Counted from the first letter of the stretch, positions 1 to 64,000 are shown. The stretch is DNA of 64,000 nucleotides from an uncultured bacterium (GCA_963801165.1 CAWDDT010000009.1:192001-256000); one strand, 5' to 3'. Notes: generated by a model from the sequence alone, not told the origin. Program-made: numbers and translations.

Positions 1-150
1 GCTACAGAGGTGATCTACACAATGGTCGCCGCCCCCTCGTACCGGTTGGGCTTCTGCCGGGCGGGGTTGACGATGCCGGTCGGTCGGCTAGCTCCCGGAC
101 CCACCGCGGCTATGACCACGGTTCCCGGCAGTATCGAAGTCTGAGCCACG

Positions 151-1002
151 ATGTCGCCGGAAACCGTTCGGTTGCTCACGTCGCACAACGCCGCCGTCGG
201 GTATCTGCTCGGCGTCGTAGCGCTTCTAGTCGTCGGAATCGTCGCAATGGTGCGCCCGCGCCCGGTACCGGTAGCGGGCGTCGTGATCGCCGCCGCCGGC
301 GTCGTCGCCGTCCACCTCGCCTATGTCGTTCCGCCCGAGCTGGTGGCGGGGGTGGGCTTGCTGGCATTGACCGGTCTCATTCCGGTGCGATCCGATCTTG
401 CTGCGATGGCCCTCGCGCTACCGGGAGCGGCCGTGCTGGGATACACCTTCACTGCACAGGGGGGGCTGGGGCTGATCCTCGTCGTCGTCGGGTCGACGGT
501 TCTGGGTCCGCTCGTCGCCCGCTTTGATTCGACCCACCCGGACACATCCGGCACCTCGCTCATGGTCGTGGCGTACGGGGCAGCGCTCATCCTGGTGCCT
601 GACACAGACTTGATCATCGTCGTCGTCGCCGCCGCGTTGCCGCTGATCGTGGCCGGTCATCCCCTGCGGCTGGCGCGACTGGGGCGGGGTGGGGCGGTCG
701 CAGCGACCGGTCTGCTGCTGTGGACTGCTGCAGGCGGGGCTGAGGCACGGTCGGCGGCGGTGGTCGCCGCCTCCGGTGTGCTCGGCCTGCTGGTTGCCGA
801 TCCGGTGATGCGCCGGCTCCGGGGAAGCCGGGGAGGTTTGACCAGAATCGGCGAAGCTCCGCTTCTCGGCGTCGCGGTGCAGATCGCGCTTGCGCTCAGC
901 CTGTCATTTGTCGCTGGCAGCGTCGATCATGCGGCGCTGCTCGCGATCATCACCTTGGCGTTGTTGAGTGCCGCGGGATTCTGGTCGAGTTCGCCGGTCT
1001 GA
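151..1002 (+). CDS. Polytopic membrane protein; apparent catalytically degenerate MraY/WecA (PNPT)-fold homologue
   Basis: 283 aa, almost wholly hydrophobic. By eye it is colinear with the WecA-like ORF at 10845-11804 (RPVPVAGV~RPTPLLGGV; GLIPVRSDLA~GLADDRFDLA; ARLGRGGA~IFLGDNGS; GLLVADPVMRR~GIFVIDLAVTVLRR) but lacks the catalytic Asp residues. Confidence 0.55.
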   Translation: MSPETVRLLTSHNAAVGYLLGVVALLVVGIVAMVRPRPVPVAGVVIAAAGVVAVHLAYVVPPELVAGVGLLALTGLIPVRSDLAAMALALPGAAVLGYTFTAQGGLGLILVVVGSTVLGPLVARFDSTHPDTSGTSLMVVAYGAALILVPDTDLIIVVVAAALPLIVAGHPLRLARLGRGGAVAATGLLLWTAAGGAEARSAAVVAASGVLGLLVADPVMRRLRGSRGGLTRIGEAPLLGVAVQIALALSLSFVAGSVDHAALLAIITLALLSAAGFWSSSPV

Positions 1003-1005
1003 TCG

Positions 1006-2385
1006 TCACCGGGAACGAGATGCTGCCGCCTCACGCTCGCGCAGGTGGGTGCCGGTCGTTCTTTGCTTCGGCGCGGCCTTGCCCGGCGTCTCCTTGCCGT
1101 TCTCAGTGTCCAGACTGGGGCGCATGGCAGGGTCGAGCCCCACGAGCAAAGCTGCGAAGTAGGGATACACCTGCGATCGCTGTCTGGCCAACAAGCCGAA
1201 GTTGTTGAACGAGCTGAACGCCACGATGAAACCGAAGGTGAACGCGAGCGCAAAGATCATATAGGGCATACCGCGGATCTTGACCAGCCCTTTCATAATC
1301 GGGATGAATCTCCATGCGAACAGCAGGACCAGGAACACCCCCTCGAAGCTGCTGGCGAGCGCCTGAGCGTTGTTTGCCTCCTGTGGGAACGGCCGGAATA
1401 GCACCTTCACGAACCCGGCGGGAAAGTCAGCAGGGCTGCGGATGCCCGTGCCGACGACGCCGGATCCGCCCTTGCTCGTGGTGTCCTCGACATTGGTGAG
1501 AACGTTCTCGAAGTCCTCGGTCGCCGTGAGACCTGAGGCGAAGTCGATGCCGAATTTGGATGCGGTGAAGATGCCGACGACGACGAGGACAAGACTTATC
1601 AGCACCGTTGCCACGAGCTTGCGGCTGCGCAGAGTCCTGTCGGCAACCTTGCCGAATAGCAGAGCTACCACGAGTGCCCCACCGAGGAGAAGGGCCACGT
1701 GCGGTCGGATAGCCGCGGCTCCTACCGATCCTATGCCGAATAGGAAGATCCACCGCAGCCGGAAGTCAACGAGCAACCTGGCTGCACCGAGCGAGCCGGC
1801 GCCGAGGAAGAGAAACATCAGCGACTCTTTCCCGATGCTCGACGGCCAGTAGACGATGGTTGGGAGGAACAGCACGGCGAGGGCGTACCAGCCGGAACGT
1901 TTTCCGCCCGTGGAATGGCGGAACGCGGCTAAGAGCATTAGCTGCCCGAGGTAGGCAAGGGTGGCGAACAGGAGAAAGCCACCAAGGAACGTGGGGACGT
2001 AGGGGATGTATAGAAACCCGGTTGCGGCGTTGACAAACTCGGTACCGATGCCCATCGGGGGTAGGTGGAACGATCGCCAGATTTGCACCAAACGGGTCCC
2101 GGATCCGTGGTAGCCGGTGGCGTCGCCTCCGCCGCCGTAGAGGAACTCGAGAACGGCAAACCGCCCGAAGGAGGCGATCAGTTTCACCGCGAACCCGGCG
2201 AGCACGACCTGAGGAAGCCACTTCTTGTCGGACTCGGTGGCCATGCCACGTCCGATCGCTCCCACCACCAGGACCGCCAGCGCGGCGTAGATCAACGTGG
2301 CACCCTCGATGTAACCGAGTGCCAGAGCCAGGACACCGGACAGCAATAATGCCCCGCTCAGACCCCATGTAGCGCCGGTGTTCAC
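1006..2385 (-). CDS. Multi-TM Wzy polymerase / GT-C-like glycan assembly protein
   Basis: GTG start overlaps the upstream stop (GTGA at 2382-2385). About 10-12 TM helices; loop motifs GDATGYH, YWPSSIGKES, IRPH and NFGLLARQR; lies among glycosyltransferases. Confidence 0.6.
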   Translation of the reverse strand: MNTGATWGLSGALLLSGVLALALGYIEGATLIYAALAVLVVGAIGRGMATESDKKWLPQVVLAGFAVKLIASFGRFAVLEFLYGGGGDATGYHGSGTRLVQIWRSFHLPPMGIGTEFVNAATGFLYIPYVPTFLGGFLLFATLAYLGQLMLLAAFRHSTGGKRSGWYALAVLFLPTIVYWPSSIGKESLMFLFLGAGSLGAARLLVDFRLRWIFLFGIGSVGAAAIRPHVALLLGGALVVALLFGKVADRTLRSRKLVATVLISLVLVVVGIFTASKFGIDFASGLTATEDFENVLTNVEDTTSKGGSGVVGTGIRSPADFPAGFVKVLFRPFPQEANNAQALASSFEGVFLVLLFAWRFIPIMKGLVKIRGMPYMIFALAFTFGFIVAFSSFNNFGLLARQRSQVYPYFAALLVGLDPAMRPSLDTENGKETPGKAAPKQRTTGTHLREREAAASRSR

Positions 2386-3335
2386 AGCAGCTCCAGATCG
2401 CCGAGGGAGATATCCCACTGTCTCAGATCGGTGACGTCGAGCTCGAGCGGCCTCAAGGGTCGCGCCATCAGTGTCATCGTGGCTCCGGGTACGGGAAGGA
2501 ATCCGGAGCGTAGCAACGCGGCTCGCTCGGGTGACCCGTTGCTGAAATACGCTCCCACGTACGACGATCTCGCCCGGTTGCGGGTCTTCCACAGGGCCCG
2601 GATCGGCCGGGAACCATAGAGCTCGGACACGAGCAACTCGCGCCGGCTCCCCCGAAACGCCATACGGGCGATGGCGCCGCTGTCGTGCGCTTCGACCAGC
2701 GTGTAGCGGGCGGTGGGGTGTCTGGTGAAGCGCCACTCCTGGTATGCCGCACTCCGAGGTGTCCGCAGACCCCTCGCTTCCCTGTCTGGAAACGTGTGTT
2801 TTCCGACCTCTTCTGGTGACTTGATGAAATCGGAAGGATCGGGCAGCTCGCCGGTATCGGGAGCGTGCCGGAAGACGGCCAGGGTCGGGGACGCCAAAGG
2901 CCGGATTGTCCCGACTTGTGACCAACCCATCGCCAGGTAACCGGCTCCGGAGCGGGGATTAGGCGTGTTGAACACCATGTCGACTCCGTCCTCAGACGCG
3001 GCGTCGAGTGCGGCGAGGGTCAACTGGCGGAATATGCCGCGCCGTCTGTAATCGGGGTGGGTGGCGGTATCGACCGCCCGGACACAACGCAGCTGTGCTC
3101 CGTCGCGCTGCTCGAGCTCCCAGCGCATGAACGCCCGGAAGCCGGCAATCGTGTCACCGTCGACGGCGACAAGCATCAACGAACGTCCGAAGGGGTTGCT
3201 GATGTGCTTCCATTCGAATAGCTCGGGCGTTCGCTGCAGCGAGGCCGTCTCACCGAGAGAGGCACGCAGGAGCTCTAGCACGTCGGGTAGATCGTGCGGC
3301 TGGAATGGGCGGATCTCGAGGTCGAAGTCAGCCAC
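2382..3335 (-). CDS. GNAT-family N-acyltransferase (two-domain, glycan-locus type)
   Basis: GTG start at 3335 overlaps the end of the GT gene. Contains the acyl-CoA/pantetheine-binding motif AVDTATHPDYRRRGIF and FNTPN...GYLAMGW. Confidence 0.85.
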   Translation of the reverse strand: MADFDLEIRPFQPHDLPDVLELLRASLGETASLQRTPELFEWKHISNPFGRSLMLVAVDGDTIAGFRAFMRWELEQRDGAQLRCVRAVDTATHPDYRRRGIFRQLTLAALDAASEDGVDMVFNTPNPRSGAGYLAMGWSQVGTIRPLASPTLAVFRHAPDTGELPDPSDFIKSPEEVGKHTFPDREARGLRTPRSAAYQEWRFTRHPTARYTLVEAHDSGAIARMAFRGSRRELLVSELYGSRPIRALWKTRNRARSSYVGAYFSNGSPERAALLRSGFLPVPGATMTLMARPLRPLELDVTDLRQWDISLGDLELL

Positions 3336-4422
3336 GGAGAACCTGCTCGTACACGGCCTCGGTGGCACGCACCATGGCCTCGAGGCTGTATTGGGAGCGG
3401 ATGAGATCAGCCCCCTTGCGCCCGAGCTCAGCCGCATACCCCGGGTGGTCGAGAAGACGTGCGATACCGCCGGCCAACGCCGCCGGGTCCCGAGGCGGCA
3501 CCAACAAGCCCGTCTCGCCGTCTCTGATGATGCTCGGGACCCCGCCAACGGCCGTCGCCACCACAGGGCGCTCCAACGAGAGCGCTTCGAGGATCGAAAC
3601 CGGCAACCCCTCCACGTCGGCAGGGTTGACATAGACCTCGGCGGCGGACATGAAGCGGATGGCGTCGGGCCGGCGCCCGAGAAAGCGGACCTTCTGCTCG
3701 ACCTCGTTGGCGGCGGCATAGCCGCGGATCTCCTGGAGATCACCGGCGTTCTTCTCGCCGCCAATGGAAACGATCAGGTAGTCGTCGCGCTCGAGTCGGG
3801 CGGCGGCCTCGACGAGGTTTCGGTGTCCCTTGAGCGGCCGGATGTTGCCGACGTGGACTATGAGCCGGGTGCCGTTGTCTATACCCAATTCGTCTCGGAC
3901 CCCGGATGCGTCGACGTCCGCGGGCACAGAAACTCCGTTCGGAATCACGCTTCTGGAACGGGCCGTATAGCCGGCGATCGAGTCGGCAACTGCATCAGAG
4001 ACTGCGATGACGGCCCGATTCCTGAAGTATGTGAACCGGTTGGCGATCTGGACCGGCAGGCGGTACGAGTCGGCGATGTTGTGCTCCGTGTACACCACCG
4101 GCACTCCGGACACGAGCCTGGCCACCGCCCCCATCGCGGGAAGATGGGCATGAACGAGAGACGCGTTGGCAGCGTGCACCAGGCGGCGGAATCGCATAGC
4201 CGCGACGGGCGTCATACCCCGTTTCGTGCCGAAACACTCAACCGGAAATCCCAGATCGCGCAGAGGGGCGGCCAGCTGATCTTTCCAGGGGAGCGCATAG
4301 GCAACCCGGTAGTCGTATCGATCAGTGTTCCAAAACCGTGCGCCTTCCGCGATCAGCTTCTCGGCGCCGCCGATGCCGAGACCCTTGATTGCGATTACGA
4401 CGGTAGGACGAGCAAAACTCAT
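3328..4422 (-). CDS. Glycosyltransferase family 4
   Basis: N-terminal GGAEK, KGH, and the EGLPVSILEA (EX7E) motif. Confidence 0.92.
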   Translation of the reverse strand: MSFARPTVVIAIKGLGIGGAEKLIAEGARFWNTDRYDYRVAYALPWKDQLAAPLRDLGFPVECFGTKRGMTPVAAMRFRRLVHAANASLVHAHLPAMGAVARLVSGVPVVYTEHNIADSYRLPVQIANRFTYFRNRAVIAVSDAVADSIAGYTARSRSVIPNGVSVPADVDASGVRDELGIDNGTRLIVHVGNIRPLKGHRNLVEAAARLERDDYLIVSIGGEKNAGDLQEIRGYAAANEVEQKVRFLGRRPDAIRFMSAAEVYVNPADVEGLPVSILEALSLERPVVATAVGGVPSIIRDGETGLLVPPRDPAALAGGIARLLDHPGYAAELGRKGADLIRSQYSLEAMVRATEAVYEQVLRG

Positions 4423-4567
4423 GTCAGGAACCCCACCGGAACGCCCCTTCCTCGTCGGCGCAATGTACTACGGGCACCCACCCACGGCGAGCGGTTTTGA
4501 GGCTACGCTGGCGTCGTTGACCATTGGTGGGGGTTGTGAATAGTCCACAGGATCAGGGAATGCGATT

Positions 4568-5389
4568 GTGGAGCGCATGATTGTGCTCGACACGGCAAAG
4601 CGCGGGGCCCGGTTTGCCGCCAAGACCGGGTTTGCCGCGGCAGACCTCTTCTCCCGGCGGAGACCCGGTCCGCGTCTGCTCATATATCACCAGATCGAGG
4701 CTGGTCTGGGGCGACAAATGGAGGTCACGGAGCGTGCCTTCCGTCGTCAACTCGGTTGGCTGCTCGACAACGGCGATGTGGTGAGTCTGGACCGGGCCCT
4801 CGCCGACCGGGGGCGGCCCGAGTCGAACCGTCAATCCGTGCTCACCTTCGATGACGGATACCAGGACGTTTACGAGCGTGCCTGGCCGCTGCTGCGGGAA
4901 CATGGGCTGCCGTTTGTGCTTTACCTGACGACGCATCCGACGGAGTCGGGGGAATCACTTACACCGGGTGGCAGGGCCGAGCCAATGACGTGGGCACAGG
5001 TCGAGGAAATGCTCGGATCGGGCTTGATGACCCTTGGTGCGCATACCCACCGGCATCGGGACCTCGGGGAGATGCCCGCGGCGATGATCGAGGAGGAGAT
5101 CGAGGTTTCCAACGACCTCATCGCCAGGCGCACCGGGGTGACACCGATCCATTTCGCCTATCCGTGGGGATACTGGTCCGCCCGAGCCCACCCCGTGGTT
5201 GCGGCAGCTTACGAGACCGCGACGCTCGGCAGCGGTCCGCCGATCACCCGGGACACTGATCCCCTCAAGCTGAACCGGATTCCCGTCCAGCTCAGCGACG
5301 GATTCTTCTTCTTCAAACAGAAGATGCGCACAGGACTGCCGGCCGAGGATTGGCTCCGGCGCCGTCTGGCGCACTACGACGGTCCATGA
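4568..5389 (+). CDS. Polysaccharide deacetylase (CE4/NodB-like, IcaB/PgaB type); no signal peptide evident
   Basis: LIYH, LTFDDGY, GAHTHRH and FAYPWG motifs. Confidence 0.9.
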   Translation: MERMIVLDTAKRGARFAAKTGFAAADLFSRRRPGPRLLIYHQIEAGLGRQMEVTERAFRRQLGWLLDNGDVVSLDRALADRGRPESNRQSVLTFDDGYQDVYERAWPLLREHGLPFVLYLTTHPTESGESLTPGGRAEPMTWAQVEEMLGSGLMTLGAHTHRHRDLGEMPAAMIEEEIEVSNDLIARRTGVTPIHFAYPWGYWSARAHPVVAAAYETATLGSGPPITRDTDPLKLNRIPVQLSDGFFFFKQKMRTGLPAEDWLRRRLAHYDGP

Positions 5390-6543
5390 CGGCGCCGCGG
5401 ACCTTCCTATTCGTCATCAACTCGCTGGGTGCCGGTGGCGCCGAGCGGTCGCTGGCCGACATCCTGCCTCACCTCCCCGAGCGGGGAGTGCGTCCCGTAG
5501 TCGTGTGTCTCGCGTCGCGTGACGTCGGATTCGAAGAGGAAGTGCGTGAGACGGGCACCGAGGTAGTAATTCTCCCCGGCAAGGGCTTGCCCGGTCACAT
5601 TTGGCAGATGCGCCGGATCATCAAGCGGGAGAGCCCCGCGCTTGTCTATACGGCGCTGTTCGATGCAGATCTGGTGGGCCGGATCGCGGCGGCGGCGACG
5701 GGGGTGCCGGTGCTGACCAATCTGACCAATGTCGCCTACGACCCGGCCCGGTACGCCGACCCGAACGTGAACGCACGCAAGCTGCGTGTGCTCCGGTACC
5801 TCGATGGTTGGACCGCTCGGCATCTGACCACGCACTTTCATGCGGTAAGTGAGGCCGTCAAGGAATCGACCGTGGAGCACCTCGGCGTAGACCCGGACGA
5901 CGTCACGGTCGTTTACCGGGGCCGCAGCCGCGGCCGGCTCGGTGTTCCCGACGAGGGCCGCCGCAGCCGGGTCAGGGCTTCGCTGGGCATCCGGCCGGAC
6001 ACACCGGTGTTGATCACGGTGGGGCGACGTGAATACCAGAAGGGTCAGCGCTACCTCATCGACGCCGTGCCCCCGCTACTCGAGCTGTTTCCCGATCTCG
6101 TGGTCTTGGTCGTGGGCCGGGAGGGCCACGCCTCCGCCGCGCTCAATGATCTTGTGGAGAAGCTCGATCTGGGTGGCGCGGTGCGATTCCTCGGCCACCG
6201 CTCCGACGTCGGCGACCTCCTCACCGCTTCGGATATATTCGTATTTCCGTCGGTGTACGAGGGACTGGGTGGGGCGTGTCTCGAGGCACTCGCCATGGGG
6301 TTGCCACTGGTGGTCTCCGACATCGCAGCGTTGCGCGAGGTAGTGACCAATGGCGACAACGGAATGCTGGTCCCACCCGCCGACCCGGTGGCGCTTGGCG
6401 ACGCGGCGGCGGTTCTTCTTGCCGATCCGGAGCTTCGCCGTCGCTACGGCCACCGCAGCATGGCCGTCTTCGCCGAGCGATTCGATGCCGAAGACGCCAT
6501 CCCGCAGGCAATCGATCTGATGCTGCGAGTCGCCCGCCGATGA
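5386..6543 (+). CDS. Glycosyltransferase family 4
   Basis: ATGA overlap with the deacetylase stop; GGAER, QKGQ and EGLGGACLEA motifs. Confidence 0.92.
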   Translation: MTAPRTFLFVINSLGAGGAERSLADILPHLPERGVRPVVVCLASRDVGFEEEVRETGTEVVILPGKGLPGHIWQMRRIIKRESPALVYTALFDADLVGRIAAAATGVPVLTNLTNVAYDPARYADPNVNARKLRVLRYLDGWTARHLTTHFHAVSEAVKESTVEHLGVDPDDVTVVYRGRSRGRLGVPDEGRRSRVRASLGIRPDTPVLITVGRREYQKGQRYLIDAVPPLLELFPDLVVLVVGREGHASAALNDLVEKLDLGGAVRFLGHRSDVGDLLTASDIFVFPSVYEGLGGACLEALAMGLPLVVSDIAALREVVTNGDNGMLVPPADPVALGDAAAVLLADPELRRRYGHRSMAVFAERFDAEDAIPQAIDLMLRVARR

Positions 6544-6555
6544 CGGTGGGCTCTC

Positions 6556-8688
6556 CTAGTTGCCGGACCGGCTGTTCGCACGCCGTTGCCTCGCCTGCTG
6601 CAGCACCGAGTTGGCTGCCTTCGATGTGACGTCGCCTTCGGCCGTCGCATCGGCGATGGAACCTGGTTCCGGCTCCTTGGCCTTCGTATTCCTCCCGGAG
6701 CCGGAAGGCGGGGTGGCGGGCGACGGAAGCGAGGGCTCATCATATGTCGCATCGATGTCGACTTCGATGTCGAGTTCGGCCTCGGCAGTAACCTCGTCGC
6801 GCGAGCCTCTCAGATAGGAGCGCACCTGGTCGCTGAAGGGGATCCGGCGCCCCTCGAGCAGGACGACACCGGCTACTTCGGCCTTGCGATCCGAGAGCGC
6901 CCCCGCCGCGTTCTCGATCACTGCTTTCTTGGTGACGCCTACGTAGCCCACCAGAGCGACGAGCTCCGTACGGCGCATCACGGCATCGGCCAGCGGGTCG
7001 GAGATGTCCGGTCCGGCGATGATGACCATCTCGTACCGGGCCAGCGCCGCCTCCATGAAGATGCGTGCGTTGGTCGAGGCAAACACGTCGACCGGGTCGT
7101 TGAGCTCGGCGTTGACGTGCACCGCGGTGAGCCGGGGAGCCGACGGCATGGCGTGGTCGAGGAAGCTGTTGATCCTGGCCGCCGCCTCGTCGGGGGGAGC
7201 CGGGCTCATCAGTATCTCGTTGAGAGCGTTGTGGCCGTCGCCGAACTCCGGGATGATGTTGGGGTGGAATGAGCTGCCGTCGATGAGCAGCACCCGACGA
7301 TCGCTCACCGAACACGACATGGCCAGATCGGCCGCCAGCTCGCCCACCTCCTCGCGAGAGACGCCGACGCCGAACAGGCCCAAAGCGGTCGGCTGCTCGT
7401 TGGTGATGGCATCGACAGCGGTGCGCAGCGTCTGGATGTCGCGCCGCCGCTGGGTGAGGGCGGTCGGATACCACACAGGGTGCTCGACGTCCGTCTCGCG
7501 CTTCCTATTGACCAGGGCCAGCGATATGACATTCTCGAGGTCCGCAGTCGCCCACACGGGCTTGCGGATCTGATCGTGGCCCACGATGGCGAGTCCGGCT
7601 ATGAACACGCCGACCACCAGACCGATGCCCCCGGTCAGCGCCATCGATCGCGGGGTCTGGGTTTCGTCGGTGACGATCGGTTCTTCCGGGAACACGCCGG
7701 GAGGGTTTCCGTCCAGGCCGCGCAGCAGGTCGACGTACTCGGCTTCCAGGTCGTCGAGATCCTGTTGGAGCGCCTCGAGCCGTAGTGAGCCTTCGTTGTC
7801 GAGTTCCTCAGCCACGGGTGGTTCCGGAACGTCCTTCAGCGCGTTCTCGAGCCGGAACAGGATTATGTTGTTCTGGCTCTGCTCCCCCTGGAGAGCCTCG
7901 AGCGTTACGACAGGGTCTTCCTCGGTCGTATCCACCGTCGTGTCCTCGGTCTGATTGGGCCGGCTTCCGGTCTGCTGGTCTGTCCGGGATGTCGATGATG
8001 AGGAGGACGTATCCTGCCCGAAGAACTCCGACTCCGTTGGCCGGATCTCCGGGTTGTCGATCCAGATACCGATCTGGGCCTGACGCTGGGCGAGCTCGTT
8101 GATCTGCTCCTCAATCGTGGTGCGCTGTGCGGTTACCTTTGGATCCTCTGGAGTCGGATCGCCGACCTGGAGATCCGACATTTGGGATTTGACCGCATCG
8201 ATGTTCTCGAGCACCGTCGCCATGGTGGCTTTGATCTCGTCAACGTTGATTACGGTCACGGATTTCGACTGATACTCGGCTCGCAGGGCGACAGCGTCAT
8301 TGAGGGCTTGTTGGCCGTCACGGCCGAGCGCAACGAAATACAACGTATTTGTCTCCCGATCGGCTTGGATCGTCACCCGTGGGTTGGCAGCGAGAGTGTC
8401 CTCGAGGAGCAGGCCGGCCCGCGTCCGCTCCGCTTCAGCGTCGGTGGCCGTTGTCGGGCTGTTGCTGGTGTTGCGGCTGCTGGTGCTGCCTCCGCTGTTC
8501 CCCGAGGAAGACGACTGGTCATCTGCTAGAGCGAAGAAGGTCATCGGTGCCTGGGCACGGAAGCGAGGAGTGATGCCTTCGTTGAAGTTGCTGGTGAGGA
8601 TGGCTCCCACGGCAGCACCGACAATCGCCAGCAGCACGATCACCGGCCACCGCGCCTGCAAAGTCTTGATGACGCGCCTTAACTGCAT
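6556..8688 (-). CDS. Wzz/Wzc-like polysaccharide co-polymerase with degenerate BY-kinase domain
   Basis: N-terminal TM (RWPVIV), long coiled-coil extracellular region, second TM followed by DQIRKP, then a CpsD-like fold (RRDIQTLRT, RRVLLIDG, YEMVII) without intact Walker motifs. Confidence 0.8.
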   Translation of the reverse strand: MQLRRVIKTLQARWPVIVLLAIVGAAVGAILTSNFNEGITPRFRAQAPMTFFALADDQSSSSGNSGGSTSSRNTSNSPTTATDAEAERTRAGLLLEDTLAANPRVTIQADRETNTLYFVALGRDGQQALNDAVALRAEYQSKSVTVINVDEIKATMATVLENIDAVKSQMSDLQVGDPTPEDPKVTAQRTTIEEQINELAQRQAQIGIWIDNPEIRPTESEFFGQDTSSSSSTSRTDQQTGSRPNQTEDTTVDTTEEDPVVTLEALQGEQSQNNIILFRLENALKDVPEPPVAEELDNEGSLRLEALQQDLDDLEAEYVDLLRGLDGNPPGVFPEEPIVTDETQTPRSMALTGGIGLVVGVFIAGLAIVGHDQIRKPVWATADLENVISLALVNRKRETDVEHPVWYPTALTQRRRDIQTLRTAVDAITNEQPTALGLFGVGVSREEVGELAADLAMSCSVSDRRVLLIDGSSFHPNIIPEFGDGHNALNEILMSPAPPDEAAARINSFLDHAMPSAPRLTAVHVNAELNDPVDVFASTNARIFMEAALARYEMVIIAGPDISDPLADAVMRRTELVALVGYVGVTKKAVIENAAGALSDRKAEVAGVVLLEGRRIPFSDQVRSYLRGSRDEVTAEAELDIEVDIDATYDEPSLPSPATPPSGSGRNTKAKEPEPGSIADATAEGDVTSKAANSVLQQARQRRANSRSGN

Positions 8689-8711
8689 CTGAATCGCACC
8701 TTCTTTGTCTG

Positions 8712-10661
8712 CTAGCTGGCTTCGTTCACGGCCGCAAACGAACCCGGATCGATGAGCGTGATCGTCTCTTGAGGAGCCCAGTCACGGTTCGACACGCCGA
8801 GGAGAAACTCCCGTATCCCCTCCGCGGATCCGCGCTCGGTGAGCCGTTCGAGGATCCTGGTCATGTCGAGGAGAGTCACGATACCCGGATAGCCCGGCTT
8901 TGTGACGTGGATCTTGTTGTGGTCGCTTTGCTCGAGGGGCTCAACCGAGAGTACCTCCGCTTTCTTCTCACCGGGTCTCGCCCCGGTGATCTGGACCTCG
9001 ATGTCGCGTCCGGGAACCAGGCCGGCGAGCCGGATCATGCGTCTGGCGAGGTCACCGATGCGGACCGGCTCGCCCATGTCGAGGACGAAGACCTCTCCGC
9101 CCCGGGACAAAGCCGAGACCTGGAGGACTAGCTGGACCGCCTCGCCGATCGTCATGAAGTAGCGGAGCATGTCGGGATCTGTGACCGTTACGGGACCACC
9201 CGCCCTGATCTGCCGCATGAACGTAGGAACGACGCTCCCCCGGGACCCGAGCACGTTGCCAAAGCGCACAACCGTGTGGTTGCAGTGACCGCCACTCTGT
9301 TCGGCCGCAGACTGAGTCAACATCTCCGCGATCCGCTTGGAGGCCCCCATCACACTTGTCGGGTGTACGGCTTTGTCGGTGGAGATGAGGACGAACTCTT
9401 CGACGCCGTACTCGCGGCAGGCATCGAGCACGTTCTTGGTCCCGAAGATGTTGGACTTCACGGCTTCGTCAGGGCAGGTCTCGAGGATCGGCACGTGCTT
9501 GTGAGCGGCCGCGTGGAACACGACGTGCGGCCGATATGTGCTGAAGATGTGGCCGAGACGCTTCTCGTCCCTGATGTCGCACAGTACCGGCTCGAGATCG
9601 GTTGGGTAGTCTTTCCATGTGAACTGCCCGTCGTGGAGATGAGTCTCGTCGTGGTCGACGGCGATGACCAGCTCGGGTGTGAAGCCGAGCACCTGGCGGA
9701 CGATCTCCGAGCCGATCGAGCCGCCTGCGCCGGTTATCAGGACCCTCTTGCCCGCAAGCAGCTGCTCGATGGGAGCGAGATCAGTGTCGACCTGTGGGCG
9801 GGGCAACAGGTCGGACACGGAGAGGTCCCTGACGTCTTGCAGCGTCCCGTCGGAGCTGAGGACGTCCTCGAGTTGGGGAATGATCCGGAGCCGGACATCG
9901 ATCTCGATGAACCGGTCGACGAGGTCCCTCAGCCGTGTCGGTTCGAGCTGTTCTGCGATCAGTACTTGCTGGATCTGGTGCTCGGTGACCACATCCTCGA
10001 TCTGGTCGAGGGTGCCGAGAACCGGAAGGTCCGCGATTCGCTTGGTCGTGCGGTGTCCGCCGACGGCGATCAGGCCGATGACCCGCATCGGTGTCTTGCC
10101 CTGTTTGCCGCTGCGGGCCAGGTTGGCTGCCGTCTTCCCCGTGCCGACGATGAGCGTTGGCTCGGACTTGACCATGCCGAGGGCATGCCGGAACGAGAAC
10201 ATGCGAGCACGAAAGCGCGCTGCACCCATGCCGCCGAGCGCCAGGATGCTGCCGAGGACGATCACACCGATAGGCACCAACCGGAGGTTGGCGTCGGTGA
10301 TTCTTTGCACGAACAAGATCGACGCCAACAGCAGTGATGCTGCGCCGGCGGATGCGAAGAAGAGGCGCATTGCCTCTTCGACCGAAGCGTACTCCCATTC
10401 GTGTCCGTACACGCCGGCGACGAAGTTTGCGGCGAGGTGGGTGAAGACCACGACCGGGAGCAGTACGACGAATCCAACGCGGTAATCGGCGACAGCGGCG
10501 GGGGCGTCGAGAGCACGAAGCGCGAGCGCGGCGGAATACGTCACGAGAACAGTGACGGCATCCATGGCCGCAAATGTCAGATCCGATCGCAGGCGAGCGG
10601 AAGCTCGTGCAAAACGGGTGCCGAATCGGCGACGACCGTCAACGTTGTTATTCCCTACCAT
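8712..10661 (-). CDS. Membrane-bound UDP-GlcNAc 4,6-dehydratase, PglF/CapD/WbpM family
   Basis: Four N-terminal TMs; TGAGGSIGSE, HAAAHKHVP, ISTDKAV, MGASK, VRFGNVLGSRGSV and RYFMTI motifs. Start could be GTG 10679. Confidence 0.92.
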   Translation of the reverse strand: MVGNNNVDGRRRFGTRFARASARLRSDLTFAAMDAVTVLVTYSAALALRALDAPAAVADYRVGFVVLLPVVVFTHLAANFVAGVYGHEWEYASVEEAMRLFFASAGAASLLLASILFVQRITDANLRLVPIGVIVLGSILALGGMGAARFRARMFSFRHALGMVKSEPTLIVGTGKTAANLARSGKQGKTPMRVIGLIAVGGHRTTKRIADLPVLGTLDQIEDVVTEHQIQQVLIAEQLEPTRLRDLVDRFIEIDVRLRIIPQLEDVLSSDGTLQDVRDLSVSDLLPRPQVDTDLAPIEQLLAGKRVLITGAGGSIGSEIVRQVLGFTPELVIAVDHDETHLHDGQFTWKDYPTDLEPVLCDIRDEKRLGHIFSTYRPHVVFHAAAHKHVPILETCPDEAVKSNIFGTKNVLDACREYGVEEFVLISTDKAVHPTSVMGASKRIAEMLTQSAAEQSGGHCNHTVVRFGNVLGSRGSVVPTFMRQIRAGGPVTVTDPDMLRYFMTIGEAVQLVLQVSALSRGGEVFVLDMGEPVRIGDLARRMIRLAGLVPGRDIEVQITGARPGEKKAEVLSVEPLEQSDHNKIHVTKPGYPGIVTLLDMTRILERLTERGSAEGIREFLLGVSNRDWAPQETITLIDPGSFAAVNEAS

Positions 10662-10844
10662 GCTGCTGGTACCCCCCACCAGTAACCCCCGTCAGTTGCA
10701 GGACCGGAAAAGTAGTGGCCCCTGTCCGATGGCGAAGGATGGTTGTCCCACGCACATCGTGACTAGTGAGAGTCTATAAGCGGTCCTGGCAATGGGGGAG
10801 GGATCCTTGTGATTCTGCGATGTGGCTAGATGAATAGCCCATGA

Positions 10845-11804
10845 CTAGTCAATCTTGCGGAGAAACCCCGCCTGCCAGGCCGCCGCAATGGCAATCAGCG
10901 CGCTACCGAGCAGGAGCGCGCACGCGGTCGTCGGCCCGGGTTCGGTAAGCGCCAGGCCAACGAGACAGGCGACCAGGATCGCTTGCGTCGCCGCTGCCGC
11001 GACCACCACCCTTCCCGTCGACCACCCCCGTTCTCGTAGCTGGTCGTACACATGGCTTCGATCTCCCGCAAACAGCGGTCGGCCGTTGCGCGCCCTTCGG
11101 AGGACGGTCACGGCGAGATCGATGACGAATATGCCGAGCAGTCCGGCGGTAACCAGCAACATCGAACCCGTGCCATGCGGTGTCGTCCGCAGGCCCCCGT
11201 ACGCCAGTGTCATCCCGACGGTATACGAGCCGTTGTCACCGAGAAAGATTCGTGCCTGCGGCCGGTTGAGCATGAGGAATCCCGCCAGAGCAGCTGCCAG
11301 GGTCGCCCCCAGCTCCCAGTCGCCCCGACCGGCGGCTCCGGCCCATACGACACCGAGCGCCGACACGAATGCGGTCGATCCGACAAGGGCGTCGAGACCG
11401 TCGAGGAGGTTGACTGCATTTATCGCAACCACAACCACGGCAATGCCAAAGACCACACCGGCAGGATTGCGAAGCCCGCTGTCCATGAGACCAACCAGGA
11501 CCGCCGCTGCAGCCAGCTCGGCGATGAGACGGAGCCTCGGGGCCAGATCGAACCTGTCATCGGCAAGACCCAATGCCAGAACCAGCGATGTTCCGGCAAT
11601 CAGCGACGTGTCGGCTGCTCCGAGGACGGCCATACCGACGTGGAGGCCAGTAAAAACCGCGACACCGCCGAGTAGGGGTGTCGGCCGTGTGTGTACCTTC
11701 AGGGCATTGCCCGGCCGATCGACCAGACCGACACGGGGACCGAGCCACATAGCGAGATACGACAAGGCCAATGCCGTGACGAAGGCAACCGCTACTCCCG
11801 CCAC
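10845..11804 (-). CDS. Polyprenyl-phosphate HexNAc-1-phosphate transferase, WecA/TagO (MraY family)
   Basis: KVH-RPTP-LGG, GLADD, NAVNLLDGLD, IFLGDNGS and DRSHVY motifs. Confidence 0.9.
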   Translation of the reverse strand: MAGVAVAFVTALALSYLAMWLGPRVGLVDRPGNALKVHTRPTPLLGGVAVFTGLHVGMAVLGAADTSLIAGTSLVLALGLADDRFDLAPRLRLIAELAAAAVLVGLMDSGLRNPAGVVFGIAVVVVAINAVNLLDGLDALVGSTAFVSALGVVWAGAAGRGDWELGATLAAALAGFLMLNRPQARIFLGDNGSYTVGMTLAYGGLRTTPHGTGSMLLVTAGLLGIFVIDLAVTVLRRARNGRPLFAGDRSHVYDQLRERGWSTGRVVVAAAATQAILVACLVGLALTEPGPTTACALLLGSALIAIAAAWQAGFLRKID

Positions 11805-13555
11805 GTCATCACCAGGGAAGGTTCGCCCTCGTGAACCTGGATGGTCCCGCTCGGAGTGAAACCGATCTTGCCGTAGGTGGCGATCGCCCCTGCGTTGCCG
11901 GCGCCAACGACGACCCGGACCGAACTTGCCCCCTTGTCGTGGAGTCGAGCCAGGAACTCATTGCCCAACCGCGTGCCGAGACCCCGCCCCCGCATGGCTT
12001 CCATCACCGCGGTGGCCAACAATTCCGCATCAGATGTGTCCGTCCCCTGCACCTGCGGACTGGATGTGTACCTCAGGCTCTCCCACACCCGTCTGCTGGT
12101 TTGCGGTTTCACAGCGCGAGGAAGGGCAGCGAGTGCGGCGCGCATCCCGTGGCGACGAATGAATTGTCGGTAGAAGGCACCGGTATCGAGCACACCTGCG
12201 ACGAATCCGACCGGACCGTGGCCGTCGTCGGCGACGAGTACCACCCCTTCGTCATAGGTGACGAGTGCTTCGTACAGGCGGGTCATGAACCGCATGCCGA
12301 GACTGGGGAGAAAGCCGGTGCTGATACCTTCGCTGTGAAGCCGGGCGAGCACGGTGGTGTCGGCGCTCGTTGCGTGGCGCAGCGCGATCTCGGTTTCGAC
12401 GTCCGGCGGTAGGCTCACGCCTTTCCGTCTGGCTACCCTCCGGTAGGCGTCGATGACCCTGGCGACTACCCGCCGCTCATCGAAGTGGTCGAGAGCCCGC
12501 TGGCGCCCTTCGCTCCCCATCCTGCCGCGCAGCCCGGGGTCGTCGCCGATGCGCCGGATGGCTGCCGCCAGGGCCTGGGGATCTCGCACCGGAACCAGCA
12601 GCCCGTTGCTCCCGTTGGCCACCACGTCACGACAGCCGCGGATATCCGTAGCGATAACTGGAAGGCCCATCGCTGCAGCCTCCATTGCGCTACGGGGGAA
12701 GCCCTCGCGGTGTGAGGGAAGGACGAAGATGTCCATCGCCCTGTAGAGCCTGTCGACGTCGGTTCGCATACCGAGGAAGCGGACGCCGTCTCGCTGCGCC
12801 TCTCCCACGAGCTGGCGCGGCAAGGCATCGGCTTTCTCCTCGTCGTCGGGTCCGATGCAGACGACGACATACCGGTCGTCGAGCGTGCGTGCGGCCTCGA
12901 GGAACTCCGGATACCCCTTCTCGGCGACCAGCCTTCCCACCATTCCGACCACTATCTGCCCAGGTCTTGCGCCGAGCTCGCGGCGGGCATGGAACCGCTC
13001 ATCTTCGGAGAACCGATCAGGATCAAACCGGGTCAGATCTACGCCGTTGCCCAGGTGGGCGATCCGGTTGGCCGGTGCGAGCCGGTACTTCCGCATCGTC
13101 GCCACGTCTTCTTCGCTCTGTACCAGCTCGGCGTCCGAGAACCGTGAGGCAATCGCCTCGAGTGTGTAGACCACCGCCCGCTTGGCCCGGCTGTCGTTCG
13201 CCGTCGCGTACAGACCGTGCACGGTGTTGATGACGATCGGCACACCGGCCAGCCTTCCGAGAACCCGACCGTACAGGCCGGGCTTCGGGTTGTGCGTGTG
13301 GAGGATGTCCGGCCGCTCCGCCCGGAGCACGCGCCAGAGTTGGGCGGCGGCCCTGAGGTCTGCGAGCGGATTCATACCCCGCGTCGATGAAGCAAGCGCC
13401 ACGTGGCGGATCCCGTCGGTCTCGAGCCCGTCCACCCATGGACCGGGAGCGCTTATGCCGACTGTCTCGATCCCGAGGTCCCGGGTGGCGGTCAGCTGGG
13501 GGAAGACCAGATAGCGCAGACTGAGATCGACCGTCGTCAGGTGGGCGACCTTCAC
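11792..13555 (-). CDS. GT4 glycosyltransferase (CapM/PglA-like) fused to a C-terminal GNAT domain
   Basis: First ~375 aa: HTHNPKPG, HREGFPRSAMEA. C-terminal ~200 aa: FLPSLG, AVMEAMRGRGLG, NAGAIATYGKIGF (GNAT motifs A/B). Confidence 0.88.
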   Translation of the reverse strand: MKVAHLTTVDLSLRYLVFPQLTATRDLGIETVGISAPGPWVDGLETDGIRHVALASSTRGMNPLADLRAAAQLWRVLRAERPDILHTHNPKPGLYGRVLGRLAGVPIVINTVHGLYATANDSRAKRAVVYTLEAIASRFSDAELVQSEEDVATMRKYRLAPANRIAHLGNGVDLTRFDPDRFSEDERFHARRELGARPGQIVVGMVGRLVAEKGYPEFLEAARTLDDRYVVVCIGPDDEEKADALPRQLVGEAQRDGVRFLGMRTDVDRLYRAMDIFVLPSHREGFPRSAMEAAAMGLPVIATDIRGCRDVVANGSNGLLVPVRDPQALAAAIRRIGDDPGLRGRMGSEGRQRALDHFDERRVVARVIDAYRRVARRKGVSLPPDVETEIALRHATSADTTVLARLHSEGISTGFLPSLGMRFMTRLYEALVTYDEGVVLVADDGHGPVGFVAGVLDTGAFYRQFIRRHGMRAALAALPRAVKPQTSRRVWESLRYTSSPQVQGTDTSDAELLATAVMEAMRGRGLGTRLGNEFLARLHDKGASSVRVVVGAGNAGAIATYGKIGFTPSGTIQVHEGEPSLVMTWRE

Positions 13556-14634
13556 AAGAGGGCTCCCGTGAGTAGTTGGTCAAAGCGGGCAATCGCCCGG
13601 TCCAGGCTGTAGTTGCTGCGAACGTGGTCACGCTGTTCCCCGCCCATGGCTTCGAGCAAGGCCCGATCGGCGGCGAGGCGCTCCACCGCGGCGACCATCG
13701 CGGACACGTCTCCCGGGGGGACGAGGATCCCGCTGGTCCCGTTGACCATGGTCTCGCCGGTGCCACCGACGTCGAACGCCACCGTGGGAACGCCTGCGGC
13801 TCCTGCCTCGAGCACGGCGCCGGGCAAGCCTTCGGTTCGTGATGTGAGCAGGAGGAGGTCTGCCCAGCGCAGGTGCGGGGTCACGTCCTCGACCGAACCC
13901 GTCAACTCGATGGTGACCCGCTCGGAGGTCTCGGCGCCCCACGCGGCGATCTCAGCCTCGAGCGGACCGGCGCCGACCAGCCGGAGATGGACGTCGTGGC
14001 TCTTTCCGATCTGGACGGCGACTTCGACGGCGGCGAGTGGGTCCTTCTCGGGCGAGAGGCTGCCGAGAAACAACATCTGAAGCTGCTCTAGGCGCGGCTC
14101 CGACGCCACGAAGAACTCGGGCGGCACGCCGGTCGGTGCGACGTGAACCCGATCGGGCGGGATGCCGAGATCCGAGACGAGCTGGCGCCCCGTCGTGGCG
14201 GAAACCGCCAGGATCGTGTCGGCTCTCCTGTGGAGAAATCGATTGAGGCGGAGGTGCCAATTCGACCTCATCCAATAGCGTGGCTCGCCGATGCTGCCGT
14301 AGGCCAGGATGGGCCGGTGGAGCAGCAAGGAGCGGGCGGCTACCGCATAGCGGAGCGTGGCGCCACCGTTGGCGAGGACGATCGCCGGTCTGGTCCGGGC
14401 CATGCGCCGTCGCAGCGACAGGACTGTGCTGACGTCAAACCTGGCCCGAGACTCGCCCCCGGTGAGCGTGATTGCGTCGACGACACGCTCGGTGTTTGCA
14501 CCCTGAATCGCAACGAAGTCCACATCCCATCCGAATGCAGGCAGCCCGGCGGCGAGTCGTTCTCCGAACACTTCGGCGCCGCGGCGGCGATTGCTGGCTA
14601 CCAGCAGCATCAGTGTCTTGCGTCCTGTGCTCAC
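13552..14634 (-). CDS. Glycosyltransferase family 4
   Basis: RRGAE, EKDP and EGLPGAVLEA motifs; stop overlaps the next GTG start; exact start uncertain. Confidence 0.9.
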   Translation of the reverse strand: MSTGRKTLMLLVASNRRRGAEVFGERLAAGLPAFGWDVDFVAIQGANTERVVDAITLTGGESRARFDVSTVLSLRRRMARTRPAIVLANGGATLRYAVAARSLLLHRPILAYGSIGEPRYWMRSNWHLRLNRFLHRRADTILAVSATTGRQLVSDLGIPPDRVHVAPTGVPPEFFVASEPRLEQLQMLFLGSLSPEKDPLAAVEVAVQIGKSHDVHLRLVGAGPLEAEIAAWGAETSERVTIELTGSVEDVTPHLRWADLLLLTSRTEGLPGAVLEAGAAGVPTVAFDVGGTGETMVNGTSGILVPPGDVSAMVAAVERLAADRALLEAMGGEQRDHVRSNYSLDRAIARFDQLLTGALL

Positions 14635-14785
14635 TTCTCCCACTCCGGACCGGGTCGGCGCCACGCTACAGGACACACCTCCGGCCCGCAGATCACGCGG
14701 GGACCCGAACCAATGTGAGTCAGACGGGAAGCTAGGCGGAGACCCTGGTTATGCTGCGGGCTCCGATGTCTCACTGGTGGGGTTC

Positions 14786-16192
14786 ATGAACAAGCACAGG
14801 GCTGCTGCCTTCTTCGTCGCATTACAGGTCATTCTCGCGGTCACTATGACTGTTCCGGTGGCCGCTCAGGAAGGCGGGACGAAGGACTGTTCCCAGACCT
14901 CGACGGGCCAGGTTCCCATCATGGACCTCGGAACCGACACGTACCAAGGTCAAGAAGGGGGGCTGTACCCGGGTGGCTCAAACGAGGTTCCCGCCGATCA
15001 CGAAGCGCTCGGTTTGTGGCGTGCCTCCCAGATCGTGCCGAGAGACGCCGCAGGCGACCCCGATCCCGGTGGGACCATCGTTCTCCTCTCGATTGGTGTC
15101 TCCAACACCAGGATGGAGTGGCAGAACCTTCGGCGACAAGCCGTGGATGCCGTTGCCCCGGATGTGACGATTGTCAACGGCTCTCAGCCCGGTGAGGACG
15201 TGAGCACGTGGCAAGACGTGGCGGGTGAACCCTGGATCGGTATCGAGGGTCTGCTGGCCAATAACGATGTCACTCCCGAGCAGGTGCAAGCAGCGTGGAT
15301 CATGCTGCCCGAGTCCGTCGACAGCGTCGCTGAGATCCCGCCGTTTCCCGAGGACGCCCAGACCTACCGTGATGAGCTCGCGGTCGTTGTGCGCAACGCC
15401 ATGGATCATTTTCCCAACCTTCAGGTCGCCTACCTGTCGAGCCGTATGTACGCCGGCTACAACACGACTGGACGGCCCAACCCGGAGCCGCTGGCCTACG
15501 AAGAGGGCTTCGGAGTCAAGTGGCTGATCGGCGATCAGATTGAAGGTGACCTGAGCCTCAATACCGACGAGCGGCGCGGCGAGGTCGAGGCGCCCTGGCT
15601 CGCCTGGGGCCCTTACACGTGGGCTGACGGTATGAGCCCGCGCAGCGACGGGCTGATCTGGGAATGCGACGACGTGCAAGACGACGGCATCCACCCCTCG
15701 CCGAGCGGTGGCGCCAAGATCGGGGCCATGCTGCTCGAGCACTTCACTACTGCGGCGACGGCGGCACCCTGGTTCTCGGGGGTCGGGGAGCCAATCGGTG
15801 CGGTGACGCTACCGCCGGTGGTCCCGGGTGTCACGACGACAACCGCCGAGACGCCGACCACATCGACTACTACTACCACCGCCGCGTCCGACGTCACTAC
15901 CACGACAGAGCGCAGCTTCTCCGGTTCGGATCGCCCCGGCCCGCCCGACCGTACCGACCGTGAGGCGGAGCGTGCCGCCCGGGCCGACGAGCGAACCGCA
16001 TCTCGATCCGACATGAGCTGGTTGGTCGGGACGGTAGCGGCATTGGCTCTGATACTTGCGCTGGTGGCGCTTGTTGGATCCAGAAGGCGGCGTCGCAATA
16101 GGGACGTGGCCTCGGACAGTACCGGCGGTGGCGGCGTGGCGAGCCCGGGCGATGGGCAGGTCGGGCCGACAGGCAGCAGCTACTCACCTTGA
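14786..16192 (+). CDS. Secreted SGNH/GDSL-like esterase or acyltransferase with Thr-rich stalk and C-terminal membrane anchor
   Basis: Signal peptide MNKHR...VAA; IGVSN (block I Ser), NGSQPG (block II), DGIHP (block V); Thr-rich linker; TM followed by RRRRR. Confidence 0.65.
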   Translation: MNKHRAAAFFVALQVILAVTMTVPVAAQEGGTKDCSQTSTGQVPIMDLGTDTYQGQEGGLYPGGSNEVPADHEALGLWRASQIVPRDAAGDPDPGGTIVLLSIGVSNTRMEWQNLRRQAVDAVAPDVTIVNGSQPGEDVSTWQDVAGEPWIGIEGLLANNDVTPEQVQAAWIMLPESVDSVAEIPPFPEDAQTYRDELAVVVRNAMDHFPNLQVAYLSSRMYAGYNTTGRPNPEPLAYEEGFGVKWLIGDQIEGDLSLNTDERRGEVEAPWLAWGPYTWADGMSPRSDGLIWECDDVQDDGIHPSPSGGAKIGAMLLEHFTTAATAAPWFSGVGEPIGAVTLPPVVPGVTTTTAETPTTSTTTTTAASDVTTTTERSFSGSDRPGPPDRTDREAERAARADERTASRSDMSWLVGTVAALALILALVALVGSRRRRRNRDVASDSTGGGGVASPGDGQVGPTGSSYSP

Positions 16193-16483
16193 GCCATGGC
16201 TGCCCGGGGAAAGCCATTGACGGAGCCTGGACGACCTGGCACTCTTGCGGCGCACAACTCAGGGAATGGGGGAGGCGGATGCCGTGACAGATGTGATCCT
16301 CCTCGGCAAGGCGCCCTGGTCGGCACTTCGGTGCTGGGGCGGTGGCCGGGATGACCCATCTGCTCGGCGTCGGGGCAAGCTCGATCGCCACGCAACCGCA
16401 CGCGGGAGATCTCGGCTCGATGGTCATCCTCCGGCGAGAGCGGCACGGATCACCCGTGGCGGGCGCACCTCACGCACATTCCG

Positions 16484-16558
16484 ATTGACCCAATCAATAT
16501 TCACCCGATAAACATTCACCCGATAAACATTCACCCGACAAGTATTCACCCAATCAAT
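16484..16558 (+). repeat. Five tandem AT-rich 15-bp repeats directly upstream of the carrier-protein RBS
   Basis: attgacccaatcaat / attcacccgataaac / attcacccgataaac / attcacccgacaagt / attcacccaatcaat, followed at once by AAGGAG (16559-16564) and ATG (16570). Confidence 0.95.
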
Positions 16559-16569
16559 AAGGAGCCATC

Positions 16570-16812
16570 ATGGCCGTTGAAGTCCGTCCGATCATCGCCG
16601 AGTACATAAAGAGCGAGTTCGCCTCCGGGAGCGAAGTCGACGTCGACTCGGTGAACCTATTGGAAGAGGAAATCATCGACTCGCTCGGGATCTTCACGCT
16701 GGTCAGCTTCATCGAGGACAAGTTCGGCGTGTCGGTCGAGCCCGAAGAAGTGAATCTGGACAACTTCGAGACCGTCGACGCTGTTACCAAGCTGGTGGAA
16801 GGAAAGCTCTAG
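16570..16812 (+). CDS. Stand-alone acyl/peptidyl carrier protein (PltL/RedO/AnaD-like role inferred)
   Basis: 80 aa, acidic; IIDSLGI phosphopantetheinylation site; NFETVD tail; strong RBS. Confidence 0.9.
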   Translation: MAVEVRPIIAEYIKSEFASGSEVDVDSVNLLEEEIIDSLGIFTLVSFIEDKFGVSVEPEEVNLDNFETVDAVTKLVEGKL

Positions 16813-16974
16813 AAGTGTGCTGGTTGATTCCAGTTCAGGCTTGACGCCCCGGTCGACAACCTCGAGACACCGGGCCGTCTGCGGGGCCTGCGCGGCGATC
16901 AATTACCGCCCCGCCAGCGGCTCGGGATCGTCGTCGCATTTAGCACCCGGCGCGAGCTACCCTCGGTGGCTGTC

Positions 16975-18522
16975 ATGAAAGCCCGTTCCTTCCCACCACG
17001 ACTGAGCCCCCGGCTGTGGGTTGCACTGGTGGTCGTGCTTGCGACGGCGGTGTTTACCCCATTTCCCGGGACGACAACTCGCGCCCATGCCCTCGGCGGT
17101 CTTTGCTCGAACACGTCGACCGGGTTCGTCCCGCTGATCGACGGCATCGGCCTCTACGACGGTGGCAACGACATGCCCGCCTCCCTTGCCGGGCAGGCAC
17201 CCGAGATCAAGCCGATCAACGGCGTTATCGGCCTCGTGGTGCTGGGGATGTCGAACGGGTCTCAAGAATGGGGGGCGTTCATGGACCTGGTTGCTGCTTC
17301 GAGTGGGGTCGCCTCGGACGTCAAGCTCGCCAACGGTGCCATCGGCGGCCAGACCATGGCGGAATGGGCGGTGCCGGGCGCTCAGGTGTGGTCCGACTCC
17401 GCGTCCCGCATCCAGGACGGCGGTCTCGCGCCGAATCAGGTGGAAGTCGCTTGGATGAAGATGGGCTCGCAGCTCGGTCAGCTGGCTCCGACAGAAGGCG
17501 AGCGGACCGAGCAGGAGCGCGCCTGGCTCGAGTCGGTGATCAGCAACGCCCACGACACGTTCCCCAACCTGCAGCGTATCTATATCTCTTCACGGATCTA
17601 CGCCGGCTACGCATCGACGCCCGACCACCACGAGCCGGAGACGGGATGGGGCAACGGTCTCTCGGTCAGAGCGGTCGTGTCCGACTCCGTCGCGGGCAGC
17701 ACCGCGATCTGGACTGCATGGGGCCCGTATCTGTGGGCGGACGGTCTCACCGGGCGGAGCGACGGCCTGACCTGGGAGTGCAGCGACTTCGAGGGGGACG
17801 GCGTGCACCCCGCCGCTTCGGGTGAGCAGAAAGTGGCTTCACATCTGTGGGACTTCTTCGCCGGTGAGCCTTCCGCCTGTGAGTGGTTCCTGAGTGACTC
17901 GTCGCAATGCGGCTCCGTCGGTGGCGGCGATGGTGGTGGTGGTGGTGGTGGCGGCGGCGGCGGCGCAGGTGGTGGAGTCACCGGTCATTTCGACGACGTC
18001 CCGACTGCCAGCACGTTCTTCTCGGACATCGAATGGCTCGCCAAGAGCGGCATCACTGCGGGATGCAACCCACCCGACAACAACCTGTTCTGCCCCGACG
18101 ATCCCGTGACCCGCGGCGAGATGGCGGCGTTCATCGACAGGGCACTTGACCTGCCCGATGGTCCCGATGCCTTCGGTGACGACACGGGATCCGTGTTCGA
18201 AGGTAACATCAACGCCATTGCTCGGGCGGGGATCACAGAGGGTTGTAACCCGCCGCGCAACTCCAACTTCTGTCCCGACGATCCGGTCAGTAGGGGCGAG
18301 ATGGCCGCTTTCCTGGCACGCGCCTTTGATCTGCCACCAGGCCCCGACGTGTTCCGCGACGACGACGCTTCGGTGTTCGAGGCTGACATCGACGCGCTGG
18401 CCGCGTTGGGGATCACCTACGGCTGCAACCCTCCGGCCAACGATCGCTTCTGCCCGACGGCTTCGATCACGAGAGCGGAGATGGCCGCTTTCCTCCACCG
18501 ATCCGAGGCATACCTGCCCTAA
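16975..18522 (+). CDS. Secreted SGNH-like enzyme (paralogue of 14786-16192) with Gly linker and three SLH-like repeats
   Basis: Signal peptide ending AHA; LGMSN, NGAIGG and DGVHP; shares FPNLQ..Y.SSR.YAGY and AWGPY.WADG...RSDGL.WEC with the upstream paralogue; three GCNPP...FCP...TR.EMAAF repeats. Confidence 0.75.
   Translation: MKARSFPPRLSPRLWVALVVVLATAVFTPFPGTTTRAHALGGLCSNTSTGFVPLIDGIGLYDGGNDMPASLAGQAPEIKPINGVIGLVVLGMSNGSQEWGAFMDLVAASSGVASDVKLANGAIGGQTMAEWAVPGAQVWSDSASRIQDGGLAPNQVEVAWMKMGSQLGQLAPTEGERTEQERAWLESVISNAHDTFPNLQRIYISSRIYAGYASTPDHHEPETGWGNGLSVRAVVSDSVAGSTAIWTAWGPYLWADGLTGRSDGLTWECSDFEGDGVHPAASGEQKVASHLWDFFAGEPSACEWFLSDSSQCGSVGGGDGGGGGGGGGGGAGGGVTGHFDDVPTASTFFSDIEWLAKSGITAGCNPPDNNLFCPDDPVTRGEMAAFIDRALDLPDGPDAFGDDTGSVFEGNINAIARAGITEGCNPPRNSNFCPDDPVSRGEMAAFLARAFDLPPGPDVFRDDDASVFEADIDALAALGITYGCNPPANDRFCPTASITRAEMAAFLHRSEAYLP
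17920..17976 (+). repeat. (GGT)6(GGC)5 microsatellite encoding a poly-Gly linker
   Basis: Read directly at 17932-17964, in frame between the catalytic and SLH domains. Confidence 0.9.
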
Positions 18523-18612
18523 CACGGCAGAAACCCTTCCCGGTAGGCCGCGCTTCGTACTACTTTCCAGCGTTAGCGGGGTGGTGTTCAATCTGGGGAA
18601 GGAGGGGCAGCC

Positions 18613-20874
18613 ATGACAAGAAGGCTCCGTTCGGTCACTGTCACCGGGCTATCGCTGGCCGGTATGCTCATCGCCGCCCTCCTCGTGGCAGTGCCGGCTC
18701 CACCCGCTGCCGCGGCGGCAAGTCGGGTACTCCACGACGGTGAGAGCTTTCCCAACGGTTTCACCGTTCCGGCAGGGGAGGTCTGGGAGCTCGATCCCAA
18801 CGCCGACACCAAGGTGACCACGTCCGGCAACGTTGTCGTGCTCGGCACATTGCGGATGCGGCCGAATTCAGCAGACATCGAGCAATTCCTTCAGTTCACC
18901 AATATCGACGAATCGAAATTTGTCGGAGGTGGTTCGAGCCACAACGACACCCCGAACGACATTGGGCTCTGGGTCGAGGACGCAGGCGTTCTCGATATCT
19001 CGGGCACCCCCGTCGTTCCCTGGTCCTACGACTGGCAATCGGGCTGGTCGGCTGCAGATGACATCGTCGCCGCACCGAACACACCGGGCGACTACACGAC
19101 GTTCAGCCAGGTGGACGGACCGGGCGACGTGCCTGCACCGAATACACTCGGCTACAAGACCGAGTTGCTCAACTTGACCAGGAACGTCCGGATCGAAGGT
19201 ACACCCACCGGGCGGGCTCACGTCCTGATCCACTCGTCCTCACCGCAGACCATCCGCTACGCAGCTCTTCGCTATATGGCACCGTGGATCGGTAAACACG
19301 ACTCGGGGCGCTACGGGCTGCATTTCCACCACAACCACGATGGTTCCCGCGGGTCGGTCGTCGAGGGCGTTGTGATCCGCGATACGAACAACCACGCCTT
19401 TGTGGTCCACGCCTCGCACGGGGTGACAGTGACCAACACCATCGCCTACAACGTGACGTCCGAGGCCTACTGGTGGGACGAGTCAACCAGCGAAGCTTGC
19501 GGCGACAACACCGGATGTAACGAGACCTTCGATCTCGTGTACGACCATATCGTCGCCGCCAAGATCACTCCGAACCCGGACCGCCCTCATGAGGCTTCTG
19601 CCATTCAGCTCGGGGGTGGCGAGAACATGACCATCACCGGGGCGGTAGTCGTGGGCATGCTCGACAGCGGCCAGAACGTATCTGCATACACGTGGCCGTC
19701 GAACGACAAGGGGATCTGGAACTTCACCGACAACAAGGCGCACAACAACCAGAGCCACGGGGTCTTCGTGTGGCAGAACTCCGCCGGCGAAGATGACGAG
19801 AACCATCTGGTCGACGGTCTTACCGCCTACTACAACGCCAAATCCGGCATCAACCACGGCGCCTACGGAAACTCCTACGTGTACCGGAATCTGACCCTTC
19901 TCGAGAACGCCCAGGATCCCTCGCTCGGTGAGCAATACGACGCCGCCATCAACTCGCACGCCCTTGGGAAGAAATCCCGAACGACGACGGGCCCGGGCGC
20001 CACCGACACGCAGGAGTGGAGCGGCGTCAACACGGGCGGGGCGAGGCTGCTCATTCTCGGGCACAACACCCCCCTCGAGCACAACGTGCGTTTCATGTTC
20101 TGCGATTTCTCCGAGATCCTGTTCAACGAAGTCGGCGGCAACAACGGTGGCGGCTACGACTTTATCGAGTGTGGCCTCGACCCGACCGACTTCGATCGCA
20201 CCGGCATCCACCCCGACACCGTGATCCGGGTCCAGGACGGTGACAGTGCATACCAATTCGTCGGCACTGGCCCGGTGCAGACCATTTCACCGTTCTATGA
20301 CAACCCGCAGCCGCCCCCTCCTCCTGGTGCGGATCCCGGCTTTATCGATACGAGCGCCTCGGTGTTCCGCGCCGACATCGAGTGGCTGGCTGCCGAGGGG
20401 ATAACTCAAGGGTGCAATCCGCCCGTCAACAATATGTTCTGTCCCGACCAGTTCGTTACACGAAGCCAGATGGCTGCGTTCCTCACCCGGGCTCTCGACC
20501 TTCCCGCGGGTGCCGGCAATCCGTTCATCGACGACGATGGCAGTGTCTTCGAGGGCCCCATCGAGTCACTGCAAGCTGAGGGAATCACTCAGGGCTGCAA
20601 TCCGCCGCTCAACAATATGTTCTGTCCCGGTGATTATGTGACCAGGGGCCAGATGGCGGCGTTCCTGGGACGTGCGCTTGCTCTTCCAGCAGGGTCGGGC
20701 AATCCGTTTGTCGACGACAACGGGAATCTATTCGAGGTTGCGATCGAGTCGCTGGCGGCATCCGGGATAACCCATGGCTGCAACCCGCCGATAAACGACC
20801 GTTTCTGCCCCGACTCGTACGTGACCAGGGGCCAGATGGCGGCATTCCTGCACCGGGCTTCTCTTTACTTCTAG
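18613..20874 (+). CDS. Secreted right-handed beta-helix protein (G8/CEMIP-TMEM2/PKHD1-like) with three SLH-like repeats
   Basis: Signal peptide; LNLTRNVRIEG and RYGLHFHH...GSVVEG.VIRDTNNHAFVVHASHGV resemble the PKHD1/CEMIP beta-helix; Asn-rich PbH1-like repeats; Pro linker; three GCNPP repeats. Confidence 0.65.
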   Translation: MTRRLRSVTVTGLSLAGMLIAALLVAVPAPPAAAAASRVLHDGESFPNGFTVPAGEVWELDPNADTKVTTSGNVVVLGTLRMRPNSADIEQFLQFTNIDESKFVGGGSSHNDTPNDIGLWVEDAGVLDISGTPVVPWSYDWQSGWSAADDIVAAPNTPGDYTTFSQVDGPGDVPAPNTLGYKTELLNLTRNVRIEGTPTGRAHVLIHSSSPQTIRYAALRYMAPWIGKHDSGRYGLHFHHNHDGSRGSVVEGVVIRDTNNHAFVVHASHGVTVTNTIAYNVTSEAYWWDESTSEACGDNTGCNETFDLVYDHIVAAKITPNPDRPHEASAIQLGGGENMTITGAVVVGMLDSGQNVSAYTWPSNDKGIWNFTDNKAHNNQSHGVFVWQNSAGEDDENHLVDGLTAYYNAKSGINHGAYGNSYVYRNLTLLENAQDPSLGEQYDAAINSHALGKKSRTTTGPGATDTQEWSGVNTGGARLLILGHNTPLEHNVRFMFCDFSEILFNEVGGNNGGGYDFIECGLDPTDFDRTGIHPDTVIRVQDGDSAYQFVGTGPVQTISPFYDNPQPPPPPGADPGFIDTSASVFRADIEWLAAEGITQGCNPPVNNMFCPDQFVTRSQMAAFLTRALDLPAGAGNPFIDDDGSVFEGPIESLQAEGITQGCNPPLNNMFCPGDYVTRGQMAAFLGRALALPAGSGNPFVDDNGNLFEVAIESLAASGITHGCNPPINDRFCPDSYVTRGQMAAFLHRASLYF

Positions 20875-20896
20875 ATGCCCCCACTGCCGGGACCGG

Positions 20897-22459
20897 TCAC
20901 GCGATGTGCTGCTTGAGCAATGTTTGCCGGTCGATCTTGCCGGTGGAGGTCTTGGGGAGCACCGTTGTGACCAGTATCGCCTCGGGAACCATATATCGCT
21001 GGATCCGTGCTGCACAGAACGAAGTCAACTCCCGTTCCGTGACCTCGCCGGACACGGAGACGTAGGCGACGATCCGGTTCGAGATCATCTCGTCGGGTAT
21101 CGCAAGCGCGGCGGCCTCGACCACCCCCGGATGGGCGTTTAGCGCAGCCTCGATATCGCCGAGCTCGATGCGGTAGCCGCGGCTCTTGATCTGGTTGTCG
21201 CGGCGTCCTAGGAAGCGGTAGTTGCCGTCCGGCATTTCCTCAACGAGATCACCGGTGCGATAAACCGGATCGCCGTGATGGCGGGCGACCGGACTCGTGA
21301 TCAGCCGGGTCCTGGTTCGCTCCGGATCACCCCAATAGCCGGCCATCACGGTCGGGCCTCGTACCAGCAGCTCGCCGACCTCGCCCGGTTGGACGAGGTT
21401 GTCCCCCTCGTCGACTACGAACGTCTCGACATTGGTGATCGCATGACCTATCGAGATGGTTGGCCCGTCCTCGTCCGGTGATTCGGGCACAGAATAGGCA
21501 GTGCACACGTTTGTTTCCGTAGGCCCGTAGAGGTTGGCGAAGGCCACGTGTGGCAGCCGTTTCATGATCCGGGACAAGTACTTGGTGGGGAACACCTCTC
21601 CGGCAAATAGCATCTGCCGGAGACTGGGAAGGTCACCGACCTCGAGACCGCCCTTTTCGATCAGCATGATCAATATCGACGGCACCGAGTACCAGACCGT
21701 GATCTCGTTGGTCGTGATGAACTTGGCGACCTCGGCCGGGAAGAGTGCCGCCTTTGCCGGGACCAAATACACGGGTGCACCCGACAGCGCAGCCGAGTAC
21801 AAATCGAAGGTCGACAGGTCGAAGTGGAACGGCGCATGGCTGGAGATGCGATCCTCGCTCGTGATCGAATATTCGTCGATTGCCCACTCGACGAATGCTC
21901 TGCAGTTGAGATGCGACAGCATGACGCCTTTGGGGTCACCCGTCGATCCGGATGTGTAGAGGATGTAGGCGAGATCCTGGTCGATGATGCCCGGGTCGCG
22001 CGGTATGCCACCGGCCTCGATCCAGCTGGAGCGGTGTATGGATACGCCCGCCGCCGAGGCGGGCGTATCGGTGTCCATTGCCAGGACGTGCTCGACACCG
22101 GCCGTGCCCAGCCCCCCCCAGGCGCCGGCGCGCTTGGCGCCGCTGATGACATGGCGGATCCCGCAATTGTTGGCGATGTACTGGACCCGGGCTTCTGGGG
22201 CCGACGGATCGATCGGTACGTACGCAGCTCCCGCCTTCATAGCGCCGTAGATGCCGATGACACCCTCCGCAGCCTTAGGAAGGTAGATGCCGACGCGGTC
22301 ACCGGGTTGCACGCCCAGCTCGACCAGCCTGGCCGCTACGGCGTCGGACCTCTCGTCAAGCTCACGGTACGTGAGCTGCCGGTCCCGGTCGACGAGTGCG
22401 ATCGAGTCAGGCGCCCGTCGCGCCGAATCGCGTAGGTAGTGATGCAGGAGGTACTTCAT
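20897..22459 (-). CDS. Stand-alone amino acid adenylation enzyme, probably L-proline:carrier-protein ligase (PltF/RedM/AnaC/CloN4 type)
   Basis: Core motifs YTSGSTGDPKG, FDLS, FAGE, NLYGPTETNVC, YRTGDL, GRRDNQIKSRGYRIE and LPKTSTGKIDR. Hand-extracted specificity code D-L-F-Y-L-A-L-V-C-K. Confidence 0.85.
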   Translation of the reverse strand: MKYLLHHYLRDSARRAPDSIALVDRDRQLTYRELDERSDAVAARLVELGVQPGDRVGIYLPKAAEGVIGIYGAMKAGAAYVPIDPSAPEARVQYIANNCGIRHVISGAKRAGAWGGLGTAGVEHVLAMDTDTPASAAGVSIHRSSWIEAGGIPRDPGIIDQDLAYILYTSGSTGDPKGVMLSHLNCRAFVEWAIDEYSITSEDRISSHAPFHFDLSTFDLYSAALSGAPVYLVPAKAALFPAEVAKFITTNEITVWYSVPSILIMLIEKGGLEVGDLPSLRQMLFAGEVFPTKYLSRIMKRLPHVAFANLYGPTETNVCTAYSVPESPDEDGPTISIGHAITNVETFVVDEGDNLVQPGEVGELLVRGPTVMAGYWGDPERTRTRLITSPVARHHGDPVYRTGDLVEEMPDGNYRFLGRRDNQIKSRGYRIELGDIEAALNAHPGVVEAAALAIPDEMISNRIVAYVSVSGEVTERELTSFCAARIQRYMVPEAILVTTVLPKTSTGKIDRQTLLKQHIA

Positions 22460-22460
22460 C

Positions 22461-23606
22461 TCATAGTCCCATGTGGCGGGCGATGATGTTCTTCTGGATG
22501 TCGTTTGTGCCCGAGTAGATTCGCCCGGCAATGGCATCCCGGACGTCGCGCTCGACTTCGGTCTCGGTCATGAACCCGAGTGCGCCGTAGATCGACACCG
22601 CATCGAGGCTGGATTGCAGGAACGACTCGCTGAGCTGCTGTTTGACCATGGCGGCGTCGAGTGCCGATGTCTCGCCCTGATCGAGGACCCATCCAAGCCG
22701 GTACAGCAGCAGGCGTGAGGTCTCCAGCCTGATCTTCATGTCCACCAGGCGGTGCGAGACAGCCTGGAACTTGCCGATCGGTTCGCCGAACTGACGTCGC
22801 TCTTTCGCATACGCGACGGCCTTCTCCAACTGGCGCTCCATCGTTCCGACCGCACTGGCGAGGATGCAGCTGCGTTCCCACTCGATGGAGTGGTTGAACA
22901 CCATCATGCCGGATCCGACTCTGCCCAGCAGATTCTCCTTGGGTACCCGGCAGTCGTTGAACGCAAGCTCGGACATGGGTGAGGTCCTGAGCCCCATCTT
23001 CTTGAAGTTGACGCCAACGTCGAGACCGGGCGTCCCCTTCTCAACGATGAAGGCGCACAAGCCGGCCCAACCCTTCGACCTGTCGATGCTGGCGAAGACC
23101 ACGAACAAGTCTGCAACCGGAGCGTTGGTGATGTAGGTCTTCGAGCCGTTGAGCACGTAGACGTCTCCGTCCAGCCGTGCGGTCGTCTTCAAGCTATACG
23201 CGTCGGAGCCCGAGTCCGGCTCGGTCATCCCCTGTACCGAGATCAGCGATCCGTCGTTGAGGCCCGGCAGGTATTTCGCCTTCTGCTCCTCGGTGCCGAA
23301 GCGATGAATCGGCATGGCCCCGGACCAGATGTGGGCGTTGATCGAGAAGATGAGTCCGTTGTCGGCGCAGCCGTAACCCAGACCCTCCATGGCCAGGATG
23401 GTGGTTAACGCGTCCGCTCCCTGACCGCCGTATTCCTCGGGAAATGGAAGACCCTGGATACCAATCTTTGCCGCTTTGACCCACGCTTCCCGAGAGAACT
23501 CGCTTGCCTGGTCGCGGTCGGCGACCCGATCGTTCAGCTCTTTCTGGGCAAACTCGACTACGGCAGCCCGATACGCGAGCTGCTCTTCGGTCCAACGGAA
23601 ATCCAC
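22461..23606 (-). CDS. Acyl-CoA dehydrogenase-family L-prolyl-carrier-protein dehydrogenase (AnaB/PltE/RedW/CloN3 type)
   Basis: MDF.W...Q start, GLGYGC.DNGLIF..NAHIW, TEPDSGSD, FNHSIEWER..ILA.AVGTMER, and IYSGT instead of YEGT. Stop lies 1 nt before the A-domain ATG. Confidence 0.85.
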   Translation of the reverse strand: MDFRWTEEQLAYRAAVVEFAQKELNDRVADRDQASEFSREAWVKAAKIGIQGLPFPEEYGGQGADALTTILAMEGLGYGCADNGLIFSINAHIWSGAMPIHRFGTEEQKAKYLPGLNDGSLISVQGMTEPDSGSDAYSLKTTARLDGDVYVLNGSKTYITNAPVADLFVVFASIDRSKGWAGLCAFIVEKGTPGLDVGVNFKKMGLRTSPMSELAFNDCRVPKENLLGRVGSGMMVFNHSIEWERSCILASAVGTMERQLEKAVAYAKERRQFGEPIGKFQAVSHRLVDMKIRLETSRLLLYRLGWVLDQGETSALDAAMVKQQLSESFLQSSLDAVSIYGALGFMTETEVERDVRDAIAGRIYSGTNDIQKNIIARHMGL

Positions 23607-23749
23607 TGCGTTTCCCCCTCTCCCGGGTGCGGCGGAAGTGTAACCATGGCTGCCCAGCGCTGGGCATGAAAAAGAATCCCTAGCCCATCGGGTGGTCTGC
23701 GTGCTTGAATTGCCGAGCCAATACGGCCAAACGAGGGGAATGCTTTCAG

Positions 23750-24907
23750 TTGAGTAGCACGGGTGGGTATGCCCGCATAGTCGTCGACGAGCTCACCAAG
23801 GTGTACGAGCCGTCGCCGCTCTGGATGCGGGCGTTGGTCAGAACAAACATCAAAGAGCCGGTCCACGCGCTCAATGGAGTCAGCTTCACCGTGGGCACAG
23901 GCGAAATTGTCGCTGTTGTCGGGCCGAACGGCGCGGGGAAGACGACAACCTTCAAGATACTGGTGGGCTTGACGACACCGACAGCGGGCTCGGCCAGCGT
24001 GATGGGATTCGACTCCATAAGGGAATCAGTCGAAGTGAGACGATCGATTGGTTGGATGCCCGGCGATCATCGCAGCTTGCTGATGCGACACTCCGTCATC
24101 GAGAACCTGAGGTTCCATGGCCGATTGCAGGGCATGTCCGGGCAGCCGCTGATCCGGAAGATCCGAGAGACCCTGGAGATGGTCGGGCTGGAAAGGCGTG
24201 CTCGGAGCAACGGGTTCTCGCTGTCGGCGGGAATGCTGGCCCGGCTGCAACTCGCCAGGGCTCTCCTTCACGACCCGGAGATCCTCATTCTCGATGAGCC
24301 GACTGGTGCCGTCGACCCGGTCGCCGCGCATGACCTCATCCAGTTGATCAAAGAGATCGTTGCCGAGAGGGGTATGGCGGCGCTGATCAGCTCGCACCGT
24401 CTGGAAGAGATCGAGACTCTGGACTCGCGCGTGCTGTTGCTCGACCACGGGCGGATTCGCTACGACGGGCGTCTCGACGAACTGCGCCGTATCTGGGACA
24501 AGCCCACTCTTCAGATCGGCTTCCGTTCCACCGCCAGTGCCGACGCAGCAGCACAGACCTTGAAGGAGGCCGGTTTCGCCAGCGTGAGTCGCAAGGACGG
24601 CTCGGTGACCTTCCCCTTGGAGAGCGGAGTCTCCCATGCCGACGTGCTCGCCCGGCTGCGCGGCCAAATCGAGGATATGACCGATCTGAGCGAGTCCCAC
24701 CGACCGCTGCAGACGGTGCTCGCCGAGCTCTATCGCACCGACCCCGAGGGCAGTGAAGGCGGCGGCCCGACCGGCGCACAGCCCGGCAACAGCGGTCAGG
24801 TGTCACCGGTCTCGAGAAGGGAGCGGGCCCGACCGGCCGATCTCCGGGGCGACGAGGGCGCGGCGGATCCAGCGTCTGTAGAAGGCGGCGAGGAGGTAGA
24901 GCGATGA
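23750..24907 (+). CDS. ABC exporter ATP-binding subunit (DrrA/NodI-like)
   Basis: GPNGAGKTT, LSAG signature, ILDEPT, SSH; start uncertain (TTG 23750 or 23705). Confidence 0.9.
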   Translation: MSSTGGYARIVVDELTKVYEPSPLWMRALVRTNIKEPVHALNGVSFTVGTGEIVAVVGPNGAGKTTTFKILVGLTTPTAGSASVMGFDSIRESVEVRRSIGWMPGDHRSLLMRHSVIENLRFHGRLQGMSGQPLIRKIRETLEMVGLERRARSNGFSLSAGMLARLQLARALLHDPEILILDEPTGAVDPVAAHDLIQLIKEIVAERGMAALISSHRLEEIETLDSRVLLLDHGRIRYDGRLDELRRIWDKPTLQIGFRSTASADAAAQTLKEAGFASVSRKDGSVTFPLESGVSHADVLARLRGQIEDMTDLSESHRPLQTVLAELYRTDPEGSEGGGPTGAQPGNSGQVSPVSRRERARPADLRGDEGAADPASVEGGEEVER

Positions 24908-25737
24908 GCACCCGCAAGACACAAATGAGCACGCGTCAAGCCGTGGTCGCTACAGCCACCGCGTTCTTCCGGGTCGATGTGATCGAGGAAGCCAACTACC
25001 CGATCTCGTTTGCGATGCGTCTGCTCGGCGTGGTCGCACCGCTGATCCCGTTCTTCTTCATAAGCAAGCTCGTGGGCAACTCACCCGAGGTGGGTGGGGA
25101 CTACCTGACCTTCACCGTGATCGGTCTGGCCATGACTGCTCTTCTGACGGCCGCCATGGTCGGCTTCGGAAACACCCTCCAGCAGTCCTTCCAACGGGGA
25201 ACCATGGAGACCTTCCTGATCGAACCGGTTCCGTGGACCGCCATCCCGCTCGCGATGAACCAATGGCAGGTGATGAACGGGCTCATCTACACGGTGCTCC
25301 TGATGGGTGCCGGATGGGTCCTCGGCGCCCACTATCAGCTGGGCGGCGTCGGGGCCGCAATCCTGATCGCCCTGCTCGGAATCACAGCCGGTCTGGCGAT
25401 CGGGATCGTGTCCGCTGCGGTGCTGTTGCTGACGTTGAAGTCGACCCCGGTGATTCGGATATATGACATCGCTGCTTCGCTGCTCGCCGGGAGCCTGTTC
25501 TCGGTGGCGCAGCTTCCGGGGTGGGCCCAGGCGCTCAGTGTGGTGTTGCCGCATACCTACGTGATCAACGGGGTACGGACGGCGCTGATGGCGGACCCGG
25601 GGTCGTACGAGATCTCGTTGACCCGAGCGGTCGTTTCACTCGGGGTCTTCGATGTGGTCGTCTTCGCTTTCGGGATCTGGCTGTGGCGCCGAACCCTCGA
25701 GTACTCGAGGAAGATCGGCCTCCTGGGTGGGTACTGA
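24904..25737 (+). CDS. ABC-2 type permease (DrrB/NodJ-like)
   Basis: ATGA overlap with the ATPase; six TMs; GTMETFL..P and LPGWAQ....LPHTY motifs. Confidence 0.88.
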   Translation: MSTRKTQMSTRQAVVATATAFFRVDVIEEANYPISFAMRLLGVVAPLIPFFFISKLVGNSPEVGGDYLTFTVIGLAMTALLTAAMVGFGNTLQQSFQRGTMETFLIEPVPWTAIPLAMNQWQVMNGLIYTVLLMGAGWVLGAHYQLGGVGAAILIALLGITAGLAIGIVSAAVLLLTLKSTPVIRIYDIAASLLAGSLFSVAQLPGWAQALSVVLPHTYVINGVRTALMADPGSYEISLTRAVVSLGVFDVVVFAFGIWLWRRTLEYSRKIGLLGGY

Positions 25738-26848
25738 GCCGCGCGACACCGTCCTGTTCGTCTCGCTGCCGCAGGCGATCGGCGGCAGCAACCGCAGTCT
25801 GGTCACGCTGCTCGAGACGATCGAGGGCAAGGTCCGGCGGGTGCTTGCCTCGCCTCGCCCCGGGGCATTTGCCGACTTAGCGGCCGAGCGGAATGCGTTC
25901 GACGAATGGTTCGACCTCGCCAAAAAGGGTCGGCTCGGTCGGGTGCGCCGGCTGTGGGATGGGCTCCAGCTCGCGGTCTGGGCATTCCGCAACCGGGCGC
26001 GGCTGGCGGCGATACATGCGAACGCTATCACCGGTCTCAACGCGGTGGCCCTCGCCGCAATCGTGTCCCGGCGCCCGGTGGTCGCTTGGATTCACGACCC
26101 GGTCTCGACCCCGTGGAGCCGTAGGCTCGGGCCGTGGGTGCGCAGGCTGATTGCCGACCTTCGCATAACCGCGGTGTCCCCAACCGCTGAGGCGGTGGCG
26201 GTCGAAAGCGGTCTATGCGACCGCGGTACCGCGATCATCGTCCCCAATCCGCTCGACCCCAAGGACGTCGTCTTCACGAAACCGGAATATCACGAGGGTG
26301 TGACCATCGCCGTGCTGGGGGGCTCCACGAACCGCAAAGGCTTCGACCTGATTCCCGCGGTCGTCCGTGAGGTCGACGATCTGGCAGTGCAGTGGCGGCT
26401 GTACATCAAGCACGCCCCGACGCCCGAGAACGAGGATGTCTGGGCGCAGCTCGACGCCATGGGTTCCGTCTCGGTACCCGGGCGGATCTCCGATGTACGT
26501 CAAGCCTACGCAGGCGCCGATATCGTCTTTGTTCCTTCGCGGGAGGAGTCGTTCTGCCGGATCGCGGCGGAGGCTATGACCAACGGCGTCCCGGTGGTGG
26601 CCAGCGATATCCCTCCGCTGCGTTATCTGCTGGGCGACGGTGCGGGGCTGTTGTTTCCGGTTGCCGACGTCAAAGCTGCTGCTGCGGCGCTACGTGTGTT
26701 CGTCACCGATGCAGACGTCAGGCGCCACGCCGGCGCCATCGGCGTCGAGCGCGCCGCCAATTTCCAGCCGGACGGAGTGGCCGCCCAGATGCTCGAGCTA
26801 TATCGGTTGCCCCGGCGATCAAGACGCACCGGGGAAGTGACCACCTGA
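25727..26848 (+). CDS. Glycosyltransferase family 4
   Basis: GGSNRS, HAN, RKGFD and EESFCRIAAEA motifs; GTG start overlaps the end of the permease. Confidence 0.88.
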   Translation: MGTEPRDTVLFVSLPQAIGGSNRSLVTLLETIEGKVRRVLASPRPGAFADLAAERNAFDEWFDLAKKGRLGRVRRLWDGLQLAVWAFRNRARLAAIHANAITGLNAVALAAIVSRRPVVAWIHDPVSTPWSRRLGPWVRRLIADLRITAVSPTAEAVAVESGLCDRGTAIIVPNPLDPKDVVFTKPEYHEGVTIAVLGGSTNRKGFDLIPAVVREVDDLAVQWRLYIKHAPTPENEDVWAQLDAMGSVSVPGRISDVRQAYAGADIVFVPSREESFCRIAAEAMTNGVPVVASDIPPLRYLLGDGAGLLFPVADVKAAAAALRVFVTDADVRRHAGAIGVERAANFQPDGVAAQMLELYRLPRRSRRTGEVTT

Positions 26849-26886
26849 GCCGCGCACTGCTTCGAGCCCCGTTCAGGGTATCCCGG

Positions 26887-27495
26887 CTACTCGCTCAAGC
26901 TGAACGGCGGATACACGTCCGTGATGCTGAGTATCCAGGCCTGAGCCCGCGTTGACCACCTGATGGCGCCGACGGTGAAATCGAAGATACCCCGCGGGTA
27001 CTCCCCGGTGAAAGCGATGATCCAAAAGGCGATCCAAGCGGCGATCCCGGCGACGATCTGCACGAAATAGAGCAGGAACAGGTGGGGTATGAGCAGAAGA
27101 GCCTTGAGGAAGAACACGACGCCTGTCCACGCCAGACCCCTGCTCCGCACCAGCGTCGGTTCAGTCACTACCACCTTCGCCTGATACTCCGGCTGCTGCA
27201 TTGCGAAGGCAGGGTATTCGTCACGCCACGACGCCATCCAGGCGGTGGTGCGCGTTGTCCATCCGAGGTAGTTGTGCACGTACCGGGCGATCCCCTCCGG
27301 GAGGTTGCCGGTGAGGGCGATTGCCCAGTACCCGAACCAGGTGGCAAAGAACGCACCGATCCCGACGAAGTAGAGGATGAAGAAGTGGGGGATCGCCAGC
27401 AGCGCCTTTATCGGAAACAGGATGCCGCATACAGCCAGACCCCTGCTACGTTGCCCGTCCCCATAGTCCACTTCCACGTTTACCGGATACGCCAT
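26887..27495 (-). CDS. DUF4389-type membrane protein (internal duplication)
   Basis: Two repeats of SRGLA...KALL.IPH...W..I..TG..P.GI...R...W....D.YP.F. Confidence 0.75.
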   Translation of the reverse strand: MAYPVNVEVDYGDGQRSRGLAVCGILFPIKALLAIPHFFILYFVGIGAFFATWFGYWAIALTGNLPEGIARYVHNYLGWTTRTTAWMASWRDEYPAFAMQQPEYQAKVVVTEPTLVRSRGLAWTGVVFFLKALLLIPHLFLLYFVQIVAGIAAWIAFWIIAFTGEYPRGIFDFTVGAIRWSTRAQAWILSITDVYPPFSLSE

Positions 27496-27549
27496 AACAA
27501 TTCCCCAATCGTCGGTTGACCAGACGATACCGGACGTGGGCCTCCGGCA

Positions 27550-28203
27550 CTACCCGAACCGGTAGCCGACGCTGCGGACGGTGGTTATCCACGAGGCCCG
27601 TTCCTCGCCCAGCTTGGCCCGGAGCCGGCGGATGTGGACGTCGACGGTCCGGGAGCCGCCGAAGTAGTCATAGCCCCAGACCCGGTTGAGGATCTGATCA
27701 CGGCTCCATACCCGGGCGGGGTTCTCCACCAGGAAGCGCAACAACTCGTACTCCATGAAGGTCAGGTCACGGAAATCGCCGCCGACGGTGGCCTGGTAGG
27801 TAGCGGTGTTGAGCTCGAGATCGCGGAACCGGATGATCTCCTCCTCGGTTATCGACGTATTGACAGCATGTAGCCGCCCCAGCCTCACCCTGAGCTCGGT
27901 GCGGTCAACCGGCGAGAGGATGAAGTCGGTGAACCCGGTCTCCCCGGCGATGTCGGCCGTCATGGTTCTGTCGATCAGCAGCAAGACGGGTAGCCCGTAC
28001 TCGTCTGTGATCTTGGTGGCCATCGCCAGCGATCGGCCCAGATCCGAAGTGACCTCCACGACCGCAGCCGTCCAGCCACCTTTGGGGATGCGATCCTCGA
28101 TGTCTGAGATGGTTTCGATCGGCACCGGCTGGTACCCAGCGTCCAGCAAGCCGGCAATCAGCGGCTGGGTGGGCGACGCCGGGTAGACCGCGAGGAACAT
28201 CAC
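27550..28203 (-). CDS. glnR: Orphan OmpR-family nitrogen regulator GlnR
   Basis: Winged helix DLTFMEYELLRFL...VWGYDYFGGSRTVDVHIRRLRAKLG...TVRSVGYRF matches actinobacterial GlnR; atypical receiver domain; adjacent to two glutamine synthetases. Confidence 0.8.
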   Translation of the reverse strand: MMFLAVYPASPTQPLIAGLLDAGYQPVPIETISDIEDRIPKGGWTAAVVEVTSDLGRSLAMATKITDEYGLPVLLLIDRTMTADIAGETGFTDFILSPVDRTELRVRLGRLHAVNTSITEEEIIRFRDLELNTATYQATVGGDFRDLTFMEYELLRFLVENPARVWSRDQILNRVWGYDYFGGSRTVDVHIRRLRAKLGEERASWITTVRSVGYRFG

Positions 28204-29483
28204 AACACCGGAAGGTACTGCTCTAATTCGAACCGTGAGACATGGTGCTCATAACGTTGCCACTCCAGTCTCTTGTTGCGCAAGAACCAATCGAAGACAT
28301 GCGTGCCGAGTGCGTCCTTGACCAGCGACGACGACTCCATGGCATCGAGAGCCTCTGCCAGGCTGGTCGGCAACCGTTCCGCATGGGTGTCGTCCCGGAG
28401 CTTGTAGCCCTTCTCGATTCCCTCGAGCCCTGCCGCCAGGATCACCGACAGTGCTAGATACGGGTTGCACGCCGGGTCGGGTGCCCGGTACTCGATGCGG
28501 GTTGCGCCGGGTCGGTCGGTTCCGGTGCTCGGCACCCGGACCACGGCGGCCTGGTTGGTGCGGTCCCAGGTCGACAGCACCGGGGCGTCGAATCCGCTGA
28601 CAAGCCGTTTGTACGAGTTGACCCACTGGTTGGTGACTGCGGTGATCTCCCGGCCGTGGCGGATCAGCCCCGCTATGAACGCTCGCGCCACATCCGACAG
28701 ATTATCGGCCCGACCGGCGTCGTAGAAGGCGTTGTCGTCGCCCTGGAACAGGGACAGGTGGAGATGCAACCCGGAGCCGTCGTGACCCTCGAGTGGCTTG
28801 GGCATGAACGTCGCGTAGATGCCGTGCTCCATGGCCACCTCTTTGATGGCGAGCCGGGTGGTGACCAGATTGTCGGCCATCGTCAGGGCGTCGGTATGCC
28901 GCAGGTCGATCTCGTGCTGGCTCGGCGAGACCTCGTGGTGTGACGACTCGACCGGGATGCCGAGCCGCTCGAGCGCCATGATGGTGCTACGTCGGTATTC
29001 CTGGGCGACATCGAGGGGGGTGAGGTCGAAGTACCCGCCCCGGTCGAGGATCTTTGGCTCGGTCCCGCTGTCGGCGAAGTAGAAGTACTCGACCTCGGGC
29101 CCGACATAGAACGTGAAGCCGTGGTTGCGGGCTCGATTGAGGTTACGGCGCAGAACCAGGCGCGGGTCACCCGAGAACGGCTTGCCGTCGGGACGCACGA
29201 TGTCGCAGAACATCCGTGCCGCCCCGACGTTGCCGTGGCGCCACGGAAGGATCTGAAACGTGGTCGGATCGGGTTTGGCGAGCATGTCGGATTCCTGGTC
29301 ACGGGAGAACCCGTCGATGGAGGATCCGTCGAACCGCATGCCGTGGGCAAACGCCGTTTCGAGCTCGGCCGGGGTTATCGCAAAGGACTTGAGCAGTCCG
29401 AGGACATCTGTGAACCACAGCCTGATGAAGCGCACGCCGCGCTCCTCGACGGTTCTCAGTACGTAATCCTCTTGCCTGGCCAT
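28200..29483 (-). CDS. glnA2: Glutamine synthetase type I-alpha family, actinobacterial GlnA2-like
   Basis: MARQEDYVLRTVEERGVRFIRLWFTDVLG start after a GGAGG RBS; FDGSSI, HHEV.PSQHEI, TFMPKP, NSYKRL and RIEYRAPD motifs. Confidence 0.8.
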   Translation of the reverse strand: MARQEDYVLRTVEERGVRFIRLWFTDVLGLLKSFAITPAELETAFAHGMRFDGSSIDGFSRDQESDMLAKPDPTTFQILPWRHGNVGAARMFCDIVRPDGKPFSGDPRLVLRRNLNRARNHGFTFYVGPEVEYFYFADSGTEPKILDRGGYFDLTPLDVAQEYRRSTIMALERLGIPVESSHHEVSPSQHEIDLRHTDALTMADNLVTTRLAIKEVAMEHGIYATFMPKPLEGHDGSGLHLHLSLFQGDDNAFYDAGRADNLSDVARAFIAGLIRHGREITAVTNQWVNSYKRLVSGFDAPVLSTWDRTNQAAVVRVPSTGTDRPGATRIEYRAPDPACNPYLALSVILAAGLEGIEKGYKLRDDTHAERLPTSLAEALDAMESSSLVKDALGTHVFDWFLRNKRLEWQRYEHHVSRFELEQYLPVL

Positions 29484-29551
29484 GTTCGGTTCACCTCCAG
29501 GGGGGCGATGGTAAGCCAGATTTCCCGGTATTGACAGTCGAAAGGCCATCC

Positions 29552-29589
29552 GAAACACAGTGTTCACATTCCTGTTACTCGAAGGAAAC
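29552..29589 (+). promoter_or_regulatory. Four phased GlnR-box half-sites in the glnA2/glnII divergent intergenic region
   Basis: GAAAC-n6-TTCAC-n6-GTTAC-n6-GAAAC; AC recurs every 11 bp, matching the gTnAc-n6-GaAAc / AC-n9-AC consensus. Confidence 0.8.
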
Positions 29590-29657
29590 CATCAATTGGG
29601 ATACTTGTCTCCGAGCACCGGTCCCCCGGTGCGTTGTCATGACCAAGGAGCTCAGGA

Positions 29658-30665
29658 ATGGTTTACAGAGCCGAGTACATCTGGATCGACGGTCAGCAGC
29701 CGACCGCAAAGCTGCGATCGAAGACCAAGGTCATCGCCGATGGGGAAGAGCCACCGATCTGGGGATTTGACGGCTCGAGCACCGAGCAGGCGGTCGGCAG
29801 CTCGTCCGACTGTGTGCTGCGGCCGGTGCGTGTTGTCCCCGATCCAATCCGCGGCGGCGACAACAAGCTCGTGATGACCGAGGTGCTCAACACCGACATG
29901 ACTCCGCACGAGACCAACACTCGTGCCAGGTGTTCCGAGGTCGCCGAGAAGTACGCTTCTTTCGAGCCGTGGTTCGGTATCGAGCAGGAGTACACATTCT
30001 TCAAGGACGGGCGTCCCCACGGGTGGCCGGCCGGTGGCTACCCGGCCCCGCAGGGCGGCTACTACTGCGGTGTCGGCGCAGACGAGATCTGGGGCCGCGA
30101 CGTCGTCGAGGCGCACACCGACGCCTGTATCGCCGCGGGTATCACCATCTCCGGTACCAACGCTGAAGTCATGATCGGGCAGTGGGAGTTCCAGATCGGC
30201 CCGGGTGATGCCCTGCAAGTATCGGATGAGCTGTGGCTTGCCCGCTGGTTGCTGTACCGGATCGCCGAGGACTTCGACATCTCGGCGCACCTCATGCCAA
30301 AGCCGGTGGCGGGTGACTGGAACGGAGCCGGTGCTCACACCAACTTCTCCACCAAGCAGATGCGAGAGAGCTACGACCCGATCATCGCCGCTTGCGAAGC
30401 TCTGGGGAAGAAGGCGGACTACCACATCAAGCAATATGGAGCAGGCATCGAGACGCGGCTCACCGGTCTTCACGAGACCGCTCCATGGACCGAGTACAAC
30501 TACGGGGTCTCCGATCGAGGTGCTTCGGTACGTATCCCATGGCAGGTCGCCCGCGACGGCAAGGGCTACATCGAGGACCGCCGTCCCAACGCCAACATGG
30601 ATCCGTACATCGTCACGGCCCTGGTCACCGAGACGGTGTGCAGCGACGCTGTATCGAGCGGCTGA
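29658..30665 (+). CDS. glnII: Glutamine synthetase type II
   Basis: AEYIWIDG, LRSKTK, WGFDGSST, GIEQEY, NAEVMIGQWEFQ, WNGAGAHTNFST, RLTGLHETA and EDRRP motifs; 335 aa. Confidence 0.95.
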   Translation: MVYRAEYIWIDGQQPTAKLRSKTKVIADGEEPPIWGFDGSSTEQAVGSSSDCVLRPVRVVPDPIRGGDNKLVMTEVLNTDMTPHETNTRARCSEVAEKYASFEPWFGIEQEYTFFKDGRPHGWPAGGYPAPQGGYYCGVGADEIWGRDVVEAHTDACIAAGITISGTNAEVMIGQWEFQIGPGDALQVSDELWLARWLLYRIAEDFDISAHLMPKPVAGDWNGAGAHTNFSTKQMRESYDPIIAACEALGKKADYHIKQYGAGIETRLTGLHETAPWTEYNYGVSDRGASVRIPWQVARDGKGYIEDRRPNANMDPYIVTALVTETVCSDAVSSG

Positions 30666-30711
30666 GCCGTGCCGTAGCCGATCGCGCCGGGTCCTCATCC
30701 GGTGGATGGGA

Positions 30712-30742
30712 GAAGGGTGAAACCATTACGGTTTCACCCTTC
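30712..30742. terminator. Stem-loop between convergent genes
   Basis: gaagggtgaaacc-attac-ggtttcacccttc, a perfect 13-bp stem. Confidence 0.7.
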
Positions 30743-30808
30743 CTCGCGTTCGCGTGGATACCCGGGTCCGACAACCCGCAACAGTGGATTGAGCCGTCCG
30801 CGCGGGTT

Positions 30809-31441
30809 CTACCCGCCCGAGTCTGCGGGTGCCGTGGCCGCCTGCTTGGCGGCATCGATCTCCTGGGCGAACGTTGCCGTTGCGGTCTTGAAGTCCTCGA
30901 GCGAGCTGAGCCTCTTGTCCGGGCCCGGGGTGTTGGTCAAACCATCGAACATGGCATCTGCAGCAGCTTTCATAGCGGCGGCCGCAGTCATGACATCGGC
31001 CCACTTGTCTTCTGCCCCGGTTGGTACGTTCACGGCCACGACGCTGTCGTCGAAGTCGCTCGCGTCGGTGCGCAGGCTGCTCAGACCGTCCCGAGCGGCC
31101 TGGTAGTCATTGCTGGTGTCGTAGTCGTCGTTGACGGTCTGGGCACGATCGCTCAACTCCGTTGCCTGGCCGGCAAGGGCTTCGGCGGTTGTGACGAACG
31201 TGACTATTTCGGGCGCCAGCGTCGTGGTAGTTGTGGTTTCCTCTTCGGGGGCCGTCGTTGTGGTTCGGCCACCGGCTGCGCTGGTGGTCGGCGTTGGTGT
31301 CTCGGCAGGCGGGAGGTTGTTCACAAAGGTGTATGTGAACGCCACAAGTGCCAGGACAACCAGTGGCAGAATCCAGCGGCCGTGTTTTGGGTCTTCCTTG
31401 CTCACCGGCGCAAAGATAGTCCTTCCCGGCATCTGTGCCAT
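30809..31441 (-). CDS. Hypothetical membrane-anchored protein with Thr-rich linker and helical domain
   Basis: Single N-terminal TM (WILPLVVLALVAF), Thr-rich stretch, Ala-rich helical C-terminus; start may be GTG 31405. Confidence 0.7.
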   Translation of the reverse strand: MAQMPGRTIFAPVSKEDPKHGRWILPLVVLALVAFTYTFVNNLPPAETPTPTTSAAGGRTTTTAPEEETTTTTTLAPEIVTFVTTAEALAGQATELSDRAQTVNDDYDTSNDYQAARDGLSSLRTDASDFDDSVVAVNVPTGAEDKWADVMTAAAAMKAAADAMFDGLTNTPGPDKRLSSLEDFKTATATFAQEIDAAKQAATAPADSGG

Positions 31442-31472
31442 TTCATGTCGGTTGTGGCGTTACTCTGCGGCC

Positions 31473-32204
31473 ATGGAACTCGAGGGACGTGTTGCACTCG
31501 TGACCGGCGCCGGACGCCGGGTGGGCAGGGCATTGGCGCTCGGCCTGGCCCGTGCCGGTGCGGACGTCTTCGTGCACTACAACGTCTCCGCGGAGCCGGC
31601 CCGAGCCGTTGCGGCCGAGATCGAGGCGATGGGCCGCCGGGCAGCGGTGGGGTCGGTCGATCTGGCTGATCCGGGCCAGACGGCCCGTCTGGTCTCCATG
31701 GCGGCGGAGGCGTTGGGCGAGGTTTCGATCCTGGTCAACTCGGCCTCACTGTTTGCCACGGACACCCTGGACGACGTGACGGTCGAGGGATGGCGGCGTA
31801 GCCAGGATCTGACGTTGGCCGCTCCTGTGTTTCTCACCCAGGCGTTTGCCGCGGCATTGGATGACAAGACGGGAGGTGCGGTACTCAACATCACCGATGT
31901 GCGTACCGCGTATCCATACCGGAAGCACTTCTCCTACGTGGTCGCCAAGGGGGGCCTCGACACGTTCACCAGGGCGGCGGCTTTGGCGCTCGCGCCGATG
32001 ATCCGGGTGAACGCGGTGGCCCTGGGGGTGATCCTCCCCCCGCCCGGAGAGGACGACGGGTACGTGCAGGCTCTCGCCGAGACGTTGCCGCTGCGCCGGG
32101 TGGGAGGCACCGACCCCGTTGTCGCGGCGGGACTCAGCTTGATCCGCAACGACTTCGTCACCGGCGAGATAGTCCGTGTGGACGGCGGTGGTCATCTGGT
32201 CTAG
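31473..32204 (+). CDS. SDR oxidoreductase, pteridine reductase/FolM-like
   Basis: TGAGRRVG, HYN.S, NSAS.F, catalytic YVVAK, and VTGE.VRVDGG. Confidence 0.85.
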   Translation: MELEGRVALVTGAGRRVGRALALGLARAGADVFVHYNVSAEPARAVAAEIEAMGRRAAVGSVDLADPGQTARLVSMAAEALGEVSILVNSASLFATDTLDDVTVEGWRRSQDLTLAAPVFLTQAFAAALDDKTGGAVLNITDVRTAYPYRKHFSYVVAKGGLDTFTRAAALALAPMIRVNAVALGVILPPPGEDDGYVQALAETLPLRRVGGTDPVVAAGLSLIRNDFVTGEIVRVDGGGHLV

Positions 32205-32205
32205 G

Positions 32206-32232
32206 CGTCACCTCTCCTCCGGAGAGGTGACG
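32206..32232. terminator. Stem-loop between convergent genes
   Basis: cgtcacctctcc-tcc-ggagaggtgacg, a perfect 12-bp stem just after the SDR stop. Confidence 0.7.
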
Positions 32233-32287
32233 TTCGAGTTCTGCTGTGCAGAGCTCAGCGGGGCTGCGTGAGGTCGACGTTTGAAAT

Positions 32288-33532
32288 TCAGGCATCCAGC
32301 ATTCGTATGAAGAGGCCGCTGGTGATCTTGGGGAGGAACCAGGTGGATTTCGGGGGCATCACCAGACCACGGTCGGCGATTGCCGCCACCTGATCGATGG
32401 TCGTGGGATGGACCAGGAAGAAGACGCTCGGTTGTTCGCCGGCGACTATGTACTCGAGGGGGACCGTGCCCGGTACGTATTCGAGACGCTCGCTGGTGCG
32501 GGGATCGCTTATGCCGAGGATGGGCCCGAGGATCAGGTTGTTCAGGATGACGACGTCGAGCGCGGAGTACGGGTCGCCGCCGTCCAACATCTCGTCGGGG
32601 ACCGTGAGCCGGTACCACTTGGTTCCGACCCGCATGCCGAAGACACCGGGCCGGTCGGGGCGAGCCGTCTCGGGATCCTGGCTGTGGATCCGCTCCACGT
32701 TCATCTGCTCGCTCACCTTCTGGACGAACTCGACATCGCTGAGCCCGTCCAGGTCGGAAACGAGTCGGTTGTACTCGACGAGCTTGAGCTGCTGTGAGGG
32801 GTAGATGACTCCCATCATGTAGAAGTAGGGCTCCATGCCGGTCGCGTCGGGATGGTTCGCTGCCGCCTCCCGCGCCAGCGCGGCCCCGGCGGCGGCCCGA
32901 TGATGGCCATCGGTGATATATAGGACATCGATGTGGGACAGACACGCCTCCAGCTCTGCACGCTCGCCCGGCGAGTCGACCTTCCACACGGTCTGTTGGA
33001 CCCCGTCCTGCCCGAAGAAATCGAGCATCGGCTCTGCCGACGCCAGCCGGACGATCAACGCGTTCACCCCGGCCTGTTTGTAGGTCAGACACATCGGGTA
33101 GGAGTTGGCGCGGAGCCGGGTAAGGGCACCGATCAGCTGTTCCTCCGCCCCCGGGTGCGTGTGCTCATGCCGTTTGATCAAGCCGCGGTCGTACGCATCG
33201 GATTCGACTTCTGCGACGATTCCGGTTTGGCTGTGTACCCCGTCTGAAACCCGGTACAGGTAGTAGGCGGGATCGTCGTGGTACTCGTATATGCCGCGCT
33301 CGATCATCATGTCGAGCCGGTTCCTTCCCACAGGTGTGGCCAGGTCGGGTTCGTTTCCCTGGGTGGGGATGATGTCGCGCATCACCAGATCAAAGGAAAA
33401 TGGGTTGGTTGCCTCCAGGTCGCGCCAGTAGCCGGCAGGCACGGAAGGCTTCGGCACCACTGCTACCCGGGGGGCGTAGTCTCGAGTGGGCAGGTAGAGC
33501 CGTACCGGCCTGACCAGGGGCCGCTCGATCAT
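32288..33532 (-). CDS. DUF1015 family protein
   Basis: IKRHEHT, YITDGHHRAAA, YNR and MPPKSTWFLPK motifs; coupled to the serA-like gene. Confidence 0.85.
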   Translation of the reverse strand: MIERPLVRPVRLYLPTRDYAPRVAVVPKPSVPAGYWRDLEATNPFSFDLVMRDIIPTQGNEPDLATPVGRNRLDMMIERGIYEYHDDPAYYLYRVSDGVHSQTGIVAEVESDAYDRGLIKRHEHTHPGAEEQLIGALTRLRANSYPMCLTYKQAGVNALIVRLASAEPMLDFFGQDGVQQTVWKVDSPGERAELEACLSHIDVLYITDGHHRAAAGAALAREAAANHPDATGMEPYFYMMGVIYPSQQLKLVEYNRLVSDLDGLSDVEFVQKVSEQMNVERIHSQDPETARPDRPGVFGMRVGTKWYRLTVPDEMLDGGDPYSALDVVILNNLILGPILGISDPRTSERLEYVPGTVPLEYIVAGEQPSVFFLVHPTTIDQVAAIADRGLVMPPKSTWFLPKITSGLFIRMLDA

Positions 33533-34734
33533 CGTCTGCTGACGGAGACAGCGATTACGTCGTCTACCGCCTCCAGCCTGGCGGCTGTCTCGGTGGAAAC
33601 ACCGCCGGTCACGTGGATGAGCGCCGAAGCGGCCGCCCCGCCGGTTAGCACGAAGTTCTCCATGTGCTCCACGTTGAGACCGGCTTCCCGGAGCGTGGTG
33701 AGAACACCGGCGAGCACACCGACCCGGTTCCGATGCCTGATGGTGATTGTCGCCGCTTCGCTTGCCTCGCCCCCCAGGTTCACGCAGTTGAGCAGTCTGC
33801 CGTGGTCAAATGCGTCGATGGCGTCAACCACGGCGTCGGCAATGGCGGTCTGGGCCTGGTCGGTCGATGCCCCGATGTGGTGGGTTCCGTAGACGGAGGG
33901 ATGCTGCGCCAGCTTGGACTCGAATTGGGCATCGCCCCCGGCGGGCTCGTTGCGATATACATCGAGACCGACCCGGAGGTTCTTCTCCTCGATTGCGTCG
34001 AGCAGTGCGTCCTCATCGACGATGCTCCCGCGCGATGTGTTGACGATGACGGTTCCAGGCCGAACCTGTGCCAGCAGCTCTCGTGACACGAGCCCGTCCG
34101 TCTCATGCCCCGCCGGCACGTGGAAGGTGAGGATGTCGCAAGATCCGGCCAGAGCAGCGAGATCCGCTTCGAACCTGACCTCCATGGCGCGAAGCTCGTG
34201 AACCAGCTCCGGGTTCCGGCCGGGCCGGTCGATCACAGCCAGTTCCATGGCGAACGCGTGCGCCCTTCGTGCCACCTCGAGCCCGATGGCTCCGAGACCG
34301 ACGATACCCAGGGACCGCCCGGCGAGACCGCTGGTTTGCCCGTAGCGCTTCTTGTGCCACTCACCGTTGCGGAGGTCCCGTACCTGGTCGGGAATGTTGC
34401 GGTCGATGGCGAGGATCAGACCGAGAGTGAGCTCGGCGACCGCCACCGAGTTCTTGCCGGGCGTGTTGCAGACAAAAACCCCCTTCGAGGCGGCGTGTTC
34501 GATTTCGATCGTGTTGACTCCCGCCCCGGCGCGGAGCACGAGCCCGAGCCGATCACCGGCATCGATGGTCACAGCAGTGACCTTTGTCGAGCGGACCACC
34601 AGCACCTCGAAGCCGGGTATGACCCCCGGGAGGTCGTCGGCGGTAAGCCCGGGATCGAGCGTCACCTGGTGTCCGAGGTCGCCGAGCCTGGCGAGGTGGG
34701 TCTCAGAGAATTTGTCGGCGATCAAAACCTTCAC
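33529..34734 (-). CDS. serA: D-3-phosphoglycerate dehydrogenase-like 2-hydroxyacid dehydrogenase with ACT domain
   Basis: VRST, RAGAGVN, N..AVAE, GLGAIG, NTSRG and HIGAST motifs; C-terminal HRNRVGVL ACT domain. Confidence 0.7.
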   Translation of the reverse strand: MKVLIADKFSETHLARLGDLGHQVTLDPGLTADDLPGVIPGFEVLVVRSTKVTAVTIDAGDRLGLVLRAGAGVNTIEIEHAASKGVFVCNTPGKNSVAVAELTLGLILAIDRNIPDQVRDLRNGEWHKKRYGQTSGLAGRSLGIVGLGAIGLEVARRAHAFAMELAVIDRPGRNPELVHELRAMEVRFEADLAALAGSCDILTFHVPAGHETDGLVSRELLAQVRPGTVIVNTSRGSIVDEDALLDAIEEKNLRVGLDVYRNEPAGGDAQFESKLAQHPSVYGTHHIGASTDQAQTAIADAVVDAIDAFDHGRLLNCVNLGGEASEAATITIRHRNRVGVLAGVLTTLREAGLNVEHMENFVLTGGAAASALIHVTGGVSTETAARLEAVDDVIAVSVSRR

Positions 34735-34878
34735 AGCAATCCTCCCGATGTCGGGGTGGTGCGCCGGGGTGGCGCGCTCACCATCTTTACACTTTGTTCA
34801 ACAAGTGCCCAGTTGGCTCATCGCGGACGCCGAATCCGTGGCCGCCGGCGGTACTGTTGGTGACGGGCCCGGTTTACA

Positions 34879-35286
34879 ATGGTGATATGGGCAATCACCC
34901 CGGGAGCCCTTGTTGTCGTCTACGACGGAGAGTGTCTGCTCTGCCGCAGATCCATGCATTGGCTCCAGGCTCGAAGCACCTATGTAGACGTTGTGCCGGT
35001 GCCGGCGGCCAGACCGGATATCGCCGCCGCACACGGTGACAAGCCGGGCTATGGCGACAACATCATGGTGATAGCCGACGACGGGCGTTTTTGGGCCGGA
35101 CCCCCCGATGCCTATCTGGTCGTCATGTGGGCGGTTCGGGGGCTGCGAGCGGCGTCGTACCTGCTCTCGCTGCCTATCCTCAAAGCGCTGACGAACCGGG
35201 TGTTCCAGTGGGTCGCCGGCAACAAATATGCGTTCAACCAGCACAGCGAAGACGTGTGCGCCAGCCGCTTTGCCGTGACGGTATAG
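34879..35286 (+). CDS. DCC1-like thiol-disulfide oxidoreductase (DUF393)
   Basis: VYDGECLLC (DxxCxxC) motif; start ambiguous (see findings). Confidence 0.75.
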   Translation: MVIWAITPGALVVVYDGECLLCRRSMHWLQARSTYVDVVPVPAARPDIAAAHGDKPGYGDNIMVIADDGRFWAGPPDAYLVVMWAVRGLRAASYLLSLPILKALTNRVFQWVAGNKYAFNQHSEDVCASRFAVTV

Positions 35287-35322
35287 GGGCTCGTGACCGA
35301 GCCCGCCTGGGAGGGTTTCTAA

Positions 35323-36069
35323 ATGAGTGACAGAGAGCGAGTTCGCGTCGAGGTCGGTGGCCGCCGTGTCCGCGTCTATCTGGCCGGCCAACTGGTTGCC
35401 GACACGAAGCGACCGCTGCTGGTCTGGGAGAAGCCCTATTACCCGGTCTACTACTTTCCCCTGGACGATGTTGTCGCCGAACTCACCCCAACCGGTGAGA
35501 GGCTGAGGTCCCCCAGCCGTGGGGAGGGCACGCTCCTCACTGTGTCGGTCCCCGGGGCCAGGGCCGATGGCGCCGCCTACCGGCATGTCGATTCACCGGT
35601 CGAGGAGGTGCGCGGCCACGTTGCGTTCCGGTGGGACGCGATGGACTCGTGGTTCGAGGAGGATGAAGAGGTCTACATCCATGCTCGCAACCCCTACACC
35701 CGGGTAGACATCCTGCAGAGCAGTCGCCATGTGCGGGTCGAGATCGATGGTGTGACCGTCGCCGAGACGTCCATGCCGCGACTGCTCTTCGAGACGAGTC
35801 TGCCGACCCGGTACTACTTCCCCAAGACCGACGTCCAGATGGATCTTCTCGAGGAGTCGGATCTGCACACCGGATGTCCTTACAAGGGCACCGCCAGCTA
35901 CTACCACCTTGTGCTCAGTGGCAAGCGCTACGACGACCTCGTCTGGTGGTACCCGTTCCCTGCCCGGGAAAGCGAGCACATCGCCGGGTACGTTGCGTTC
36001 TACAACGAGAAGGTGGACATCTACGTCGACGGCGAGCTCGAGACACGCCCGCACACGGTGTTCTCTTAG
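35323..36069 (+). CDS. Tandem DUF427 domain protein
   Basis: Two repeats (VYYFP; RYYFP...CPYKGTASY) and WFEEDEEV..H.RNPY.RVD. Confidence 0.88.
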   Translation: MSDRERVRVEVGGRRVRVYLAGQLVADTKRPLLVWEKPYYPVYYFPLDDVVAELTPTGERLRSPSRGEGTLLTVSVPGARADGAAYRHVDSPVEEVRGHVAFRWDAMDSWFEEDEEVYIHARNPYTRVDILQSSRHVRVEIDGVTVAETSMPRLLFETSLPTRYYFPKTDVQMDLLEESDLHTGCPYKGTASYYHLVLSGKRYDDLVWWYPFPARESEHIAGYVAFYNEKVDIYVDGELETRPHTVFS

Positions 36070-36105
36070 CCTGCCGACAATCTGCAACCGTGGCTTCAGG
36101 TTTAG

Positions 36106-37406
<1,301 letters not shown>

Positions 37407-37410
<4 letters not shown>

Positions 37411-39617
37411 GGCCGGCCGTCCTCGCCGGTGAGGGCATCGAGGATGTCCTCCGGTCTGATCGGGAACCGATCGAAGCGTTTCCCGATGGCGGCTGCGATC
37501 GCATTGGCAATCGCCGGGGCCATGGGCGCCAGCCCCAGCTCGGCGATCCCACGCACGCCGAGCGGGTTGGTGTCAGCGGGCGTCTCGACAAGCGTCACCG
37601 TGACCGCTCCGGTTGGTATGTCGGGCGCCGTCGGGATGATGTAGCTGGCCAACCTCGTGTTGACCGGGACCCCGTTCTCGTAGACAACGTCTTCGAAGAG
37701 GGCGAATCCGATGCCCTGCGCTACGGCACCCTCGACCTGCGAGCGAACCGCGGCGGGGTTGATGGCCCGCCCCGGATCGATGACCGCGTCTATCGAGACG
37801 AGACGGACGGCTCCCGTGAAGACATCGACGTCGAGACACACCTCGACGACGCCGACGGCGTATCCGTAGTGGAGTAGCCCGGGTTGTGGAGACCCGGCGT
37901 CCGTGTTCGGCTGGAAGCTTGCCTCGACCGTCATCGCGCCCGCGAATGCGGCCACCTCTTCGAGCGACAGCACGCGGTCACCCGCCGTCACGCCGGCGTC
38001 GGTGAGGGTGACGTCGTCGGCAGGGACATCGAGCTTCTCGGCGGCGGCGGCGCACACCAGCTCGCGTAGCTGGAGCGCGGCCGCCCGTACCGCGTTCCCT
38101 ACGATGAACGAGCTGCGGGATGCGTTGCTCGACCCGGTGTCGCTCGATCGGGAGTCACCGGAGTGCACGAGGACCGAGCCGGCGGGAACGCCAAGAGCGT
38201 CGCCGAGGAGCATGGCATACGATGTATGCACACCGGTGCCCATGTCTGGCGAGCTGACCTCGACCTCGACATCGCCCGAGTCGGTGAGCCGGGCGACGAC
38301 GGTCGCTCCCGCCTCGACGCCGATACCGAGCCCGTAGCCCTGGGTCACCATGGCCAGCCCGACACCGCGCTTGTAGCCGGGCGGTGCGTCATCCGGGCGT
38401 TCGCTCCACCCGGCGGCAACGTCGAGGACGCGTTGGGCGGAGTCGGGGTCAACCCGGAGCATCCCGCCGACCCCGGTGGAATGGCGGGACGACAGGTTGC
38501 GCCGTCGCACCTCGATCGGGTCGAGCCCGGCGGCGGTCGCGATCATGTCGAGGTGCTGCTCCAAACCGGCCAGCATTTGCGGGTTGCCGAATCCGCGGAA
38601 GGCGCTGGAGATGCCGTTGTTGGTAAACACGGCCTTCCCGTCGACGCGGACAACGGGGATCGCGTAGCCGCCTGCGGTGTGCTCGGCGGCGAGCGCGATC
38701 ACCGCAGGGCTGAGCGCGGTATAGGCGCCGGCGTCCGCCACGAACCGCACATCGAGTGCATGGATGCGCCCGTCGCTGTCGGCACCGGAGCGATAGGTCA
38801 CCCGGAACGGATGTCGTTTGTATCCGGCGATGAGCGACTCGGTACGGTCGTAGACGTAGCGGCACGGCCGGCCGGTTGCCTGCACAGCAAGGGCAAGCGG
38901 GATTTGGACGGAGGCGTCTTCCTTGCCGCCGAACGCACCACCGGATGGAGCGTTGATCACCCTGACATCGCCGGGGGCAACGCCGAGCGCCGCGGCGACC
39001 TGGCCCTGATCGACGAGCGGGTTCTGCCCGCCGGCGACTACGGTGATCCGGCCGTCCTCGAACCATGCCGCCCCGCCTTCGACCTCGAGGAAGGCGTGTT
39101 CCTGGCGTGGGGTGACGTAGGTGGTCTCGTGGACGAGAGCGCACGCGGCGAGGGCGGCTTCGACTTCTTCCGGGCCGGGCCCGAGGGTCACGGAGGCACA
39201 CAGATTGCCGCCGGCGTGCAGTGAAGGTGCGTCCGGCCCGAGGGCCGTGGCCGGGTCGGCCACGACGGGGAGCGGATCGAGCTCGACGGTCAGGGCGGCG
39301 ATCCCGGCCCGAACGGCCGGTTCGGACTCGGCAACGATCAGGGCTACCGGATCCCCGACCCGTCTGACTACCTCGTCACAGAGGATGGGCTGGTCCGCGA
39401 CCAGGATCCCATAGTGGCGGGCCGCAGGGAGGTCGGCTGCGAGCATGACGGCGATCACGCCGGGGACGGCCCGTGCCGGCCCGGCGTCGATCCTGCGGAT
39501 GACGGCATGAGGGAGCGGCGAGCGCACCAGCTTGACCCACAGCATGCCGGGACGGGCGTAGTCGGTGGGAAAGCGGTGGCTCCCCGACAGCTTGGCGGCG
39601 GCATCGATCCGGGCCAC
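37407..39617 (-). CDS. Xanthine dehydrogenase-family molybdopterin-binding subunit
   Basis: GTG start after GGAGG; QEHAFLE, GGAFGGK, AFRGFG, DMGTG, QVEG..AQG and GIAE motifs. Confidence 0.88.
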
Positions 39618-39661
39618 GGCATACCTCCGTTGTTGTCCGTCCGGTGAACCTCGCAGTATCG

Positions 39662-40600
39662 CTACTCGCGGACGAACACCTGGCCGCTGCCGGACGGGGA
39701 GGCGTTTGCCAGGAAGTTGCGCCAGCGCGGGTAGCGGTCTCCGAGGTGGTGGAACCACTCGGTGTTGATCAGCGTGATCATCAGGATCATCAACAGGAAA
39801 GGAAGCTGGGTGAGCACCTGGACCCAATCGGGGAACTGCGCCTGGAACTGACCTGCCACGTAGAGGAGACCCCGGTACAGGTAACAGGCCATGGCCACGC
39901 GGTAGGGATGCCACCCGCCGAAGATGACGAAGGCGAGCGCGATCCACCCCAGGTTGGTGGTCAGGTTCTCCCGCCATCCGGCGATCTGGTCGAGCGACAC
40001 GGCGGCTCCGGCAACGCCGACGAGAGCGCCGCCGACGATCGTGTACAGATAGCGGAGCCGGTTCACCTGGATACCACGGGCAAACGCCGCTTCGGGGCGC
40101 TCGCCGACACCCTGCAGGATCAATCCGTGTCTGGTCCGGTAGATGAACCAGTAGCAGAGGAAGATGGCAATGTAGCTTCCATACACCGACAGGTTGTGCT
40201 GGAAGAACACCTCACCGAAGAAGGGGATCTTCGAGAGCAGCGGGATATTCCACGACGGGACCTTTGGGCCGTTGACGCCGACGTACGAGTTTCCGAGGAA
40301 CAGGGCGAGTTGTCTGGCGAAGAGGAACAACACGAACCCGACCGCGATCTGGTTGAGTCGCAACTCGATGCTGGAGAACGCGACGATGGCCGCGACGGCC
40401 ACCCCTACAACAATGGCAGCGAGGAAACCCACGATCACACTGCCGGATACGTACGCCGCGGCAAAGCCGGTCATCGCGGAGAGGAGGATGCTGCCGTCGA
40501 GCGAGAGGTTGATGACGCCCGCCCTCTCAGAGAGAGTCTCCCCGATTGTGGCGTATACCAGCGGGCTGGCGGCAGCGATGATGCCTGCGAGTACTCCCAT
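39662..40600 (-). CDS. Nucleoside/purine ABC transporter permease
   Basis: GE..SERAGVINL..DG, GERPEAA and GWIALA.VIFGGW motifs. Confidence 0.88.
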   Translation of the reverse strand: MGVLAGIIAAASPLVYATIGETLSERAGVINLSLDGSILLSAMTGFAAAYVSGSVIVGFLAAIVVGVAVAAIVAFSSIELRLNQIAVGFVLFLFARQLALFLGNSYVGVNGPKVPSWNIPLLSKIPFFGEVFFQHNLSVYGSYIAIFLCYWFIYRTRHGLILQGVGERPEAAFARGIQVNRLRYLYTIVGGALVGVAGAAVSLDQIAGWRENLTTNLGWIALAFVIFGGWHPYRVAMACYLYRGLLYVAGQFQAQFPDWVQVLTQLPFLLMILMITLINTEWFHHLGDRYPRWRNFLANASPSGSGQVFVRE

Positions 40601-40601
40601 G

Positions 40602-41681
40602 TCAGTCGGGTCCTCCCCCGGATTTAGGTGCGATGAGCGATTCGATAACCGCTCCGCCACCGCGGCGCGTTCGGCGTGCTTGCCATCCGCCGACGAGCAA
40701 TATGAATAGGACCAGCATTCCCTGGATGACACCCGCAAGTGACGAGTCGATGTCGAGGCGGAGCGACAACTGGGTACTGCCGACCAGAACGGCGGAGAAG
40801 AACAGGGCGATCGGGATGGTCCATACGGTCCGGAAGCCGGCGAGCAGGACCACGAGGATGGCGAGGAAGCCATAGCCTCCGGAGACGGAGGGGACGAGCT
40901 TGTGGTGGAAGCCAAGCGCCTGGACGGTGCCGGCGATACCGGCGAGCGCACCGCAGACGGCGAACGCCGAGAGCATGAACGCGTCGGTGCGGATCCCCAT
41001 CAGGTAGGCACTCTCGCTGTTCTTGCCGACTGCCTTGAGACGCAATCCGTAGCGGGTGCCACGCATCAGCACGGCGATCATGGCCACTGCGAGGAGGGCG
41101 ACCAGGATCGCCAGCCAGGAGTAGCCGTTGGCTCCTGCAGTCGGCAGCCAATAGCGGGTGTCGAACGGGTCGGTGCCGCTGGTGGATGCGATGCCCGCCC
41201 GCGACCACGGGCCGATGATGAGGAACACGGCAATGGCTCCTGCGACGAAGTCGAGGGCAACACCGGAGAAGATCTCATGCACCCTGAACCGGGTGCGGAG
41301 GAATCCGGGGATAAGCGCCCAGATGATCCCAAACAGGGCGCCGGACACAAAGGCGAGGAAGATGACGATGGCTGCGGGCCCGGAGATGCGGCGTACTACC
41401 CAGGCGGCGCCGATGGCACCCATCACGATCTGCCCCTCGATCCCGATGTTCCACATTCCTGCCTGGAAGGTGACGATGAGACCGGCGGCGGCGAGTACCA
41501 GTGGTACCCACGTGATCAGAGTGTCAGGAATCTTGGCGGCCCTTCCCAGGGAGCCGTTCCATAGTTGGTAGAGGGCCTCGAGCGGTGGGGCACTGACGGC
41601 TATCAGGAGCAGCAATGTTGCCACCAACGCCAGCGCTATCGACAGGGCAGGCACCCGGACACGTTCTAGCCAGGCCTTCAT
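40602..41681 (-). CDS. Nucleoside/purine ABC transporter permease
   Basis: WNIGIEGQ, HEI, G.RLKAVG.N and GYGF..I.V.LLA motifs. Confidence 0.88.
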   Translation of the reverse strand: MKAWLERVRVPALSIALALVATLLLLIAVSAPPLEALYQLWNGSLGRAAKIPDTLITWVPLVLAAAGLIVTFQAGMWNIGIEGQIVMGAIGAAWVVRRISGPAAIVIFLAFVSGALFGIIWALIPGFLRTRFRVHEIFSGVALDFVAGAIAVFLIIGPWSRAGIASTSGTDPFDTRYWLPTAGANGYSWLAILVALLAVAMIAVLMRGTRYGLRLKAVGKNSESAYLMGIRTDAFMLSAFAVCGALAGIAGTVQALGFHHKLVPSVSGGYGFLAILVVLLAGFRTVWTIPIALFFSAVLVGSTQLSLRLDIDSSLAGVIQGMLVLFILLVGGWQARRTRRGGGAVIESLIAPKSGGGPD

Positions 41682-43147
41682 ACGGTCACCTTCTTGCCCC
41701 CGATCAGGTATCCGAGCTGATCAGGGGTGGTGGTTGCGGCGTCAACGACGGCGAATACGGTGCCGTTGAAGAAGACCGCGATGCGGTCGCTGTACCGCAA
41801 CAGCTCGTCGAGATCCGCAGAAGCGAAGATGATCGCGGTTCCGGAATCGCGCCGGGCGAGCAACTGAGTCCAGACCCAGTCGGCAGATTCGATGTCGAGC
41901 CCGCGGGTGGGATGCTCCATCAATAGCAGCTCGATCTCATCGGGCATCATCGCCAGCAGCAGCCGTTGCTGGTTGCCGCCGGACAGCGACTCTGCGGTGG
42001 AGTCTTTGGTTCCCTTGATGAAATGATCGGCGATGTCGCTGGTGGCGGTGTCGGCAGCATTGTCCCAGTCGACGAAGAACGACTTGCGCCCGCTTACCAG
42101 TTCGAAATGCTCGGTGATTGTCATGCCGGCAACGAGACCCTCCTCGAGCCTTCCCGCCGGCAAGTAGTGGACCCCGGAGCGGAGGAAGGTTCGGTAGCCC
42201 TTCCCGGTCAGGTCGGTCCCGTTGAGATGGATTGTTCCTTGATCCGGTCGCAGCAGCCCGGTACACGCCTGCAGGAACGTCCGCTGCCCGCTGCCCTCCA
42301 GCCCGGCGAGACCCAGAACCTCACCCTCGGCCACTTGCATGCTCAAGTCGGTGACGGTGGTGAGACGGTCGCGGACGGTCAGCTGGTCGAGGGACAAGGC
42401 GGTTGCACCGAGAGTTGCAGCGGGCCGCTCGCCCGCCACGACCACCTCACCGAACATCATCTCGACCAGACGATCGGTGGTGAACGGCGCCTTGATATGG
42501 CCGATGACCTGTCCTCTGCGCATCACAGTGACGCGGTGGCAGAGCTGCTCGATCTCTTCGAGCTTGTGCGAAACGAAGATGACGATCATTCCCTCGTCCG
42601 ACAACCGGCGCAGGATCTCAAACAGCTTTTCCCGCTGGGACGCCGAGATGCCCGTCGTCGGCTCGTCGAGGATCAGGACGCGGGCGCCCAGCCACAACAG
42701 CCGGGCGATCTCGAGTTGTTGGCGTTCCCCGACCGTCAGCGATTGTGCCAGTGCGGCCGGGTCGAACGTGAAGCCGTAACGCTCCGCCGCCGCCTGGAGA
42801 GCCTTTGCGCCCTCTTTGCGATCCAGCCGGACTTTGCCCGGCCCGCCGAGCAGAAAGTTGTCGAGGACGGTGAAGGGCAGGAACACGAGGGGATCCTGAT
42901 GCAGCATCCCGATGCCTGCCTTGATGGCATCGTCCGGTGATTTGAGGTTGAGGGTGTTGTCGTCGAGGACCACCTCGCCGGAGTCGGCCTCGATAAAGCC
43001 CGAGAGGACCTTCATCAGAGTCGATTTTCCGGCGCCGTTCTCTCCGAGCAACCCGTGGAGCTCACCCGCCTCGACGTCGATAGAGATGCCGTCATTGGCG
43101 CGTACCGCTCCGAAGTGCTTGTGGATGTCGCGAAGGGAAAGAGCCAC
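41678..43147 (-). CDS. Tandem-domain ABC ATPase (CUT2/nucleoside type)
   Basis: GENGAGKST, ILDEPT, SHKL and LSGGNQQ motifs. Confidence 0.92.
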   Translation of the reverse strand: MALSLRDIHKHFGAVRANDGISIDVEAGELHGLLGENGAGKSTLMKVLSGFIEADSGEVVLDDNTLNLKSPDDAIKAGIGMLHQDPLVFLPFTVLDNFLLGGPGKVRLDRKEGAKALQAAAERYGFTFDPAALAQSLTVGERQQLEIARLLWLGARVLILDEPTTGISASQREKLFEILRRLSDEGMIVIFVSHKLEEIEQLCHRVTVMRRGQVIGHIKAPFTTDRLVEMMFGEVVVAGERPAATLGATALSLDQLTVRDRLTTVTDLSMQVAEGEVLGLAGLEGSGQRTFLQACTGLLRPDQGTIHLNGTDLTGKGYRTFLRSGVHYLPAGRLEEGLVAGMTITEHFELVSGRKSFFVDWDNAADTATSDIADHFIKGTKDSTAESLSGGNQQRLLLAMMPDEIELLLMEHPTRGLDIESADWVWTQLLARRDSGTAIIFASADLDELLRYSDRIAVFFNGTVFAVVDAATTTPDQLGYLIGGKKVTV

Positions 43148-43170
43148 CAGACGATGCTAACCGTTAATAG

Positions 43171-43201
43171 GGGGCAGGTGCCGGAATCCGGCACCTGCCC
43201 C
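43171..43201. terminator. Intercistronic perfect 15-bp inverted repeat (mRNA stabiliser or partial terminator after the binding-protein gene)
   Basis: ggggcaggtgccgga-a-tccggcacctgcccc. Confidence 0.75.
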
Positions 43202-43238
43202 GCTCGAATGTGGTCGTGGTCGCATCGACCTACCCCTG

Positions 43239-44552
43239 CTAAGCGCTTGCGCCCTCTATCCCCTCGAGCAGCTGCTTGGTGTACCAGATCTGCACGTCGC
43301 TGGCCTGCTCACCGTCGGCCAGCCACGGCGTGCCGTCCTGGTAGTTGATCGGACCAACCCAGAGGTTGATCGACCCGTCGCCGAGACCGGAGATGAAGCT
43401 GTCGAGCGACGTCTGGGCATCGGCCGAAAGAGCGTCGCCGGAGAGCCAGCCAATATTCGACGTGTCCTGATCGTTCAGGTTGTTCCAGTCGGGTCCTGTC
43501 CAGCTGAAGCTGGGGGTGAAGGTGCCATCGATCACGGAATGGGCGACTGTCAGATAGGACGGCCCCCAAATGAAGTATGGGACACCGAGACACGCAGACG
43601 GAGCCTCTGAGCATGCGTCCTGATAATCGTAAGGAACGGCCCACACCGAATCGCCCGACTCCTGAGCCTGCCCGGCCCGCACCAGCGCTTCGGTCGTGTC
43701 AATCCCGGAGAGGACGACATCGGCGCCTCCCGCCAGGAACTCGTTGGTCACCTGAGTCGGGTCGAGGGTGAACCCGGGGATGTTGAACCAGAACCCGATC
43801 CACTTGACCTCGAACTGGAGTGTGGCCGCGTCACCACCTGCATAGTTCTCGTAGCAGTACTTTGCGCCGAGGTACGCAGAATTGACGAGACGGCGCGTCT
43901 CATCGTTGATCAGCGGACCGAGGTACGCGATGTGGCCGGTCTGGGTCGTCAGCGCCGCCGCACAGCCGGCGATCGCCTTGCCGTACTCCATCCGGCCCAT
44001 GACGTTGCCGAGATTGGTGAGTTCGGGTTTGTAGTCCTCGCCGTCCGCCCAAGCGCTGTCACCAGATGACCAGATCATCGGGGTGTCGGGGAACTGGGCG
44101 GCAGCCTCGAGGATGCCGTCCTTCATGTCGTCGGATGTCGCAAAGATGAGATTGGCGCCCTGGTCGATCATGTCGGAGACGACATCGGGGATCTTGGTCT
44201 CCGGCCGGTCGGCCGTGTTTACCTTGTCGAGAACGATCAGGTTGTCGGCGGGTAGTCCGAGCTGATCCATTACGTACAGACCTGCGTCGTAGTTGGCCTG
44301 CGACCATCCGTGATCGTTCTGCGGGCCTACCAAAATCATGCCGATCTTGAAGTCCGCAGGGGCGGGCATCATCTCGCCCCCGGCTGTCGTTGTGGTCGAC
44401 CCGCCGCTGTCGGGGGCCGCCGTTGTTGTGGTCGTCCCGTTGTCGGGGGCGGCCGTAGATGTGGTCGTATCAGTGCTATCGCCGCCGCACGCCGCCGCCA
44501 GCAAAGCAAAGACGGCCACGATCAACACCGTTTTGCGAAGATATTGAATCAT
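43239..44552 (-). CDS. BMP/PnrA-family substrate-binding lipoprotein (purine/nucleoside)
   Basis: Lipobox LAAAC, Thr-rich linker, GPQNDHGWSQA and W..FW motifs. Confidence 0.88.
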   Translation of the reverse strand: MIQYLRKTVLIVAVFALLAAACGGDSTDTTTSTAAPDNGTTTTTAAPDSGGSTTTTAGGEMMPAPADFKIGMILVGPQNDHGWSQANYDAGLYVMDQLGLPADNLIVLDKVNTADRPETKIPDVVSDMIDQGANLIFATSDDMKDGILEAAAQFPDTPMIWSSGDSAWADGEDYKPELTNLGNVMGRMEYGKAIAGCAAALTTQTGHIAYLGPLINDETRRLVNSAYLGAKYCYENYAGGDAATLQFEVKWIGFWFNIPGFTLDPTQVTNEFLAGGADVVLSGIDTTEALVRAGQAQESGDSVWAVPYDYQDACSEAPSACLGVPYFIWGPSYLTVAHSVIDGTFTPSFSWTGPDWNNLNDQDTSNIGWLSGDALSADAQTSLDSFISGLGDGSINLWVGPINYQDGTPWLADGEQASDVQIWYTKQLLEGIEGASA

Positions 44553-44694
44553 CTGTTTTCCCTTCTGATCTCCTGCATCGAGTGGAGGCCCGGCTGAGGC
44601 GACAGCGCCTGGAATACGGGGTGGCATATGCCCACCACGGGGAAGTTTCTGCCCTTGCTGCCCTTCCGGCCTATGGCGACTCCTTCTCGCGGGA

Positions 44695-44711
44695 GTTAAC
44701 GCATTGTAAAC
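44695..44711. promoter_or_regulatory. Near-palindromic operator overlapping a TACAAT -10 of the purine ABC operon; possible GlnR site
   Basis: GTTAAC-gcatt-GTAAAC carries AC-n9-AC on both strands; minus-strand TACAAT at 44703-44708. Confidence 0.4.
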
Positions 44712-45376
44712 CGGTGTTGAAAAACAGACCCATTCCTGGAGACCCCAACTGCCATCTTCTGGCTGGACCTGCCACAGGTGACGGCGCGTCGGACACCATG
44801 TCGGGTCAGCAGCGTCCGCCATGAGATCAATGTCGAATTGGTGCGGCGCCACAGGGACGGTCGACAGCGTTCATCTGAGAACCTGCGTCGGCGCGCCGAA
44901 GTCGCCGCGTGACTGCGGATCGGTGAGGTGCGTGGCGAGGTGTTTGGGTGGGTCGGTTCGGCCGAGATCGGTGGTCCCGAGTTGGGCGGGGACGTAGGTG
45001 AAGGCCCACCGCGGTGGGTCGGATCCGTCGCCGGGTGCGATGAGTCTTCGACAGCCGGGCGGGTCGCTGGTACGTGCCCGCGGTCCGAGCTATGCCTCCG
45101 CCCGAGGAGCCTTCGCCCGAACGGGCATTCACCAGCAAATGGGGCTGTGGCGCATGGTGGTGGGGGCGTCTCGTCGGTTGTTTGGCGTGGTCTCCGCGGA
45201 GTTCAGGTCGGCCAAAGCCCGCGCCAATCAGTTGTGTCGGTCTATTCGAGGAAGTCGACGAGTATCAGGGCTGTGCCGGGCCGTTCCCGCAAGGTGCGCT
45301 CGCCGAGCGGTTCGGACAACTCTCCAGCCGGTGTTTTGGTCATGGTTGTGGCAGTAGTCAGGTTATCGTTAGCCAC

Positions 45377-45874
45377 GTGACTCCGGCGACGATTGAGACC
45401 CTCTTCGGCTACAGCTACTGGGCAACTGGCCAGATACTCGCCGCTGCACAAGGCGTCTCTGACGAGGTGTTTCAGGCTCCCGCTGAGTTCAGCTACCGCG
45501 GCCTGCGCGGCACCCTGGTCCACGCCCTCGACGTAGAACGGGGTTGGCGGCTGCGAATCCAGGGCCAACCGGCCGAGGTCTATGACGCTGAGCTCCCCGA
45601 AGAGGAGTTCCCCGATGTCGCCTCCCTCGCCAGAGCATGGGCTGAGGAGGAGACCGCGATGAGAGCGTGGCTGGCGACGCTCGACGACGGAATTCTCGAT
45701 GCGACAATCGACCTGGGCCCGAGAGATCGGTTTCCTCTGGCTACCTTCCTGCTCCACATTGTCACCCACACAGCCCAGCAAAGACGCGACGCCGCTCTCA
45801 TCCTCGAGCGGGCGGGTTGCTCACCGGGCGAGATCGACTTTCTCTACTACGCGGATTCCTTGAACGCCACGTAA
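45377..45874 (+). CDS. DinB/YfiT family protein
   Basis: LF.Y..WAT, LRGTLVH....E..W and LLHIVTH...R motifs; TATCGT lies 7 nt upstream of the GTG. Confidence 0.8.
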   Translation: MTPATIETLFGYSYWATGQILAAAQGVSDEVFQAPAEFSYRGLRGTLVHALDVERGWRLRIQGQPAEVYDAELPEEEFPDVASLARAWAEEETAMRAWLATLDDGILDATIDLGPRDRFPLATFLLHIVTHTAQQRRDAALILERAGCSPGEIDFLYYADSLNAT

Positions 45875-45995
45875 GACGGGCGCATCACCTCGGCGGAGGC
45901 TCACCGCCGTCCGCCGCTACCTCTTCTTTGCCCACCGCAGCGAGATCCGACGCTCCCCACCTCGACGACCAGACTACCCATGCGCGTCAAAACGG

Positions 45996-46062
45996 TTGGG
46001 CTGGGGACATATCGGGTTCGACGCGCACAACCCAGCTCGTGTGGCACGGTTCTGGGCCGACC
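45996..46062 (+). pseudogene. Remnant of a VOC/glyoxalase-like gene N-terminus
   Basis: HIGFDAHNPARVARFWA resembles the actinobacterial VOC start (I.FD..DP..LA.FWA); similarity stops right after it. Confidence 0.45.
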
Positions 46063-46151
46063 AGCGCCAGCCCCGCCGACCAGCAGCAGACGGTGGCGAC
46101 GGCACTGGATCTCGGCGTGTGATGTCAACCGGGAGACCACGGCCGCCCGCC

Positions 46152-47171
46152 CTAGCTCGCTGTGAAACTCGCTACATACGTGTCGAGCTCGGCGAGCAAC
46201 CCCGTTTTTTCCGCCGGTGGGAGAAAGGTCGCCTGCAGCGAGTTGCGGGCGATCGCAACCATCTGGTCCTGCGACAGGTCGAGGGCGCGGTGGGTCTCTG
46301 TGTAGACGGCGCCGACGTAGCCGCCGAAGTAGGCCGGATCGTCCGAATTGATCGAAGCGTTCAGACCGAGATCGAGCATCCGGGGAAGTGGGTGATCTTC
46401 GAGCCGGGCGAAGCCTCCCAGCTTCACGTTGGACAGAGGGCAGACCGTGAGCGGGACCTGTTCGTCCGCGAGCCGGGCGACCAGCTCGTCGTCTCCGAGA
46501 GCGCGGATGCCGTGGTCGATTCTCTCCGCATGGAGCGAATCGAGAGCCCCGGAGACGTATGCGGGCGGTCCCTCCTCGCCGGCATGTGCTACGAGATGCA
46601 GATCCTCTGCCGCCGCCCTGGCAAACACATCGGTGAACAGCTCGGGCGGGAAACCGACCTCGGATGAGTCGAGGCCGACGCCGATGAACTTGTCCCGGAA
46701 GGGCAGGGCGGCCTCGAGCGTCTCCATCGCCGCTGCGGCCGGCAGATGGCGGAGGAAGCACATGATCAAGTCGACGGACATGCCCAAGTCCGCCCTGGCG
46801 GCGTTCACCGCTCCATCCATCCCGCCCAGGCACACCTCAAATGGGATTCCCCGCTCCCTATGGGTCTGTGCGTCGAAGAAGATCTCGGCCCGGCGCACAC
46901 CGTCGGCGGCAGCCCGGCGTAGATAGGCCAGCGTCATGTCGTAGAAGTCGCGCTCGGTCTGCAGCGCGGCGGCGCCGACGTAGTAGATGTCGAGGAATTC
47001 CTGGAGGTTGCCGAACTCGTAGGCAGCCCGCAGCTCTTCCACAGATCGGTGGCTGGTCAGAAGGCCGTTGCGTCCCGCGATCTGGAAGATGAGCTCCGGC
47101 TCGAGCGTCCCCTCGATGTGCACGTGCAGCTCCGCTTTGGGAAGTCCGAGTAGGAACTCATCCGACGGCAT
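46152..47171 (-). CDS. add: Adenosine deaminase-fold enzyme, adenine deaminase type-2 subfamily likely
   Basis: LPKAELHVHIEG, NLQEFLDIYY, GLDSSE, HAGEEG, RIDHG, CPLSN and NSDDPAYF motifs. Confidence 0.85.
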   Translation of the reverse strand: MPSDEFLLGLPKAELHVHIEGTLEPELIFQIAGRNGLLTSHRSVEELRAAYEFGNLQEFLDIYYVGAAALQTERDFYDMTLAYLRRAAADGVRRAEIFFDAQTHRERGIPFEVCLGGMDGAVNAARADLGMSVDLIMCFLRHLPAAAAMETLEAALPFRDKFIGVGLDSSEVGFPPELFTDVFARAAAEDLHLVAHAGEEGPPAYVSGALDSLHAERIDHGIRALGDDELVARLADEQVPLTVCPLSNVKLGGFARLEDHPLPRMLDLGLNASINSDDPAYFGGYVGAVYTETHRALDLSQDQMVAIARNSLQATFLPPAEKTGLLAELDTYVASFTAS

Positions 47172-47258
47172 GCGCCCCCACCTCCTTAGGTATAAGTTTT
47201 CCGATGCTAATCGCGGGATTGCGGTGCCGTTCCGATAAGGTTCGGGTTGGGAGGTGCC

Positions 47259-48176
47259 ATGGCATCCGGTTTCCGATTCTTTGTAGGTCCGTCCCGACAG
47301 TACGGGGCTTTTCGCTGGCGTCTCGATGAGGACGCGCACAAGACCGCGATGCGCGACCTCACCTGGGATTTCGCCGAGCCCGACCAGTATCCCGAGTTGG
47401 TGGCCCGCCAGAAGCCCGGGTTCATGGCGTCCAAGGGGGAGAAGGCATTTCACGATGCGGTGAGTACGGCGGACCCCGACGAGATGCTGCGGGTCGCCGG
47501 GCAGAACCCCAAGTACATCGCGGCCGCCAACGTCATCTCGGGTCTGCTCACGCTGGAGATGTCGTTGCATCGAGGCATGGAGCTGCTGCAGACCGCACTC
47601 GGGGCGGGTGACATAGGAAAGGACCACTTCGTCCACAAGTACCTTCCGGAGGCCGGGCTCAGCGTTGTTATCGCGGAGGGTCTGATGGTGCGGCTGCCCT
47701 TGCAGCGCAACGCTATCGTCCTGCTGCTCGCCGAGCTGTTCCAGGCAGAGGGACGTGCCGGCGAGGCGCTTGCGCTGCTCGATGGAGCTGAGCCGACTAC
47801 CCACATCCTGCTCTCCAAGACCGAGCTGCTCTACCAGGACGGACGATACGACGACGTTGTTGCCGCGACGGAAGGCGTGGTCAACGACGACGACTTCACC
47901 GCACTACGCCTTGCGTACCGGGGACGCGCTCTTGCGGAGCTCGGTCGCGCCGACGAGGCCGTCTCCGTGTTCGCCCGGGTCCTCGAATATCCGAACCGGG
48001 CACCGTCGGTCAAGGTGCTGGCACTGGTGGGTCGGGGGATGATCAACCAGGCTCGCGGCGAGCTGATCCTGGCCGAGAATGACTTCACCAGGGCTCTCAT
48101 CGAGATCCCCGACGATGCCGAAGCGCGGCGTCACGTCGAGGCCCTCATGAGGCATCAGGGGGAGCAGGGAGGCTAG
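47259..48176 (+). CDS. Tetratricopeptide-repeat protein
   Basis: Helical repeats (LAELFQAEGRAGEA, YRGRALAELGRADEA, GRGMINQARGE..LAENDF) after a GGAGG RBS. Confidence 0.75.
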   Translation: MASGFRFFVGPSRQYGAFRWRLDEDAHKTAMRDLTWDFAEPDQYPELVARQKPGFMASKGEKAFHDAVSTADPDEMLRVAGQNPKYIAAANVISGLLTLEMSLHRGMELLQTALGAGDIGKDHFVHKYLPEAGLSVVIAEGLMVRLPLQRNAIVLLLAELFQAEGRAGEALALLDGAEPTTHILLSKTELLYQDGRYDDVVAATEGVVNDDDFTALRLAYRGRALAELGRADEAVSVFARVLEYPNRAPSVKVLALVGRGMINQARGELILAENDFTRALIEIPDDAEARRHVEALMRHQGEQGG

Positions 48177-48233
48177 GGATATCGGTTACCCTGCTTGCGT
48201 TTCCCGGCGCATGAGTGTGAGGAGAGGCGCGTC

Positions 48234-49904
48234 TTGCAGGATCATCCCATCTACAAACTGAGTAGCGATATCGTCGACGAGCTGGCCGCGTCGTTCCCCG
48301 ATGTTGCCACCGAGATAGGTATTGCAGGTCACGACGATCGCTGGACAGACCTGAGCCCCGAAGGGTCGGAGGAGATTGTCCGCAAGCTGCGTGTTCTCAG
48401 ACGCAAGGTCGACGCGCTTCCGGAGCCGCAGGACGATTGGGCCCGCCTCGCCATCGAGCTCGCCGAAGAGACCCTCGACGACGAAGCGTCCTTCTTCGAG
48501 TGGGGCGATCACTTGCGCAACCTCAACCCGATCGCATCGGCCCTGCAGTCGTTGCGCGAGGTCTGGGACCACATGGGGACAGAGACAGACGAGGATTGGA
48601 CCAACATCGTCTACCGGCTGGAGCGGCTCCCGGACGCCATCGAAGGCTACCGGGCCAGCCTCGACGAGGGCCGGCGCCAGGGTTTGGCGGTGGCCGAGCG
48701 CCAGGTCCGCTCCGCCGTCGAGCAATGCCGGGTGAGTGCCTCCGGAGACTCGCGGCTGACCCGGCTCCTGGCCACTCACGAGGAGGCCAACGGGGCGAGC
48801 ACCATGCAAGTGAGACTCGAGCAGGCCGTCACCGACGCTCGGGCCGCCTACGCCGAGCTCGGCGATTACCTGGCGTACACCTATGCGACCGATGCGGCGG
48901 ACAAAGACGCCGTCGGTGAGGAGAGGTACATACGGGCGGCTCACAAGTTCCTCGGTCTCGATATCGATCCGGTCGCCACCTATGAGTGGGGCTGGGAGCA
49001 GGTCGCCGATCTGTCGGCCCGGATGAGAGCCGTCGCAGCCGAGATCCTTCCCGGGGCGTCGATGGCCGATGTGGATCGGCTGCTGCGCACCGACAGCGCC
49101 CGCACGGTTCCTACCCCGGATGCTCTCGCTGCTTTCGTTCAAGAGCGGCTCGACGACGCCCTCGACCGTCTCGCCGGAAGTCACTTCGACGTGCCCGAAC
49201 CGATCCGAACGGTCACCGTGAATATCGCACCACCCGGCGGCTCCCTAGGGGCGTACTACGTCGGACCGTCCGAGGACTTCACCCGGCCGGGCAGCGTGTG
49301 GTGGTCGCTGACGCCGCAGGGCCCGTACCCCGTATTCGACGAGGTGTCGACCGCATATCACGAGGGGTTCCCCGGTCATCATCTCCAAATCGGTGTTCAG
49401 ATGGGTCTTGCGGACAAGCTGTCCAGGTTGCACCGGCTCTGGGTGTGGAAGCCGGGCTCGGGGGAAGGCTGGGCCCTGTACGCCGAGCGGTTCATGAACG
49501 AGCTCGGGTTCTTTGAGAAACCCGACTACGTGCTCGGCTGGTTGTCGGGTCAGATGCTGCGGGCGTGCCGGGTCGTCATCGACATCGGCTCACATCTCGA
49601 GCTGCCGATCCCGGTGGGACAGCCATTCCATCCCGGGGACTCGTGGACCTTCGATACCGCGGTGCAGATGCTGGTTGAGTACGCCGCGCTCGCCAAACCG
49701 TACGCCGAGTCCGAGGTCACCCGCTACCTGGGCTGGCCCGGCCAGGCGATCGCCTACAAGGTTGGCGAGAATGCCATCCTCGAGATGAGGCGCGACGCCG
49801 AGGTACGGCTGGGGTCGGGCTTCGACACGAAAGCGTTTCACGCCCGGCTGCTCGAAGTGGGTCCCGTCGGTCTGGACTTGCTGCGCAAGGAAGTCGCCCG
49901 GTAG
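48234..49904 (+). CDS. DUF885 family putative metallopeptidase
   Basis: YHEGFPGHHLQ, EGWALYAE, RACRVVID and RY..WPGQA..YKVG motifs. Confidence 0.9.
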   Translation: MQDHPIYKLSSDIVDELAASFPDVATEIGIAGHDDRWTDLSPEGSEEIVRKLRVLRRKVDALPEPQDDWARLAIELAEETLDDEASFFEWGDHLRNLNPIASALQSLREVWDHMGTETDEDWTNIVYRLERLPDAIEGYRASLDEGRRQGLAVAERQVRSAVEQCRVSASGDSRLTRLLATHEEANGASTMQVRLEQAVTDARAAYAELGDYLAYTYATDAADKDAVGEERYIRAAHKFLGLDIDPVATYEWGWEQVADLSARMRAVAAEILPGASMADVDRLLRTDSARTVPTPDALAAFVQERLDDALDRLAGSHFDVPEPIRTVTVNIAPPGGSLGAYYVGPSEDFTRPGSVWWSLTPQGPYPVFDEVSTAYHEGFPGHHLQIGVQMGLADKLSRLHRLWVWKPGSGEGWALYAERFMNELGFFEKPDYVLGWLSGQMLRACRVVIDIGSHLELPIPVGQPFHPGDSWTFDTAVQMLVEYAALAKPYAESEVTRYLGWPGQAIAYKVGENAILEMRRDAEVRLGSGFDTKAFHARLLEVGPVGLDLLRKEVAR

Positions 49905-49976
49905 CGATCCACCCGATCTGCAACCGGTTCGGTACGCCCGGGGTTCTTTCGGGTGTAACGGAATGTGGGAAGGCTG

Positions 49977-50528
49977 ATGACGAGCACTGCACTCAACCGG
50001 CGGCTGAGCACCGACCTCGACAACACGTTTCCGGGCTTCATGGCCGAGATGCAAGGTGCCGTGTTCAACGGTGCCCGGCGCTGGTTGCCGACCCGGCAGG
50101 ACGCCGAGGACGTCACCCAGGAGGTCTTTGTCCGCGCCTATATGGCGCTCCAAGGGTATCCACCCGAGCAGATCGCCGGGCTGCGGCTACGGCCATGGTT
50201 GTTTGCGATAACGCTCAACCTGTGCCGCAACCAGGCCCGCGCCAGGAGCCGGCGTCCGGTACAGGTAGCCCTCGGGCACACCGACGATGCCGCGCCCGAC
50301 GGCACCGAACAGAGCGCCATCGACGGTCTGGCCGTAGATGAATGGCGGCGACGCCTCACCCGGCTAACGGGCCGGCAGCGTGACGCCATCGTGCTCCGGC
50401 ACGTTGTAGAGATGTCGTACCAGGAGATCAGCGAAGTGCTAGGGCGGCCCGCAGGAACCGTCAAGTCCGACGTGCACCGCGGTCTGGAACGGCTGCGCGC
50501 CATCATCGACTCAGAGGAATTGTCATGA
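49977..50528 (+). CDS. ECF (sigma-70 group 4) sigma factor
   Basis: Region 2 DAEDVTQEVF and WLFAITLN.CRN; region 4 SYQEISEVLGRPAGTVKS..HRG. Confidence 0.92.
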   Translation: MTSTALNRRLSTDLDNTFPGFMAEMQGAVFNGARRWLPTRQDAEDVTQEVFVRAYMALQGYPPEQIAGLRLRPWLFAITLNLCRNQARARSRRPVQVALGHTDDAAPDGTEQSAIDGLAVDEWRRRLTRLTGRQRDAIVLRHVVEMSYQEISEVLGRPAGTVKSDVHRGLERLRAIIDSEELS

Positions 50529-51280
50529 CTACACAAGAGCAGATCCTGCGCACGCTATCGCAGCAAGAAGAGCCCCCGGAGTCCATCGCTCGCGATGTGC
50601 TGGTGCGTACCGCGCTGGCCGACTTGTACACCTTGGTGGACGGTCCGGTCGGCCCCGTGTATGTGTCGTTCACGCCGATCGGGGTGTCCTCGATCGTGCC
50701 GACCGAGGACGAGAGTCGGTTCCTCACCGACCACATGAACCGGGTGGGTCGCAACGCGTACCCGGGCGACCTACCCGTCAAACTTGCCGTGCGGCTCGCC
50801 CGGGTTTTCGAGACCGGCCGGCTGGGCACGCTCCCCGTCGACCTGCGGGTGTTGACGGACTTTCAGCGCCACGTGCTCGAAGTGACCGCCTCTATCCCAC
50901 CCGGGCAGGTACGGCCTTATGGCTGGGTCGCCAGGGAGATGGGCAAAGACAAGGCGGTTCGTGCGGTCGGGTCGGCGCTCGCCCGCAACCCGGTTCCGAT
51001 CGCCATCCCGTGCCATCGGGTGGTGAGAAGCGACGGGAGCCTCGGCAACTACGCCTTTGGTGCGCCGCTCAAGCGCACGCTTCTCCAGCACGAGGGCATG
51101 ACTGAGTTCGACGAGGACGCCTACACCGGCTGCACCACGACCGGCATTTATTGTTTCGCAACCTGTAGCCATGCCCGCCGCGTGGCTCCTCGCAATCGGG
51201 TTGCCTTCACCAATCCGAGACAGGCCGAGAACGCCGGATACCGCGGCTGCAAGGTGTGCCGACCGGCACCGGCTCAGTAG
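50525..51280 (+). CDS. ogt: O6-alkylguanine-DNA alkyltransferase with C-terminal Ada Zn-binding domain
   Basis: IPPGQVRPYG, RAVGSALARNP and IPCHRVV, followed by TTGIYC..TC...GYRGCKVCRP; ATGA-coupled to the ECF gene. Confidence 0.88.
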   Translation: MTTQEQILRTLSQQEEPPESIARDVLVRTALADLYTLVDGPVGPVYVSFTPIGVSSIVPTEDESRFLTDHMNRVGRNAYPGDLPVKLAVRLARVFETGRLGTLPVDLRVLTDFQRHVLEVTASIPPGQVRPYGWVAREMGKDKAVRAVGSALARNPVPIAIPCHRVVRSDGSLGNYAFGAPLKRTLLQHEGMTEFDEDAYTGCTTTGIYCFATCSHARRVAPRNRVAFTNPRQAENAGYRGCKVCRPAPAQ

Positions 51281-51493
51281 CGGCGCTGCCAGAGCATGCC
51301 GACGACAGCGCCGATCCCGGCGCCCACTCCGATCCAAATCGGATTGTCCGACCCCGCGAAGAGGGCAGTGCCGATGCCCGCCCGATAGCAATCGCGCTTC
51401 CCAAGATCAGGTTGCGCCCCTGCGGGTTGTTCTGATCCGCCATAGTCGAACGGTAGACGATCTCTTGATGGCCAATCCAGTTAGATTTGTCGG

Positions 51494-53206
51494 ATGGACT
51501 CCGAGCAGCTCATCGAGACGATCCGGGAGTCGGTCATCGGCAAGGACGAGGTGGTCGACGGGCCGTTCGGCCCGCGCAAGGTCACCTATGCCGACTACAC
51601 AGCATCGGGGAGGTCGCTGACCTTCATCGAGGATTACATCCGCGAGGCGGTCATGCCGTTGTACGCCAACACCCACACCGAGTCCTCAGGGACGGGGCTG
51701 CAGACGTCCCGTTTTCGTGAGGAGGCCCGGGGCATCATCCGCCGCTGTGTCGGCGCCGGCGACGACCATGCTGTGTTGTTCTGCGGTTCGGGGATGACGG
51801 GGGCGATTGACCGTCTGATCCATGTGCTCGGGATCCGCATCCCCGACAACCTCGAGGATCGGTACCGGCTTTCGCAGTACATCCCACCCGACGAGCGACC
51901 GGTCGTCTTCATCGGCCCTTACGAGCACCACTCCAACGAGCTGCCCTGGCGTGAGTCCATCGCCGACGTCGTCACCATCCCCGAGGATGCCGACGGCCAT
52001 ATCGACCTGGCGCGTCTCGAGGATGAGCTGACGCACTACGCAAACCGGGAGGTCAAGATCGGGTCGTTCTCGGCGGCGTCGAACGTGACCGGGATAATCT
52101 CGGACGTCCAGCCGATCTCGATACTGCTGCACCGTCACGGTGCACTGTCTTTCTGGGATTTTGCCGCTGCGGCGCCGTATGTCGACATCGACATGAACCC
52201 GCCCGCCAACGGTCCGGATGCAGGCCTCGCCTACAAGGACGCCATCTACCTGTCGCCGCACAAGTTCATCGGCGGGCCGGGCACTCCCGGTGTACTGGTA
52301 GCCCGCAAAGAGCTGTTCACCAACCGGGTTCCCGCAGTGCCGGGGGGTGGCACCGTTGCCTACGTCAATCCGGTCGAGCACCGCTACCTGAGCGACATCG
52401 AGCACCGGGAGGAGGGGGGAACACCGGCCATCATCGAATCGATCCGTGCCGGCATGGTGTTCCAGTTGAAGAGAGCCGTTGGCGTCGCTGCCATAAAGGC
52501 TCGCGAGGAGGACATGACCGGCCGGGCGATCGCTTCTTGGTCGGCGAATCGCCACATCGAGATCCTCGGCAACCCCAGGGCCGACCGGCTGTCCATTGTC
52601 TCTTTTGTGGTTCGGTACGGCGACCGTTACCTGCATCACAACTTCGTCGTTGCCCTGCTCAATGATCTGTTCGGTATCCAGTCGCGAGGCGGCTGCTCCT
52701 GCGCCGGTCCCTACGGTCACAGGCTGCTCGGGATCGATCTCGACAAGTCGCGCGAGTTCGAGCGGGAGATCGCCAGGGGGTGTGAAGGCATCAAGCCGGG
52801 CTGGGTGCGGGTCAACTTCAACTACTTCATCTCCGACCAGGTGCGTGCCTTCATCCTTGATGCGGTCCATTTTGTCGCCGTCGAGGGGTGGCGGTTTCTG
52901 CCCTACTACCGGTTCGATCCGCAGAGTGCGCTGTGGCGGCATCGCCAACCCCTGGCCGAGCCGCCCCTCAGCCTCGACGACATCGACTACTCATCGGGGG
53001 AGATGGCGTACCGGCGCCGACCCAAGTTCCATTCCGATGATGCTCTTGCCGGCTACATCGAGGAAGCACGCAAGATCGTTGCCGGGTTGGAGGATGCCGA
53101 GGCCCCGGAGCCGCTCGGGGCGCCGGTGGTCACGGCCGACTTCGAGCATCTGCGCTGGTTTCCTTTCCCGGACGAGCTGCGCGGCGTGGTGCGGGTGACT
53201 GAATGA
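51494..53206 (+). CDS. Class V PLP enzyme, cysteine desulfurase-like
   Basis: YADYTASG, EHHSN, WDFAA, SPHKF, EGGTP and RGGCSCAGPY motifs. Confidence 0.85.
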   Translation: MDSEQLIETIRESVIGKDEVVDGPFGPRKVTYADYTASGRSLTFIEDYIREAVMPLYANTHTESSGTGLQTSRFREEARGIIRRCVGAGDDHAVLFCGSGMTGAIDRLIHVLGIRIPDNLEDRYRLSQYIPPDERPVVFIGPYEHHSNELPWRESIADVVTIPEDADGHIDLARLEDELTHYANREVKIGSFSAASNVTGIISDVQPISILLHRHGALSFWDFAAAAPYVDIDMNPPANGPDAGLAYKDAIYLSPHKFIGGPGTPGVLVARKELFTNRVPAVPGGGTVAYVNPVEHRYLSDIEHREEGGTPAIIESIRAGMVFQLKRAVGVAAIKAREEDMTGRAIASWSANRHIEILGNPRADRLSIVSFVVRYGDRYLHHNFVVALLNDLFGIQSRGGCSCAGPYGHRLLGIDLDKSREFEREIARGCEGIKPGWVRVNFNYFISDQVRAFILDAVHFVAVEGWRFLPYYRFDPQSALWRHRQPLAEPPLSLDDIDYSSGEMAYRRRPKFHSDDALAGYIEEARKIVAGLEDAEAPEPLGAPVVTADFEHLRWFPFPDELRGVVRVTE

Positions 53207-54102
53207 CCGCGGTTCCCGACTGGTTCTACCGGGCGATGGCCACCCCGTTCGACGAGCGGTCGATCGATGTGGATGGGGTACCGGTCCATTACCTCGAGTG
53301 GGGCGAGCGCGGCCGTCCCGGGTTGGTTCTCGTCCACGGCGGGGCGGCCCATGCCCACTGGTGGACCCATCTCGCCCCGATGTTCGCAGAAGACTGGCAT
53401 GTGGTCGCTCCGGACCTGTCCGGCCACGGTGACAGCGGGTGGCGGTCCGACTATTCGCATCGGGCGTGGGCCCGCGAAGTGATGACGGTTGCCGACGACG
53501 CCGGTTTCCCCGGGCCGCCGGTTATGGTCGGTCACAGCCTCGGGGGAATGGTGACCATCCAGACGGCTTCCGACTACGGCGACCGGCTGCGGGGAGCGGT
53601 CCTCGTTGACACCCCGGTGCGCCGGCCCGCCCCCGAGTCCGAGGAGGGCAGCCGCGGCCAAGCATTCAAGGCGCCCGGCACCTATCCGGACATCGAGACG
53701 GCCCTGCACCACTACCGTCTGATCCCACCCCAACCGTGTGACAACGACTTCATCGTCGATCACATCGCCAGGCATTCCCTGCGGGAGACCGACGACGGGT
53801 GGACGTGGAAATTCGATCCGACGCTATTCCAACACACACTTGTCTCATTGCGCGACCAACTGGCAAGCGTCAAGTGCCGGGTTGCGCTGTTTCGCGGACA
53901 GCACTCGGTGACCGTACCCGAGGACACCGCCTGGTACATGTACGAGCTTATGGATCGCAATGCACCGGTGGTCACCATCCCCGAGGCGCATCACCATCTC
54001 ATCCTCGACCAACCACTCGCCTTCGTCGCAGCTCTGCGAACCCTGCTCGCCGACTGGGACCACTCGGTCCCGCGGAGGAGATCCCTGGCCGAGGGTGGCT
54101 GA
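53203..54102 (+). CDS. Alpha/beta hydrolase
   Basis: HGG oxyanion motif, DLSGHGDS, GHSLGG nucleophile and AHHH. Confidence 0.9.
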   Translation: MTAVPDWFYRAMATPFDERSIDVDGVPVHYLEWGERGRPGLVLVHGGAAHAHWWTHLAPMFAEDWHVVAPDLSGHGDSGWRSDYSHRAWAREVMTVADDAGFPGPPVMVGHSLGGMVTIQTASDYGDRLRGAVLVDTPVRRPAPESEEGSRGQAFKAPGTYPDIETALHHYRLIPPQPCDNDFIVDHIARHSLRETDDGWTWKFDPTLFQHTLVSLRDQLASVKCRVALFRGQHSVTVPEDTAWYMYELMDRNAPVVTIPEAHHHLILDQPLAFVAALRTLLADWDHSVPRRRSLAEGG

Positions 54103-54108
54103 CTCTCC

Positions 54109-55323
54109 CTAGAACTCCTGCAACCCTGCCGGTGGCGGGGTGGGCGGGTTCGGATCGAGCGGGATCCATATCGTGAATGTGGACCCGCCCGTCTCCCGGG
54201 CGGCGACCCTCGCCCGGCCGCCGTGGGCGGCGGCAACGTCTTGGACAATCGCCAACCCGAGGCCGAGATGAGAGTCGTCGGCTCCGCTCGCCGCCCCACG
54301 TTGATATCTCTCGAAGACGCGATCGGCCATCTCGGGTTCGATCCCGGGTCCTTCGTCGGAGACCCCGAGCCAGGCCCAGCGGTTCCGCCGGCCGGAGCCC
54401 ACACGCACTGCCGCCCGCGACGGGGAGAGCCGGATCGCATTGTCAACGAGGTTGCTCAGGGCCCGCTTCAGCGCCCCTCGATCGCCGGTGACGGTCACAG
54501 GGTCGCCCGAGATGGCGGTCATCGAGACCGAGCGGGCAACGCCGCTTGCCGTCATTTCGGTCACCACCTCCGCCACCAACTGGTCGAGGTCGACCATCTC
54601 ACGGGCCACGACCCGTTGCCGTTGCCGTGCCGTTGCCAGCAGATCGTCGACGAGCTCCGACATGCGTCCGGAGGTGCGCCTGATGATCTCGCCGGTGTGA
54701 CGCCAATCGGATGAGGTCGCCTCGGGATCCTGGAGGGCGACTTCGACGTTGGTCTGGATGACGGCCAGCGGGTTGCGCAGGTCGTGCGACACGTCTGCGA
54801 TGAACTCCCGCTGCCGTGCGAAACCCTGGTCGAGCCGGTCCAGCATCTGATCGAACGTGTCGGCGAGCCGCCGCAACTCGTCGGGGGGACCGCTGAGACC
54901 GATGCGGCGGGACAGATCGGTGGACTGGATGTCGCGAGCAACGTCTGTGATCTGGTGGATGGGACGCAGGGATCTACCGGCGACGAACCAGCCGATCAGC
55001 AAGCTGATGCAGAACAGCACACCGAGAGCGATGAAGGAGTACGCCGAGAGACGTGCCAGTGTCTGTTCGTTGACCAGCCGCTCCAGGCTCTCCACCTCGG
55101 TCAACTGCAGCTGGGCGAGCGTGACGATCTGCCCGTTGCGAATGGTGTAGGTGGGGGAGACGAGCAGCTGGTTGAACACCGGCTGGCGTTCCAGCGCCAT
55201 CTTCAACCCGAAGTAGATCGCGCCGACTACGAGTGCGCTGGCGCCGAAGAGCAAGCCCGAATAGAGCAGCGACAACCGGAACCGGATCGACTGCATCCAC
55301 AGGGGACGATGCAGACGGCTCAT
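54109..55323 (-). CDS. HAMP sensor histidine kinase (CutS-like)
   Basis: Two TMs, HAMP (GPPDEL), SHDLRNP, NLVDNA, DEGPGI and GLGLAI. Confidence 0.9.
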   Translation of the reverse strand: MSRLHRPLWMQSIRFRLSLLYSGLLFGASALVVGAIYFGLKMALERQPVFNQLLVSPTYTIRNGQIVTLAQLQLTEVESLERLVNEQTLARLSAYSFIALGVLFCISLLIGWFVAGRSLRPIHQITDVARDIQSTDLSRRIGLSGPPDELRRLADTFDQMLDRLDQGFARQREFIADVSHDLRNPLAVIQTNVEVALQDPEATSSDWRHTGEIIRRTSGRMSELVDDLLATARQRQRVVAREMVDLDQLVAEVVTEMTASGVARSVSMTAISGDPVTVTGDRGALKRALSNLVDNAIRLSPSRAAVRVGSGRRNRWAWLGVSDEGPGIEPEMADRVFERYQRGAASGADDSHLGLGLAIVQDVAAAHGGRARVAARETGGSTFTIWIPLDPNPPTPPPAGLQEF

Positions 55324-56012
55324 GCCGGTTCCCGCAGCCGGTATCCGATCCCGGCGACGGTTTCCACCAGCTGCTCGGCGCCGGCGGCGTTCAGCTTCCT
55401 ACGCAGGTTGGCGATGGTCACCCGGACGGTGTTGGTGAAAGGATCGGCGTACTCGTCCCACACGTGTTCGAGCAGGGTCTCCTGCGAGAGCACCTCGCCC
55501 GGGTGAATCATGAAGAAGCGCAGCAGCGCAAACTCCTTGGGCGTCAGCCCGAGATCAGCACCGGCGTAGTCGGCCTCGTGTCTGGCATCGTCGAGGACGA
55601 GGTCACCGACCTTCAAACTCGCTCCTCCGGACGCTCCCTCCCGGCGTAGCAGGGCCCTGACTCGGGCGGCCAGCTCTCCGAAAGCGAAGGGCTTGACCAG
55701 GTAGTCATCCGCCCCGGCATCGAGACCGGAAATCCGGTCAGCAATCGCGTCGCGGGCGGTCAGCATCAGCACCCGGGGCGGCGGTGCGGTGTCGATGACG
55801 ACCTCGCCGCGCCGAATCATCCCGCAGATGGACCAACCATCGATGTCGGGGAGGTTCCAATCGAGGCAAACGAGGTCGTACTCGTTGCCGCTCAGCCGAT
55901 CGATGGCAGACCGGCCGTCGTAAGCAACGTCCACCGCATAGTGCTCGCGACGCAACCCCCTGGCGATGGCGTCGGCCAGGTCGGTCTCGTCCTCGACAAC
56001 CAACAAGCGCAC
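55320..56012 (-). CDS. OmpR-family response regulator (CutR-like)
   Basis: VVEDE, LDWNLP, GADDYLVKPF and VWDEYADPFTNTVRVTI..LRRKL. Confidence 0.9.
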   Translation of the reverse strand: MRLLVVEDETDLADAIARGLRREHYAVDVAYDGRSAIDRLSGNEYDLVCLDWNLPDIDGWSICGMIRRGEVVIDTAPPPRVLMLTARDAIADRISGLDAGADDYLVKPFAFGELAARVRALLRREGASGGASLKVGDLVLDDARHEADYAGADLGLTPKEFALLRFFMIHPGEVLSQETLLEHVWDEYADPFTNTVRVTIANLRRKLNAAGAEQLVETVAGIGYRLREPA

Positions 56013-56068
56013 ACCCGGCAAAATAGCGCCCCGCCCGTTATCGCATGCCGTGTCTCCGGGCGAAGTCC

Positions 56069-57061
56069 TCAGGCTCGTATCTCTTGTCGCATGAACACCA
56101 CATAGGCAGCAGCAAAGCTGACGACGGTCAGGGCCACCAGCCCGACGATCTGCGGCCACACCAGCAGCAGGCTCTGGTCGAGCGACAGGTCCGTGATGAT
56201 GGCCCGATCGAGTTGCTGGATCGTGACGACGCCCACTGCCCGCACCTCAGGGTCGAGGAGCGCGCTGGTAGCGTCGTCGTAGAGCGTGATCGGCGACAGC
56301 CGGGACAGGTTCTGCTCCACCTGGGCGTTGTGGAGGATCTGTGCCGGTGCGGCGTCGGCGGGCGCGGGAGCGATGACGTCGGCGAGCAGTTGCACCAGAA
56401 GAGCGGCGAACAGGGCGAGCACCAGCCATGTGGCGATGGCGACCATCGCCGACGACGATGCCCTGCGCAGCGCGACCGAGCACAGCATCGCAAACGCAAG
56501 CCAGAAACCAACGTAGAGGATGGCGACCACCAGCCACAGGAGCAGCCGGATCGCCTCGCTGAGTGTCGGCGTGATGCCGAGCCGGAAGATGCCGAGCCCG
56601 GCCACGATCAACACCAATGTTGTCAACATGACACCGATCACCACCAGACCGGCGACGAACTTCCCGTTGATGACGTCGTCGCGGTGGATCGGCTGGGCAA
56701 CCAGGCGCGGCAATGTGCCCTGAGCCCGTTCCCCGCTTATGGCGTCGAACCCGAACGCGATGCCGAGAATGGGCGCCAGGAACCCGATGAGGGCAAAGAA
56801 CGAGAACGGCATCGGAGCGGCGGAGATAGTAAACAGACGGAGGAACAGCGACGGTGTGCCCGAGGCCTGGGGAGCGACGTTGCGAATTCCCGTAGCCGCG
56901 GTATAGACGGCACCGGCCGCAGCCAGCGACAGGATGATCAGCAGCACGATGAAGCGCGCCGAGAGGAGATTGTCGGCGAGTTCCTTGCGGGCCACGACGC
57001 GCCAGCCACGGGAGCGCTGTCTGATCAGAACGGTCGTCGGGCCCTCAGAGGTTGTTGTCAT
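56069..57061 (-). CDS. ABC-2 family permease
   Basis: VARKELAD and GFDAISGER..GTL.R...QPI.RD.VI.GK motifs. Confidence 0.88.
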   Translation of the reverse strand: MTTTSEGPTTVLIRQRSRGWRVVARKELADNLLSARFIVLLIILSLAAAGAVYTAATGIRNVAPQASGTPSLFLRLFTISAAPMPFSFFALIGFLAPILGIAFGFDAISGERAQGTLPRLVAQPIHRDDVINGKFVAGLVVIGVMLTTLVLIVAGLGIFRLGITPTLSEAIRLLLWLVVAILYVGFWLAFAMLCSVALRRASSSAMVAIATWLVLALFAALLVQLLADVIAPAPADAAPAQILHNAQVEQNLSRLSPITLYDDATSALLDPEVRAVGVVTIQQLDRAIITDLSLDQSLLLVWPQIVGLVALTVVSFAAAYVVFMRQEIRA

Positions 57062-58001
57062 CTGCGCTCTCCTGTTCGAAGAAGTGGTGGTAGATGTCGG
57101 CCAGGTCGGTGCCGAGTCTCCGCACTTGCCACACGTCGATTCCGGTGGTGGCCAGGGTGCGCACGATGGCGGGCACGTCGGGGGCGACCGCAGTGACTTG
57201 CCACAGACCGGGGCCTGTGCCGGAGGGAGGAACAACTGCGGTCACTCCCGGCGCCGCGGCCAGCGCCGCGCGGATCTCATCGGTGGGTCCTGTGGCACCG
57301 ATTTCGATGGTCGACAGACCGTCACTCTCAGCGAGCTCGTCGGGGCTGCCGCAGGCTATGAGCTTGCCCGCAACGAAGATACCGACTCGATCGCAGACGG
57401 CTTGAACCTGGTTGAGGAGATGACTCGACAACAGGAGGGTGACGCCACGCTCCCTGGCCAGGCTGCGAATCAGCCCGAGGATCTCGATGACACCTTCGGG
57501 GTCGATGGCGGCAGTGGGCTCGTCGAGAATCAGGATTTCCGGGTCTTTGACGAGAGCGTCGGCGAGCCCGAGACGTTGCAGCATGCCCCGGGAATAGGTG
57601 CCCGCGAGTGAGTCGGAGGCACCGTTCAGACCGACGAGGTCGAGGAGCTCGGAGATGCGTGCCTCGCCCGACGCACGCGAGAGCCCGTTTAGCCGTGCCG
57701 TGTAGCGAAGGTTCTCCCGCCCGGTCAAGGACTCGTAGAAGCCGACGCTGTCCGGTAGGTAGCCGACGACCCGTTTCACGTCCAGGGGTCGTCGGACCGG
57801 GTCGACACCGGCGACGCGGACGGTGCCGGAGGATGGCTCGGCGAGCCCGAGCAGCATCAGGATCGTCGTTGTCTTGCCGGCCCCGTTTGGTCCGAGCAGG
57901 CCGAAGATCTCACCGCGTTCGACCTCGAGGTCGAGATGGTCGACGGCCGTCAGCTCGCCGTACCGTTTGGTGAGCGCTCGTGAGGCGATGGCGGTCTCCA
58001 T
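57045..58001 (-). CDS. ABC transporter ATP-binding protein
   Basis: GPNGAGKTT, YSRGM, ILDEPT and SSH. Confidence 0.92.
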   Translation of the reverse strand: METAIASRALTKRYGELTAVDHLDLEVERGEIFGLLGPNGAGKTTTILMLLGLAEPSSGTVRVAGVDPVRRPLDVKRVVGYLPDSVGFYESLTGRENLRYTARLNGLSRASGEARISELLDLVGLNGASDSLAGTYSRGMLQRLGLADALVKDPEILILDEPTAAIDPEGVIEILGLIRSLARERGVTLLLSSHLLNQVQAVCDRVGIFVAGKLIACGSPDELAESDGLSTIEIGATGPTDEIRAALAAAPGVTAVVPPSGTGPGLWQVTAVAPDVPAIVRTLATTGIDVWQVRRLGTDLADIYHHFFEQESADDNNL

Positions 58002-58005
58002 CGCC

Positions 58006-59172
58006 TCACCTGCGTCCGAAGCGCTGGAAGACAACACCGAGGCCGGCGATGACCACGACAATCAGGCCGAGGCTGACACCACCCCACAGCACCGAGGTCT
58101 TCACTGTGGTTCTCAGGTCCATGCTTGCTTGCGCGGCATCCGTTGACGATCGGATGGTGACGATGTAGTCGCCCGTAACCGCATCCTGGGAGGGGGTGAT
58201 GATGGCGTTGACCTGGGCGGTCTCACCCGGTGCCACTGCCGCGATCCCGGCAGGATCAAAGCTCACGTCCCAACCCGACGGTGCGGTTGCGTTCAGTTGC
58301 ACGTTCTCCAGGGGGGCCGTTCCGGTGTTGACGAGCACCATCGGCACCTCGGTCGCGGCTCCAGCATGCACGTCGGCGTTGAGCCGCTGGTCCGGTGTCG
58401 ACAGTGTGGCCGAGTAGCTGCCTGTTATCTCCACGCTGAGTGCGGCGCTGACGGTTGTGTCCGCTCCGGTGGCATTGACCGTGATCGGGTAGGTGCCCGC
58501 GGCCGCGTCCGACCGCGGCGTGACCGCGACCGTCATCCGGCCCGATGCGCCGGCGGCGACGGTCAGGGTGGCCGCCTGTGACTCACCTGATGGCTTCACG
58601 TCGATGGTCCAGCCGGCGGGCCCATCGGCGCCGAGAGAGAACTCGGCGTCCTTTGGTGTCTGGTTGTCGAGCGTCAGATCGAATGAGAAGCTGGCGTCGG
58701 ATGATCCTCGCAGCACCGGGAAGTCGGTGCTCAGCGTCATGGTCCCGCCGACGGCTTCGGAGACCTGCAGTTCGAGCTGCAGGGTCGATTTCCCCGACGG
58801 TGAGTCGGCCTGGGCCGTGATCTTGTAGTCACCGGCGGCGGCATCGGTGGGTACGTCTGCTTCGAGCGTGAGATGCGGCATGTCGGCAGAGTTGACGATG
58901 ACCTGATCGACGATGAACCCGCCACCGCGGATATTTACCGGCCATCCGTCGGGCGCGTCGGTGACAGCGAACGAGACGCGCTCGCCGTCCGGTGCGGCGA
59001 CGGTGAGGGGGAATGATGCGGTCTCACCCGGTGTGACCGCTACCCCGGCGTACGGGGTCGATAGCGTTACTCCGGTGGTCGCATCCTGGGCTACTGCCGG
59101 CAGCACCGGGAGCGCCAACAGCGCCACCACGCCCAGCAGGAGCACAGCGGCGCGCTTCAGCTTCTTGAACAC
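58006..59172 (-). CDS. Secreted, C-terminally anchored NEW3/COG1470 beta-sandwich repeat protein
   Basis: Signal peptide; three Ig-like repeats (P.GW...AG.Y.IT); C-terminal TM followed by FGRR. Confidence 0.8.
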   Translation of the reverse strand: MFKKLKRAAVLLLGVVALLALPVLPAVAQDATTGVTLSTPYAGVAVTPGETASFPLTVAAPDGERVSFAVTDAPDGWPVNIRGGGFIVDQVIVNSADMPHLTLEADVPTDAAAGDYKITAQADSPSGKSTLQLELQVSEAVGGTMTLSTDFPVLRGSSDASFSFDLTLDNQTPKDAEFSLGADGPAGWTIDVKPSGESQAATLTVAAGASGRMTVAVTPRSDAAAGTYPITVNATGADTTVSAALSVEITGSYSATLSTPDQRLNADVHAGAATEVPMVLVNTGTAPLENVQLNATAPSGWDVSFDPAGIAAVAPGETAQVNAIITPSQDAVTGDYIVTIRSSTDAAQASMDLRTTVKTSVLWGGVSLGLIVVVIAGLGVVFQRFGRR

Positions 59173-59436
59173 TTGGTCCTCCTCGAACGCGCGCCCTCGA
59201 GGCGCGCAATGTCTGGTTTCTGCCCCTCACGGATACCGAACCGCAGATAAAGCCCGTGTAAAAGCGTGACCGGATCCCGGATCCGGGCTCGGGGCGAATC
59301 GTGGATCTACGGTCGGGTCAGCATGGAATTCCGGTCCGGGCCGTGCCCCGACGGCCTCGCCGCGGGCGGATCGCAGATCGGGTCAACCCGGACTGGGTAG
59401 CATCCGATAGTCTGGACGAAGGGCTCCGAAGAAATC

Positions 59437-60171
59437 ATGGATCGATACCGAACACCGACAGTCAGCCTCGCCGAGGCCTATCACGTGGCGCAGCGCTGGC
59501 TCACGTTCCTCGGTGCGGTGCCCGAGCAGATAACCGAGCCGGCAGACGGCATCATCGAGTTGCGCAGCCCGGGTCTCGTCACCCGCATCAAGTTCGATCG
59601 GGCCGCGGTGACCCCATCCGCGATCCTGGCGTTGCTTCACGCAACCGATGGCGAACCGGTGCGACGGCTGCTGTTCTCGGTCACGGGCTTCACCGAGGGT
59701 GCGAAGTCGCTCGGAGAGAGCCGTGGTTTCGGCCTGCTCGACATCGACGCGATCGGTGATGTCCACGCCCACACAACGTACGCCCGCAGCCTGGTGCCGA
59801 GCGAGCCACTCGAGCCGGCGTTCCTCCATTCCCCGAACCCGGAGAGTGAGACGATCGAAGCGCAGATGAACCCCTTTGGCCCGATCGAGGACGCCTCCAA
59901 GGAGTGGGTCGACTGCCCGCGTTGCGGGGTCACCCAGCATCATTCCGTGGAGGTATGCGTGTCGTGTGGGGCCGATATATCGCCGCGGGCCCGGATGGCT
60001 TCTGCACAATCGCCGCTGAGCGGACAGGCTCCGATGGTGGCCGCCCGGCCGAACCTCGTCGGCCAGCCGGCTCCACCGGCCACCTCGGTACCGCGGGCCC
60101 CTGCCGGTGCTCCCCGGCTGCGCTGCCGCACCTGTGGCAGCCACGACATCGAGCTGCAACACGGCGGCTGA
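59437..60171 (+). CDS. Degenerate Mrr-like restriction-endonuclease-fold protein with C-terminal zinc ribbons
   Basis: ADGIIE.R...TRIK....V...I..L and FSVTGFT..A resemble Mrr_cat; CPRC, CVSC and CRTC motifs. Confidence 0.5.
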   Translation: MDRYRTPTVSLAEAYHVAQRWLTFLGAVPEQITEPADGIIELRSPGLVTRIKFDRAAVTPSAILALLHATDGEPVRRLLFSVTGFTEGAKSLGESRGFGLLDIDAIGDVHAHTTYARSLVPSEPLEPAFLHSPNPESETIEAQMNPFGPIEDASKEWVDCPRCGVTQHHSVEVCVSCGADISPRARMASAQSPLSGQAPMVAARPNLVGQPAPPATSVPRAPAGAPRLRCRTCGSHDIELQHGG

Positions 60172-60176
60172 GCACG

Positions 60177-60962
60177 TTGTTCACCTGGGATCCGCAGCAG
60201 TACTCGAGATTCGACGATCATCGGCTCAGACCGGCGCTTGATCTGCTCGCCCGCGTGCATCACGGGGATCCCCGACTCATCTACGACATCGGGACCGGGC
60301 GCGGGCAGTTGGCCCGGTTGATGTCCGATCGCTGGCCGAACGCAGATGTGATCGGGACGGACACATCGACCGCGATGCTTGCCGATGCAGCGCTGGTACC
60401 CAGCCGGGTGCGTTGGGTCGGGCAGGACGTGCGTGCCTGGGATCCTCCCGAGCACCCCGACATCATCTTCTCGAACGCGGTGCTCCACTGGGTGCCCGAT
60501 CACGACGGGCTGATCGTGACCCTTGCAGAGTCCCTACAGCCGGATGGGATGCTGGCGATCCAGATGCCGCTCAGTTGGAGTGAGCCGTCGCACCGGCTGA
60601 TGCGTGAGGTATTGGGGGGCACGGGCGAGGGCGGGCCAATCGGGCCCGAAGAGCTGAGGGAGCGCATAGGGAGACGACCGGTCGCAGACCCGGAGCACTA
60701 TCACGACCTGCTCCGTCCGCTCTGTGCCGACGTTGACGTCTGGAAGACGGTCTTCTACCAGGCGCTGAGCGGTGACGATCCTGTACTCGAATGGGTGAAG
60801 GGAACTGCCCTGCGCCCGATCCTCGAGGAGCTTGGCGATGACGACCGCGATCGTTTCCTCGCCACCTACCGATCGAAACTACGGTCCGCGTACCCGCAAC
60901 GGCAGGACGGAACGACCCTCTACCCCTTCCCCCGCCTCTTCATCGTCGCCCGACACGGGTAG
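60177..60962 (+). CDS. tam: Trans-aconitate 2-methyltransferase-like SAM methyltransferase
   Basis: WDP.QY.RF...R.RP..DLL, DIGTGRG, NAVLHWVPDH, WVKGT.LRP and FPRLF motifs. Confidence 0.85.
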   Translation: MFTWDPQQYSRFDDHRLRPALDLLARVHHGDPRLIYDIGTGRGQLARLMSDRWPNADVIGTDTSTAMLADAALVPSRVRWVGQDVRAWDPPEHPDIIFSNAVLHWVPDHDGLIVTLAESLQPDGMLAIQMPLSWSEPSHRLMREVLGGTGEGGPIGPEELRERIGRRPVADPEHYHDLLRPLCADVDVWKTVFYQALSGDDPVLEWVKGTALRPILEELGDDDRDRFLATYRSKLRSAYPQRQDGTTLYPFPRLFIVARHG

Positions 60963-61055
60963 GCCGCAATGGGCGGATTGCTGTTTGCACCCGCCGGCGC
61001 ACCGAGCCCGGCGTTGCGGCGGCGAATATCATGATGGCGGCAGAAGGAGGAGCAG

Positions 61056-62696
61056 ATGGCTCTTGCTCACGATGCAGGCCCGACATCGGTACCGCTCATT
61101 CACCAGACGATTGGCGACAATCTGCGGGCCACGGTGGCCCGCTTCCGGGATGGGGAGGCGCTGGTCGTTCCGTACCAGAACGTCCGGCTCACCTACGCCG
61201 AGTTCGATGCAGAGGTCGACCGGGTGGCGCGCGGGCTGCTTGCCCTCGGGCTCGAAAAGGGAGATCGGATCGGTATCTGGAGCCCCAACAACGCCGAGTG
61301 GGTGCTGGTCCAATATGCGACGGCCCGTATGGGGGCGATCCTGGTCAACATCAACCCCGCTTACCGCACCAGCGAGCTCGAATATGCGCTCAACCAGTCG
61401 GGGTGCCGTTTTCTCGTCTCGGCGCCCGAGTTCCTCACAAGCGACTACCGGAAGATGGTTGCCGAGGTCGCCCCTTCCGTGCCCTCCCTGGAACGGACGA
61501 TCTTCCTCGATTCAGACGACTGGGACCAGCTGCTGTCGGGGGCGGAGACGGTGTCGCAACGAACACTCGATGAGATCTCAGCCGGGCTCGACCCGGGCGA
61601 TGCGATCAACATCCAGTACACGTCGGGGACGACTGGTTTTCCCAAGGGTGCCACGCTCAGCCACATCAACATCCTCAACAACGGATTCTTCGTCGGGGAG
61701 ATGTGCCGATACAGCAACGTCGACCGGGTGTGCATTCCCGTACCGTTCTATCACTGCTTCGGTATGGTGCTCGGCAATCTCGCTTGCACCACCCACGGGG
61801 CGGCAATTGTCGTTCCCGGACCCCGCTTCCTCCCGGACGCGGTGCTGCAAACGGTCAACGACGAGCGCTGCACCTCGCTGTACGGGGTACCCACCATGTT
61901 CATCGCAGCTCTCGGGCATCCCGGGGTCGCCAAATACGATTTGTCGTCGCTACGCACAGGGATCATGGCCGGCTCGCCATGTCCGGTTGAGGTGATGAAG
62001 CGGGTCATCTCCGATTTCAACATGACCGAGGTGACCATCGCTTACGGGATGACCGAGACCTCGCCGGTCTCTACACAGACCAGCCCGGACGACGATATCG
62101 ACCGCAGGGTCTCCACCGTCGGCCGGATCCACCCGCACGTCGAGGTGAAGATCGTCGATCCCGAGACCGGGGACACTGTGGGGCGGGGTGACTCCGGCGA
62201 GCTGTGCGCCCGTGGCTATTCGGTGATGATCGGCTATTGGAACGACCCCGAGCGAACCGCAGAGGCGATCGACGAGGGCGGCTGGATGCACACCGGTGAC
62301 CTCGCCACGATGGACGATGCGGGTTACGTCAACATCGTCGGCCGGATCAAGGACATGATCATCCGCGGCGGCGAGAACGTCTATCCCCGTGAGATCGAGG
62401 AGTTTCTCTACACCCACCCGGATGTTGTCGATGCCCAGGTCATCGGTGTTCCCGACGTCAAGTTCGGCGAGGAGATCATGGCGTGGGTGACACAGCGGGA
62501 GGGCGCCAACCTCACCGAAGAAGGGCTCAAGGAGTTCTGCAAGGGCAAGATCGCCCACTTCAAGATCCCCCGGTACGTGCGGTTCGTACCCGAGTTCCCG
62601 ATGACCGTCACCGGCAAGGTGCAGAAGTTCAAGATGCGAGAGATGGCCATCGAGCAGCTTGGTCTCCAGGACGCGGCCGCCATCGAGTCTGCGTAG
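61056..62696 (+). CDS. Fatty acyl-CoA synthetase (ACSF2/YngI-like)
   Basis: [42 protein letters not shown] and TGKVQK motifs. Confidence 0.92.
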
Positions 62697-62777
62697 AGCG
62701 AGTCTCGGCGTCGCAGAGCCGGGCGCCACGACGAGGTGCGGATGTCGACCAAATGCCCGGGGATCCGGCGTGGGGTC

Positions 62778-63455
62778 TCACAACTCGACCCGGTCGTCCT
62801 TTTCCTCGTCGTAGTAGTCGAGGCGGTGGATCGGGGCAACCAGCGAGGTCAGGAAGTTCATGACGTGGGCGGTGATCCGTTTCAGGAACCGGAAGTAGAG
62901 CGTCCTGGCGACTGCGTCTGACGCCTGCCCCTCCGACTTGAAAGCCGCTTTGACATTGTTGTCGAATTCATCGAAGTAGGTGTCGCCCTTTGCGATCAGC
63001 TCGCGGGCTCCGTCGGCGTCATGGGTCTCGAACACCTCGATGGCGTCGCAGATGAACTGGCCGACGCGATCGCGATGGCCGGCGAGGAACTCGACGTCTT
63101 CGGCGCTGGTGAAATCGGTTCCGAACTTGGCCAGGTCGTACAGGTTCTTGGCGTAGTCCCCGACTCGCTCGACATCTTTGACGATGCTCATGTACGCAAG
63201 GGTCTCCGCCAGATCAATCGTGGGGCTGACCGATGCGTGCATCATGAGATCGCGCCGCACCTGCTGTTGGGCGAGGTTGATCTCCCGGTCGGTCTTCTTC
63301 AGGCCCTTCTTCGTGGATTTCGAGGTTCCGCCACCGAAGACCGCATCCATGGCGTCGTCGTAGTTCTGCCTGGCGTTCTGCATCATCTCGACGAGGGTCT
63401 TTTCGACCTCGTCGATGGTTGAACGACCGCCGCCTCTGAAGAAATCGAAGACCAA
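62778..63455 (-). CDS. PhoU-domain protein
   Basis: D.EIN, KDVERVGDY..N and KRI..H..N helical-bundle motifs; downstream of the Na/Pi transporter. Confidence 0.8.
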   Translation of the reverse strand: MVFDFFRGGGRSTIDEVEKTLVEMMQNARQNYDDAMDAVFGGGTSKSTKKGLKKTDREINLAQQQVRRDLMMHASVSPTIDLAETLAYMSIVKDVERVGDYAKNLYDLAKFGTDFTSAEDVEFLAGHRDRVGQFICDAIEVFETHDADGARELIAKGDTYFDEFDNNVKAAFKSEGQASDAVARTLYFRFLKRITAHVMNFLTSLVAPIHRLDYYDEEKDDRVEL

Positions 63456-63465
63456 GTGGTCCCTC

Positions 63466-64000
63466 CTATCTGAGAATCAGGATACCCGCGAGGGGTATTG
63501 CGACGAACACGGTGAGTGTGTACCCGAGGGCCACGGACTTCCGGTGCATAGCGACGTCGGCCAATCGGTCGGCGATGGCAACCGGCAGGTATCGGGTCTT
63601 CCGCCATGGGTAGATGAGGAGGATACCGAGCACGTTGAAGACCGTGTGGGTCACGGCAATCGTCAGCCCGTCGATCTGGCCGGTCCCCAGGGCAGCCAGC
63701 AACGCCGTGACGGTGGTACCCACGTTGGCGCCAAGAGTTATCGGGTAGGCGTTCCTCACGAGCAGGATGCCGGAGGCGACAAGCGGGATGAGGATCGAAG
63801 TCGTGATGCTGGACGATTGCACGGCGACAGTAACCAGCATCCCGACGACCATGCCCACCGTGCCGCTTCTCGACAGCGCAGCGTTGAGCGAGCGTTCGAC
63901 CCGCGCCGCCACCATGACACGCATGTTCTTGGTGATGAACGCGAGCGTGAGGAAGATCAGCGCGACGCCCGCTATCAGGAGCACAGTCGCCAGAAGCTTC
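63466..64000 (-). CDS. Na+/phosphate cotransporter (SLC34/NptA-like), 5' part outside the window
   Basis: VQSSSITTS and YPITLGANVGTT.TA motifs. Confidence 0.88.
   Translation of the reverse strand, partial: KLLATVLLIAGVALIFLTLAFITKNMRVMVAARVERSLNAALSRSGTVGMVVGMLVTVAVQSSSITTSILIPLVASGILLVRNAYPITLGANVGTTVTALLAALGTGQIDGLTIAVTHTVFNVLGILLIYPWRKTRYLPVAIADRLADVAMHRKSVALGYTLTVFVAIPLAGILILR

Follow-up and report, generated by a model that had tools for sequence, protein, structure and literature searches.

We asked what a stand-alone adenylation enzyme and a flavin-dependent dehydrogenase, encoded side by side in a 64,000-nt stretch of DNA from an uncultured bacterium (GCA_963801165.1 CAWDDT010000009.1:192001-256000; hereafter the window), would make together and where their product would go. 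Two intact ORFs on the minus strand fill positions 20897-23606 exactly. The junction between the dehydrogenase and adenylation genes reads TGA-g-ATG, i.e., the two genes are separated by the single nucleotide given in an earlier note on this DNA. In a six-frame translation of the 64-kb window the dehydrogenase and adenylation enzyme motifs quoted in that note occurred once each, at the genes to which it had assigned them, and the Pfam E-values of the pair were far beyond chance. In 26 of 28 loci (window included) the best candidate start of the adenylation gene is placed -4 to +12 nt from the stop codon of the dehydrogenase gene, which makes the translational coupling suggested before plausible. 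A promoter and terminator scan gave no promoter-like site and seven terminator-like sites against 6.4 expected; an Rfam scan of the window found no family and a tRNA scan no tRNA.

The adenylation enzyme (20897..22459, minus strand) has 520 aa and is composed, according to Pfam, of AMP-binding (E 8.7e-95) and AMP-binding_C domains only; neither a condensation nor a carrier domain is fused to them. Its motifs FDLSTF (residues 213-218), VWYSVP (255-260), MLFAGE (283-288), NLYGPTETNVC (309-319) and GKIDR (507-511) yielded the ten-position code DLFYLALVCK, the tenth position being the Lys of GKIDR; code positions were placed on these residues by what we take to be the Stachelhaus mapping. The identical code was present in 11 of 14 sequences from loci of the glycan type described below (window included). 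PltF (6O6E) was the top single-domain match in the PDB with 349.6 bits, followed by GrsA (250) and DltA (235), and in the pocket region (121 aa) PltF scored 112.6 bits, 7THN 93.1 and DltA 64.7. The entry 7THN has the same molecule name as PltF and is presumably PigI. The codes read from the alignments were DLFYLALVC in the window, DLLYLALVC in PltF, DLFYIAWVC in 7THN and DLMTLCTVA in DltA, so that the window code equals that of PltF at eight of nine positions, the remaining F being the residue of 7THN, and that of DltA at four of nine. These comparisons support the earlier reading of the code as that of a prolyl-AMP ligase, and the enzyme is predicted to be PltF-like, of the proline type and specific for L-proline. 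An identity as DltA was not supported: the pocket is only 4/9 DltA-like and the DltA models missed their cut-offs (NF003417, 296.9 vs 476 bits; TIGR01734, 283.2 vs 559.85). An exosortase-associated acyl-CoA ligase model of NCBIfam also remained below its cut-off, with 332 bits. A literature search for the strings DLFYLALVCK and DLLYLALVCK, with or without the final K, returned no occurrence.

The dehydrogenase (22461..23606, minus strand) has 381 aa, and its GTG start codon corresponds in the alignment to the first residue of both PigA and Bmp3. Pfam recognized the three-domain ACAD fold (Acyl-CoA_dh_N, _M and _1; E 1e-24 to 7e-40). The three top PDB matches were AnaB (4IRN, 445 bits, over residues 2-381), Bmp3 (6CXT, 329.7 bits) and PigA (5ZW0, 326.8 bits). 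The entry 6CXT is deposited under the name 'butyryl-CoA dehydrogenase', and the accessible part of PMC8857579 describes it as a Bmp1-Bmp3 complex. Residues 77-94 of the window protein are GYGCADNGLIFSINAHIW, residues 242-245 are EWER and residues 363-367 are IYSGT. The motifs GYGC.DNGLIF..NAHIW, WER and YSGT were identical in AnaB in the alignment, the last one being FSGT in Bmp3 and PigA. The Glu of WER aligned in AnaB, Bmp3 and PigA and the Glu of the YEGT position is missing, in agreement with what had been noted before on both motifs; in the portion of PMC10849742 available, the WER Glu is given as the catalytic base of AnaB and Bmp3. Among the NCBIfam models, PigA (471.5 bits) and RedW (443.9) scored above all CoA-type models and were followed by AcrC (337); both scores are below the equivalog cut-offs (500 and 650, respectively), these being models that cover two specific pathways rather than the whole family. 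A refuting outcome named earlier, grouping with CoA-ester dehydrogenases, was checked with a tree (18 of 69 CoA-type sequences included, locus L022 left out), in which the window protein was separated from the CoA-type ACADs with 100/100 support. The previous proposal of an AnaB/PltE-type oxidase is thus supported by the best PDB matches, and family membership argues for an FAD-dependent prolyl-carrier-protein dehydrogenase/oxidase, similar to AnaB, Bmp3 and PigA.

Database labels say little of this. Under the NCBI models the adenylation enzyme would be called 'amino acid adenylation domain-containing protein' (TIGR01733, with 397 bits against a cut-off of 317), and more than 120 database clusters of dehydrogenase relatives (at least 65% identity) all carry generic acyl-CoA dehydrogenase labels. 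The forecast that automated annotation would use the latter label was therefore right, and that of a DltA-like label was not (297 bits, cut-off 476). A plasmid search gave only relatives of at most 54% identity, also with generic annotation. Because the relatives are labelled as generic acyl-CoA dehydrogenases, automatic annotation hides the pathway.

A third component was found in a small carrier protein (PCP/ACP, PF00550) of 80 aa encoded on the plus strand at 16570..16812, 4 kb from the pair and on the opposite strand. It is the sole stand-alone PP-binding match in the window, the genome having six matches, and passes the cut-off barely (21.9-22.6 vs 20.8 bits); DltC models of NCBIfam match it weakly. 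Its attachment residue is Ser38 in IIDSLG (16681-16683) and the GC3 of the gene is 0.81. Orthologues with 54-73% identity were present in related loci: in six of the 13 the orthologous gene is next to the adenylation gene, in L022 the two are about 3.4 kb apart, and that of L007 is a partial match only. The distance between carrier and adenylation genes is about 250 nt or less in L007, L009, L011, L087, L088, L089 and L091. We consider this carrier the probable partner of both enzymes.

In the pathway that we propose, the adenylation enzyme would convert L-proline to prolyl-AMP and would then transfer proline to the phosphopantetheine arm of the carrier. The flavoprotein would oxidize the tethered proline, its WER Glu taking the alpha-proton, and the most likely product would be pyrrole-2-carboxyl-S-carrier, formed by a four-electron oxidation. 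What the sequence shows directly is the families to which the proteins belong, the residues of the pocket, the order of the genes and the conservation of their surroundings; the substrate, the number of electrons and the pairing of the enzymes with this carrier are inferred from these. It is highly probable on these grounds that pair and carrier constitute a 'type II NRPS' cassette for proline oxidation, as far as loading and oxidation are concerned. In 10 loci from other lineages the homologous pair is immediately preceded by a gene for ornithine cyclodeaminase, an enzyme that makes proline, which lends indirect support to L-proline as the substrate of the ligase.

The cassette of the window is embedded among putative glycan genes, most of them recognized by Pfam. 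To its left are a polysaccharide deacetylase (4568-5389) and a GT4-type glycosyltransferase (5350-6543) on the plus strand, followed on the minus strand by a Wzc-like protein with two transmembrane segments (6556-8688; transmembrane scan and a weak NCBIfam tyrosine-autokinase match), a PglF/WbpM-like dehydratase (8712-10679), a WecA-like transferase (10845-11804), a glycosyltransferase-GNAT fusion with the acyltransferase domain at its C-terminal end (11792..13555) and another glycosyltransferase (13552-14676). The plus strand then carries an SGNH-like esterase/acyltransferase (14591..16192), just upstream of the carrier gene, and two SLH-domain surface proteins, one whose N-terminal domain is homologous to the SGNH-like protein (16966-18522) and one with a beta-helix (18613-20874; Pfam SLH and CEMIP_beta-hel). 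Divergent from the pair, also on the plus strand, are an ABC ATPase (23705-24907), an ABC-2 permease (24904-25737) and a second GT4-type glycosyltransferase (25652-26848); Pfam and NCBIfam placed the transporter (23705-25737) nearest, among named types, to DrrA and NodI.

Two of these proteins are candidates for the transfer of an acyl group from carrier to sugar. The first is the GT-GNAT fusion, which occurs in seven of eight surveyed genomes with a glycan-type cassette and also in cassette-less genomes; PDB matches of its GNAT domain were generic acetyltransferases with at most 29 bits. The second is the SGNH-like protein, predicted to be exported and membrane-anchored, with hydrophobic segments that occur at residue 70 and close to the C-terminus. 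Pfam finds nothing in it; in its AF2 model (pLDDT 67.5) the top Foldseek matches were all SGNH/GDSL proteins, PatB among them, and GxSN and DGxHP were invariant in four sequences. Three other ideas were weakened or dropped. The SLH proteins lost weight as a specific link to the glycan: with 54 SLH-domain matches in the genome their adjacency is weak evidence, and a CsaB-like gene is located elsewhere. That the locus itself makes an amino-sugar acceptor became less likely because the window has no DegT-type aminotransferase; one adjoins the pair in L091. A Dlt-like route via an MBOAT protein was not supported, Pfam finding no MBOAT among the scanned ORFs.

The cassette was found again in 13 loci of Acidimicrobiia, 12 of which also have genes homologous to those for the sugar polymer and its export in the window; these loci are kin, so that the synteny counts overstate the independent support. 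Homologues of the glycan assembly genes recur beside the cassette, and the ABC ATPase, the permease and the glycosyltransferase at 25652 are all near it in L007, L008, L009, L011, L087 and L088. That glycosyltransferase was found in eight of 201 genomes of the class (own genome included), and six of the other seven have the cassette. The carrier gene comes right after the GT-GNAT gene in L011 and L088, with a halogenase gene in between in L007 and L087, and the order SGNH-like gene, optional halogenase gene, carrier gene is also present in L009 and L022. Beta-helix SLH protein homologues adjoin the cassette in L008, L009, L010, L022 and L092, and sulfotransferases appear in sister loci only. 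Searches with three condensation-domain queries (tblastn) gave no match in the window and none in the 13 loci of the glycan type, L097-L099 being the only ones with matches; Pfam found no condensation domain in the window ORFs either. The cassette is thus embedded in a cell-envelope glycan locus, is inherited together with it and has no condensation domain. We therefore propose that the pyrrole unit would be attached to an exported glycan or glycolipid, at one of its sugars, and we give this destination about an even chance.

The same neighbourhood bears on whether the pyrrole instead leaves as a free small molecule, e.g., as pyrrole-2-carboxylic acid after hydrolysis, with the glycan genes as functionally unrelated neighbours. 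The enzymes for the transfer step are still candidates, the ABC transporter is most like DrrA/NodI-type small-molecule exporters, IS21-type transposase genes adjoin the pair in L010, and alpha/beta-hydrolase genes lie near the cassette in L092; the accessible part of PMC10849742 describes an alpha/beta-hydrolase that frees the acid from the carrier in the chalkophomycin pathway. However, the arrangement is found among glycan genes in 12 of the 13 loci and spans two or more families of the order, the carrier lies downstream of the GT-GNAT gene in four loci (directly or past the halogenase), and the 25652 glycosyltransferase is nearly confined to cassette genomes. We therefore regard a free pyrrole as rather unlikely and attachment to the glycan or glycolipid as the preferred reading.

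The identity of the carrier-bound product is informed by halogenases in the sister loci. Pyrrolyl-carrier halogenases similar to PltA/Mpy16 or to Bmp2 are present in seven of the 13 loci: in L007, L009, L022 and L087 the carrier gene has that of a PltA/Mpy16-like enzyme (424.7 and 421.9 bits) at its side, and a Bmp2-like enzyme is encoded upstream of the dehydrogenase gene in L090, L092 and L093 (273.9 bits, L090 alone scored). Enzymes of the PltA/Mpy16 and Bmp2 types are pyrrole halogenases acting on carrier-bound substrates, according to the part of PMC7336383 at hand. In phylogenetic trees both window enzymes nested in well-supported clades with halogenase-bearing loci. The earlier note had held that the sequence cannot distinguish a two-electron from a four-electron oxidation; this has to be corrected, as gene context does bear on it, and the halogenases in orthologous loci favour four-electron oxidation to pyrrole. 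Given that proline is loaded and oxidized, pyrrole is the probable product.

The evidence on the other side comes from AnaB, a two-electron oxidase whose product is handed to polyketide synthases. The window dehydrogenase is nearer to AnaB (445 bits) than to Bmp3 and PigA (~330 bits), shares with it GYGC.DNGLIF..NAHIW and YSGT exactly, and belongs to a genome with no close halogenase, the best match having 29% identity and lying ~270 kb beyond the window. Oxidation could thus halt at two electrons and give a dehydroprolyl or pyrroline-carboxyl thioester. This outcome seems unlikely in view of the pyrrolyl-carrier-type halogenases of the orthologous loci, the clades in which both enzymes nest and the NCBIfam PigA and RedW scores, which are as high as the AnaB match; moreover, pyrrole forms before halogenation in the earlier characterized pathways covered by the accessible part of PMC10849742. 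A third reading, in which the ligase is of the DltA or some other non-proline type and the flavoprotein is an acyl-CoA (or acyl-carrier) dehydrogenase of the usual sort, is very improbable. In its favour one can cite the DltA models (283-297 bits) and the exosortase-associated ligase model, all under their cut-offs, and generic ACAD labels in source databases; against it are a pocket that is DltA-like at four of nine positions (64.7 vs 112.6 bits), a separate clade of CoA-type ACADs, the WER glutamate present and the YEGT glutamate missing.

For this group of Acidimicrobiia we put forward, tentatively, that pyrrole-2-carboxylate made on the carrier is linked covalently to an exported envelope glycan or glycolipid, with chlorine or bromine added in sister loci and sulfated sugars there, the transfer occurring without a condensation domain and through the GT-fused GNAT or the exported SGNH-like protein. 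The enzymes belong to textbook thiotemplated pyrrole chemistry, and the new element is their setting in a glycan locus instead of a classical antibiotic cluster. If the proposal holds, a known chemistry would be newly used to decorate a surface sugar polymer in an abundant and mostly uncultured actinobacterial class, through a new type of carrier-to-sugar acyltransferase. A literature search of partial coverage, at the level of titles and listings, found no report of a pyrrole-2-carboxyl group linked to a surface glycan; this would be the first aromatic (and halogenated) acyl decoration on a bacterial surface glycan, and an oxidative, NRPS-derived counterpart of D-alanylation. It would also revise views of surface chemistry and of recognition by phages and grazers, and would bear on the sources of organohalogens in soils and salt marshes.

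Among known systems, the locus differs from a classical pyrrole NRPS/PKS cluster in its lack of condensation domains by tblastn and Pfam. The pyoluteorin enzymes PltF/PltL/PltE (with PltA) likewise combine an ACAD-fold oxidase and a small carrier with a Pro adenylation enzyme that stands alone. The likeness is closest for PltF, the top single-domain match, with a code that differs at one of nine positions; for PltE it is one of description (ACAD-fold oxidase) and not of sequence score, and the PltA-like halogenase (424.7 bits) is held by sister loci, whereas the window's genome has no close one. Unlike the pyoluteorin system, the window showed neither a polyketide synthase, by Pfam of its ORFs, nor a condensation partner, and the neighbours are glycan genes. 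The bromopyrrole module Bmp1-Bmp4 includes the second-best solved match, Bmp3 (6CXT, 329.7 bits), and in the sister clade (L090, L092 and L093) the gene that immediately precedes that of the oxidase encodes an enzyme similar to Bmp2; the Bmp1 carrier is fused to a thioesterase, whereas the window carrier stands alone, and the genomic setting also differs. In the anatoxin-a system AnaB/AnaC/AnaD, AnaB (4IRN) is the closest solved relative, with identical glycine-rich, WER and YSGT motifs, but Pfam shows no polyketide synthase among the window ORFs, and the halogenases of orthologous loci point to pyrrole.

Two further systems resemble the locus as a whole. Nod factors are built with a deacetylase (NodB), a carrier (NodF), N-acyl transfer (NodA), sulfation (NodH) and export (NodIJ). 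The window offers a deacetylase, a carrier and a NodI-like ABC-2 exporter, and the sister loci alone offer sulfotransferases; no NodA or NodC homologue was identified, and the likeness is an analogy of logic only. The D-alanylation of teichoic acids by DltA-DltD differs from the window, which has an oxidase, a pocket equal to that of DltA at four of nine positions and no MBOAT in the scanned ORFs (Pfam). Nevertheless, in that system an adenylation enzyme and a small carrier decorate an envelope polymer, as proposed here, and in the window the gene of a predicted exported SGNH-like protein adjoins that of the carrier.

The earlier note had placed two genes 1 nt apart at 20897..23606, and two intact minus-strand ORFs were found at these coordinates. 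The dehydrogenase gene (22461-23606, minus strand) has a GTG start and encodes 381 aa, and the adenylation gene (20897-22459, minus strand; 520 aa) begins at an internal ATG at 22459 inside a long ORF (20897-22537). The junction reads ...CTA TGA g ATG AAG..., i.e., the adenylation gene starts 1 nt past the dehydrogenase stop. All the motifs quoted earlier were located; the six-frame translation of the window has one copy each of GYGCADNGLIFSINAHIW, EWER and IYSGT from the dehydrogenase and of FDLSTF, VWYSVP, MLFAGE, NLYGPTETNVC and GKIDR from the adenylation enzyme. The order dehydrogenase-adenylation enzyme was kept in 29 of the 31 loci with a prolyl-type dehydrogenase (exceptions, L041 and L045), and in 26 of 28 loci, window counted, the second gene had its best start candidate -4 to +12 nt from the stop of the first (exceptions, L094 and L099).

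The dehydrogenase presented three ACAD domains in Pfam. Its top match among all PDB chains was 4IRN, a 'prolyl-ACP dehydrogenase' that we take to be AnaB (445 bits, residues 2-381), followed by 6CXT chain B (329.7 bits), deposited as 'butyryl-CoA dehydrogenase', and by 5ZW0 (326.8 bits), an 'L-prolyl-[peptidyl-carrier protein] dehydrogenase', presumably PigA. True CoA enzymes ranked below these prolyl-carrier oxidases, from 318 bits downwards, with human isovaleryl-CoA dehydrogenase at 227. Alignments to the window dehydrogenase showed that the Glu of W-E-R/K is kept in 4IRN, 6CXT and 5ZW0, and that Ser replaces the glutamate of the classical YEGT, as YSGT in the window and AnaB and as FSGT in Bmp3 and PigA. 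Passages of PMC8857579 identify 6CXT as the complex of Bmp1 with Bmp3, the latter being the oxidase that turns carrier-bound proline into pyrrole; passages of PMC10849742 give the W-E-R/K glutamate as the catalytic base in AnaB and Bmp3, and describe the thiotemplated route to pyrrole as one of an ACP, an adenylase and an ACAD. The NCBIfam equivalog models PigA (471.5) and RedW (443.9) outscored the best CoA-type model, AcrC (337), and both scores were under their strict cut-offs (500 and 650, respectively). Among 12 locus ACADs scanned, the four with at least 51% identity to the window dehydrogenase had PigA/RedW as best model and the eight with at most 45% had AcrC. A careful maximum-likelihood tree, built from 31 relatives and 18 of the 69 CoA-type rows, split prolyl-type from CoA-type ACADs with support 100/100; L022 was omitted because its gene is split. 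This orthologue (L022:10001-11144) is covered by two matches that overlap but lie in different frames (residues 1-195 and 173-381); the cause is a frameshift in the gene or an error in the assembly. The top three PDB matches, the model ranking and the tree thus bear out the proposed prolyl-carrier oxidase type and, as had been anticipated of automated annotation, its relatives are listed in public databases under generic ACAD names only.

Pfam detected AMP-binding and AMP-binding_C, and no other domains, in the adenylation enzyme. Two-domain synthetases head its PDB list when scores are summed; the best single-domain match was PltF (6O6E, 349.6 bits), with GrsA-PheA at 250 and DltA at 235. Read off the motif residues that we assume to form the code in the Stachelhaus mapping, the ten pocket positions are DLFYLALVCK. 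A comparison of 121 residues, holding nine of the ten code positions, scored 112.6 bits for PltF, 93.1 for 7THN (presumably PigI; its molecule name is identical to that of PltF) and 64.7 for DltA. At these nine positions (DLFYLALVC in the window) PltF was equal in 8 (DLLYLALVC), 7THN in 7 (DLFYIAWVC) and DltA in 4 (DLMTLCTVA), and at the sole mismatch with PltF the window has the residue of 7THN. The proline-type code was supported. The DltA-like label expected from automated annotation was not obtained: the enzyme was below the cut-offs of the NCBIfam DltA models and would be named only 'amino acid adenylation domain-containing protein'. A second AMP-binding enzyme (61056-62696, plus strand; 546 aa) is encoded distant from the cassette.

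PF00550 had six matches in the whole genome, one of them within the window: the proposed partner carrier protein (16570-16812, plus strand; 80 aa, attachment motif IIDSLG, GC3 0.81), with 22.6 bits for a cut-off of 20.8. Carrier orthologues (54-73% identity) were located up to about 250 nt from the adenylation gene in L007 (known as a partial match only), L009, L011, L087, L088, L089 and L091, and the L022 orthologue about 3.4 kb from it. Tandem carrier genes (L009:12760-12990 and 13072-13287, both minus strand) lie between the adenylation gene and a PltA-like halogenase gene. Outside the window, contig C2 of the same genome (about 8745-9878) has four tandem PP-binding domains in a single 2882-aa open frame, suggestive of a large synthase that bears its carriers in tandem.

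The loci closest to the window dehydrogenase were from Acidimicrobiia (68-75% identity), and the next (51-54%) from marine Leptolyngbya-like cyanobacteria, Isosphaeraceae and one Pyrinomonadaceae MAG. At E <= 1e-110 the dehydrogenase was present in 15 of 201 sampled Acidimicrobiia genomes, the window's own counted, and in none of the nine other genomes of its family within that sample. Both the dehydrogenase and the adenylation trees recovered two settings. In the NRPS setting (cyanobacteria, the Pyrinomonadaceae MAG and some Acidimicrobiia) the gene of ornithine cyclodeaminase, which makes proline, is directly upstream of the pair and NRPS modules are downstream. The glycan setting comprised 13 Acidimicrobiia loci with at least 62% identity (L007-L011, L022, L087-L093), all kin and two of them (L011 and L087) near-identical; the window was inside this clade with support 100/98. 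Within the flanks fetched, 12 of the 13 had homologues of the window glycan genes, among them ABC ATPase/ABC-2 permease, GT4-type transferases, a transferase-GNAT fusion, a PglF-like dehydratase, a WecA-like transferase and a polysaccharide deacetylase. Most of these 12 also have sulfotransferases, a block absent from the window. The remaining locus (L010, a contig of 8.4 kb) offers only an SLH homologue and IS21-type genes; the latter (L010:6399-8383; transposase genes with Mu-transposase C-terminal domain, and IstB) are about 2 kb downstream of the pair, a hint that it can be mobilised. In L091 (7062-9114) a polysaccharide deacetylase and a DegT-type sugar aminotransferase are encoded directly upstream of the dehydrogenase and three sulfotransferases downstream, which might allow the synthesis of an amino-sugar acceptor. 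Searches by tblastn with three condensation-domain queries gave no condensation domains in the window or the 13 loci.

The ABC/ABC-2/transferase operon is divergent from the dehydrogenase gene in the window, and six further loci have its three genes close to the cassette. Among 201 genomes of the class, the transferase at 25652-26848 was detected in eight: the window's own and seven more, six of which have the cassette. In L011 and L088 the transferase-GNAT gene stands immediately before the carrier gene, and in L007 and L087 the order is transferase-GNAT, halogenase, carrier; the carrier gene of the window, like those of L009 and L022, instead comes after one that encodes an exported SGNH-like protein. 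The window copy (14591-16192, plus strand) has a C-terminal membrane anchor, no Pfam hit and invariant GxSN and DGxHP; its AF2 model was of moderate confidence (pLDDT 67.5) and the top Foldseek matches were all SGNH/GDSL proteins, including PatB, a peptidoglycan O-acetyltransferase. An exported paralogue of this SGNH-like domain, with SLH repeats (16966-18522, plus strand), is encoded on the other side of the carrier gene. The GNAT fusion was found in 7 of 8 surveyed glycan-type genomes and in three surveyed genomes without the cassette (G174, G162 and G074), and the PDB relatives of its GNAT domain are generic acetyltransferases. On this evidence of synteny, co-occurrence and GNAT/SGNH proteins, we give about even chances to a functional tie between the cassette and the envelope glycan genes. 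Among the glycan assembly genes of the window is one for a Wzc-like protein that has two TM segments and a weak match to tyrosine autokinases (6556-8688, minus strand). Two multi-pass membrane proteins, each with about 9 hydrophobic stretches and no Pfam family (1006-2925, minus strand; 151-1002, plus strand), may be polymerase-/flippase-like parts of the glycan locus. The window also has a full-length glutamine synthetase gene (28200-29567, minus strand), adjoined on the opposite strand by a shorter glutamine-synthetase-like ORF (29658-30665, plus strand) matching no more than part of the catalytic domain.

A gene for a 422-aa flavoprotein adjoins the carrier gene in L007, L009, L022 and L087; the L007 protein scored 424.7 bits with PltA and 421.9 with Mpy16, the next unrelated class being at 194. 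A more distant homologue is directly upstream of the dehydrogenase in L090, whose copy matched Bmp2 best (273.9 bits), and in L092 and L093, whose copies were assigned by tblastn (27-29% identity to the L007 enzyme) and position only. A table in PMC7336383 assigns Mpy16 and Bmp2 to the variant-B pyrrole halogenases, the discussion of that paper equates 5DBJ with PltA, and according to passages of PMC10849742 pyrrole is formed before halogenation in previously characterised pathways. Given pyrrole-type halogenases and this order, the predicted product in 7 of the 13 orthologous loci must be a pyrrolyl thioester. For the window itself, a two-electron oxidation has on its side that the dehydrogenase is much nearer AnaB than Bmp3 or PigA and that the genome has no close halogenase (the best match shares 29% identity and is some 270 kb outside the window), but in the trees its dehydrogenase and adenylation enzyme nest among the halogenase-bearing loci, and we regard four-electron oxidation to pyrrole as fairly probable.

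The observation of the earlier note was confirmed, and its interpretation, that proline would be loaded and oxidised on a carrier, was supported at the sequence level. A partial literature search, at title and listing level, found no link of pyrrole-2-carboxyl groups to surface polysaccharides. Judged by its sequence, the cassette core belongs to the thiotemplated proline-oxidation family already known, although in one strict test the dehydrogenase scored below the equivalog cut-offs. The cassette departs from the known setting in that no condensation or ketosynthase partner was found and that it is located inside a cell-envelope glycan locus.
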